Source of the DNA: Macrostomum lignano | Lineage: Eukaryota | Direction of reading: 5' to 3' | DNA: 64,000 nucleotides | NCBI GenBank assembly: GCA_002269645.1 | Contig: NIVC01002543.1 | Coordinates: 62,001 to 126,000, forward strand | Shown here: piece after piece, positions 1-64,000 of the stretch | Position numbering within the stretch: the stretch's first letter is position 1 | Layout: each line of letters starts with the position of its first letter | The notes under the pieces: generated by a model | The model's input: the letters and a program-made list of their open reading frames with translations, nothing else | What the model was told of the DNA's origin: nothing | The model's database searches: none | Position numbers and translations under genes: made by a program

Positions 1-3000
1 ACTTGAATTCCACCTCCTATTGGTGAGGCTCTAAAACAGACTGACTCTGTGGCGTCAGTGCAGTCTGTAGGTTAGCTGGACCACCTGGACTTGAATTCCA
101 CCTCCCATCTGTGAGGCTCTTCAACAGACTGGCTCAGTTGCGTCAGTGCAGTCTGTAGGTTAGCTGGACCTCCTAAACTTGAATTCCACCTCCTATCTGT
201 GAGGCTCTTCAACAGACTGGATCAGTTGCGTCAGTACAGTCTGTAGGTTAGCTGGACCTCCTAAACTTGAATTCCACATCATCTGTGAGGCTCTTTAACA
301 GACTGACACTGTGGCGTCAGTACAGTCTGTAGGTTAGCTGGACCAGTTCAATTAGAATAGGATAAGCCAAATCTGAACACTTTTGCAGCAAGCTCACCAC
401 AGTAGATTCAATCTCGTCCGATGACTGAACTGCGATGAGGCAACACGTCTGTCCACCGGACTGACCAGCGTCTCAGGTGCCTCAGCCGACTTCTTAGAAG
501 TGTCCAGACGTGAGGTGTCAGCCTATAGTCGACTTAATGGCTCTTGGCCTTTAAAGTCTTGGTCGATATCTTGCTGGAGTTGCTTGCGTCACTCGTCTGC
601 ATCAAAGCTGACTTGCCGTCTCCAGACTGGGCCTGTCAAATTTGGCATTTATACGAGAATTAAGGATTGACAGTTTACAACTGATATTCTACTGAGACTG
701 TGAAACAGACTGGCATATTGGTGTCAGTACAGTCTGTAGGTTAGCTGGACCACCTAAACTTGAATTCCACCTCCTATCTGTGAGGCTCTTCAACAGACTG
801 GATCAGTTGCGTCAGTGCAGTCTGTAGGTTAGCTGGACCTCCTAAAATTGAATTCCACCCCATCTGTGAGGCTCTAAAACAGACTGACTCTGTGGCGTCA
901 GTACAGTCTGTAGGTTAGCTGGACCAGTTCAATTAGAATAGGATAAGCCAAATCTGAACACTTTTGCAGCAAGCTCACCACAGTAGATTCAATCTCGTCC
1001 GATGACTGAACTGCGATGAGGCAACACGTCTGTCCACCGGACTGACCAGCGTCTCAGGTGCCTCAGCCGACTTCTTAGAAGTGTCCAGACGTGAGGTGTC
1101 AGCCTATAGTCGACTTAATGGCTCTTGGCCTTTAAAGTCTTGGTCGATATCTTGCTGGAGTTGCTTGCGTCACTCGTCTGCATCAAAGCTGACTTGCCGT
1201 CTCCAGACTGGGCCTGTCAAATTTGGCATTTATACGAGAATTAAGGATTGACAGTTTACAACTGATATTCTACTGAGACTGTGAAACAGACTGGCATATT
1301 GGTGTCAGTACAGTCTGTAGGTTAGCTGGACCTCCTAAACTTGAATTCCACCTCCTATCTGTGAGGCTCTTCAACAGACTGGATCAGTTGCGTCAGTGCA
1401 GTCTGTAGGTTAGCTGGACCACCTGGACTTGAATTCCACCTCCCATCTGTGAGGCTCTTCAACAGACTGGCTCAGTTGCGTCAGTGCAGTCTGTAGGTTA
1501 GCTGGACCTCCTAAACTTGAATTCCACCTCCTATCTGTGAGGCTCTTCAACAGACTGGATCAGTTGCGTCAGTGCAGTCTGTAGGTTAGCTGGACCTCCT
1601 AAACTTGAATTCCACCCCATCTGTGAGGCTTTAAAACAGACTGACTCTGTGGCGTCAGTACAGTCTGTAGGTTAGCTGGATCAGTTCAATTAGAATAGGA
1701 TAAGCAAAATCTGAACACTTTTGCAGCAAGCTCACCACAGTAGATTCAATCTCGTCCGATGACTGAACTGCGATGAGGCAACACGTCTGTCCACCGGACT
1801 GACCAGCGTCTCAGGTGCCTCAGCCGACTTCTTAGAAGTGTCCAGACGTGAGGTGTCAGCCTATAGTCGACTTAATGGCTCTTGGCCTTTAAAGTCTTGG
1901 TCGATATCTTGCTGGAGTTGCTTGCGTCACTCGTCTGCATCAAAGCTGACTTGCCGTCTCCAGACTGGGCCTGTCAAATTTGGCATTTATACGAGAATTA
2001 AGGATTGACAGTTTACAACTGATATTCTACTGAGACTGTGAAACAGACTGGCATATTGGTGTCAGTACAGTCTGTAGGTTAGCTGGACCTCCTAAACTTG
2101 AATTCCACCTCCTATCTGTGAGGCTCTTCAACAGACTGGATCAGTTGCGTCAGTGCAGTCTGTAGGTTAGCTGGACCTCCTAAACTTGAATTCCACCCCA
2201 TCTGTGAGGCTCTAAAACAGACTGACTCTGTGGCGTCAGTACAGTCTGTAGGTTAGCTGGACCAGTTCAATTAGAATAGGATAAGCCAAATCTGAACACT
2301 TTTGCAGCAAGCTCACCACAGTAGATTCAATCTCGTCCGATGACTGAACTGCGATGAGGCAACACGTCTGTCCACCGGACTGACCAGCGTCTCAGGTGCC
2401 TCAGCCGACTTCTTAGAAGTGTCCAGACGTGAGTTGTCAGCCTATAGTCGACTTAATGGCTCTTGGCCTTTAAAGTCTTGGTCGTTATCTTGCTGGAGTT
2501 GCTTGCGTCACTCGTCTGCATCAAAGCTGACTTGCCGTCTCCAGACTGGGCCTGTCAAATTTGGCATTTATACGAGAATTAAGGATTGACAGTTTACAAC
2601 TGATATTCTACTGAGACTGTGAAACAGACTGGCATATTGGTGTCAGTACAGTCTGTAGGTTAGCTGGACCTCCTAAACTTGAATTCCACCTCCTATCTGT
2701 GAGGCTCTTCAACAGACTGGATCAGTTGCGTCAGTGCAGTCTGTAGGTTAGCTGGACCTCCTAAACTTGAATTCCACCCCATCTGTGAGGCTCTAAAACA
2801 GACTGACTCTGTGGCGTCAGTACAGTCTGTAGGTTAGCTGGACAAGTTCAATTAGAATAGGATAAGCCAAATTTGAACACTTTTGCAGCAAGCTCACCAC
2901 AGTAGATTCAATCTCGTCCGATGACTGAACTGCGATGAGGCAACACGTCTGTCCACCGGACCGACCAGCGTCTCAGGTGCCTCAGCCGACTTCTTAGAAG

Positions 3001-5260
3001 TGTCCAGACGTGAGGTGTCAGCCTATAGTCGACTTAATGGCTCTTGGCCTTTAAAGTCTTGGTCGATATCTTGCTGGAGTTGCTTGCGTCACTCGTCTGC
3101 AACAAAGCTGACTTGCCGTCTCCAGACTGGGCCTGTCAAATTTGGCATTTATACGAGAATTAAGGATTGACAGTTTACAACTGATATTCTACTGAGACTG
3201 TGAAACAGACTGGCATATTGGTGTCAGTACAGTCTGTAGGTTAGCTGGACCTCCTAAACTTGAATTCCACCTCCTATCTGTGAGGCTCTTCAACAGACTG
3301 GATCAGTTGCGTCAGTGCAGTCTGTAGGTTAGCTGGACCACCTGGACTTGAATTCCACCTCCCATCTGTGAGGCTCTTCAACAGACTGGCTCAGTTGCGT
3401 CAGTGCAGTCTGTAGGTTAGCTGGACCTCCTAAACTTGAATTCCACCTCCTATCTGTGAGGCTCTTCAACAGACTGGATCAGTTGCGTCAGTGCAGTCTG
3501 TAGGTTAGCTGGACCTCCTAAACTTGAATTCCACCCCATCTGTGAGGCTCTAAAACAGACTGACTCTGTGGCGTCAGTACAGTCTGTAGGTTAGCTGGAT
3601 CAGTTCAATTAGAATAGGATAAGCAAAATCTGAACACTTTTGCAGCAAGCTCACCACAGTAGATTCAATCTCGTCCGATGACTGAACTGCGATGAGGCAA
3701 CACGTCTGTCCACCGGACTGACCAGCGTCTCAGGTGCCTCAGCCGACTTCTTAGAAGTGTCCAGACGTGAGGTGTCAGCCTATAGTCGACTTAATGGCTC
3801 TTGGCCTTTAAAGTCTTGGTCGATATCTTGCTGGAGTTGCTTGCGTCACTCGTCTGCATCAAAGCTGACTTGCCGTCTCCAGACTGGGCCTGTCAAATTT
3901 GGCATTTATACGAGAATTAAGGATTGACAGTTTACAACTGATATTCTACTGAGACTGTGAAACAGACTGGCATATTGGTGTCAGTACAGTCTGTAGGTTA
4001 GCTGGACCTCCTAAACTTGAATTCCACCTCCTATCTGTGAGGCTCTTCAACAGACTGGATCAGTTGCGTCAGTGCAGTCTGTAGGTTAGCTGGACCTCCT
4101 AAACTTGAATTCCACCCCATCTGTGAGGCTTTAAAACAGACTGACTCTGTGGCGTCAGTACAGTCTGTAGGTTAGCTGGATCAGTTCAATTAGAATAGGA
4201 TAAGCCAAATCTGAACACTTTTGCAGCAAGCTCACCACAGTAGATTCAATCTCGTCCGATGACTGAACTGCGATGAGGCAACACGTCTGTCCACCGGACT
4301 GACCAGCGTCTCAGGTGCCTCAGCCGACTTCTTAGAAGTGTCCAGACGTGAGGTGTCAGCCTATAGTCGACTTAATGGCTCTTGGCCTTTAAAGTCTTGG
4401 TCGATATCTTGCTGGAGTTGCTTGCGTCACTCGTCTGCATCAAAGCTGACTTGCCGTCTCCAGACTGGGCCTGTCAAATTTGGCATTTATACGAGAATTA
4501 AGGATTGACAGTTTACAACTGATATTCTACTGAGACTGTGAAACAGACTGGCATATTGGTGTCAGTACAGTCTGTAGGTTAGCTGGACCTCCTAAACTTG
4601 AATTCCACCTCCTATCTGTGAGGCTCTTCAACAGACTGGATCAGTTGCGTCAGTGCAGTCTGTAGGTTAGCTGGACCTCCTAAACTTGAATTCCACCCCA
4701 TCTGTGAGGCTCTAAAACAGACTGACTCTGTGGCGTCAGTACAGTCTGTAGGTTAGCTGGACCAGTTCAATTAGAATAGGATAAGCAAAATCTGAACACT
4801 TTTGCAGCAAGCTCACCACAGTAGATTCAATCTCGTCCGATGACTGAACTGCGATGAGGCAACACGTCTGTCCACCGGACTGACCAGCGTCTCAGGTGCC
4901 TCAGCCGACTTCTTAGAAGTGTCCAGACGTGAGGTGTCAGCCTATAGTCGACTTAATGGCTCTTGGCCTTTAAAGTCTTGGTCGATATCTTGCTGGAGTT
5001 GCTTGCGTCACTCGTCTGCATCAAAGCTGACTTGCCGTCTCCAGACTGGGCCTGTCAAATTTGGCATTTATACGAGAATTAAGGATTGACAGTTTACAAC
5101 TGATATTCTACTGAGACTGTGAAACAGACTGGCATATTGGTGTCAGTACAGTCTGTAGGTTAGCTGGACCTCCTAAACTTGAATTCCACCTCCTATCTGT
5201 GAGGCTCTTCAACAGACTGGATCAGTTGCGTCAGTGCAGTCTGTAGGTTAGCTGGACCAG
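1..5260. repeat. Composite satellite: ~405-bp unique block plus 2 or 4 copies of an 88-bp subunit (units of 581 and 757 bp); runs off the window start
   Basis: Unique block (GA[C/T]CAGTTCAATTAGAATAGG...) starts at 341, 922, 1679, 2260, 2841, 3598, 4179 and 4760 (spacings 581, 757, 581, 581, 757, 581, 581). ACTTGAATTCC recurs every 88 bp (1, 89, 177, 265). Confidence 0.97.
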
Positions 5261-6440
5261 CTTAAGTTGTATGTGCACCGATTTGCTTACCTGGTAGATT
5301 TTGCTTTTTGGTCTGGCAGGAAAACATATTTCTGAAATTTCGATTGAGTAGGTTCTTATTGAGGCTCTTTACAAAAGTTTATTATTTTTTCATCCTAAAT
5401 AACACTTCGTTTTGGTACTTACTGCAATTTCAATGCAATTTTTCAAAAACGTCGTCGAAAACATTTTTCACTGGCTCCCAAGTATTGTTAGATCTAAAAG
5501 TCGTGTGTTGTTTTTATTAGCTACGTAGTAATCCAAAGGCTTGGTTTTACTAGAGAATTAGAACGCGAGGAAATCAATCTTTTAAATTGAATCTTTTCAT
5601 TTTATGCTTACCTTAGGTATCCAGTCCACTTGATGTAACATCTGTTACTGTTGCACCTCTCCGGGACTCTGTGTTATTGGGATATCTCCTGCGAGACATT
5701 CCTGTATCCTCGTGTATTGACTATTGACAGTTCAGTTGAATGTTTCAGTCTATCCGAGAAATTAGGTGGTCCATGTAAGCCTGTTTTAGCTAGACCAAAG
5801 GTTTTCACTTTTGTAGCTCTGCCCCTCTCTGACTCGTTTAGTCGACGGACTGTCTGTCCCTTGGACTGCTCCTATTGGCTGGCATTCCCAGTAGGGGTGG
5901 TCCGATTTTTACCAACCTCTCCGAAATCAGTCCTTAACCAATGCAGCACTAGTCTGTGTGAATGTGCTGTGCGCTTTGAGTTTCGTTTACATGGACCTCA
6001 ACAGACGATTTGATGTGCGTGCAACTGTGTTTAGTGGGACCCAGGCTAAGCTAAAATAAAAAATATCAGACCTTCGCTTTGAGCTTGGTTTGGTGCTTCC
6101 CCACCCCTAAACAGGGCTCTGAGAGCAGAACCTTCTTCTCAAGGCCGAAACTCTCCTCCAGGCTTATTTCTTATTGTGGTTCGACACTTTTATAAATATC
6201 AAATATCAAAAGGAATCTAAAAGAAGGAAAGTCGATAGGCCTATAGGATACAATATCCATTTAAACTACTATCAGCAGCTAACGTGATAAAGGAACCGTC
6301 ATTCGAATATTTTTCGGGCACAAAACCGTGGGAAGGCTTTGAAGAAAGCTCAACAAAGCCGTGTGTGCCTAATTTAAGATCACGGAAATTAAATAGATTA
6401 CTTTTTTGGCGTAAAAGATGTTGTAAAAAGGTAAATTGCC

Positions 6441-6487
6441 AACAGACTGAAACAGACTGAAACAGACTGAAACAGACTGCAACAGAC
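6441..6487 (+). repeat. 10-bp direct repeat (AACAGACTGA) x~4.7
   Basis: aacagactga aacagactga aacagactga aacagactgc aacagac read directly; same core as the satellite palindrome half-site. Confidence 0.9.
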
Positions 6488-6518
6488 AAATTCAGAAATT
6501 TTCATTGACAATTTTTGT

Positions 6519-6747
6519 TTAGCTGGACCTTTCAGACCCGGTTTAGGTGGACATCGCAAAAAGTCCATGTAAACTGAAATGCATTTTTTTCTGAGCATGA
6601 ATGCCGATGAATGTTGCGCTTTGCGGCACTCATTCCTGACATCCATTGCTCTGTTTTGTGGTCCTTATAAACCACTCAACGTTGTCTGGAGCAAAAATAT
6701 TCGGTGGTCCACCTACGCTGTCCACCTAAACCGAAAGGTCCAGCTAA
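6519..6747. other. Inverted-repeat (foldback/MITE-like) element with ~30-bp arms
   Basis: 6519-6553 TTAGCTGGACCTTTCAGACCCGGTTTAGGTGGACA is the reverse complement of 6719-6747 TGTCCACCTAAACCGAAAGGTCCAGCTAA apart from one 6-bp indel. No TSD identified. Confidence 0.6.
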
Positions 6748-7672
6748 TGCGGCAACTGAACCGACGAAAGGTCCAAGTAAACACACAGACAGTAACACAG
6801 ACAGACAGACAGACTGCCATACAATAGGATAGTTTTTTCTTGACTAAACGACGCAGTAAAAACTGAATGTATTTGAAATGAAAACGAAGTGGACACAAAG
6901 CCCTCTTCAGCTGTGTATTTATGACATTAAATGACATTAAATGGATGTGAATTGTGTACCAAAAGTGCATCACTTGCTATCACATGATGATTTGCTATTG
7001 GCTTGCTAGAGAGCCGCATCGCGCGGACACAAATAAACTATTTATTGATATTTAAAACACGGACCAGGTCGTGTAAACATGAAATAATAATAATGTAGTA
7101 AACTAAAAATCCTGTGATGAAAGATTAGACTAGCTGGTAGTACAGTTCTGTGCTACGGCTGGGATAAACAGATGGCAGATATAGAATAGAAAAAGTGATA
7201 ATTGCACCTGCGGGCGCCCTTGACTTCTCATACTGTAGGTGTTAAGTCGAAAATTTCGTGAGCCAGCGGCCTCGCCAAGTGGCTGGAGGGCCCCGGGCAG
7301 ACTGCTGCTCAAAGAGGTCGAAAGGTTGGACAGAAACTGGACGAAATTTGGACCATGATGACGACTGGCCGGCTGTCAAGGGCGGTGACGGTGCACAAGG
7401 ACTTCTAACAACTTCTAAGTCAAAAATCTAAACTAAAATGCCTCCTAGCCAGGGCTCTTGGGGCTTGCTTCTAGGAGGACTGCAAAATTAACTGCAGAGC
7501 AGATTGTCGGGCAAACAGCAAAACAAAATAATGGCTAAAACGAAACTAGAAAACAAAAAAAATAGCTAGAAAAAGCTGAACCAAACAAGAGAAGGATGCT
7601 GATTTAACTTCATCAGCAGCATAGCAACTTGAATTTTACCTGGATGAATTGATTTAAATTGATGTTGAATCT

Positions 7673-8469
7673 AGACTGTCTGTTCTGTGGTTTCCAGACT
7701 GTCTGTTCTGTGGTTTACAGACTGTCTGTTCTGTGGTTTACAGACTGTCTGTTCTGTGGTTTACAGACTGTCTGTTCTGTGGTTTACAGACTGTCTGATC
7801 TGTGATTTACAGACTGTCTGTTCTGTGGTTTACAGACTGTCTGTTCTGTGGTTTACAGACTGTCTGTTCTGTGGTTTACAGACTGTCTGATCTGTGGTTT
7901 ACAGACTGTCTGTTCTGTGGTTTACAGACTGTCTGTTCTGTGGTTTACAGACTGTCTGTTCTGTGGTTTACAGACTGTCTGTTCTGTGGTTTACAGACTG
8001 TCTGTTCTGTGGTTTACAGACTGTCTGATCTGTGGTTTACAGACTGTCTGATCTGTGGTTTACAGACTGTCTGTTCTGTGGTTTACAGACTGTCTGTTCT
8101 GTGGTTTACAGACTGTCTGATCTGTGGTTTACAGACTGTCTGTTCTGTGGTTTACAGACTGTCTGTTCTGTGGTTTACAGACTGTCTGATCTGTGGTTTA
8201 CAGACTGTCTGTTCTGTGGTTTACAGACTGTCTGTTCTGTGGTTTACAGACTGTCTGATCTGTGGTTTACAGACTGTCTGATCTGTGATTTACAGACTGT
8301 CTGCTCTGTGGTTTACAGACTGTCTGATCTGTGGTTTCCAGACTGTCTGTTCTGTGGTTTACAGACTGTCTGATCTGTGGTTTACAGACTGTCTGATCTG
8401 TGGTTTCCAGACTGTCTACTCTGTGGTTTCCAGACTGTCTACTCTGTGGTTTCCAGACTGTCTGTTCTG
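7673..8469. repeat. 23-bp minisatellite (AGACTGTCTGTTCTGTGGTTTAC)n, ~35 copies
   Basis: Direct tandem periodicity; the ORFs called here are repeat read-throughs. Confidence 0.97.
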
Positions 8470-8986
8470 GTCAAGAAGACTCAGACACCAACATTACCCT
8501 AGCCTCGTGGGCATGGGAGAATTCTTATCCTGGTAAAACTCGTGTCAATATGCTGCTTCGATGCAGTTTACAATAAGACAGACTTTGCTAAACAGTATCT
8601 AAATAAAATATAATAGAATATATTGCATAGCAACTATTTACAGCAAATAAGCTCGACAGTAAAGCATTAACACAGACTTTTCAAGTATAGGGAAACAAGA
8701 AACGTTAACAAAACACAATTGCATTGTCAAAATAGCAATTGAAAAGACCAATAGATTAAAAAAGTGACATTCAGTTACCGCGACTCCAGCAAGATGGCAA
8801 ACGGTTGCTAAGGACTCTGGGATGCTCAAAACTGCAGCTAGATGACCAGGAAGAGTTCGGGGGACAGTTGCTCGCTTTGTTTAGAGGACAAGCGGTGAGG
8901 TAGCCATCTGGAATTGATTAGCTGGGGATGTTAATATTCAATCGATAATAAACTTGTTGGTTACAGGCCTCAGCTGCTCAAATAGT

Positions 8987-10435
8987 CTAATGATCCTCTC
9001 AGGTGTTCTAATGATCCCCTCAGGTATTCTAATGATTCCCTCGGGTATTCTAATGATCCCCTCAGGTATTCTAATGATTCCCTCGGGTATTCTAATGATT
9101 CCCTCGGGTATTCTAATGATCCCCTCAGGTATTCTAATGATTCCCTCAGGTATCCTAATGATTCCCTCAGGTATTCTAATGATTCCCTCAGGTATTTTAA
9201 TGATCCCCTCAGGTATCCCAATGATTCCCTCGGGTATTCTAATGATCCCCTCAGGTATTCTAATGATTCCCTCGGGTATTCTAATGATTCCCTCGGGTAT
9301 TCTAATGATCCCCTCAGGTATTCTAATGATTCCCTCAGGTATCCTAATGATTCCCTCAGGTATTCTAATGATTCCCTCAGGTATCCTAACGATCCCCTCA
9401 GGTATCCTAATGATTCCCTCAGGTATCCTAATGATTCCCTCAGGTATCCTAATGATTCCCTCAGGTATCCTAATGATTCCCTCAGGTATTCTAATGATTC
9501 CCTCGGGTATTCTAATGATCCCCTCAGGTATTCTAATGATTCCCTCGGGTATTCTAATGATCCCCTCAGGTATTCTAATGATCCCCTCTGGTATTCTAAT
9601 GATCCCCTCAGGTATTCTAATGATTCCCTCGGGTATTCTAATGATTCCCTCAGGTATCCTAATGATTCCCTCAGGTATCCTAATGATTCCCTCAGGTATC
9701 CTAACGACCCCTCAGGTATCCTAATGATTCTCTCAGGTATTCTAATGATCCTCTCAGATATTCTAATGTTCCCCTCAGATATTCTAATGTTCCCCTCAGG
9801 TATCCTAATGATTCCCTCAGGTATCCTAATGATTCCCTCAGGTATCCTAATGATTCCCTCAGGTATCCTAATGATTCCCTCAGGTATTTTAATGATTCCC
9901 TCAGGTATTCTAATGATTCCCTCAGGTATTCTAATGATTCCCTCGGGTATTCTAATGATCCCCTCAGGTATTCTAATGATTCCCTCGGGTATTCTAATGA
10001 TCCCCTCAGGTATTCTAATGATTCCCTCGGGTATTCTAATGATCCCCTCAGGTATTCTAATGATCCCCTCTGGTATTCTAATGATCCCCTCAGGTATTCT
10101 AATGATTCCCTCGGGTATTCTAATGATTCCCTCAGGTATCCTAATGATTCCCTCAGGTATCCTAATGATTCTCTCAGGTATTCTAATGATCCTCTCAGAT
10201 ATTCTAATGTTCCCCTCAGATATTCTAATGTTCCCCTCAGGTATCCTAATGATTCCCTCAGGTATCCTAATGATTCCCTCAGGTATCCTAATGATTCCCT
10301 CAGGTATTCTAATGATTCCCTCAGGTATTTTAATGATTCCCTCAGGTATTCTAATGATTCCCTTAGGTATTCTAAGAATTCCCTCAGGTATTTTAATGAT
10401 TCCCTCAGGTATTCTAATAGTTCCCTCAGGTATTC
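8987..10435. repeat. 21-bp minisatellite (CTAATGATTCCCTCAGGTATT)n, ~69 copies
   Basis: Direct tandem periodicity with C/T and A/G variants; (MIPSGIL)n ORFs are read-throughs. Confidence 0.97.
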
Positions 10436-10918
10436 AAATTACACATTGCCTGCATTGTGAATTAGTATGCTGCATAGCTCGGATAAAACCTTCTGTTTAT
10501 GTGTTTATGGCCGCTATTGTAAATACATTTATTGATTTGACTGTGTCGCGCAAAGCCCATAGCTTTACCGCAGAATTCAATACCAAATCGCTATCATTTA
10601 ATCTTTAAATACTTCTTGATCAAGCCAGTAATTTGAATTATTCGCCCATATTTTATGGCACTGAAATAAATTCTCTGAAGTGGTCATAAAAAGCCCACTG
10701 TATTGCGCAAATGCGCTTTCAGCCGCAGCTCGGCGAGTCGCAGGGGGTGGCGACAGGATCGCAGAATTTGTGGTAAAAATTTTGCGACTTAAATTTTTTT
10801 ACGACTGTGGCTTGGCTGCCCTCTCTAGTGCGGCTTTTACTGCCAGTTAGTTGATAATATGGCCCGGGAAAAGCTCAATTTTTTGCCATTTATAACTGAC
10901 TTATAAGACTGCAATCAA

Positions 10919-11437
10919 CACTGCTTATCCCTTCGGACACTGCTTATCCTACTGACTTTCGGACACTGCTTATCCTACTGACTCTCGGACACTGCTTATC
11001 CTACAGGTTCTTCGGACACTGCTTATCCTACAGGCTCTTCGGACACTGCTTATCCTACAGGCTCTTCGGACACTGCTTATCCTACTGACTCTCGGACACT
11101 GCTTATCCTACAGGCTCTTCGGACACTGCTTATCCTACAGGCTCTTCGGACACTGCGATTTCCCCAGCTTCGGACACTGCTTATCCTACAGGCTCTTCGG
11201 ACACTGCTTATCCTACAGGCTCTTCGGACACTGCTTATCCTACAGGCTCTTCGGACACTGCTTATCCTACAGGCTCTTCGGACACTGCTTATCCTACAGG
11301 CTCTTCGGACACTGCTTATCCTACAGGCTCTTCGGACACTGCTTATCCTAGAGGCTTTTCGGACACTGCTTATCCTACAGGCTCTTCGGACACTGCTTAT
11401 TTCAATGACTCTTCGGACACCCTAGCTTCGGACACTA
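10919..11437. repeat. 27-bp minisatellite (CTTCGGACACTGCTTATCCTACAGGCT)n, ~19 copies
   Basis: Direct tandem periodicity; ends ~85 bp from the stop codon of the minus-strand gene, so possibly within its 3' UTR. Confidence 0.95.
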
Positions 11438-11521
11438 CGATTCCTCACGTACCCTTGATGAACCCTGGTCATTCGTCATGGCACGCAGCAAGTGACCCAC
11501 CTGCTCTGTCGCGGGCCCAGC

Positions 11522-13170
11522 TCAGTGGTAGGACATCCGCTCTCCCGGGCCGCACCGCACGATCGGCAGGCGGCCGCACGGGTCCGAAGCCTGTCGGAGG
11601 CAGTTCTGCGGCGGTGGAGGCGGAGGCGGCGGCTGCTGTTCGAGACGCAACATCTGGTAGTCGAGCTGGTCCCGCACGGAGGCCAGGGCCCGCAGCAGCA
11701 GCTCTCGCCGGTAGAGCTCCAGCTCCCGAGCAAAGAGGCCGCCGCCGACGCCGCCGCCGCTTCTGTACGTCGCCTCGCCGGCGTCGCGGAAGCGCCGGTC
11801 CAGGCTGTCCCGCTGGGCGGTGAGTCGCTGCACAGCCTCCGCCAGCGACTCCTCCGTCGACTTTGGCGACAGCGACGGCAGCTCGAACTCCATCTCGGAG
11901 TCGGAGTCGGTGTCAGCTGGCGAGTCGAACTCGGTACCTTCAGAATCGGAGCGGAGCACCGGGGTCTGGCAGGCGGCGGCCTCGGTGAGGTTGAGGCTGC
12001 TGCCGCTGCTGCAGCTACTGGTGTCGGGCGGTGGTGCCATCATCAGCAGCATCTGACGCCGATCCATGTCCCACCACAGGCTGCTGGAGTCGGCACCGCT
12101 GCTCATGCTCACCGGTGTCACCTCGGCGACGGCCATCAGCTGCTGCTCCTCGGGCACAAAGCCGACGCTGGCGACGCCCTCAGCCATGATGGACAGCGGC
12201 TGGGCGTCGGGGCCGAACGCGGAGTTGTGAATCGCCATGACTTCGGCATCGGCGGCCAGATCTTCATCGTTGCTGGAGCCGCAGTCCCAGCGCTGCTCGG
12301 TGACTGTTGGTGCGAGCGCTGACGGTGACGACGCTTCTTGAGCACCTTTCGTTTCGATTGAAACTGCTGCTGCTGCTCAAGAACCGGCGTCGAACTGCCA
12401 TCGCTGTCAGTGCCAACCAGACTGACCTGCGCCTGCACCGTCTTCAGGCCGCAGTCGCTCGTCCCGAAGTCCTCGAAATCCTCAGTTTGGGCCGCGGTTG
12501 CAGTGGTCTCGGCGGGCTGCATCGACGGAGGCGCTCGGCTGCCAACTTCCTCAATGCCGGAGATGCCGGAGTCCAGACTCTTCTGCATCACTCCGCTGTC
12601 CTCAATTCGCGGCCGTTTGCGCTCCCTCAGCCAGGGATTGGTGCGGATCTGCGACCGCTTCTTCATCGTGAGCGGCTGCACCACAGCGCGGCAGTGCGGG
12701 CAGTAGGCCAGCGGCGACTCGTCCTCTGCGCTGAGCAGGTCACCAGACGAAGCGGACGGGAGCCCCTCATCCGAGCTCGTGTTGGCTTTCTCGGCGATTC
12801 CGGAGCCGCTGGCGGCGTTCCCGGCCTGTCCGGTCACAGCCGCCTTGCCGCTGCGCCCGACGCTGGCAGCTCGGCGCAGGAACCGCGGCAGCGAGTGGCT
12901 CTCCTTCTTCCTCGGTGGTGGCAGCGGAGGCGGCTGCTGCTCCTCCGGCGGCGGCTGCTGGGCCGCTGGCTGCCGAACGGCAAATACAGCTCGACGCTCG
13001 AAGCCCTCGAAGACGAACTCCTCGTCGCCGGTGTCCGCCCCGGCGATGCAGGAGGCTTCGAAGTGTCTCCGCTTCTTCCGACGGCTGAGGCTTCTGCCAG
13101 GCTCTGCTGGCAGCTGCTGCTGCTGCGGCTGCTGCGCCGGCTCCGCCTTCTTCCAGAACTTCCAGCGCAT
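11522..13170 (-). CDS. Uncharacterized, largely disordered protein (~549 aa if joined) interrupted by a 1-nt frameshift near 12377
   Basis: ORF 13170-12136 (MRWKFWKK...) overlaps a -1-frame ORF open from ~12376 to the stop at 11522. Both are GC3-rich and protein-like. An acceptor-like CTATTCTCGCAG lies ~28 nt upstream of the ATG. The C-terminal helical segment (LAEAVQRLTAQRDSLDRRF...RELELYRRELLLRALASVRDQLDYQ) looks folded; family not recognised. Confidence 0.7.
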
Positions 13171-14847
13171 TTGAGTCAGCGTGCGGGGCCCTCACACTGC
13201 GAGAATAGGAGGGTACAAGGATGTACGAGTATAAGCCACAAGAAAGTTGGAGTCAAAAGCTAATCTTCGCTTCGGCTTGCAGATTTCTGCTCTGGAGATT
13301 GGATGACAAAATGTTCAGATATCCCCATCGGCTCTCTGTTCCCCACTCGACCTGCCTGCGTGTCTAGACAGGGTGGAAGGACAGGCAGGCAAGGCTGACA
13401 ACGGGGGAGCGGCTTCTGCTGTCGCTGCGGGATAGAGGGAGCAGATAGAGGGAGGAGATAGAATGGGCCGGCAGGGAGGCGGCCATGCGACACACTCGTA
13501 GGGCTGCTGTATGGGCGATGCCGCGGATGCCGCCAGGGATTGACAGCTGCGCGTTAGAAGCCTGCCAAATGCCGTAGCAATGTAGAGCAAAGGAAGAGAG
13601 GACTGCATGCGCCTCACTGGCCCCAATCATTGTGGCAGCGCAGAGCCTGAGTAGACAGAACTATGGCAGATTCCCAATGCTAAGTACTTTAGCCCAATAT
13701 AGAGAGTGGAGAGCAGGTTGGTGAGGTGGAATTTCCATTGACCTGGAACTGATGTCGAAGCTCTTCTCTCTCTCTTTTTTCTAATTTTGGACTGCCTCAG
13801 CCCGTGCGGACCCGGATGCAGAGAGAGTCTCGCCCACTTCGCACAGCGTTTAACTCCTTATAACTTTTTGTACCCTCGTAGCTTATGAAGTAAAGCATTG
13901 AAGGATGAAGGTGAAAGCTTAGGAGAAGGAGGCTGGGATCTTGTAGTTTCGTTGTTCAATGATTGCTAGTCTGCTTTCCTCGTCAGTTAACTGGAGTTAA
14001 AAAAGGCAATTCGCAAATTTCTGAATTCCACAAATTCGCCGGCAAGCTGGACTGGCTGTCCATCTTCCATGCGGGGCGATGAGGCCGCCATTTTCGGAAT
14101 CCCCTGCTGGCGGAAGAAATTTGCGAACTTTTAAGAAATGGCCAAGAAAATGGCGAGAGAAAGGCCGAGAGGCGGGGCTTGGCAAGAACTCTTCGCTGAC
14201 GATAAACAGGTGCGGCCAGGTGTGCGAAATCCGCCTCATTACCGACCGGCTTGCGTGTAGCCGCGCAGCTTCCCATGCAGATCTTTTTCCCACTTCTGCC
14301 CATCCCCGCTATCTTCACCGCTCCTGACACGGGCGAGGAAAAGAGCGACAGAAAAGTATGAAAATAAAGTTTGGGAGGAGGGAGATTTGCGATTAAGATT
14401 CGAGCGGAAAAAATCCCTCATTTTGCGGTGAAGAAGAACCTTGGTCTGCCCGGTCTGCCTGTCCTCTTGTGGCAACAGTTGGCTTCAAAGCTCTTCCAGA
14501 AGAACTTGCACTCTTTTGTTGCAGGGTGCAGTTGGAAAATTCTTGGCTCGCGAGAGTGGAAGGCAAAATGAAAAGCAAACAGAACGCAAAAATGCGCTAA
14601 GCGAGGCAAAACAAATTCCTGGCGGCAATTTTCTGGCGACATTGTTGCTTTTAATTGAAAAGAAGATTTGTTAACTGTGTCCCAGAGGCGGCGCAAAAGC
14701 GCTGCGCATTCACTGGCCGGTTGAACGATTGGACCAGGGGGTCGGCGAACTCCGGCCAAGGCCACAAAGCCTCTCTATCCGGCCCTCGGGTCCTTTGAAC
14801 TTCACAATAGCAATCCGGCCCGCTCAGGGTTTGTGTCTTTTCTCAGC

Positions 14848-16185
14848 TCCTCTCCTCTCCTCTCCTCTCCTCTCCTCTCCTCTCCTCTCTCCTCTCCTCT
14901 CTCCTCTCCTCTCCTCTCCTCGCCTCTCCTCTCCTCTCCTCTCCTCTCCTCTCCTCTCCTCTCCTCTCCTCTCCTCTCCTCTCCTCTCCTCTCCTCTCCT
15001 TTCCTCACCCCTCTCCTCTCCTCACCTCTCCTCTCCTCTCCTCTCCTCTCCTCTCCTCTCCTCTCCTCTCCTCTCCTCTCCTCTCCTCTCCTCTCCTCTC
15101 TGCTCTGCTCTCCTCTCCTCTCCTCTCCTTTCCTCTCCCCTCTCCTCTCCTCTCCTCTCCTCTCCTCTCCTCTCCTCTCCTCTCCTCTCCTCCCCTCTCC
15201 TCTCCTCTCCTGTCCTCTCCTCCCCTCTCCTCTCCTCTCCTCTCCTCTCCTCTCCTCTCCTCTCCTCTCCTCTCCTCTCCTCTCCTCTCCTCTCCTCTCC
15301 TCGCCTCTCCTCTCCTCTCCTCTCCTCTCCTCTCCTCTCCTCTCCTCTCCTCTCCTCTCCTCTCCTCTCCTTTCCTCTCCCCTCTCCTCTCCTCACCTCT
15401 CCTCTCCTCTCCTCTCCTCTGCTCTCCTCTCCTCTCCTCTCCTCTCCTCTCCTCTCCTCTGCTCTCCTCTCCTCTCCTCTCCTCTCTGCTCTCCTCTCCT
15501 CTCCTCTCCTCTCCTTTCCTCTCCCCTCTCCTCTCCTCTCCTCTCCTCTCCTCTCCTCTCCTCTCCTCTCCTCTCCTTTCCTCTCCCCTCTCCTCTCCTC
15601 TCCTCTCCTCTCCTCTCCTCTCCTCTCCTCTCCTCTCCTTTCCTCACCCCTCTCCTCTCCTCACCTCTCCTCTCCTCTCCTCTCCTCTCCTCTCCTCTCC
15701 TCTCCTCTCCTCTCCTCTCCTCTCCTCTCCTCTCCTCTCCTCTCCTCTCCTCTCTGCTCTCCTCTCCTCTCCTCTCCTCTCCTTTCCTCTCCCTCTCCTC
15801 TCCTCTCCTCTCCTCTCCTCTCCTCTCCTCTCCTCTCCTCTCCTCTCCTCTCCTCTCCTCTCCTCCCCTCTCCTCTCCTCTCCTCTCCTCTCCTCTTCTC
15901 TCCTCTCCTCTCCTCTCCTCTCCTCTCCTCTCCTCTCCTCTGCTCTCCTCTCCTCTCCTCTCCTCTCTGCTCTCCTCTCCTCTCCTCTCCTCTCCTTTCC
16001 TCTCCCTCTCCTCTCCTCTCCTCTCCTCTCCTCTCCTCTCCTCTCCTCTCCTCTCCTCTCCTCTCCTCTCCTCTCCTGTCCTCTCCTCTCCTCTCCTCTC
16101 CTCTCCTCTCCTCTCCTCTCCTCTCTTCTCTGCTCTGCTCTGTTCTCTTCTCTCTCCTCTATTCCCTTTGACCCTCTCCTCTCTC
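14848..16185. repeat. (CTCCT)n pentanucleotide microsatellite, ~1.3 kb polypyrimidine/polypurine tract
   Basis: Direct reading; (SSPLL)n and (EERRG)n ORFs are artefacts. Confidence 0.98.
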
Positions 16186-17789
16186 CCCTCTGGCCCGCAG
16201 TAATGCCACTAGATTTTATCTGGCTCCAAATGTAAAAAATTTTGCCGAGCCCTGGATCATTCGAGCGTTCATTAGGCATCCAAGACTTCACAAGACTACA
16301 GTAGAGGCTTATAACTATTTGGCAGTGTGAAATTTCGGAAACCACAGGGAAATCATGTCTCTGTACTTAAGCATCGGATGCCAGCTAGAATGCTTCACTG
16401 CCGGTTGCTTTGCTTCTCCTAGAAGAACAAGTAGAAACTGAACTGGGCAAATGATAGAACTCCATTCGTCCCTGTAACTAGGCTAGATCAGAATCTTCTC
16501 CCTAACTGCTTGTCAAAAAGCAGATCCGGAGGTAAGAGACGTGCACTTTTCTACCCTAGAACATCTAGCTGCCAGCATATTGCAGGCTTTCGAGGCACTT
16601 ATTATTTCTACGAAGCTGCATGCAGGCTAGCTAGGGGAGTGCTTTTCAGCCAAGGATTCTGCGTGATTTACCGGACGCTAGGGACAACAGCTTCATCATA
16701 TGCATTTCAGTCGGGTGGCTGCTGAAAGTCAGGGAAGGAAGAAGAGGAGAAGGGAGAATAATAATTAGTTCTCAAGGTAAGCTCGGGCAGCCTGGCAAGG
16801 AGGTTTTTCTCCCGCACGTCACCAACAGCTTATTGGAATGCGGGTCGCGAACTGATTTGCATGCAGCTGTTTCCATCACCGCTCTCCGCAAGAGTCCTGT
16901 AGCTGGGGCTAAAATCAATGAATCCATATGCCATAGCAGGGTTTGAGTAACAGCTCAAGCGCTGAGTGCGATCCCGTGTTTCTCTTGCTTGCCCACGCCG
17001 CTGCAGCCAGGAGTCTGGGAGTTAATGAGCCGGGCCGCGATCACCCGTGAGCCTGCTTCACGCCTGACCGCTCACAACAGAGAGAGAGAGAGAGCAATGG
17101 AGATTGAGGCATAGAATTCTAGATAACTAACTGGAAGAGAAGGCTCACTTTTTCGTGGGTCGAAAGCGGACACAACCGGGCCGAGTCATTTTAGCTTGTT
17201 TAAACGGCCTGCCTTTCCCTATCTCAGTCCCACTGACTAAGCGGGGTTTGAGGTGGGCAGGCTCTTCACAAGGCTTGGAAGTTTTTTGTCCTAGACAGGA
17301 GAAAAACCCTTCGGAGGGGAAGGAAGATCCCCGGTAAATCAGTGCTGTTTCTTTGTCTGTGATGCACACGGGGTAACAGGCCCCCCACTTGAAAGCTGAA
17401 CGCATGCACATTGGGTGTACATTTGCTCGCATGCTTTTGAGGATGCCTTCTCCACTTCACCCTAAATGAAAAATTTATAAAGATTCGATATGATGCATGC
17501 TATATCAGAGACTATAGTCAGAGAAAAAGAATTGTTTATAAATACGCAGCTTACAACTACAGGTCTGGATCTGGATATGCAACTACAAATAAAAATCCAG
17601 CGGTTCAATCTTCAGGAGCAGAAAGCAGAATATTTTCTCATGTGCTTCCTTTGCATGATTTTCAACTATTTGAAGAGTGGTCGCAACGAATTCGAAGGGT
17701 AAACTACCAACCCAGGACAGAATCTCAACTGTTGCACTTTATTGCCACCGATTTTCACACAACGTCACAATATTCTTAGTGAGCGCAGG

Positions 17790-18620
17790 AGAAACAGCGA
17801 CACTCTGAATAAGGAATGATGGTGTGCCGGTGTGCCCTCCATACAACAACAAAATGCGCTGTCAGCCATTCCAGCGAGTCATGGTCATGAGAGACAAGGA
17901 CAACGTCACACGTTTCAGGTCCTGGGCGCGAACCGCCGGCCGCACCGCCGGCAGAGTCCGGGGCGCCGGCATTAGCCGGCAAGAAGTCGACGAAACACAG
18001 ACTGCGTGCCTGTCCCCGCCGGGTGCCTGCAGCGACAGCAGCAGCACTTCCTGCACCGGCTGTGGACTTTAGGACTCGGCTCGGATGATGTGGCCTGCCA
18101 GCTGGAGTCGTGGACGGCGCAAAAGTTTGCTGGGAAGGGACAGGCCAGTGCGGCGATAGAGCCCGCATTGGTGACGTGCTCGCAGCCGATCTTAAAGACA
18201 GGCCAGCGTGCGCCGCATTGACCTGCTGTTCGAGCGAATCCGTCAGTGTCCAGGTCTCGGTGTTGTACAACAGGACGGTCTCGATCACCGCCTTGAACAA
18301 CGCCGCCCTCTGGCGGTCAGGCAGGGCCTCGGACTGCAGGACAGCCCTCACGAAACGGAAGGCAACCCAAGCAAGTCCACGGCGACGTGCTAGGTCCTCT
18401 GGAACATCAAGCACCATGGTCTGCAGACCGCCGAGGCAGACGAACTGCTGACAGTGCGGAAGCTTCGACACCTGCCTGTCAGCGTCTCGGTATTCGAAGC
18501 ACGACGGTCTTCTGCGTGTTGACCCCCAGGCCGACGCTCGCAGCAACGCTCACAAGCTGGTCCAGCTGGCGCTGGGCGCGTTCGACGGTCGGCAGGAAGA
18601 GACTCGACGAAATCGTCGAG
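17790..18620 (-). mobile_element. 5'-truncated, frameshifted non-LTR retrotransposon (RTE-like LINE) remnant: end of RT and post-RT region
   Basis: Minus frames give TVERAQRQLDQLVSVAASVGLGVNTQKTVVL (helix after the YADD motif) and DLARRRGLAWVAF...LFKAVIETVLLYNTETWTLT (typical RTE-clade C-terminus). The segments lie in different frames. Confidence 0.85.
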
Positions 18621-20340
18621 TTTGACCGCGATGCATCAGGTGAAATCGATCGCCGGAAAGTACCGCGATGCAGTGGCGATGGTACCGCGATGCATCTTCT
18701 TCATAGATTAGATTAAGCAGCTAATTTATGTTCATACTATGATTTTTTACTGATCCTATGTGTTTACTTTGCGGCTTTGCAAAAATATTAGTTTTGTTAA
18801 GATATGTCACAAATACCTTTAGTGACTCTTAATAAGCACTGACTTGTTAATTAAAAAAATAAACTTAAAGAATTAAATATTACTCTTAATAACAGCAGCC
18901 AATTATTAGTGAAAACATTAGTGTTGAATAAGGCAGCCAGAAAACATGCAGGCTCCCACTCGGCCCGGTTGTGTCCGCCCCCCAAAAAAGCCTTCGCTTC
19001 CAGTTAGTTATCTAGAATTCTATGATTGAGGCTTGTCTCTTACTAATAGTCGGTTCTTTATATTTGTGAGGCCTCTTTAAGATTGTGTGGAGATCCCCCG
19101 CATTGAATTCCGTGTGTAATAAAATTGAGGGCCACGCTGGTCGAACGAGAGTCGCACGAGATTCGCTATAGATATTAACCACAGATCCCCATCCTATGCT
19201 GAAAATGCAATTCCCAATTCCGTGACTGGAACGAACGGAAGCCGCAATCAATCATGAAGCCTCGGCCGAAGCGAGTCGAGCACAATGGTTACAAGTGAGG
19301 AGCTCCATCTCTCACTTTCTCTCTCTACAGGGCTCTGAGCAGAATCACTCAACCAGCGCGTGACGCCGCTCGCATATTCGGCTTGGTCAAGCGAAAGAAA
19401 GAGGGGAGAAGGGAGAGAGGCTTAGAGGAGAAAAACTCAGACGGACTCACCTGGATGTTGAGAGCTGCCCGTTCTGCTGTTCTTCCCTGACTCGTGGGTC
19501 TCAAGCGCCAAGCGTCCCGACCTGCAGAGCTGGACAGGTGCGAGGATGCCTGCGGTGTCACAGGTTGCTCCCAGGCTTGACCAGTGGATAGGAAATAACG
19601 GTTAAAGACTGCAGTGATGGATACAATTTGAAAAGTTAAGCCTTGGTTTAGCTGATCGGGGAGGCGGGCGAGGGCGTGGTGTTCCCTGTTGGCCGACTGA
19701 AATACCTCAGATGAGTCGTTCCGGGTGGGAAGCCTGACTGCTTTGCACTCGCTTCCCCTTTCTCTCCGCCAATCTCCCCCTGTCTTTGGCCATCTAGATC
19801 TAAGCAAAGAAAGGCTTTGCGGGAAGGAGGAGGGATAGCGATCAGCCAATCAGAGCCCAGCTGGCTACGCGGGAACAGAACGCACGGAAACTCGAGTGCT
19901 TTGTACACTTTCCCAAGGCCATGCAAAGCTATAGCAAGGAAGTGAGAAGAAAGAGAATTATAGAAGGGTTAGAACAATTTTCTATCGCTCACCCACCCCG
20001 GGAAGCTCAGAGCTACTTTTGTCAGGCGCGTGAGTCACTCTCCTGACTGGCAGAGAAACAAGTGCATGTGTACTGCATGCGGCTCATGCAGGAAGGGAAC
20101 TGGGGCCGGTGGTTGTCTCGGCCAGACTGGGTGAGGGGGCGTGAAGGAAGAGAATTGACAGCGGGGCAGAGGAAATTGCACTCTCTAAATTTAATTTGCT
20201 AAAGCCATAAAGTGCTGAGGTGAAGTTCTGTCACTCTTTCTAATCCTGTTCACCTGTCCGTTGCTGGCACAGCAGGGGTGGCATTAGTCATGCGGCCACC
20301 ATGAGTGAGTAAGTCAAAGTAGGGACGCTACACTCTACTC

Positions 20341-20501
20341 TCTTAGAAACGAGCTGGAGACCGGTAAGAAACGGATTTTTATCGACAGATTTTGTCTATG
20401 GTGGAATCCCATTAAGCGCTATGCGTTCTACAGAGCATACCGAATGCACTGGCGATATGACAGACATTCGTTCCTTACCGACATCCAGTTCGTTTCTAGG
20501 A
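20341..20501. other. 161-bp element with 33-bp imperfect terminal inverted repeats (MITE-like or RNA hairpin)
   Basis: 20341-20373 TCTTAGAAACGAGCTGGAGACCGGTAAGAAACG versus the reverse complement of 20469-20501: 27/33 identical. Confidence 0.6.
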
Positions 20502-21562
20502 AAATCGATACGCGTCCTTCTAACTTCGGCTGTGCATAGAGTTCAGAAAAATGAAGTTCAGAAGACCTAAATTCATGTTTTTAGTTTTACTTAACTCAGT
20601 AACTCATAGTTGCTGCAATAAGGGACTTTCTATCATCATGTGCATACTGCCACTCACTCGCATACGTGCTACACCTTGGGGGACGGGCCCTCATTCCGCC
20701 CCAGTTCTGATGTTATCCTCATAGTTTTAAAAATCCTTTAGCTTGCAGCATACTCATATAACTGCATAAATTTGCTAGCTGTGCGGGAAAGCTGGACCAG
20801 TTCCAATATTATTGATCATTGGTACAGGCATGCAAGGATTTTGCCAATGCAAATTTAACACATTGGGAATTGCATAATCAAACTGCCTTCTCAAGTAAAC
20901 AGGATTAGGCAGGCCAGATGCCCCGAGTGGGTGACTCATCGCACTGCACAAACCTGCTATTGGATGGGCGGGTCGGTGAAGCTGCCTGCACTGCATCATT
21001 CCCGCGCGGCTGCGGAGTCCCAGGGTTGCACTGATGGAGAGCCTCGGAGACAGCAAAGTGGAGCTCAAGTTTCCCAGAATTTCTCTACCGCCTGCCGCTA
21101 TAACAGGGATTGCGTAATAGGAATGCAAATGATGACGCTGTCAGCCTCTCTATTCATTTGAATGGCTCTTCTGCTGGCGCATGGGATACGAGCTAGATCC
21201 TCTCGCCTTAAAAGCTCCCCCATCAACTGTCATATAGGCGAGCAATAGCTGGTCAATCAAATAGCTAAATGCATTGCAGTCAGGAGAGGCTGGATGGGAA
21301 CCGTGAAGAGAGCAGCGTGTTGGCTTCATAATTCATCATCATCTGAGGTGTCAAATTATCACACGAGTGGGATTTTCTCTTGGCTTCATCAGTCAGTGTT
21401 GCTGGCCGTGGTGCGGAGCACATTCTGTGGAACAGAAAAATAAGAACCTCAATAGCTGTCCCTGCTTTCTGATGCCTCTCGGGTCTCGCAGTTTTAATGG
21501 ATCTTCTCAAATTCGTCTTCAGATTAGTCTATAACATCTTGCTTTGGTTGAGGATCACCCGG

Positions 21563-21840
21563 AGCCCAGAGAAGCTCATCGGTAAACGCGTTCCACTCTC
21601 GCGTAACGAGCCCTGGTTTGATTCCGTGCACGCGGCCCAGGAGTCAGAAGAATGTGCAGGTTGCCTCTGTCGCCGAAGCATTGAGCCAGAGTATAGAGAG
21701 CCCTCCTGCTAGTATGCTAAGGATTGTACAAGCGGAGTGAACGGTAACTAAACTTTCAAGGGCAACATACAGCGCTATGCTCATACGAACTGAGACCAAG
21801 AACCCCCGAACCCGAGCCTCGTGCAAGCTGTAAATATAGT
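21563..21840 (+). mobile_element. Possible degenerate tRNA-derived SINE (or tRNA pseudogene head)
   Basis: A-box-like AGCTCATCGGTAAACGCG (21573) and B-box-like GGTTTGATTCC (21615) at tRNA spacing, ending CCA. The acceptor stem does not pair. AGCTGTAAAT core-like motif at ~21827. Confidence 0.3.
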
Positions 21841-22642
21841 TTACTCCAATTCAATCAAGCCAACTAGAGCACAATGAGCCGAGATTAAACAGCTTTCCAC
21901 ATGTAGAATCGATAGCCGTATGGGGGATAATTGTGCATCAGTATCGTCATCAGTAAGCAATTCTAGCACATGCATGCTTTATTCGGGAGCATGAAATTCG
22001 AGTCTGAAAAACAACCTGATTGACAAGTAGCTAGGCACAGCTGCAGAAAACCGCGCTAGATCGGGTTGCCAAGGCTTGCTGATCAGTGCACCTGATACCC
22101 TCAAACTAGCTGGTCAAAATGCGCACAGCTGGCTGCATGAGTTCGGTTGATGATTATTTATTGTTGACTAAGTAAGACGAACACAGATTGTGTCCTTAAA
22201 GTCCTCCAATCCAGCCCGTGCTGCTACTCTCCCAGTCTATCCATAGTTCCCTAGGGCCTGCTACAAAAGCATTTAGATTGCCCAAAAAATCAAAGCGTTG
22301 GTTTTTGACAAACTGCTGGTATTCCTCGCCTTTACTAAACTCACTCTGTGGCTCTACTCAGCAGAATACCCCGGGGAAATTTGCACAGCAAATCAGCTCA
22401 ACTGTGCTCAAACTGCATCAAGTTAGCTTTCTGCTGAATCGCACTCAACCAAATGATGAGCAGGCGATTCTGTAGAGACAAAATTTGAAACAGTAAGGAA
22501 TAAGTAAAAAGGCAGAAAAATTTTATTTTAAATAACTTGATTTTATAATTGTTACATCGAAAAGAAATAACAAGACAGCAACAGAACGACAACAATAAGC
22601 CGAGAGCCAAAGTTATGAGTGCCATTGTCCAATGCGTTCGGA

Positions 22643-24269
22643 TCAGCTGCTGACACCGCCTGCGGACGAGGCGGCGGAACCGGACGAAGCAGCGGAACCG
22701 GATGTAGAGGCGGAATCGGATGTAGAGGCGGAACCGGATGTAGAGGCGGAACCGGATGAAGCAGCGGAACCGGAAGTAGAGGCGGAACCGGATGTAGAGG
22801 CGGAACCGGATGTAGAGGCGGAACCGGATGTAGAGGCGGAACCGGATGTAGAGGCGGAACCGGATGAAGCAGCGGAACCGGAAGTAGAGGCGGAACTGGA
22901 TGTAGAGGCGGAACCGGACGAGGCTGCGGAACCAGATGAAGCGACGGAACCGGATGAAGCAGCGGAACCGGAGTTAGAGGCGGAACCGGATGTAGAGGCG
23001 GAACCAGATGAAGCAGCGGAACCGGATGTAGAGGCGGAGGCAGACGACGCGGCAGACGCGGTGCTGAGAAAGCCGAGCCGTTTAAGCGAGATTTCAACGT
23101 AAGCCGCGCGGTCAGCCCGGCTCCAGTCCACCATTCGGTCGGGCTGCGTGGCCAGCAGGACCGACCAGCCTCTCCTGGCGTCGGCCACAGCCGGGCACCG
23201 GTTATCAAGGTTGAAGTACAGAACACCGGAAGCGTTGCTGGACTCGCACGGAAGGGCGTCGCCGATGGCGTAGGCAAACGGAGACTCGGCGGCGAACACG
23301 CGAGCGGCCGCGAGAAGCTGACGGCTCCAGCTGGACTGGACAACGCTGTCGCGATCAAAGCTGCCGTTGTAGACCAGCTGCCAGGCCTGGCCGGAGGCGG
23401 TGGTCAGCCGCACCTTGACTAGCGGGAAAGCCAGCGGCCGGGAGCGGAGCAGCTGCGACTTGTAGAACAGGCCGGGCCGGAGGGCGCCTGCGGGGGCGGC
23501 GCTGGCCGGGTAGGTCAGCATGCTGTTGATAAGCAGCTCGGCCAGCGTCACCGGCATGTCAGCGGAGGCGATGAGACCGGGCAGCCAGCCGTCGGAGTCG
23601 GTGGGCAGGGACTTGGCCAGCAGTTGCAGCGATTCCAGGTCCTCCATCTCGGCCAGGGCGGAGGGCCGGCCGGAGCGGGCGAACCGGAAGCGCGGATACG
23701 GGCCCGGCAGGTCCTCGCAGCCGTCCCGGTCGGTGAGCACCGCCAGGAGGCCTTTGCGGCTGGCGCATCGGGAACCAGCGGCCGCGGTAGCAGTTGAAGT
23801 CGAGGCCGAGGCTGCAGTCGATGACGAGGCGGCCGAGCGAGTCAGGATGGAGAACAGGAGGCTGGGGAAACGGTCACTGCGAAGGCTCCAGCTGAGTTCC
23901 AGCGTCTCCTTCACGGACTCGAGTCGCCAGGGGAAGCTGGCCACCAAGTTGGCGGAGCTGAAGAAGCTGGCAAAGTCGGCGGCGGCGGTCTGGAAGGTGA
24001 GGTAGGCGCGGGTTTCGCCTTCCGAGTTGCGGAAGAGCAGCTTCACCTGGCTGTAGGTGCCGACTGTGAAGTTCCTCAGCGCGACAAACTGCCGCATCTC
24101 GGCAGACTCGGCCAAAGACATCCAGGAGTACGCGGTGCCGCGCAGCAGCGAGTCAAAGACCTCCTGAACGCGGACGCCGGAGCCAGCGCTGATCGTCAGC
24201 AGTGGCGAGAAATTGTCCAAGTTGGCGAGCTCCTGGCAGCTGGCGAGGGCTTTCTGGGTGCTGACGAAG
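22643..24269 (-). CDS. Secreted protein exon 6: two tandem globular domains and (SGSAST)n tail
   Basis: Acceptor CATCGCAG|C in phase 2; 1627-nt open frame to TGA at 22645-22643. Confidence 0.85.
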
Positions 24270-27200
24270 CTGCGATGAGGTGCGCCAGGGGGTTGAGAGG
24301 AGTTGAACGCAATGATCTTAACTAGACTGCCTATGCGGGACCAGCTGACACCTCACAGCCTTTAAGCAGCTTAAACAGCCAATCCAGGCCAACACACAGA
24401 CAATCCAGGCCAACACACAGCCAATCCAGCCCAACACACAGACAATCCAGGCCAACACACAGCCAATCCAGGCCAACACAAAGCCAATACAGGCCAACAC
24501 ACAGCCAATTCAGGCCAACACACAGCTAATCCAGGCCAACACACAGACAATCCAGGCCAACACACAGCCAATCCAGGCCAACACACAGCCAATCCAGGCC
24601 AACACACAGCCAATCCAGGCCAACACACAGCCAATCCAGGCCAACACACAGCCAATCCAGGCACAAGAGCTGGAAACCAGTCCGAACGCACCTGGCCACC
24701 TCAGAGCTGTTGGTGCCAGCCTTCATGGACTCAATCTGGGTCTTCAACGAGGAAATTCTCGCTGCCATGTCGCTGTTGAGCAGCAGCACATCCTGGATGC
24801 GGGCTTCCTTCTCCTGCACCATCGCCTCGGAGTTGCTGGCGGCCATGCGCTTCAGCAGCAGCTCCTGGGTGAGCGTCTGCAGCGACTGCCAGGCCGCGGA
24901 AATCTGCGCCTCCAGCGTGGCAATCTTGGAGTCCTCGGCGACCACCTTCGCCTCCTGGTCGCGTCGCAGGGCTTCCAAACGGTCCTCAGCCGAGCCAATT
25001 CGCACCAGAGTCTCCCGGAGCAGCGACACCAGCTGGCTCTTCTTCACTGTGAGGCTCTGCACCCGCTGCTCGAGCTGGCGCACCTGGACCAGGCTGGTCT
25101 CGTAGTCCTCCGCGCTGAACGCCTGGCTGCGCATGGAGTGCAGTCTGTCCAGCTGGTCCTGCAGCCGCTGCACCGTGGCCTTGTAGTGCGACACCATGCG
25201 GCTGCACAGCTCCAGCCTGGAGTTCACCGGCAAACATCCGGGTGGGATTTCAACTGAGTGGGATTCCATTGAGTGGGATTTCACTGTTCAGGATCTAGTT
25301 TTAGTACCGGGTTGTACTGTCTCCCCAAACTAAAATGTTTTTGCAAAGCCAAACAAGAGGCCACAGGCAAGTAAAGTTCTTGGATGAGAGAGCTAGCACT
25401 TCATTCCGCATCATTGAGCAGGTTCCGAAATTTCTGCACTTTACGAGAGGACTGAAAATGTGGAAAATCCCTGATTGTAAAGTTTTGGCTCTCGAAGGAA
25501 AGCATTGAAAATCTTGACATAATGGGTTTATTAGTGGATAAGCTCTGGTTTCGAGTCAAATTCAGATTAGTTGTTAGGTCAGCCAAGGTCATCAACAAGT
25601 CAGTAGGTCAACTGGGGGTCATCAACAAGTCAGTAAATCAACTGAGGGTCATCAACAAGTCAGTAGGTCAACTGGGGTCATCAACAAGTCAGTAGGTCAA
25701 CTGGGGGTCATCAACAAGTCAGTAGGTCAACTGGGGTCATCAACAAGTCAGTAGGTCAACTGGGGTCATCAACAAGTCAGTAGGTCAACTGGGGTCATCA
25801 ACAAGTCAGTAGGTCAACTGGGGTCATCAACAAGTCAGTAGGTCAACTGGGGTCATCAACAAGTCAGAAGGTCAACTGGGGTCATCAACAAGTCAGTAGG
25901 TCAACTGGGGTCATCAACAAGTCAGTAGGTCAACTGGGGTCATCAACAAGTCAGTTAGGTCAACTGGGGGGTCATCAACAAGCCAGCAGATCAGCCTCAC
26001 CGAATCTGCTTGCTCTCGAACTGGTACTGCAGAGTCTCCAGGCTCTCCTGCAGCTGGCTGATGCTGGCGTACACGCTGTAAAGCCAGGCCTCGTACTGGT
26101 GCACCGAGTCCTGCAGGTAGCGCAGAAAGCCCTGCCGGACAGCCAGGCTGCTCCTGGCCGAGTTGCACTCCCGGTAGCACTGCGGGAACAGCAGCTGGAC
26201 GCCTCTGGTGGACAGCAGATAGTAGGAGCTCAGCTCAGCCAGGTTGCCTGGCGTGGAGACAAAGCCGACGGCCTCGGAGTGCAGCGCCGGGTTCCACGTG
26301 GAGCTGAGACTCAAGAAGTAGGCGTTGGTGCCGGTGGGCAGCAGCGAGGCCGCCTCCTTCAGGCTCCGACCGCTGTTTGTGACGCTGTCGGTGATGACCA
26401 CAACGTTGCGGCGGGCATCAGGGCGGCTGACCTGATGCAGCATAGAGGCTGCAGCCGCCACCGCCTCGCCTGTGGCCGTGGCCGAGTCCTCGTCGTAGCG
26501 CAGCAGCAGCAGCCGGCGGAAGAAAACGTCCACAGTCGGACACTCGTCCGGGTTGATGACGCTGAGGACGCGGCCGCTGTAGAAGACGGCGCCGAACTGG
26601 ACAGCTGCGGGCCCGTAGCTAAGCTGGCTGGCCAGGCGGGCCATGAAGGAGGCAACCTGGGAGACGGTGCGATTAGGCGTTGTTCAGTGAGGGTTCGGTG
26701 AGGGACGGCGAGGGATTGGCGAGAAATGACATGAGGGTTCGGCGAGAAATGGCAAGAGGGTTCGGCGAGAAATGACACGAGGGTTCGGCGAGAAATGGCA
26801 AGAGGGCTCGGTGAGAAATGGCAAGAGGGTTCGGCGAGAAATGGCAAGAGGGTTCGGCGAGAAATGGCAAGAGGGTTCGGCGAGAAATGGCAAGAGGGTT
26901 CGGCGAGAAATGGCAAGAGGGTTCGGCGAGAAATGGCAAGAGAGTTCGGCGAGAAATGGCAAGAGAGTTCGGCGAGAAATGGCAAGAGAGTTCGGCGAGA
27001 AATGGCAAGAGAGTTCGGCGAGAAATAGCAAGAGGGTTCGGTGAGAACTGGCACGAGGGTTCGGCAGGAGTCGGCGAGTGTGGGGGTCGAATCTCGCGCA
27101 GATAGACGGAGACCGGTTTCTGGCTTGTTTGCCTTCGTCAGTTAGCAATAGACATACACCGTCCCCTCCCACCAGTATCAGTTTATACAGACATTTCTTA

Positions 27201-30200
27201 TATGGCGGCATCTTGCAGGTTATACAAGAAATTCTACGATTCAAATCTTTATAATTTATCTACTTTTCTTAGTAGTCTATATTGAATCTCTCACGGCGGG
27301 GGTTTGGCACGAGTCAACAAGGGTTAGACAAGAGTCGGTGAGGGTTAGGCGAGAGTCAGTAGAGATTCGGCGAGAGTCGATAGAGATTCGGCGAGAGTCG
27401 ATAGAGATTCGGCGAGAGTCGATAGAGATTCGGCGAGAGTCGGTAGAGATTCGGTGAGAGTCGGTAGAGATTCGGTGAGAGTCGGTAGAGATTCGGCGAG
27501 AGTCGGTAGAGATTCGGCGAGAGTCGGTAGAGATTCGGTGAGAGTCGGTAGAGATTCGGTGAGAGTCAGTAGAGATTCGGTGAGAGTCGGTAGAGATTCG
27601 GCGAGAGTCGGTAGAGATTCGGTGAGAGTCGGTAGAGATTCGGTGAGAGCCGGTAGAGATTCGGTGAGAGTCGGTAGAGATTCGGTGAGAGTCAGTAGAG
27701 ATTAGGCGAGAGTCAGTAGAGATTAGGCGAGAGTCAGTAGAGATTCTTCGAGAGCCGGTGAGGATTAGGGAATGTCGGTAGGGAAATCAAAGCATCAGGT
27801 TCACCTGAAATCTGATCTGAAAAGGCGACTTGGCTCGGTTGGTGTCCACAACAAAGACAATGTAGTTCTGGCCGGGAAAGCAGGCGGCAGCGGTGCCGGT
27901 CCAGTTCTGCTGCCGGCAGGCGTACTGGCAGCCCTCCGTCAGCTGCGGCAGCTCGCCGCGACGGCAGGTGGCCACCGGGGCTGGGCAGAGGCGGTAGCGA
28001 CGGAGGCGGCAGCCACCATCCAGTTGGAGCCACTCGGAGCTGAACTCGACAGGAGACTGGCGCCACGGCTGCACAGGACAGCCCTTTGCGTCCAGCGGAA
28101 TGCGAGTGGATGAACTGGTGGAGCCTGAAGACGAGGTCGAACCAGAAACAGATCCGACAGTTGAAGCAGAGCCGGCAGTTGAAGCAGATCCAGCAGTTGA
28201 AGCAGATCCAGCAGTTGAAGCCGAGCCGGCAGTTGAAGCAGATCCAGCAGTTGAAGCAGATCCAGCAGTTGAAGCAGATCCAGCAGTTGAAGCAGATCCA
28301 GCAGTTGAAGCAGATCCAGCAGTTGAAGCAGATCCAGCAGTTGAAGCAGATCCAGCAGTTGAAGCAGATCCAGCAGTTGAAGCAGAGCCGGCAGTTGAAG
28401 CAGATCCAGCAGTTGAAGCAGATCCAGCAGTTGAAGCAGATCCAGCAGTTGAAGCAGATCCAGCAGTTGAAGCAGATCCAGCAGTTGAAGCAGATCCAGC
28501 AGTTGAAGCAGATCCAGCAGTTGAAGCAGATCCAGCAGTTGAAGCAGAGCCGGCAGTTGAAGCAGATCCAGCAGTTGAAGCAGATCCAGCAGTTGAAGCA
28601 GAGCCGGCAGTTGAAGCAGAGCCGGCAGTTGGAGCAGAGCCAGCAGTTGAAGCAGAGCCGGCAGATGAGGCAGAGCCAGCAGTTGAAGCAGAGCCGGCAG
28701 ATGAGGCAGAGCCAGCAGTTGAAGCAGAGCCGGCAGATGAAGCAGAGCCAGCAGTTGAAGCAGAGCCGGCAGATGAAGCAGAGCCGGCAGATGAAGCAGA
28801 GCCGGCAGTTGAGCCAGAACCAGTAAGACGGCCAGAACCAGCAGTTGAGCCAGAACCAGTAAGACGGCCAGAACCAGCAGTTGAGCCAGAACCAGTAAGA
28901 CGGCCAGAACCAGCAGTTGAGCCAGAACCAGTAAGACGGCCAGAACCAGCAGTTGAGCCAGAACCAGTAAGACGGCCAGAACCAGCAGTTGAGCCGGAAC
29001 CAGCAGGCAAGGAGCCGGCAGCAGTATTAGCAGAGGTTTTAGTGGACGAAAACGAGCTTGAAGACGCAGATGCAGCGGAAGAAGCCGATGAGGAGGATGT
29101 GGAAATGTGGTGGCTCGATTCCATGGCCAGTGCAATCTGTTTGCAGTCAAATTGCTGGCACTGGAGCCACTTGGTTGGCCGGGGCGTCTCGCGGTAGCCG
29201 GCCGGACAGGCTGGACGCTCGGCCGGACAGTCGACGCAGGTGAGGCTGGGGCAGCCGTGAGCGTCAATCACCTGAGTTTAAGTGGGTTGGATGGTGGAGA
29301 GCTTTAGGCGTGGCGGGGGTCTTTTAATAGCGAAGCATTGCTGATTCCAGATTTCCGAGGGAGACACAGGTAGACAGGGAACAGAGAGAGACACAGGTAG
29401 ACAGGGAACAGAGAGAGACACAGGTAGACAGGGAACAGAGAGACACAGGTAGACAGGGAACAGAGAGAGACACAGGTAGACAGGGAACAGAGAGAGACAC
29501 AGGTAGACAGGGAACAGAGAGAGACACAGGTAGACAGGGAACAGAGAGAGACACAGGTAGACAGGGAACAGAGAGACACAGGTAGACAGGGAACAGAGAG
29601 AGACACAGGTAGACAGGGAACAGAGAGAGACACAGGTAGACAGGGAACAGAGAGAGAGACAGACACAGGTAGACAGGGAACAGAGAGAGAGACAGACACA
29701 GGTAGACAGGGAACAGAGAGAGAGACAGACACAGGTAGACAGGGAACAGAGAGAGACACAGGTAGACAGGGAACAGAGAGAGACAGACACAGGTAGACAG
29801 GGAACAGAGAGAGAGACACATGTAGACAGGGAACAGAGAGAGACACAGGTAGACAGGGAACAGAGAGAGACACAGGTAGACAGGGAACAGAGAGAGACAC
29901 AGGTAGACAGGGAACAGAGAGAGACACAGGTAGACAGGGAACAGAGAGAGACACAGGTAGACAGGGAACAGAGAGAGAGAGACAGACACAGGTAGACAGG
30001 GAACAGAGAGAGAGAGAGACAGACACAGGTAGACAGGGAACAGAGAGACACAGGTAGACAGGGAACACAGAGAGACACATGTAGATAGGGAACAGAGAGA
30101 CACAGCAGAGCGGCTCACCTGTTGCACCTGCTGTGAGCCGGCGGTGCAATTCGGCAGGGCGGTCCCGGAGGCAACGCAGGCGGCCGGCAGATCGCGACAG

Positions 30201-32331
30201 CCGGGCGGGCGGCTGCCAGCAGACGGGCAGGGCAGGCAGAACTGAGCGGAGCAGCCGTCAATGCGGAGGCTGGCCAGGTGGAACAGGCCAGGCTGACAGT
30301 CTGCGGCCTCGAAGTCCAGCTGGCCGCGGCGGCTGCAGCCGGGCCTGGCGGCGCAGGCCTCCTGGTCGCGGCAGGGCCGGCAGGTCGCCGTCTTGCAGCC
30401 GTTGGCGTCCAAGCTGAACTCGGCGGTGGTGCCGGGGCTGCACAGCACCAGCGGCTCCGGGCAGGGGCGGCGGCACTCGGCGGGCAGCTGAGCCTCTGAC
30501 GAATTCAGGCGGGCTGCTGAGCGAAGATTTGCATTCTATTGGCTTTTTGTGCGATAACAGTTGCCAATTCACCCTAGAAAGTGCACCTGGCTCTTGCACC
30601 ACGACTCTTGGGAATGTGAATCAGTCCCTGTGAATCAGTCCCTGTGAATCAGTCCCTGTGAATCAGTCCCTGTGAATCAGTCCCTGTGAATCAGTCCCTG
30701 TGAATCAGTCCCTGTGAATCAGGCCCTGTGAATCAGGCCCTGTGAATCAGTCCCTGTGAATCAGTCCCTGTGAATCAGTCCCTGTGAATCAGTCCCTGTG
30801 AATCAGTCCCTGTGAATCAGTCCCTGTGAATCAGTCCCTGTGAATCAGTCCCTGTGAATCAGTCCCTGTGAATCAGTCCCTGTGAATCAGTCCCTGTGAA
30901 TCAGTCCCTGTGAATCAGTCCCTGTGAATCAGTCCCTGTGAATCAGTCCCTGTGAATCAGTCCCTGTGAATCAGTCCCTGTGAATCAGTCCCTGTGAATC
31001 AGTCCCTGTGAATCAGTCCCTGTGAATCAGTCCCTGTGAATCAGTCCCTGTGAATCAGTCCCTGTGAATCAGTCCCTGTGAATCAGTCCCTGTGAATCAG
31101 TCCCTGTGAATCAGTCCCTGTGAATCAGTCCCTGTGAATCAGTCCCTGTGAATCAGTCCCTGTGAATCAGTCCCTGTGAATCAGTCCCTGTGAATCAGTC
31201 CCTGTGAATCAGTCCCTGTGAATCAGTCCCTGTGAACGCACCCGCCATCTCGCAGCTGGCGCACTCCACCTGAAGGCAGCCCCCTTCAGCAGCGGGCGCA
31301 GCTCGGCGGTACTGCCCGGCGGAGCAGGCCACCGCCCAGTCCGGCTGGCTGCCGCAGTCTTCACTCGGTCGGCAGGCCGGCAGGTCGCGGTGTTTGAAGT
31401 CGCAGTCGCGGCAGCTCCACGGCTGGCAGTGTCCGATCGGATTGTCCGCCCTAAACTGACCGGCCGGACAGGACACCGGCAGGGTGTTGTTCGGACAGGG
31501 CTCGCAGATCCAGTGGCAGGTGGCGAGGCCACTGCTGGAGTCCCGCAGCAGCTGCTTGGCGGGCTGGCGGCCAGGCGGGCAGTCGGGCTTGTTTGCCTCT
31601 GTGCAGCCCGGCGCTGGGCAGCCAGGCCGGTCGGCGGTGTCCGGTGTGCAGTCGGCGCACCCGGCCAGCGGACAGCCGGTCTCTGGGTCAGATTCGGTTC
31701 GGACATACTGGCCGGGAGGGCAGACTGGCTCGGACAGTAGCGGACAGGCGGCACAGGAGGACAGCTGGCAGCCGAGAGAGTCGTTGAATCGACGGAGGAA
31801 CTGGCCGGAGCCGCAGGCGGGGGGCTTCGCAGCCTGCGGCGGGCAGCGGCAGCCGTAGCGGAGGCCCATGAGAGCCGGGGCGCAGGGCAGGCAGGCGAGC
31901 GACGAACAGCCGGCATCCTCGGCCTCGCCCAAGAACTGGCCAGCCGGACATTGGCCGGTAAAGTCAGCCGGCGGAGCTATTGGTGGGCAGTCGAGGCCGC
32001 GGCATTCGGACCGGTGGCTGGAGGTCAGGCCGCACGGCTGGCAGGCGTCAGCGGGGCATCCGGCCGGGTCGAAGCTGACCTTGTGAAAGTTGCCGGGCGG
32101 GCAGTTGATGGAGCGGATGGTGGGGCAGCGAATCTCCGGGGGCAGAGGCTGGGAGTCGGCGATGATGGGGAAGCTGGGACTCGGAGGCGGCAGTGTGGTC
32201 GGGGCTTGGCCGGCATGAACTGTGGATGCCGGGAGCAGCTGGGCAGCTGCTGGTTGGGCCAGCTGGCACAGGGCCAGACAGCTAAGCAGAAGGGTGGCAA
32301 CGGCTGGGAGCCGCCGCAGTCTGTGCAACAT
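22643..32331 (-). CDS. Large secreted multidomain protein, ~1913 aa, 6 exons (signal peptide; Cys-rich repeats; mucin-like linker; VWA; coiled coil; two unnamed globular domains; S/T/A/G tail)
   Basis: Exons 32331-31242, 30495-30119, 29271-27805, 26656-26001, 25216-24692, 24269-22643. All introns are GT-AG with phases 1,0,0,2,2; total 5742 nt, open frame. A Cys repeat and the VWA beta-A strand continue across junctions. Confidence 0.88.
24376..24661. repeat. 21-bp intronic minisatellite (CAACACACAGCCAATCCAGGC)n
   Basis: Direct periodicity within intron 5 (24270-24691). Confidence 0.95.
24692..25216 (-). CDS. Secreted protein exon 5: coiled coil
   Basis: Acceptor CTCCAG|G, donor AG|GTGCGT; heptad pattern ([22 protein letters not shown]). 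Confidence 0.88.
25587..25980. repeat. 30-31-bp intronic minisatellite (GGTCATCAACAAGTCAGTAGGTCAACTGGG)n
   Basis: Direct periodicity within intron 4 (25217-26000). Confidence 0.95.
26001..26656 (-). CDS. Secreted protein exon 4: von Willebrand factor A domain and start of coiled coil
   Basis: Acceptor CCTAAT...CTCCCAG|GTT, donor CG|GTGAGG; VQFGAVFYS...TATGEA...[13 protein letters not shown] matches the VWA pattern. Confidence 0.9.
26690..27065. repeat. 23-bp intronic minisatellite (GAGGGTTCGGCGAGAAATGGCAA)n
   Basis: Direct periodicity within intron 3 (26657-27804). Confidence 0.95.
27340..27745. repeat. 21-bp intronic minisatellite (TCGGYGAGAGTCGGTAGAGAT)n
   Basis: Direct periodicity within intron 3; shares TTCGGCGAGA with the neighbouring 23-mer. 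Confidence 0.93.
27805..29271 (-). CDS. Secreted protein exon 3: last Cys repeats, ([12 protein letters not shown])5 and (GSASTA)n linker, sushi-like motif, start of VWA
   Basis: Acceptor AAACTCAG|GTG, donor CAG|GTGAAC; 1467 nt in frame; ends [21 protein letters not shown]. Confidence 0.85.
29360..30102. repeat. ~25-35-bp intronic minisatellite GACACAGGTAGACAGGGAACA(GA)n with variable GA tract
   Basis: Direct periodicity within intron 2 (29272-30118). Confidence 0.95.
30119..30495 (-). CDS. Secreted protein exon 2: Cys-rich repeats
   Basis: Acceptor CTGAATTCGTCAG|AG, donor CAG|GTGAGC; [24 protein letters not shown]. Confidence 0.9.
30615..31236. repeat. 14-bp intronic minisatellite (TGTGAATCAGTCCC)n, ~44 nearly perfect copies
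   Basis: Direct periodicity within intron 1 (30496-31241), starting ~5 nt inside the donor. Confidence 0.97.
31242..32331 (-). CDS. Secreted protein exon 1: signal peptide and Cys-rich repeats
   Basis: [30 protein letters not shown]|Q signal peptide; CxxG..GC-x4-CxxC repeats; donor G|GTGCGT. Confidence 0.9.
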
Positions 32332-33147
32332 GGCTTGCTGAGCTCAGTGTGATAAGTGGGCTTACTATGCAGACTTGACAGTGTCCGATGCCAGCAGTTA
32401 AGTGGCCGTGAGAATCAACCCGAGAGCTTTTCTCTTTATGCTACAAGCTAGGTCTCAGATGCCAGACAAAGGATTTAGCCAAAAGTCTGTTATGAATTTA
32501 ATCAGACCAATCAGAACGCGTAGCGAGCGCGCAGTAGGGGTTCGGCCAGAAAGGCGATGTACTTAAAAACTTTAACCGGGCGTAAGAGATTGATCTGTGT
32601 ACATTGATCTCGGCGCTGAGTCATCTCTGCACGCGTGTATGGCCTTGTTTGTTAACTTGATCTATTTTTAACCAATAAAAGTACACCCGGTACACGCAGA
32701 ATAGCTGCAGCTTGTATTCCACACACAGTGTATGAGAGTGCCTCTTTATGAGGCCTTGAAATTAGTCGAAAAAAACAAAAAAATCAATGCAGTTCAGTAG
32801 AGTTTTGTTAAACATAACATTAATAATTTCACAGGACAGTACAATATTAATAAAATGTTTTTAATATTATAATCACATAGCTATATATTTGACCGTATGA
32901 TAAATCGAAATCAAGATGCTTTAATCGAATATAATCAATTGTCACTGTAGCGTCCCTGCAGGACTAGACACGAGACTGAGGTTGTAGTTTATAATTGTAT
33001 GACTGGGTCTGGTCACTTACTAGTACATGGGTCATCGCAGGTAGACTGCAGGTACAGCAGTTAGGTAGGTATCTGCCTGTTACAAGGTACTGCAATTAAA
33101 TGGTTATAAATAGGTATCTATGGACAGCAATCTGTAAAAAGAAATCT

Positions 33148-34085
33148 GTAAACAGGTATCTATAAACAGGTATCTATAAATAGTATCTATAAGCAGGTAT
33201 CTGTAAACAGTATCTGTAAACAGGTATCTGTAAAAAGGTATCTATAAACAGTATCTGTAAACAGTATCTATAAACAGGTATCTGTAAACAGGTATCTGTA
33301 AACAGGTATCTGTAAACAGTATCTGTAAACAGTATCTATAAACAGGTATCTGTAAACAGTATCTATAAACAGGTATCTGTAAACAGGTATCTGTAAACAG
33401 GTATCTGTAAACAGTATCTGTAAACATTATCTATAAACAGGTATCTGTAAACAGTATCTATAAACAGGTATCTGTAAACAGTATCTGTAAACAGTATCTA
33501 TAAACATATCTATAAACAGTATCTGTAAACAGTATCTATAAACAGGTATCTGTAAACAGTATCTATAAACATATCTATAAACAGGTATCTGTAAACAGGT
33601 ATCTATAAACAGGTATCTGCAAACAGGTATCTAAAAATAGGTTTCTGTAAACAGGTATCTTTAAACAGGTATCTGTAAACAGGTATCTATAAACAGGTAT
33701 CTGTAAACAGTATCTATAAACAGGTATCTGCAAACAGGTATCTAAAAATAGGTTTCTGTAAACAGGTATCTGTAAACAGGTATCTATAAACAGGTATCTG
33801 TAAACAGGTATCTATAAACAGGTATCTGTAAACAGGTATCTATAAACAGGTATCTGTAAACAGTATCTATAAACAGGTATCTGTAAACAGGTATCTATAA
33901 ACAGGTATCTGTAAACAGGTATCTATAAACAGGTATCTGTAAACAGGTATCTATAAACAGGTGTCTGTAAACAGTATCTATAAACAGGTATCTGTAAACA
34001 GGTATCTATAAACAGGTATCTATAAACAGGTATCTGTAAACAGGTATCTATAAACAGTATCTGTAAACAGGTATCTATAAACAGG
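33148..34085. repeat. 13/14-bp minisatellite (GTATCTRTAAACAG)n
   Basis: Direct periodicity in the intergenic region. Confidence 0.95.
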
Positions 34086-35353
34086 TGTCGGTAGGTCTTG
34101 TACGCGTCATTTATTGTGCGAGATACACTTGCGCAACAAAAAAAGATAGAAAAAAATGAATAATTAAAGCTAAGAGAAGAGAATTAGGACACACGGGGAC
34201 AAAAAAGAGGAACGCAAAGGTGTGCAGCGTGGGTCAATAGCGCAATAATTACATTAGTTAGTAATAGTAATTACAAGCGCAAACTACCATAATAATATGA
34301 TTATATGGATAGTAGTAGTATCAATAAAATATAAACATTGCAAAGTTGACTAAGCGCTGTGCTTGACTATCAGAGAGCATTAAAATAATAAAATAAACGC
34401 AGACTTGAGAAAAGTTCGCCCCTCTAAAACGTGACCGACTTTAATGGGACATGTATAATATAATTAGCTAAAAAAACAGAACAAACAATCAAATATATTA
34501 ATCAATTAACAAATAATGACAGCAAGAAAAAAGAGGAGGGTTGCGTAAACAAATTATCTTCTAAAAGAAAAAGGTGAAACAAAAATAGCAAATTAAAAAA
34601 ATGTACTCAAAGATATCTCAGTATCTCGCGTTTTAGATTTGATTTCAAATCGAGAAAAAATAAGAGTAAATTTTAAACACGATAAAAGCAAGGACTACTG
34701 ATAGTAAGCAGGCGCAACAATAAAGAGTTTTGGATTTTGTTTTTTGTAACTACAGGCTGTTTTTTTCGCCCTTCCCCCAAGGCACAGTGAAGTGTACAGG
34801 CCTAAAGATAAATAAAGTTAGGGCCGCTGTACACTCCTGTGTTAGTGTGTGCCTGTGCGTATGACTGCGTAACGTATCCTAACTAAAAAACTACAATGAA
34901 AACCAGTGCCAAAATATTGTTCTCAGCGTTGCGTCCGTGCCTTACTGCTGGTTGGGCCTTGGGATAAAAGCAGCACAGGATGATGGTCCTCAGAATCTCT
35001 TAAGAGATAAGCACGAATAGATTTTTGACAAACTATAAATTGAAATAGAATATACTATATAGCAAGCAGTAATATTATATCCATATTGAATAAAGTGGAG
35101 CGCATGCTTCTGTATTTACAGGGCAATTATATCCAACTATATTTTTCCAGCTGGTTAGTCAGACAACAGACAGACAGGTTTAGTTAACACAATGACTGTA
35201 TTGGGGAGGCAGCCGTATTTTTATAGCAAAAAAAACACTCTTGCCAAGCTGCTAAGCAATGCAGCTGTAGAGAAATGCGCGTGCGTGATTAGCTTATATT
35301 AAATTATATAAGTGAGTTCAGGTGCTCATATTGCACTAGCAATAAAGGGAATG

Positions 35354-36115
35354 TCAGAGAGCTTTAAGCGACACGTAGCTCTGCAGCTGGTTGGGCAGCG
35401 GCAGCTTATTAACCTTGTGCTTCATAGAGTCAGTGTGCCCCAGAGCCCGTTGGATCTCGTTGCGGCACAGCCGTTTCAAAGAGCGCACGTTGCACTCCTC
35501 CCTGTGCAGCCAGTCGGAGAAGTCCTGATCAGCGTAGATGATCTTGTCCGGTATGATCTGGTTCTCCAACAGCCAGCGGGTGAAGGCCTGCAGGTTGAGC
35601 GGGTCGCAGCCGTGCGACAGCAGCAGCTTGACCATGGGGATGTCCAGCTTGGGGAACTTCACGGCCATGTGCAACGGAGCCAAGCCGTCCTTGTCGCAGC
35701 GGTTCACCTGGGCGCCGTGCTTAATGAGCTTGTCGGCGATGGCCAGGTGGCCGTGCAGCACGGCGATGTACAGAGGAGTTTTGCCGTTGCGGTCGGCGGC
35801 GTTCACGTCGGAGCCGTGGCGCAGCAGCAGGTCGACAATGTCGGTGCGGCCGTGATAGGTGGCCACGTACAGCGGGGTCTTCTTGTGCGTGTCCGGCTGG
35901 TCAACGTCAGCCTCGGAGCGGAGCAGAGCCTGCACAATCTCCAGGTGGCCAAAGTAGGCAGCGATGTACATTGGCGATTTCAGCTCCTTGTTGGGCAGGT
36001 GAACATCGGCGCCCTTGGAGAGGAAATAATTGACAAGCTCGACATGGCCGCGGCTGGTTGCCAGGTACAGCGGCGACCGGCCGTACGAGTCCGTGCTATT
36101 GATTGACGCGTTGCC
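35354..36115 (-). CDS. ASB-like exon 3 (ankyrin repeats and SOCS box)
   Basis: Acceptor CCTGTAG|GGC; GRSPLYLA, KKTPLYVA, GKTPLYIA; SOCS box then stop. Confidence 0.93.
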   Translation of the reverse strand, partial: GNASINSTDSYGRSPLYLATSRGHVELVNYFLSKGADVHLPNKELKSPMYIAAYFGHLEIVQALLRSEADVDQPDTHKKTPLYVATYHGRTDIVDLLLRHGSDVNAADRNGKTPLYIAVLHGHLAIADKLIKHGAQVNRCDKDGLAPLHMAVKFPKLDIPMVKLLLSHGCDPLNLQAFTRWLLENQIIPDKIIYADQDFSDWLHREECNVRSLKRLCRNEIQRALGHTDSMKHKVNKLPLPNQLQSYVSLKAL

Positions 36116-39100
36116 CTACAGGTAGGCGGCAGGTAAGTATGCTCAAACTTTCATTAGGATTCCCTTAAAGACGAAGCGGCAATGCGCCTGGCCCAAGGAC
36201 TACTTAAGTAAAGGGAATGGAAACTACGGTTCTTGGAACATTATCAGGCAGGCTTTATCAAAAAAATACTATATGGAGATTGGATTTCATTTGATCAGCA
36301 CAAAAAATTGTCATTGCTTTTGATAGGAAGTAGACCCAATGTTTATTTCGTATGTCTTGTCTTTGTTAAAGCTCTATTGATATTCACAAAGCTTTTCGTT
36401 TAGAAAATTAGGATTCTATGTTAGTTTTATTAACTTTATTAACGGCTGACTTTGACATAGGTAACCCGTTGAAAACGCTAGAGAGTGATAGCAAACAACC
36501 CACTAGTCACTCGAACGACTCTTAATGTGGCTTTTTAACGACTCAAAAACGACTGTAATGCGACGGAGAGGTGACTGTTGAGTCACAAACGCATCACGCG
36601 AGAATCGTAAGAGTCGCGGAAAAAGTCATTCAAGAGTCTTTGTGTTAGCGCGTAACTTTCGAAATGACTCTATACATTTCGCAGACAATAAAACGCCCCA
36701 AATTGATTTTTTGGCGACTTGTTCTGGGACATCTTGGTCGTTTTAGAGTCGTCTAGAGTCATTTCTTTGCTACGTCGTATTCTACATGCGTTAACTCTGA
36801 AACGATTCTGGGGCGACGCAAGCGACTCTGGGACGCTTCTTGGCCTGGGTACCGTTTTCATCGGGTAATGGTTAGCACTGGCCATCTATAGGTTGCGAAT
36901 AGGGAGTGTCTATAAATAAACAAATCAATTCCTTGGCTGGCACAGAGGGAGTCAAATTTTACCGCTAGGTAGCTAATAGCTACAAAGCCAGGCTCCACTG
37001 GATCGATGCAGTCAAACTGGCGCACCTCATAAGGCTGGAAAATCAATGTAATCCAATCTATAATACTTCTCTCTCACCTGTCCTAATAGGAGCTGAGTCA
37101 TTGACAGGCAGCCAGTGTAGGCAGCGTGGTGCAGAGCAGTCATGCCCTGCTTGTCAGTCTTGCTGGCTGAGCTGCCGGCGGCCAGAAGCAGGGCTGCCAG
37201 GCCCACTCCGCTGGCGCCCAGCTCGGCGGCAATCATGAGCGGCGTCATGCCGATCTGGTCGGTGTCCTCCAGCCGCAACGACTCCGACTTCAGCAGGGCG
37301 CCAACTACCGCCTCGCGTCGGTCCTTCACCGCTGAGGTGAGCGCCGTGTCGCCGCTCTCGCTTTTCAGGTTGACATTGACGCTGGGGAACTGAACCATCT
37401 CGGCGGCGATCTGGGCGCTGGCCCGGTGCAGCGGGGCCAGGCCGTCGGTGTCCAGCAGGTTGGGATTGCAGTCGTTTTGCAGCAGGGCTCGGCAGGTGGC
37501 GCGGTACTTCTCAGAGGTCTGCGTGGCTATGAGGTGCAGCCCCGTTTGCAAGTGCTGGTTGCGCATGTTCACGTCCGCGTTGGACTTCACCTGGACGGAT
37601 GGGGGTTGGGTGCTCAATAATCCTGTTGGTGGGGACTAAAGATCTGGGAGGGTGGGGACTCGATCTGGGATCTGAGAGGGGGTGGAGACAATCTAGGGAT
37701 CTGGGAGGGACTCGATCTAGGGATCTAGGAGGGTGGGGATTCGATGTAGGGATCTAAGAGGGTTGGATACTTAATCTAGGGATCTGGGAGGGTTGGGGAC
37801 TCAATCTAGGGATCTGGGAAGGTGGGGATTCGATGTAGGGACCTAAGAGGGTAGGAGACTAATATAAAGATCTGGGAGGGTTGGGGACTCAATCTAGGGA
37901 TTTGGGAGGGTTGTAGACTCAATCTAGGGATTTGGGAGGGTTGGGGACTCAATCTAAGGATCCGGGAGGTTTGGAGACTTAATCTAGGGATCTGGGAGGG
38001 TGAGGATTCAATGTAGGGACCTAAGAGGGTAGGAGACTAATATAAAGATCTGGGAGGGTTGGGGACTCATTCTAAGGATTTGGGAGGGTTGTAGACTCAA
38101 TCTAGGGATCTGGGACGGTGGGGACTCAATCTAAGGATCTGGGAGGGTTGGGGACTCAATCTAGGGATCTTGGAAGGTGGGGATTCGATGTAGGGACCTA
38201 AGAGGGTAGGAGACTAATATAAAGATCTGGGAGGGTTGGGGACTCAATCTAGGGATTTGGGAGGGTTGTAGACTCAATCTAGGGATCTGGGAGGGTGGGG
38301 ATTCAATGTAGGGACCTAAGAGGGTAGGATACTTAATATAAAGATCTGGGAGGGTTGGGGACTCAATCTAGGGATTTGGGAGGGTTGGGGACTCAATCTA
38401 AGGATCCGGGAGGTTTGGAGACTTAATCTAGGGATCTGGGAGGGTTGAGGACTCAATCTAGGGATCTGGGAGGTTTGGGGACTCAATCTAGGGATCTGGG
38501 AAGGTGGGGATTCGATGTAGGGATCTAGGAGGGTTGGAGACTTAATCCAGGGATCTGGGAGGGTGAGGATTCAATGTAGGGACCTAAGAGGGTAGGAGAC
38601 TAATATAAAGATCTGGGAGGGTTGGGGACTCAATCTAGGGATTTGGGAGGGTTGTAGACTCAATCTAGGGATCTGGGAGGGTTGGGGACTCAATCTAAGG
38701 ATCCGGGAGGTTTGGAGACTTAATCTAGGGATCTGGGAGGGTGAGGATTCAATGTAGGGACCTAAGAGGGTAGGAGACTAATATAAAGATCTGGGAGGGT
38801 TGGGGACTCATTCTAAGGATTTGGGAGGGTTGTAGACTCAATCTAGGGATCTGGGACGGTGGGGACTCAATCTAAGGATCTGGGAGGGTTGGGGACTCAA
38901 TCTAGGGATCTGGGAAGGTGGGGATTCGATGTAGGGACCTAAGAGGGTAGGAGACTAATATAAAGATCTGGGAGGGTTGGGGACTCAATCTAGGGATTTG
39001 GGAGGGTTGGGGACTCAATCTAGGGATCTGGGACAGTGGGGACTCATTCCAAGGATCTGGGAGGGTTGAGGACTCAATCTAGGGATCTGGGAGGGTTGGG

Positions 39101-42100
39101 GACTCAATCTAGGGATCTGGGAAGGTGGGGATTCGATGTAGGGATCTAGGAGGGTTGGAGACTTAATCCAGAGATCTGGGAGGGTGGGGATTCAATGTAG
39201 GGATCTAAGAGGGTTGGATACTTAATCTAGGGATCTGGGAGGGTTGGGGACTCAATCTAAGGATCCGGGAGGTTTGGAGACTTAATCTAGGGATCTGGGA
39301 CGGTGGGGACTCAATCCAAGGATCTGGGAGGGTTGAGGACTCAATCTAGGGATCCGGGAGGGTTGAGGACTCAATCTAGGGATCTGGGAGGGTTGGGGAC
39401 TCAATCTAGGGATCTGGGAGGGTTGGGGACTCAATCTAGGGATCCGGGAGGGTTGAGGACTCAATCTAGGGATCTGGGAGGGTTGAGGACTCAATCTAGG
39501 GATCCGGGAGGGTTGAGGACTCAATCTAGGGATTTGGGAGGGTTGAGGACTCAATCTAGGGATCCGGGAGGGTTGGGGACTCAATCTAGGGATCTGGGAG
39601 GGTTGAGGACTCAATCTAGGGATCCTGGAGGGTTGGGGACTCAATCTAGGGATCTGGGAGGGTTGAGGACTCAATCTAGGGATCTGGGAGGGTTGAGGAC
39701 TCAATCTAGGGATCTGGGACGGTGGGGACTCAATCTAAGGATCTGGGAGGGCTGGGGACTCAATCTAGGGATCTGGGAGGGTTGAGGACTCAATCTAGGG
39801 ATTTGGGAGGGTTGAGGACTCAATCTAGGGATCCGGGAGGGTTGAGGACTCAATCTAGGGATCCGGGAGGGTTGGGGACTCAATCTAGGGATCTGGGAGG
39901 GTTGAGGACTCAATCTAGGGATCTGGGACGGTGGGGACTCAATCTAAGGATCTGGGAGGGCTGGGGACTCAATCTAGGGATCTGGGAGGGTTGAGGACTC
40001 AATCTAGGGATCTGGGAGGGTTGAGGACTCAATCTAGGGATCCGGGAGGGTTGAGGACTCAATCTAGGGATCCGGGAGGGTTGAGGACTCAATCTAGGGA
40101 TCTGGGAGGGTTGAGGACTCAATCTAGGGATCCGGGAGGGTTGAGGACTCAATCTAGGGATCTGGGAGGGTTGGGGACTCAATCTAGGGATCTGGGAGGG
40201 TTGGGGACTCAATCTAGGGATCCGGGAGGGTTGAGGACTCAATCTAGGGATCTGGGAGGGTTGAGGACTCAATCTAGGGATCCGGGAGGGTTGAGGACTC
40301 AATCTAGGGATTTGGGAGGGTTGAGGACTCAATCTAGGGATCCGGGAGGGTTGGGGACTCAATCTAGGGATCTGGGAGGGTTGAGGACTCAATCTAGGGA
40401 TCCTGGAGGGTTGGGGACTCAATCTAGGGATCTGGGAGGGTTGAGGACTCAATCTAGGGATCTGGGAGGGTTGAGGACTCAATCTAGGGATCTGGGACGG
40501 TGGGGACTCAATCTAAGGATCTGGGAGGGCTGGGGACTCAATCTAGGGATCTGGGAGGGTTGAGGACTCAATCTAGGGATTTGGGAGGGTTGAGGACTCA
40601 ATCTAGGGATCCGGGAGGGTTGGGGACTCAATCTAGGGATCCGGGAGGGTTGGGGACTCAATCTAGGGATCTGGGAGGGTTGAGGACTCAATCTAGGGAT
40701 CTGGGACGGTGGGGACTCAATCTAAGGATCTGGGAGGGCTGGGGACTCAATCTAGGGATCTGGGAGGGTTGAGGACTCAATCTAGGGATCTGGGAGGGTT
40801 GAGGACTCAATCTAGGGATCCGGGAGGGTTGAGGACTCAATCTAGGGATCCGGGAGGGTTGAGGACTCAATCTAGGGATCTGGGAGGGTTGAGGACTCAA
40901 TCTAGGGATCCGGGAGGGTTGAGGACTCAATCTAGGGATCTGGGAGGGTTGGGGACTCAATCTAGGGATCTGGGAGGGTTGGGGACTCAATCTAGGGATC
41001 CGGGAGGGTTGAGGACTCAATCTAGGGATCTGGGAGGGTTGAGGACTCAATCTAGGGATCCGGGAGGGTTGAGGACTCAATCTAGGGATTTGGGAGGGTT
41101 GAGGACTCAATCTAGGGATCCGGGAGGGTTGGGGACTCAATCTAGGGATCTGGGAGGGTTGAGGACTCAATCTAGGGATCCTGGAGGGTTGGGGACTCAA
41201 TCTAGGGATCTGGGAGGGTTGAGGACTCAATCTAGGGATCTGGGAGGGTTGAGGACTCAATCTAGGGATCTGGGACGGTGGGGACTCAATCTAAGGATCT
41301 GGGAGGGCTGGGGACTCAATCTAGGGATCTGGGAGGGTTGAGGACTCAATCTAAGGATTTGGGAGGGTTGAGGACTCAATCTAGGGATCCGGGAGGGTTG
41401 GGGACTCAATCTAGGGATCCGGGAGGGTTGGGGACTCAATCTAGGGATCTGGGAGGGTTGAGGACTCAATCTAGGGATCTGGGACGGTGGGGACTCAATC
41501 TAAGGATCTGGGAGGGCTGGGGACTCAATCTAGGGATCTGGGAGGGTTGAGGACTCAATCTAGGGATCTGGGAGGGTTGAGGACTCAATCTAGGGATCCG
41601 GGAGGGTTGAGGACTCAATCTAGGGATCCGGGAGGGTTGAGGACTCAATCTAGGGATCTGGGAGGGTTGAGGACTCAATCTAGGGATCCGGGAGGGTTGA
41701 GGACTCAATCTAGGGATCCGGGAGGGTTGAGGACTCAATCTAGGGATCCGGGAGGGTTGAGGACTCAATCTAGGGATCTGGGAGGGTTGAGGACTCAATC
41801 TAGGGATCCGGGAGGGTTGAGGACTCAATCTAGGGATCCGGGAGGGTTGAGGATTCGATGTAGGGAGGGTAGAAAAATTGAGAGCCTGGAAGGTTAACCA
41901 GAGAAGAAGTGCAGTATCGAACATGCTTCTGTGGCTGGCATAGTTAATCTAACAAACAACTGACCAGCAGTTCGATAATTTCAGTCCGTCCATAAGTTGC
42001 AGCCTGCAGCAGCGGGTAGGTTGGCGCATCGTACACGTGTATGTTGGCGCCAGCCTTCAACAACAGCTTGACCATCTGCACGTGGCCGAGTTCGACGGCC

Positions 42101-42276
42101 AAATTAAGGGGACAGACGCCGTCAATAACCATGCTGGGATCCACATCGTTGGGATAAGAGAACAGATAAGTCAGGGTTTCAACATTGTTAGAGCGGATGG
42201 CGCCGCGCAGCAACCAGGGTATTTGCTGCTTGGAGATCTGCGGCTTGTGGCGGTGCTTAGAGTAGCGCTGGCCCAT
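35354..42276 (-). CDS. Ankyrin repeat and SOCS box-containing protein (ASB-like), 528 aa, 3 exons
   Basis: Exons 42276-41965, 37590-37078, 36115-35354, all phase 0 with GT-AG introns; 1587 nt. Multiple TPLH/GxxxxV ankyrin motifs. C-terminal SOCS box: BC box SLKRLCRNEI and Cul5-type LPLP. The orthologue number cannot be assigned by eye. Confidence 0.92.
36500..36830. other. GACTC/GAGTC-rich inverted-repeat element in ASB intron 2 (MITE-like)
   Basis: ACGACTCAAAAACGAC (36538-36553) matches the reverse complement of GTCGTTTTAGAGTCGT (36737-36752) at 15/16; many dispersed GACTC/GAGTC motifs. Confidence 0.4.
37078..37590 (-). CDS. ASB-like exon 2 (ankyrin repeats)
   Basis: Acceptor CCGTCCAG|GTG, donor CAG|GTGAGA; GMTPLMIAA, GMTALHHAA. 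Confidence 0.92.
37630..41870. repeat. 30-bp G-rich intronic minisatellite (GRGGACTCAATCTAGGGATCTGGGAGGGTT)n, ~140 copies, 778-bp higher-order repeat
   Basis: Fills most of ASB intron 1 (37591-41964). Marker GGGACGGTGGGG recurs at 209/569-bp spacing (ORF starts 39722, 39931, 40500, 40709, 41278, 41487). Confidence 0.97.
41965..42276 (-). CDS. ASB-like exon 1 (MGQRYSK..., first ankyrin repeats)
   Basis: CPLNLAVELGHVQMVKLLLKAGAN; donor CTG|GTCAGT. Confidence 0.88.
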
Positions 42277-44403
42277 CTGCCTGGCAACAGCCGCATGTGC
42301 TGCAGAATGCAATTTCGAGTAGCAGACATTCGCAACAAGTTTTTGGCTTTTATAAGCAGATTAAATCATATATATATTGGATTCATATATATTTTAAAGA
42401 TATTTATAGGTAGGAAATACCTGACCCACTACAAAACGCCAGCTGTGTGAACTAGAGTTCAGCTTAATTGGCTATTTTATCACTGCAACTACCTTGAAAA
42501 GTAACACTAAGACTATTTTAACTGCATACTAACCATGACCAATCATTTTTAACTCAGCATTGGTAATGAACACTCTAATGCAATAGGCTATCAACCTCAT
42601 TACATGGAATATTCTTAACAAAATATTTACCCATATAAAATGCTAAACAAGGACCACTAGTATAACAGGATAGAAAACTCAAAGATTGTTTAATTTTTGG
42701 AGGCCAATTTTCTAGAAAAAAATATTTTTTATCACAAAATCAATAATTGAATTTGAGATAAGACAGTGAAGATTATCATTCTTTTAATTTAGCATTGGAT
42801 AACATGCTATTCTGTTGTAGTTTAGAGTTGTGCATTTGAGTTGTATTTTAAAGATATTAATTTTTAAGCTAAATATAAGCCTAGATTTTATCACAAATAT
42901 AATTGAATCAAGAAGAAACAAAACAAGTTTAGCCTATGCCACCTATGAGTATTAATATAACTATTAAACAAGTATTCTAAGCCTGTTTTATGTCTAACAT
43001 AAAAAGTATATTTTAAAATTTGTAACTTATTATAGAAGAAACAAGATATATATGGCTAATAAAAAAGAGATATCATAATGAAAATGTTATAAATATATTA
43101 TCCAAAGTAATTATCAATAAGAAGCCATATTTGAATTTGGATATCATTATTTTCTAATAATTTAAAACATTTTAAATGATTAGTCACATAATCATATTAT
43201 CTCAAACTATGCAATACAAGTCTAGCCATATAGTAGGTTTAGTATAATAGATGTTTTTACTAGTAAAGATAGGAGCCTAAGCTTTAATTGATTCTAAAAT
43301 ATTAGAATTCTATAAAAATTTCAAATTTCTAAAAAGGAATCTAGCATTTATTTGTATCATTATTAAAATTTTTATAAAAATAAGAATATTATAAAAAATA
43401 ATTTATGGTATAAATATATTTGACAATTTTTACTATTACAGTAGGCTAGGCCTATCCATTTAAATATTAGAATGGCTAATTTTATTGTCCACATTTAAGA
43501 CAAATATGCTTATGCTATCTGGGCTTAAGGTTATAACTTAATGTAAACATATAAGTAGTGAATGTGAAAAACTTATTTCTATAATCATTATACATAAAGA
43601 AGCAAATAGTTATTTTATGGTCATGGGTGCCAGTGGGGGGAATTTCATTTATATAAATATATAAAATTATGTTAAGTAGGCTAGCTAAAGTCAATGAAAA
43701 GAACCACTAGAACATACCATTGCAATAATACATTTCTATATATTTTTTAATTTAATAGCCTCTTTATTATTTGAACTGCAAGTTTGTTATTTAGATGTTA
43801 ATTTAGATAGCAAATTTAGATTCTATTTGTTTTATGTGTTGACCATTAAAATAACTGTATTTATATGGTCACTATAGCAATAACAACTGCCTATAATTAA
43901 AATATAATATAACTATATTATATAGACTGAGTAATTGATACACATGTTTAAGCAGGCCTAACATTTTACTATTAATTTTATTATACAAAGTTATTTAAAA
44001 ATCTTTCTTTAAGTAATTGACTTTTAAACTAGAGTACATTACCCATTACCGAATCCACTCATATGCTAAAATATTCGACTACACTGTAGCACAGAAGTGG
44101 AACTGGATACTTTAGAAAGCTTCTATTATATCGAATCAATTATTTAAGCCAATTTCAGCTAATATTATTGTAATTTAAAAATTATCAAAACGATAGACGC
44201 GTTGTAAGTTATAACAAAGTCGACTAAATTTTTATGTATAATGCAGGATACTATTTCTTAAACGTCATAAAAATCTAATTTTGTATGTTTTGACTAAAAT
44301 AAACTTCTTTAAACAACTAATGTATTTGCTTACAGTGGATACTGCGCGCAAATTGTAGATTTCCATTTCTCAGCATTTTTTCATCGTCACTGCAAAGATC
44401 ACC
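42277..44403. promoter_or_regulatory. AT-rich head-to-head intergenic region, putative shared promoter or outron region of ASB-like and FAM184
   Basis: Divergent ATGs at 42276 (-) and 44404 (+); visibly AT-rich. Acceptor-like TTGCATTCTGCAG (-) and CATTTCTCAG (+) lie shortly upstream of the two ATGs. Confidence 0.45.
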
Positions 44404-44529
44404 ATGTCGGCCACGACTGCCGGCTACAAGATGTCTGAAAAGCAATATGCTAGCGGCAACTTCACAAGTGATGAAGTTCCGCATGAGATTCATGTGAAAA
44501 TGAGCAAGAAAATTGCTCAGCTTACCAAG
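44404..44529 (+). CDS. FAM184A: FAM184 exon 1
   Basis: ACCATG start; ...MSKKIAQLTK|GTAAGG. Confidence 0.9.
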
Positions 44530-47500
44530 GTAAGGCAAGGGCTAGCTTTAAAAAATAACATTAGCTCAAACATTGCGCTACTGATAAAAATTCGTTTGCA
44601 CCTGCGTCACTTACAGTTCAATTCTGATTGCAAGCCCATTTTCTGCTTTGAACCTTTCTAAACGCTAATAAGTATTGAACGGGTGTACAATCTAAAGCAA
44701 CACGCGAATACTTAAGTTGTAGTCTTGTAGACTGTGCAATGCAGAATTATGTAAACACTACCATGAAGTATGAGATATGTGAACATAAACATTGCAACTC
44801 TAATTTATAACAGCAATTCAGCTCGTAAATTGCTTCACTTTACCAGAAATTTGAAATAATTCTTCCATTTTTACTTTTTGTTGCAAAACTTGATACAGAC
44901 AATATTGTTCGTCTTCTATATAATTTAATAAACATTGAATAGATTCAAAATATTCAATAAGCAAATTTTTCTGCTACTTTTAATCACAATTGAAAAAGTT
45001 ATGCTGTTATTCTTATTTAACCAGCAGGGAATTTCAGCCCAAATCATCATAGATCAAGGCAAGATGCGATTTTTATTTATCTTATCACAGAAGTAAACAG
45101 TTCAAAGCTGAAATCCTTCCTGCAGTGTGCTCTTTCATGATAATCAAATGTTTTAAAAAGTCACAGAGTTCTCATCTAAAATTGCTTCTTGGCCTCTATT
45201 CTCACTAATCAATCGCACGTTGAGTATACATTTTCACTAATAAAACTGTTAGTATTTATATAATTCATATAATTCATAAGGACAATAACCGAAGGTTGAT
45301 AATACATAAAACTTAAAGTACGAGTAAATTCAACATTTTTAAATTCCTGATCGAAGTGTATGTAGCGAGACAGCACCGCAATCAAGTAAATAGTTATTTG
45401 AAGCTGGAAGAAACAGCTAACAAGCGTATGACAAAATGAACATAGTTTTAAAATATTATATTTAATTTCTTAGAAAATTATTTTTTACTTCTTCATTTCT
45501 TTGAAACCATTGTTAATTTCATTAATTATTGTTATATTGTTATATTGTTATATATTATTATTGTTATTGATCATTTATTATATAATTTCTTGATTATTTT
45601 CAAGTCAAACATCATTGCTCAATGTTTTCTTTCTCCTCAATCAGCAGAAGCCAATTACGAATATCCTCACTGCGCATAAAAATCAGCTGTAACAATTTAT
45701 AAATCGCCATGAATAAATAATGGCATGCAAAACAACCAATTCTGGCACAAAGCATTGCTGTGCATTGCTGACTCGGGCACCCGATTGCCTCATTCAACTT
45801 CACCAGGTGATCTACGCACTCAACACGAAGAACGATGAGCACGAAGCTCTGGTGGACGCCCTCAAAAAACAGCACGCGGCCGAGCTGGAGAAAGTCCTGG
45901 CCAGCAGCCGGGAGAAGCTGGCCCGTTGCCAGAGCCTCATCGGTCAGGACAGCGAGTACAGGCGGCGCATCGGCCAACTGGAGGGCTCGCTGGCCGAGGC
46001 GCAAGAGCGGCAGGCGGCCAGTCAGCGCGAATTCGCCGACTTCAAAGTTCGAGCTGAGAGCCGCGAAAGAGAGCTGGCGCAGCAGCAGGCGCAAAAGGTT
46101 GGCTGGCCGGACTGAATGCCTGGCTTGAAATGCTTGTGAAGCCAGTTGGCTATGGATGTTGAGTTTCCTAAATCCTAGCTAAGGACTCAGGACTTATACA
46201 GCTGAGTATCTCGAAGAAAATCAGGATGAAATCCGTTCATCCCATTTCATGATGTTGGGTGTTGAAAATCGCGAAAATCAATGACGGAATTTAAGCTCCA
46301 GAACAACCATCGAACGCAGATGTCTCTGGTGAGCACACAATCCTGACACCACAAATCTGACATCATAATCCTGACACCACAAATCTGACACCATAATCCT
46401 GACACCACAAATCTGAAAACACAAACCTGACACCACAAACCTGACACCACAAATCTGACACCACAAACCTGACACCACAAACCTGACACCACAAATCTGA
46501 CACCACAAACCTGACACCACAAACCTGACACCACAAGTCTGACACCACAAACCTGACACCACAAACCTGACACCACAAGTCTGACACCACAAACCTGACA
46601 CCACAAATCTGACACCACAAGTCTGACACCACAAATCTGACACCACAAGTCTGACACCATAAATCTGAAAACCACAAACCTGACACCATAAATCTGAAAA
46701 CCACAAACCTGACACCACAAACCTGACACCACAAACCTGACACCACAAACCTGACACCACAAACCTGACACCACAAACCTGACACCACAAACCTGACACC
46801 ACAAACCTGACACCACAAACGTGACACCACAAATGTGACACCACAAACCTGACACCACAAACCTGACACCACAAATGTGACACCACAAACCTGACCCCAC
46901 AAATCTGAAAACCACAAATCTGACACCACAAACCTGACACCACAAATGTGACACCACAAACCTGACACCACAAAACAAAACCAAAAACCTGACACCACAA
47001 ATCTGATAACCACAAACCTGACAATCACAAACCTGACACCACAAACGTGACACCACAAACGTGACACCAGAAATCTGACAACCACAAACCTGACACCACA
47101 AACCTAACACCAAAAACCTGACACCAGAAATCTGACAACCACAAACCTGACACCACAAACCTGACACCAAAAACCTGACACCAGAAATCTGACAACCACA
47201 AACCTGACACCACAAATGTGACACCACAAACCTGACACCACAAAACAAAACCAAAAACCTGACACCATAAATCTGAAAACCACAAACCTGACACCACAAA
47301 CCTGACACCACACTCCTGACACCACAAACCTGACACCACAAACCTGACACCACAAACCTGACACCACAAATGTGACACCACAAACCTGACACCACAAACC
47401 TGATGCCACCGAGTTGGAGAGTTTGAATGGAAAGAACAGTTTTGGTCTTCAGTTTCCACATGCGTCACCATCATGGAACGCGTTGACGGAATGAAGTTCT

Positions 47501-50500
47501 GCGAACTCTGAAAAATATTTTAAAAATGCTCAAAATGAATCTGTAAAAAATTGTGCATTTGCGAAACCCCAAGGCTGTGAAATTTTTTCGTGTTAACCAT
47601 TATGTCTCTTAAGCACCGCATTTAGTACCTTTGATTTCATTTGCAACGTAACTCCGCTCAGGCGAAGGACATGACCAAACAGGTGGCGGAAATCCAGGAG
47701 GCCTACGACCGCGCTATCGAGAGATTCCAGGGCCTGCTGGGCGAGGCCAAGACCGCAAAACAGCGGGCCCTCGACGAACAGAAGGCTGCCTATGAGAAGA
47801 AACTCGATGAGGTGAACCGCAGTCAGAAAGACATTGAGGCCTCGCTGAACGGTGCAACCCAGAAGGTGCACGAGAACTACAAGGCTGAGATTGACGGCCT
47901 GCGCACTCGTCTTGAGCAGGAGCAGGCAGGCCGCGGCAAGGACTCGCAGGACTACGAGGACAAACTGAAGAAACAGCAGCAGTTCCACCAGAAGGAGATC
48001 GAGGCGCTCAAATCGCAGCTGGAGTCCGGCAAAGCCGAGGAGCTGGACCGGCTCAAGCGGCAGCACGACGAGCTGCGCAAGGAGCACCTGGCGCACCAGG
48101 CCGATGCTAGGAAGGAGCGCCAGGGCCTCATCGAGAAGCTGGCAAAGGCGGAGGACTTGGTCGAGCAGCTGCGCCAGGACCTCAACAATGTCGGACTGTC
48201 TGACTCGGCCAAGGACGCTGAGATTTCTCGCCTTTCAGCGGAGGTTCGTTTGAGTTTATTTGCATTTTTCTATCAATTCTAACCTTGGTTTCGATAATAC
48301 TCGCCCCTAATCTTTGCACTTCCAGCTCAAGACATCGTCAGAAGAACTGAAATCGCAGCAAGAATCGGTGAGAAGTCTGCGCATCGAGCTGCAGACTGCA
48401 ACAGACAAGTGCGAGCAGCAGCTCAAGGATATTGTGCAGAAATCTGGTGAGTCTTTGACTTTTTAACAAACACTTAAGCCTCCTTGGTCATAGAGAACAG
48501 GGCACTTTAATGAGAATTCTCTTCTCACCCGTAGAGTCCATCGGTGAGCTGCAGGCGGCGGTGCTTCAGCACGAGGGCACGATTAAGCGCCAAGCGGAGG
48601 AGCTGGCCCAGCTGCAGCGCCGATGGGAAGACCAGGAGCGGCAGCAGAGCGACAAAGGCCGCGAACAGGACGGGCTGCTGCGGCAGGCGGAGAAGCAGGC
48701 GCAGCGCTTGGAACAGCAACTGCAACAGCTGCGCGAAGAGAAAATGCAAGCGGAACGGCAGGCGGAGGAGGAGAGGCAGCGGCTTGTAGCCGAAATGGAC
48801 TCCAAGGAGCGGGCGCTCCTGCAGAAGCAGGACAAGGAAGCCAAGCAAGCCCTGAAAAAGTATCAGGACGAGCTGAAGAAGCAGAAAGCCGGCTTCGATT
48901 CCGAGATTGAACTGCTAAACAAAGAGAACTCCAGCAAGCTTGAGCTGATGCAAAACGCTGCGGAGAAGGAGAAGAAGGAGGCTCAGAGGGAGCTTTCCCG
49001 GTTGAAGCGCGAGCTCGAGGCGCAACTGAAAGCGCGCGATGAAAAGCTGCACGAGCTGGAACGCCAGCTGCGGGACAAGGAGTCCGGCATTGGCAGCGTC
49101 TCTGAGACCATGGAGGCGCTGAAGGCGGAGAAAGCGCGACTGCAGGCGGAGGCCGAAGAAGCGGTCGGTCGCGCCAAGGTTGAAGCGGCAGAGGCAGCGA
49201 GACTGCGGCAGGAGCTGGAGCGGCTGCGGTCGGTTTATGAGCAACGGCTCAAGGAGTCCAAGAAGGATCTGAATCAGAAAATGAACGAGCTGTCCGCCGA
49301 CCTGGACAAGAAGTGGGCGGACACGCTGCGCCGTGAGACTGCCAAGCTGCGTCAGGAGTACGACATCCAGAGCAAGGCCGACAGCCAGGCCGGTCTTAAA
49401 GCGTTCAAAAAGTTGAAGGAAGAGGAGGCGGCCGAGGCGGCGCGGCAGGCGGAGGCGCGCGAGCGGAAGCTAAAAGAGGAAATCGAAGCACTGCGCGAGG
49501 CGGCTGCGGCAGCAGAGGCCGCCTGGCAGTCTCGACTGGACGAGGCTCGCGCCGAGGCGGAGAAGCAAGTGGCCGCGCTTCAGCGGGAGCTGCAGGCAGC
49601 GGAGAAGCGAGCCGCAGGCGAGTTGGAGAAACTCCGGCGTGAGAAGGACGGCGAGCTGGCGGCAACGAAGGACAGCCTGAATCGGCAGCTGCTGGAGCTG
49701 CAGTCGGCCGGCAGCGGCCTGGCCGAAGAGACGAAGCGCAGGGCGCAGCTGGAGGCGCGAGCGGAGCTGGAGAAGCTGCGGCTGGAGCTTGAGCAAGCCA
49801 AGCAAAAAGCCCTGGACGAACTGAGCAGCCGGATGGAGCGCGAGAAGGAGCAGGTGCGAAGCGAGATGGTCGGCCGATTTGCGGCTGAGCTTGACGGGCA
49901 CTCGTCCAGCTATCGGCAGCAGCTGGCTGAGGTGCAGGCGGCCCTCGAGCAGGCCAAGGCGGAGGCAGAGGCGCGGGAACGGGCGCTGGCCCAGCGCGCC
50001 GATTCGCTGCGCGGCGAGTGCGCGGAGCGGGAGCGCAAGATTGACAAACTGCTGCGGGACGCGGAGGCGGCTCGAGAGGAGGCGACGGCGCTGCGGCGTA
50101 GCCTGGAGGCGAAGAGTCGAGAGGCTGCAGAGGCCAAGTCCGAGTTTGATGAAGGAATCAGGTGATTCTGGGGATAAATCAGTGATTAGATCTTTGTTTA
50201 CTTGTGTCAAAACGTGAATACAATATTTCACACTTTTGTTCTCGCGCAGAAAACGGGAGGAAGAGATCACCGTGCATTTCGAGGCCCGCCTGCTGAAAGT
50301 CCGAGAGGAGGCGGCTTCTGAGAAGCAGCGAGTCATCACAGAGTTCTCAAAGGCGCAGGAGCTGCTAAAGATGAAGATTTTGGACTATAAGCAGCGCTTG
50401 GAGGACAGCGAGGACCGGCTGCGAAAGCGGGACCCCAGGCCCGAAGATGTGGAGACTATTCAGGGCCTCCGGGCGCGGCTCAGCGAGCGCGAAGCCGAGG

Positions 50501-51405
50501 TGGCCAAGCTGGTGGTGAGCTTTCGAGGAAATCCTTAACTAACGGGACAGAAATTTGCTTTCAAATTTGTACACGTGATGTCATTGAAAGACTTTGAAAG
50601 AAAGAAAGAAATGTAAATATCGACCATCCCAGAAGATAGTGGTAATAAGCGGCTTGAATTGTCTTAACTAAAAAGACTTTAAATACTACTGTCAATGAGT
50701 AGACTGCAAACTCGTTCGCATTTATGGAAAAGTATGTTTGAATGTCCTTCTTTCACTTTCCCCGTCACTGCAGGAGGACATGCGGTTCTATAAGAACGAG
50801 TTGATCAACAGGGAGACCAACTACAACAAGGTGTTTAATAGTACAAATGGGCCGCATGTTGGACTCGTGAATCCACTGGCTGCCAAGGTTTGTCACTGAG
50901 TTGGGTATTCACACTAGCTTACTGAGGGGCTTAGGTACAGACACCAGACTACTGAGGAGCTTAGGTACAGACACCAGACTACTAAGGAGCTTAGGTACGG
51001 ACACCAGACTACTGAGTGGCTTAGGTACAGACACCAGACTACTGAGTGGCTTAGGTACGGACACCAGACTACTGAGTGACTTAGGTACGGACACCAGACT
51101 ACTGAGGAGCTTAGGTAAAGACACTAGACTATTGAGAAGCTTAGGTACAGACACCAGACTACTGAGGAGCTTAGGTACGGACACCATCCTGCATCCGATC
51201 TCACTCCATATTGCAGCAGAAGAAGCGCAACTCAGTGTCGGATTCTCCCAGCCAGTCGGCCGCCAGCTCCACCGGCTCTCTGAAGGGCAAGGGCCGCCTG
51301 GCGCCGCTGCCCGGTTCGCCGATGCACGACGAGCCGTTGACGCCGTCGAAGCCGCTGCCGCCGGCCTCCGTGCTGGCTTCCGGGTCTAGCAAGAAGTTCT
51401 TGTAG
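44404..51405 (+). CDS. FAM184A: FAM184A/B family coiled-coil protein, ~1104 aa, 8 exons
   Basis: Exons 44404-44529, 45807-46097, 47662-48243, 48326-48446, 48535-50161, 50250-50514, 50774-50887, 51217-51405 (3315 nt, phases consistent). Recalled FAM184 hallmarks: HVKMSKKIAQLTK|VIYALNTKNDEHE and RPED...EDMRFYKNELINRETNYNKVFN...VGLVNPL. A versus B paralogue not distinguishable. Confidence 0.93.
45807..46097 (+). CDS. FAM184A: FAM184 exon 2
   Basis: CTTCACCAG|VIYALNTKNDEHE...QAQK|GTTGGC. Confidence 0.92.
46341..47402. repeat. 14-bp intronic minisatellite (CTGACACCACAAAC)n
   Basis: Direct periodicity inside FAM184 intron 2. Confidence 0.96.
47662..48243 (+). CDS. FAM184A: FAM184 exon 3
   Basis: CCGCTCAG|AKDMTKQV...RLSAE|GTTCGT. 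Confidence 0.88.
48326..48446 (+). CDS. FAM184A: FAM184 exon 4 (not in the ORF track)
   Basis: CACTTCCAG|LKTSSEELKSQQESVRSLRIELQ...KS G|GTGAGT; bridges phase 0 to phase 1. Confidence 0.85.
48535..50161 (+). CDS. FAM184A: FAM184 exon 5
   Basis: CCCGTAG|AG...GI AG|GTGATT; long E/K/Q/R-rich coiled coil. Confidence 0.92.
50250..50514 (+). CDS. FAM184A: FAM184 exon 6
   Basis: CTCGCGCAG|A...RPEDVETI...AKLV|GTGAGC. Confidence 0.92.
50774..50887 (+). CDS. FAM184A: FAM184 exon 7 (not in the ORF track)
   Basis: CACTGCAG|EDMRFYKNELINRETNYNKVFNSTNGPHVGLVNPLAAK|GTTTGT. Confidence 0.93.
50917..51185. repeat. 30-bp intronic minisatellite (CTTAGGTACRGACACCAGACTACTGAGGAG)n, ~9 copies
   Basis: Direct periodicity inside FAM184 intron 7. 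Confidence 0.95.
51217..51405 (+). CDS. FAM184A: FAM184 exon 8 (terminal; NAGNAG acceptor at 51217/51220)
   Basis: TTGCAG|CAG|AAG; RLAPLPGSPMHD...SKPLP...KKFL-stop. Confidence 0.88.
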   Translation, partial: QKKRNSVSDSPSQSAASSTGSLKGKGRLAPLPGSPMHDEPLTPSKPLPPASVLASGSSKKFL

Positions 51406-52729
51406 CCAATCATCACGCTGTAGCTAAAAATATCCTTTAGAAACTTTCGTTGACTGACTTCGAGTGCAGGGTGCAAAACCAGTTGAAAACTACTCCAATT
51501 TCAATGGCGTATTTTCATGTGCTGGACAAAATTCTTCAGAATCTTCTCGACTGATCGAGCGCGCTTTGATTGGTCAGTTGTTGGCTTTGCTTTCTAGTGC
51601 ATGTGTACTTAACTGTGAACTTTATGATCGGCTTTTCTTGTAGTACAATACTGTTTATTGTGAATAATGCTTATTTTACATTGACTACTTCGAAATACTT
51701 AATACACATATGCAAACTCAGAATTATAGATCTGATAATTTTATTCATTAGCCTAAAGCGCTGAGACTCTTTCTGAGCTTTGTTCATGCTGTCAATGTCT
51801 CAGGTAGGCAACTTTTAGTTCGATAGTTCAACACATTTAAAGTGAATGCGTGAGAGGCGAGAGCCTAATGCAACCTTTGTTATCCTGCTCGTTTATCATA
51901 TCAACCTAGTGAGAATATTTAATTCAAATGAATAAAATAACCGCTGGAGCTGTGGTCCTGCACAGGACGCCGCCTTCGCGAAGTGGCAGGCTCTCTGTTG
52001 TCGTCCGATCCAGTTTAAGCACATTTGGACTCTACAAAGAATCTGATTCTGGAGTGCGACGCCTCACCATACTGCCTGGGTTCAACCGCATGGTGCATCG
52101 CGCTGGTGCTTCTCTGTTGGGAGCCGACGCCCTAAGCCGCCTCAGTTTCAACGCCCATATAGCTTGTTATGCTGCTGGGTTACCTGGACGATGGACCCGG
52201 GACAGCAGTCCAAGTGAAAGCCTTGACCCGGCGGGATCCTGTGCGTTCTCGAGCGTTGTATTTTACAAAAAGTGTCACAGTCAGCGTCACGTCAGTTGTA
52301 GCTCAAGCGGTCAAGCGGTGCATCCGAAATGGCCTACGCAGCGAGTCACGGACCTCAGAATCAGCACTTAGCACTCATCAAATAACTGGTCGAAGACTCA
52401 GCAGCATCCTTATCCTTGGAGTCCATCGGGCGCTGTCAGCGACTATAGGGACGACTCAGCGGTGGTCACCCCGTTACTGAGGACCTCTAAGGACGTAACC
52501 CACATGTCGTCGCACTACCCGGTCGTTACCATCGAATCCGCAGTGGTAGGATGCAGGGCCAGCAACACCAAATACTCTAGCCGGCTTCATTCAAACCGTC
52601 GGCCCAAAAGTCTCTGGCCGGGACCGTGTCGCCAGGCTTGTACGTCCGGAATCGGACCTCGCTGTCGTGTTGCTCCTTCTGCTGGCTCTGCTTGCTTGCT
52701 TAGGTCAGGACGAGCTGTGTTCAGTAGTG

Positions 52730-53390
52730 TTCTTAGCTTACGTCTGATGGGGAGCTCGCAGGAAGAAACACCGGTAGTCGTATGCGGTGTGGCACGATAA
52801 GTCGATAACTCAGCAAAAACCGTGTAACCTCCTCCAAAGATCTGTCACGCTGCTTTTCCCGAGACCGCTTTAGCGTCTGGGCAGCTCTGGACGGCCAGAC
52901 CATTAAACGCTGAATAATGGATGCCACCCGGGCGTGCTGGATACCGTTCTTACGCAGGAATTCTGACATCTATTCGAGCCTGTTATCCAACACAATAATG
53001 TCTGGGAAACAATGGGTCGCAAAAACTTGAAACTTCTGGGTAGTGGCTGACGAAGTTGCAAAAGCAACCACACGCACGTCTAAACATTTGGAATTGGCGT
53101 CGACCACCACCACTACCGGCATCTTGCCAGCTGCCGCTTCAGCGTAGTCATGTGCAATCGCGGTCTATCTGGTCACGGCCAGGGAAGCATCGGCGAAGGT
53201 ATTGGCGCCGGTACTCTTTGGCAAGGCAATCAATCTCATCGTCCATGTCAGGCCACCAGAAGTAGCCCAGGGCCAACGATTTCATGCGCGACGCTCCTGA
53301 ATGGCACTGGTGGATCACTTGGAGCAACACAGCCCGAGCTGCAACTGGGATGACTCAGGCCAGCCAGTTTTTGTGACGGAATAAACTGTT
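52730..53390 (-). mobile_element. Decayed Ty3/Gypsy LTR-retrotransposon integrase remnant
   Basis: Minus-strand fragments in shifting frames: IHQCHSGASRMKSLALGYFWWPDMDDEI (Zn-binding region), HDYA...VVVVDANSKC...FATHCFPDIIVLDN (rve core), EFLRKNGIQH and RFLLSYR..PH. No intact LTRs located. Confidence 0.88.
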
Positions 53391-55371
53391 TTTGTGGTTT
53401 TAGTTATAGTTTTGTCCGGACGTTTAAAAAAGTCTTTCATTTTGGTTGGTGCATCAAGGACTACTTAACGAAGTGACTTCAGTGGTCCTTGTGGTGCATT
53501 CAGTTGCTTGATTGTCGCATCATTTTTCTCATTTTGTCCAATATTTTGTTACAATATTGTTCGTCACTATAGTTGTAGGATCTCTACCAACAGATATACT
53601 GCAAAGTATTCTCGCTTATGACATTTTCATATCCTTTACGCAATTCTGAAAGTTTTTGGTGCTCCAAGATTTGATCTTCATCGGGCAAGGATGTGGTAGC
53701 GTGGCCTTAGTGCGATGTCTACATGTACAATGTAGGTAAGAAATGTTTAACCAAAGTTCAAATTTTACGCAGCCTGCTACTACAGGGATGAATACAAAAA
53801 TGTACGCAAGAGAAGACAGCGTTGAGCATGTCAGACTCAGAAGAGACCATTTTCGAGTACTACGCGTGTACATAGTACAATTACAAAAATTACTGACTAA
53901 ACGGTACTTACAGTGCTTAAACTTTTCCCTTTGCAATCAGCTTGTCTTGGCTTCCTTTTAGTCCCAGTGCAACACTTTGTGAATAATATTTCCCTTTTAT
54001 CGACTAACGACATGCACTAATATAAATACAACACATCTGCTAGCTCGGAGTTATAGATCGAATGATGTTATCCTTAGTCTAAAACTTTGAGACTTTCTGA
54101 GCTTTAGCCCATGCTGCTGCGTATATTGATTTGGGCGAGTTTCTCAGGTGGCACATTGGGGAATCAACCCGACTTGGGGGGGGGGATTTGTTCGGCAAGC
54201 CATTCCCGTTCTGTGCGAGTGGTTGAAGACTCCCCTATTGGTCGCAGAGGCATTATGGATTCGCTGCGGGTCAGCAAACCCCCGGTCAGGACCAGGATGC
54301 GACCTGGCCTAAAGAGTGTCACTGCTTAGGATTTGCGTTATGCAGCGCATTCCCAGGCCTTCTCAGTTTCCGTGTAACGCTGAAGCGCATTGCGAGCGTC
54401 TGCTCGGTAAGTCAGTAAAGCGATATTGCTATGGCTGAATTCCATGCGCATTTAACTTGTATAGCACTCATTGTGCCACCTAAAGATTCACATTACCGCG
54501 AGTATCTCTGCGGGTCGTCCAAGATTGCTCAAATTTGATCAATCTTGGACCCGCAACAGTTCGACTTTTAAAGTACAGCTCTACAGTATGTAAGCAGAGT
54601 TTCAAGTACATTTTAGTATTCATTTAGCTCTATACTTGTAAAGTGTCTCAAGTCCCTCACCAATACGATTGGCATGAGTAGATCAACCAAGGACCACTAG
54701 TCCTTGAGATCAATGTGCAGAGCAGGCCCAATCAGCCTGACTTATTTAACAAAAAATGAATTGGCTCAAGAAGTATGCTGCTTCTCCAGAGACGATGTTG
54801 TCGCATCCTTTCGTCCTCTCTGTTGCATCTTCTTTTTGAGAAATTTCTTTGCGCCCTGGGCTGATGCAGCTTAGAAAATACTGTGCGGATTGCATACTTC
54901 TTGGAAGGTTGAAATCTACGAGTATTTTCTGGTGTACTCAACGGGAAATAGCAGACAGTGCAGCCTCCCAGAGCAGCAGGTGATTACTCATTCTATTGTC
55001 TTGGCATGAGTGCCGGCTTGAGCTCTCTGACCTTGAGCTCTAAGTTGAGCAGGACTTTTGCAGTAGCGCCCATCTGCTCACGACTTTTTAGGAAACTCTT
55101 CATTGCCTGAGCTCTCATTGTTTGGCGTGAAGTTGAGTGACAGACAACAGCAAGCAGACTTTGACAGTCCAGAATTGACATATTCTCGACTGTAGCTTCT
55201 TCTAGCTAACACTACCAAACTGCATTTTTCATTGGCTTAAAACATGCTTGTATTTTACAAGACACGGCAATACTCTTTACACTGTAGATTTCACACCTGC
55301 CGATAAATTTGATTCAGGATGCTAGATCATATCGCGTACGGTAATGCACAGATTCATGAATTCATGATCTT

Positions 55372-55775
55372 CCTCACTACGTAGCCATTCTGTCTCATGG
55401 ATGAGAGCTTCCTCACCAACTAGCCATTCTGTCTCATGGATGAGAGCTTCCTCACCAACTAGCCATTCTGTCTCATGGATGAGAGCTTCCTCACCAACTA
55501 GCCATTCTGTCTCATGGATGAGAGCTTCCTCATCAACTAGCCATTCTGTCTCATGGATGAGAGCTTCCTCACCAACTAGCCATTCTGTCTCATGCTGCAG
55601 ATGAGAGCTTTCTCCCCAGGTAGCCATTCTGTCTCATAGATGAGAGCTTCCTCACCAACTAGCCATTCTGTCTCATAGATGAGAGCTTCCTCACCAACTA
55701 GCCATTCTGTCTCATAGATGAGAGCTTCCTCCCCAAGTAGCCATTCTGTCTCATGCTGTAGATTAGAGCTTTCTC
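55372..55775. repeat. 39-bp minisatellite (AGCCATTCTGTCTCATRGATGAGAGCTTCCTCACCAACT)n, ~10 copies
   Basis: Direct periodicity. Confidence 0.95.
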
Positions 55776-56340
55776 ACTGAGCAGAGTCTGGGCACCAAAT
55801 ACTATGTCCATCTTAAGAGAGGCCGGGAAAGTGCAGACGGAATTGGCAGCCGTCACGGATAAAGCAGTGACGCGCGCATGGTTTCAAGCTGAATCAAAAT
55901 ATTAATTTGTCTAATGACCGGGGCAGACTGAGGATTGGCAAAGGAAGAGTGCGCCGCAGAGTCCTGAGGCACTAGCAGCTCAGCATCATCAGCGCAGTGC
56001 TGTGGGATGGCTGGCGGCCTAGTCTAGCGAGAAATCCGTGAAATTAGCCGTCATCCAACGGACAGGCTGAGAGAAAGGAAAATAATTAATCTGAGTTTCT
56101 AAAGAACCTGGCTCAGAAAGTGCTAGTATACGAGAGCGGAGTTTATCTAGCTAAAAAGAGTCCAACCGACCAGGAACTGCTAGAATACTATTGAGCACGG
56201 GAAGCGCAAAGTTTATGAGGCTGATCATTTGGAGCGCATGACTACCTGGTCATGGTCAGGCAGTTTACACACTGTAATATGGTCTTGAGTGTGTACACGG
56301 AATTAAACCTAAAATCAATGATTCGAGTGAAAATCTTTCG

Positions 56341-62650
<6,310 letters not shown>

Positions 62651-63810
62651 TAGGGGCTCTTTGTAAGCTGAAGTTAAAATATCAATCTGGGAAAGAAATG
62701 CTGAATGTTGTAAAATGTAAGAATAGGAGATCCAATTAATTGGTTATAAATTTCTTGAGTTCCGACTTTCGTTCCCAGCTCTTTCGTTCTCCATAGCGCT
62801 TTGAGTAGTCATTGAGCCCCAAAGAAGCTAACCTACATTGAAGAAAAGATGTTTTGAGATTCTTGCGATTTCGAATTTAAATTTTAATTCGAACGACTAT
62901 ATACAATGCTCGGGCCATAATTCGCGTTGGTCCTACTGTCAGTAGCTGAAACTCGAACGTAATTTATTCACGAAATAGTTTCTACCCCAATCAGTTTCAA
63001 ATTACCAGAGCCCCGAGTAGATGCCAAGTCAAGGAGGCAATCCGTCCCTGGACGAGTCGGCCTCTTCTGGGACAGCTCGCGTCAGAGGATTTCTGGCTTG
63101 GTTTTTTGAAATTTAGTTTGACAGTCAAACTTTGCGCAGCTGGCCGGACGAAATTCCCGGATGCGATGATTTATTCACTAGGAATTCGGTTGGGCAAAGC
63201 ACAGTAAAGAAGTGCGGCCAGCAACAGGCTTCTTACTTTACTTCGGAACACAGTTCTCTGAGCTTTTGTGAGTATACAAGATAGTGTTCTCATGTCAAAC
63301 GGTATTCACTATTGTGCTCAAAGGCAATTGCAAGCCGGGTACCTGAGTAAGCGATCCAACTGGCCTACATAGTAACAAAAGCTGAGCCAGTAGAAACAAT
63401 GCTGCACCTGTCAACACCGCGGCCTCATAGTTGTTCGGGTCGGGAGAACAGCTGCTTGTTGACATTGGCGCCGCTGGTGGCTGCATTCCTGAGTTGCATG
63501 GTGAAACAGGTAAGAAAAGAATGCACCGACATGCTGTAGCCAAGGTCAAGTGCGTCAGTTGTAGGAAGATGTGCTCACAATGAATGCCTCAATGAACTCT
63601 AACGTAGAGCATGAATTTCATCCTAAAGCATAAATATTCGATGCCTCGAGAAACTATAATTGAGATGCCCCTAACCCTGTCTTTCCCAGATCCCTGATCT
63701 CAAATCCTCGCCAGCCCTTAAGTACGTATAATGATCGAAACTTTATAGGCTTCTCGTGAGGCTCCAATGCCCGAGTGTCGGTCTCAGACTAGATGAGAGC
63801 TTCCTCACCA

Positions 63811-64000
63811 TTATTATTATTATCACTATTACACCTGCCCTAATGGCCAGATGTGCAACCGACAGCTCAGCCGCAGCTATTGCGCGGCGCATTGATGAAG
63901 TCTGCGTACGGCTGTTCAGTCCAAGGACTGGGGGGTCGCCACACACCCTCAATTACCCCAGCTAATGCTGGCATCCATTTTACAGCTGGGTGGACTGAAG
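63811..64000 (-). mobile_element. 3' part of a probable SINE with (TAA)n tail, truncated by the window end
   Basis: Minus strand reads CTTCAGTCCACCCAGCTGTAAAATGG..., resembling the recalled CORE-SINE motif CTCAGT..CTGTAAAATGG, and ends GTGATAATAATAATAAT. Confidence 0.5.

What the first reader, a model, noticed from the sequence alone, without database searches (positions are those of the whole stretch)
22643..32331. Unusual ~1900-aa secreted protein: candidate mucus, adhesive or ECM component
Seen: signal peptide; ~11 repeats of C-x-x-G-x(8-18)-C-x4-C-x-x-C (antistasin-like spacing); ~260 aa of G/S/T/A repeats; a sushi-like motif; a VWA domain whose MIDAS is degenerate (DTNRA for DxSxS); a ~200-aa coiled coil; two globular domains; a second S/T/A/G tail. 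Inference: an oligomeric stalk-and-head secreted glycoprotein. I do not recognise this domain combination. It differs from the vWD/C8/TIL-type flatworm adhesion proteins as I recall them.
Basis: partly seen in the sequence, partly recalled or inferred. Interest (0 to 1): 0.7.

Follow-up and report, generated by a model that had tools for sequence, protein, structure and literature searches.

The report
Orphan secreted VWA coiled-coil flatworm protein
This is a real six-exon gene of the flatworm Macrostomum lignano for a large secreted protein: a new kind of cysteine-rich repeat, serine-rich spacers, one recognisable VWA domain, a long coiled coil and a C-terminal part with no relative found; its role is unknown and it is only moderately unusual.

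Summary
A six-exon, all GT-AG model on the minus strand (32331 to 22643) gives one 1,913-codon reading frame. It encodes a signal peptide and 10 full plus 1 partial Cys repeats (0.36 expected by chance). These are followed by a 331-aa S/T/A/G region, a 7-Cys module and a VWA domain (Pfam E 4.7e-13) with DTNRA in place of DxSxS. Then come a Pro-free coiled coil of about 226 aa, about 400 aa of non-repetitive C-terminal sequence and a 138-aa Ser-rich tail. The organism is Macrostomum lignano. The only database relative is UniProt A0A1I8JL82, a truncated and mis-modelled automatic prediction of the same gene.

The labels "antistasin-like" and "sushi-like" have no profile support. The C-terminal 403 aa has no detectable homologue in 1.84 billion representative proteins.

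One caveat is new. The central S/T/A/G array has GC3 of 0.20 against 0.84 for the rest of the gene, and it resembles the tandem arrays that fill all five introns, so it might be spliced out. Several sequence arguments favour translation (about 75%).

Best reading: a lineage-restricted, disulfide-rich, coiled-coil-oligomerised extracellular scaffold or adhesive glycoprotein. Tissue and function are untested. Interest is moderate.

The parts
22643..32331 (-). Whole coding region: 6 exons, 1,913 codons plus TGA stop at 22643-22645
   Evidence: all junctions are GT-AG and the result is a single open frame. Non-repeat parts of every exon share GC3 of 0.75-0.89, against intron GC of 0.46-0.55.
32242..32331 (-). 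Signal peptide (residues 1-30)
   Evidence: It holds the most hydrophobic 19-mer of the protein (KD 1.73), with a basic n-region and an AAA|Q site. No predictor was run; this is a heuristic reading.
29134..32127 (-). Cys-rich repeat region, residues 69-535 (58 Cys): 10 full and 1 partial unit of C-x2-G-x10-16-C-x4-C-x2-C. Long units carry two extra N-terminal Cys. It spans exons 1-3, so the coordinates include introns 1 and 2.
   Evidence: 10 observed against 0.36 expected. An AF2 model of one unit built on the 11-unit alignment has pLDDT 70 and shows a beta-hairpin. No Pfam or PDB relative was found.
28111..29103 (-). S/T/A/G low-complexity region, residues 546-876. Its core is the [12 protein letters not shown] (36-nt) and GSASTA (18-nt) tandem arrays at 28145-29003.
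   Evidence: S+T is 50%. GC3 is 0.20 against 0.84 for the rest of the CDS. Translation is likely but not proven.
27880..28080 (-).
   Evidence: Read from the sequence. No Pfam Sushi hit at E<=5.
26165..27882 (-). VWA domain, residues ~953-1142 (Pfam match 960-1097), split by intron 3. The MIDAS position reads D965-T-N-R-A969 (27832-27846). Cys953 and Cys1138 lie at its two ends.
   Evidence: PF00092, 50.2 bits against a cut-off of 23.8, profile positions 2-141. Searches give the exon-only score and the sequence.
24260..26143 (-). Coiled-coil region, residues ~1150-1375, spanning exons 4-6. Cys1142 and Cys1383 flank it; Cys1201 sits at a heptad core position.
   Evidence: There are 0 Pro and 3 Gly in 226 aa. 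One unbroken heptad register runs from 1156 to 1222 across the exon 4/5 junction at residue 1197.
23060..24259 (-). Orphan C-terminal region: segment a (1376-1516), S/T/A linker (1517-1538) and segment b (1539-1775)
   Evidence: No relatives were found in 1.84e9 representative proteins, the 5.8e9-protein word search, PDB sequences, Pfam or metagenome contigs. GC3 of 0.84 matches the other exons.
22646..23059 (-). Ser-rich C-terminal tail, residues 1776-1913: 18-nt array encoding (T/A)SGSAS, 59% S+T, pI 4.05
22522..22527 (-). AATAAA polyadenylation signal about 115 nt after the stop codon, in an AT-rich stretch
30496..31241 (-). Intron 1, 83% filled by a 14-nt tandem array. Introns 2-5 (29272-30118, 26657-27804, 25217-26000, 24270-24691) are likewise 52-88% tandem array.

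Best explanation
A single six-exon gene of Macrostomum lignano encodes a soluble secreted protein of about 191 kDa before modification.

Shown:
- the reading frame and its splice sites;
- the signal-peptide-like N-terminus;
- the repeated Cys framework;
- the VWA domain lacking both MIDAS serines;
- the heptad region.

Inferred mechanism:
- The ~225-residue coiled coil brings two or more chains together in parallel. Cys1142 and Cys1383 at its two ends, and Cys1201 in the core, could lock the oligomer with interchain disulfides, as Cys residues next to the coiled coils do in matrilins and COMP.
- The eleven disulfide-rich beta-hairpin modules form stiff N-terminal arms.
- The S/T/A/G arrays, if translated, form extended and probably O-glycosylated or phosphorylated spacers.
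- The MIDAS-less VWA and the orphan C-terminal region are the binding heads. VWA binding would then be metal-independent, as in VWF A1 and A3.

Overall this is a multivalent extracellular cross-linker or scaffold (mucus, glue, egg-shell or matrix component) restricted to the Macrostomum lineage. The tissue and the ligands are unknown.
For: - Gene model and codon bias. The model has clean GT-AG junctions. Non-repeat segments of all six exons share the same strong codon bias, GC3 0.75-0.89.
- Exon 3/4 junction. Splicing raises the VWA score from E 3.3e-9 to 4.7e-13 and restores profile positions 2-24.
- Exon 4/5 junction. It keeps a single heptad register from 1156 to 1222.
- Independent support for exons 1-4. 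The automatic model A0A1I8JL82 joins them in the same order.
- Gene ends. The first ATG is preceded by an in-frame stop and followed by a signal-peptide-like segment. AATAAA lies about 115 nt past the stop.
- Cys repeats. They occur far above chance and are old, with only the Cys/Gly framework conserved. The modelled unit is a beta-hairpin.
- Secretion. There is no TM segment, and there are nine N-x-S/T sequons.
- Translation of the S/T/A/G arrays:
  - the eleventh Cys repeat and high GC3 continue past the only in-frame alternative donor;
  - both flanks and the exon-6 linker encode the same S/T/A composition with varied codons, including AGC and AGT;
  - the two array consensus units differ at 7 nt, 6 of them at codon position 3, with an in-frame rotation.
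Against: - No transcript or protein evidence is available here.
- The only independent model (A0A1I8JL82) splices out the central array and stops at the end of exon 4.
- The central array has GC3 of 0.20, opposite to the gene's bias. It looks like the arrays that fill every intron.
- All three frames are open through it, so its open frame proves nothing.
- No homologues exist outside this species in the databases searched, so conservation cannot be used as evidence.
- Oligomer state, glycosylation, disulfide pattern and function are all inferred from architecture.
Confidence: 0.55

Rival explanations
1. Same gene, but the central S/T/A/G tandem array is an intron or a facultative 'exitron' (GT at 29170, AG at 28115, in frame). 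The mature protein would then be about 1,560 aa, with the Cys-rich region joined almost directly to the 7-Cys module and the VWA, and with no mucin-like spacer.
For: The A0A1I8JL82 model uses exactly this junction (RPT-N-SSTRIPL). GC3 in the array is 0.20 against 0.84 elsewhere. All five accepted introns are 52-88% tandem array of similar size and unit length. The third-position bias of variants within the array is matched by an intronic 21-mer control, so it is not evidence for coding.
Against: - The donor GTGGCT lacks the +5 G that four of the five accepted donors carry.
- Splicing there would cut off [10 protein letters not shown]. That stretch completes the eleventh repeat with the normal G-to-C spacing and has exon-like GC3.
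- The flanks encode S/T/A with mixed codons.
- The relation between the central and tail array units is synonymous-like.
- A0A1I8JL82 is demonstrably unreliable: it has a frame-shifted stretch and internal gaps.
Confidence: 0.22
2. Two genes are merged in the model. Exons 1-4 would encode a secreted Cys-rich VWA protein ending at the read-through stop in the exon-4 donor, as in A0A1I8JL82. Exons 5-6 would belong to a separate coiled-coil protein.
For: A0A1I8JL82 ends at ...ESKQI, which is the end of exon 4. The C-terminal 403 aa matches no predicted protein in the databases, including the M. lignano entries that supplied A0A1I8JL82.
Against: - The heptad register is continuous across the junction.
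- No signal-peptide-like segment occurs anywhere downstream of the N-terminus, so a separate exon 5-6 product would have none. Exon 6 has no in-frame Met before residue 1423.
- Codon bias is the same throughout.
- The only AATAAA seen downstream lies after exon 6.
Confidence: 0.1
3. The N-terminal repeats are divergent antistasin-type (or other small disulfide-rich) protease-inhibitor domains. The protein would then act mainly as a multi-headed secreted protease inhibitor rather than as a scaffold.
For: The Cys/Gly spacing C-x2-G-...-D-x-x-G-C-x4-C-x2-C recalls the second half of antistasin-like domains. The modelled unit is a small beta-hairpin.
Against: No Pfam match was found for the region or for any single unit at E<=10. 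The repeat profile hit no antistasin, hirustasin or bdellastasin chain in PDB sequences at E<=10. Foldseek found nothing with E<=0.001. The loop lengths differ from the family's spacing as recalled.
Confidence: 0.08
4. The locus is a decaying or non-expressed duplicate in this polyploid, repeat-rich genome.
For: No matching transcript-derived protein was found in the databases.
Against: A 5.7-kb frame is intact across six exons, splice sites are preserved and codon bias is strong and uniform. The Cys framework is intact in all units.
Confidence: 0.05

Closest known systems
UniProt A0A1I8JL82 (Macrostomum lignano 'VWFA domain-containing protein', 840 aa, unreviewed automatic prediction)
   Same: It is the same gene, or a near-identical allele or paralogue. 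Residues are identical or nearly so over the signal peptide, the Cys repeats, the 7-Cys module, the VWA and the start of the coiled coil.
   Different: It has a frame-shifted stretch in exon 1, a different intron-1 acceptor, and 15-aa and 3-aa gaps in the VWA. The central array is spliced out. The model stops at exon 4, so about 715 aa (the rest of the coiled coil, the C-terminal region and the tail) are missing.
Matrilins and COMP/thrombospondin-type oligomeric matrix proteins
   Same: These are secreted proteins with small disulfide-rich repeats, VWA domains (in matrilins), and a coiled coil that oligomerises the chains and is flanked by Cys. The working logic is a multivalent matrix adaptor (established knowledge of these families).
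   Different: No EGF domains were detected. There is one VWA and it lacks both MIDAS serines. The coiled coil is internal and about five times longer. There are also an extra orphan C-terminal region and Ser-rich arrays. No sequence similarity exists beyond the VWA profile.
VWF A1/A3-type VWA domains without a functional MIDAS
   Same: The fold is VWA, the metal-site serines are replaced, and a Cys sits at each end of the domain (Cys953 and Cys1138). This suggests metal-independent ligand binding (an inference from known VWF A-domain biology).
   Different: phmmer found no PDB chain at E<=0.01. The similarity is at family-profile level only.
[quoted passage not shown]
   Same: They come from the same species and are large, secreted, Cys-rich, repetitive and glycosylated candidates for surface or cohesion functions.
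   Different: Mlig-ap1 and Mlig-ap2 are built from vWD, C8, TIL, EGF, C-type lectin, LDL-receptor and TSP-1 domains plus Lys/Arg-rich regions. None of these is detected here. This protein instead has a VWA (type A, not type D) and a coiled coil.
Antistasin-like domain (Pfam PF02822)
   Same: It is a six-Cys small module with a Gly after the third Cys and a D-x-x-G-C turn before the fourth (spacing resemblance, from memory).
   Different: Loops are longer, and the spacing is C-x4-C-x2-C where I recall C-x3-C-x-C for antistasin. No profile or structure match was found.

Membership tests
VWA domain (Pfam PF00092) | Profile match above the curated gathering score | tested here: met
   50.2 bits against a cut-off of 23.8, E 4.7e-13, profile positions 2-141 of 174, residues 960-1097 of the spliced protein.
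VWA domain with a functional MIDAS (integrin I-domain type) | DxSxS motif after strand beta-1 | tested here: not met
   The sequence at that position is D965-T-N967-R-A969. Both serines are replaced. The later Thr (ATATGE) and Asp (ITDS) appear to be retained, judged by eye only.
Matrilin family | EGF-like domains between or after the VWA domains | tested here: not met
   No EGF-family Pfam hit anywhere in the protein at E<=5.
Matrilin family | C-terminal oligomerising coiled coil | tested here: inconclusive
   A heptad region of ~226 aa follows the VWA, but it is internal and much longer. The oligomer state was not testable.
Antistasin-like domain (PF02822) | Profile match or similarity to solved antistasin-type inhibitors | tested here: not met
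   No Pfam hit for the 545-aa N-terminus at E<=5 or for any of the 11 units at E<=10. The repeat profile against PDB sequences gave no antistasin-type chain at E<=10. Foldseek gave no match with E<=0.001.
Sushi/CCP domain (PF00084) | Profile match; four Cys plus a conserved Trp | tested here: not met
   No Sushi hit at E<=5. The stretch 887-953 has 7 Cys. A Trp lies 7 residues before the last Cys, but nothing more links it to the family.
Gel-forming mucin / VWF-like adhesives (Mlig-ap1, Mlig-ap2, Sfp1) | vWD-C8-TIL assemblies | tested here: not met
   None of these Pfam families was hit. The architecture of Mlig-ap1 and Mlig-ap2 is taken from PMC6410801.
Mucin-like (S/T-rich tandem repeat) domain | Translated tandem repeats rich in Ser/Thr that carry dense O-glycans | tested here: inconclusive
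   The composition fits: 50% S+T in 546-876 and 59% in the tail, though almost without Pro. Translation of the central array is likely but unproven. Glycosylation is not testable here.
Ephrin-receptor-like, furin-like or TNFR-type Cys-rich repeats | Profile match | tested here: not met
   No Pfam hit. The R-spondin furin-repeat chains in the Foldseek list have E>7 and probability <=0.06, which is chance level.

The most novel reading that the evidence does not exclude
The protein would define a Macrostomum-specific class of coiled-coil-oligomerised extracellular glue or mucus scaffold. It would be built from two modules with no described family: a ~45-aa six-Cys beta-hairpin repeat and a ~400-aa orphan C-terminal head. 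It would have evolved independently of the vWD/C8/TIL adhesives known from flatworms and echinoderms, with Ser-rich arrays recruited from the genome's abundant tandem repeats as glycosylated or phosphorylated spacers.
Probability: 0.25. Interest if true: 0.55.

Novelty: new variant of a known kind. Interest (0 to 1): 0.35.

Why it matters
M. lignano is the main model for reversible bioadhesion and a widely used flatworm model, and the public annotation of this gene is truncated and mis-spliced. A correct 1,913-aa model gives workers on adhesion, mucus, cement-gland or egg-shell biology a concrete candidate with an architecture unlike the known Mlig-ap proteins. It also supplies two sequence modules that no family database covers.

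The locus illustrates a practical annotation hazard in this genome. In-frame tandem arrays inside exons cannot be told apart from the arrays that fill introns without RNA evidence. It also hints that such arrays may be a source of new low-complexity protein spacers.

Without expression or functional data the finding remains one more lineage-specific secreted protein, so its importance is moderate.

Tried and rejected
- Repeat-profile search of the 5.8e9-protein collection. Only 33 candidates were collected and not even A0A1I8JL82 was recovered. I treat this as uninformative, not as evidence of absence. The N-terminal region therefore never had a proper deep homology search.
- Look-up of contigs encoding A0A1I8JL82: not on record, so no second genomic copy could be compared.
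- Single-sequence AF2 of the C-terminal 403 aa: pLDDT 35, unusable, so no fold search was run on it.
- Foldseek of the one-unit Cys-repeat model against the PDB: nothing with E<=0.001. The R-spondin, VWF C4 and Entamoeba lectin rows are at chance level.
- phmmer of the N-terminal region against PDB sequences: only spurious summed hits to designed armadillo repeats through one short motif ([13 protein letters not shown]).
- phmmer of the VWA against PDB sequences: none at E<=0.01.
- Metagenome scan with the C-terminal region: no relatives.
- Third-codon-position bias of variants within the central array as a test for coding. I rejected it because an intronic 21-mer array shows the same skew (25 of 41 variant cells in one phase).
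- Literature: no paper holds the accession or peptide strings, and none describes a Macrostomum VWA plus coiled-coil secreted protein.
- Similarity between the two C-terminal segments, and paralogues elsewhere in the window: none.
- Rfam and tRNA scans of the window: nothing.


Full report
**What is there**

The interval 22643-32331 on the minus strand holds six long open segments. They join through five canonical introns into one frame of 5,742 nt, or 1,913 aa. The donors are GTGCGT, GTGAGC, GTGAAC, GTGAGG and GTGCGT, and every acceptor ends in CAG. The exons are 32331-31242, 30495-30119, 29271-27805, 26656-26001, 25216-24692 and 24269-22643.

An in-frame stop lies just upstream of the first ATG. 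An AATAAA lies about 115 nt past the TGA, in AT-rich sequence. The non-repetitive parts of all six exons share a strong codon bias, with GC3 of 0.75-0.89, while the introns have 46-55% GC.

**Organism and prior annotation**

A search with residues 876-1775 returned one protein, UniProt A0A1I8JL82. It is labelled 'VWFA domain-containing protein' from Macrostomum lignano. It is a near-identical but defective automatic model of this gene:
- it has a frame-shifted stretch inside exon 1;
- it uses another intron-1 acceptor;
- it has 15-aa and 3-aa gaps in the VWA;
- it splices out the central Ser-rich array;
- it ends at the last codons of exon 4.

The gene is thus not entirely new to databases, but its full architecture is not represented there.

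**Domain by domain**

1. Residues 1-30 look like a signal peptide. No other hydrophobic segment of TM length exists.
2. Residues 69-535 carry 58 Cys.
Shuffles give a mean of 0.36 and a maximum of 3.
   - Units share only 23-39% identity, with the Cys/Gly framework invariant.
   - Seven units carry two further N-terminal Cys, giving six per unit.
   - An AF2 model of one unit, using the eleven units as its alignment, reaches pLDDT 70 (about 80 over the core) and is a beta-hairpin with the D-x-x-G-C turn at its tip.
   - No Pfam family matches the region or any unit even at E<=10. A profile of the units finds no antistasin-type or other Cys-rich chain in the PDB, and Foldseek finds nothing with E<=0.001.
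3. Residues 546-876 are S/T/A/G low complexity built around 36-nt and 18-nt arrays.
4. Residues 887-953 are a 7-Cys module without Sushi profile support.
5. Residues 960-1097 match Pfam VWA at E 4.7e-13 once exons 3 and 4 are joined, against 3.3e-9 for exon 4 alone. The MIDAS position reads DTNRA. Cys953 and Cys1138 bracket the domain.
6. Residues ~1150-1375 have no Pro and 3 Gly, with heptad periodicity. One unbroken register runs from 1156 to 1222 across the exon 4/5 junction.
7. Residues 1376-1775 are non-repetitive, split by a 22-aa S/T/A linker. They have no detectable relative in:
   - 1.84 billion representative proteins read exhaustively by HMMER;
   - the 5.8-billion-protein word search;
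   - PDB sequences;
   - Pfam;
   - metagenome contigs.
   The single-sequence structure prediction failed.
8. Residues 1776-1913 are an acidic Ser-rich tail encoded by an 18-nt array.

**Is the central array translated?**

This is the main new caveat. High-score tandem arrays make up 37% of the window and 52-88% of each of the gene's five introns. The central array has the same size and unit length as those intronic arrays. Its GC3 is 0.20 against 0.84 for the rest of the coding sequence. All three frames are open through it. An in-frame GT (29170) and AG (28115) pair exists and is the junction used by A0A1I8JL82.

Four observations argue against splicing:
- That donor (GTGGCT) lacks the +5 G found in four of the five accepted donors.
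- Splicing would remove [10 protein letters not shown]. This stretch completes the eleventh repeat with the normal spacing and still has exon-like GC3.
- Both flanks of the array, and the short linker inside exon 6, encode the same S/T/A composition with mixed synonymous codons, including AGC and AGT.
- The consensus units of the central and tail arrays (GGATCTGCTTCAACTGCT and GGTTCCGCCTCTACATCC) differ at seven positions. Six are third codon positions in the model's frame, and the best rotation is a multiple of three.

The skew of within-array variants toward third positions is not usable, because an intronic 21-mer shows the same skew. I put translation at roughly 75%. Alternative splicing is possible.

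**One gene or two?**

Several points favour one gene:
- the heptad register is continuous across the exon 4/5 junction;
- codon bias is uniform;
- no signal-peptide-like segment occurs downstream of the N-terminus, so a separate exon 5-6 product would have none;
- the poly(A) signal follows exon 6.

The truncated public model is the only contrary hint, and it is unreliable.

**How it probably works**

This section is inference from architecture. The protein looks like a soluble secreted multivalent scaffold.
- The long coiled coil would assemble parallel oligomers. Cys1142, Cys1201 (a heptad core position) and Cys1383 are placed to lock them covalently, as in matrilins and COMP.
- The eleven disulfide-rich hairpin modules give stiff arms.
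- The Ser-rich arrays give extended spacers, likely O-glycosylated or phosphorylated.
- The MIDAS-less VWA and the orphan C-terminal region would be the binding ends.

This fits a mucus, glue, egg-shell or matrix component. Nothing here identifies the tissue or the ligand. A protease-inhibitor role for the repeats is a minor rival with no profile support.

**Comparison with known systems**

It works like the matrilin/COMP class of oligomeric matrix adaptors but is not a member: it has no EGF domains, the coiled coil is internal, and there is a single MIDAS-less VWA. It is unlike Mlig-ap1 and Mlig-ap2, which are built from vWD, C8, TIL, EGF, lectin, LDL-receptor and TSP-1 domains and Lys/Arg-rich regions (PMC6410801). 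The 'antistasin-like' and 'sushi-like' labels are spacing resemblances that failed every profile test available here. Literature searches found no description of this protein.

**Verdict**

Novelty is 'new variant of a known kind': a lineage-restricted modular secreted VWA and coiled-coil protein with two uncatalogued modules. Interest is moderate (0.35). The architecture is unusual and the C-terminal region is a true orphan in very large databases. However, lineage-specific secreted repeat proteins are common in flatworms, and no function, expression or conservation data are available.

The N-terminal repeat region did not get a proper deep homology search, because one search was uninformative. 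Its 'no family' status therefore rests on Pfam and the PDB only.

Noticed in passing
window 1-64000; gene introns at 30496-31241, 29272-30118, 26657-27804, 25217-26000, 24270-24691: High-score tandem arrays make up 37% of the window, each with its own unit of 5-88 nt. Every intron of the gene is 52-88% array, and the arrays start within a few bases of the splice donor (for example the 14-mer in intron 1).
   Followed up: partly
window 56339-62650, 37641-41866 and 14847-16160: Three very large arrays are present: a 15-mer x421 (6.3 kb), a 30-mer x142 (4.2 kb) and CTCCT x258. They create long spurious ORFs on both strands, for example a 2,126-aa 'ORF' at 56242-62622.
   Followed up: no
window 1-4763: Short arrays of an 88-nt unit recur at regular spacing (about 1.9 kb between like copies). 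This suggests a higher-order repeat or several copies of an element that carries an internal 88-nt array.
   Followed up: no
window 35354-37617, minus strand: The upstream neighbour is an ankyrin-repeat plus SOCS-box (ASB-like) gene. Ank_2 scores E 3.7e-35 and SOCS_box E 9e-10 on two exon-sized ORFs.
   Followed up: partly
window 47641-50165, plus strand: A long Glu/Lys/Gln-rich coiled-coil gene is present. One exon-sized ORF matches Pfam FAM184 (E 3.9e-11).
   Followed up: partly
window 28100-29197 (+) and 22632-23102 (+): Antisense ORFs of 365 and 156 aa (AEPAVEAD... repeats) run through the two Ser-rich arrays. They arise because the arrays contain no stop codons and are not evidence of plus-strand genes.
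   Followed up: partly
window 31242-32331 compared with UniProt A0A1I8JL82: The public protein model carries about 70 residues that correspond to another reading frame of exon 1. It also has five true amino-acid differences (P120S, F133Y, R158H, A412G, E1182Q). It therefore derives from an error-containing assembly of an allele or recent paralogue.
   Followed up: partly
window 11522-13170, minus strand: Two overlapping-frame ORFs of 238 and 344 aa, rich in Gln, Pro and Ser, have no Pfam match. They are probably exons of another lineage-specific gene.
   Followed up: no
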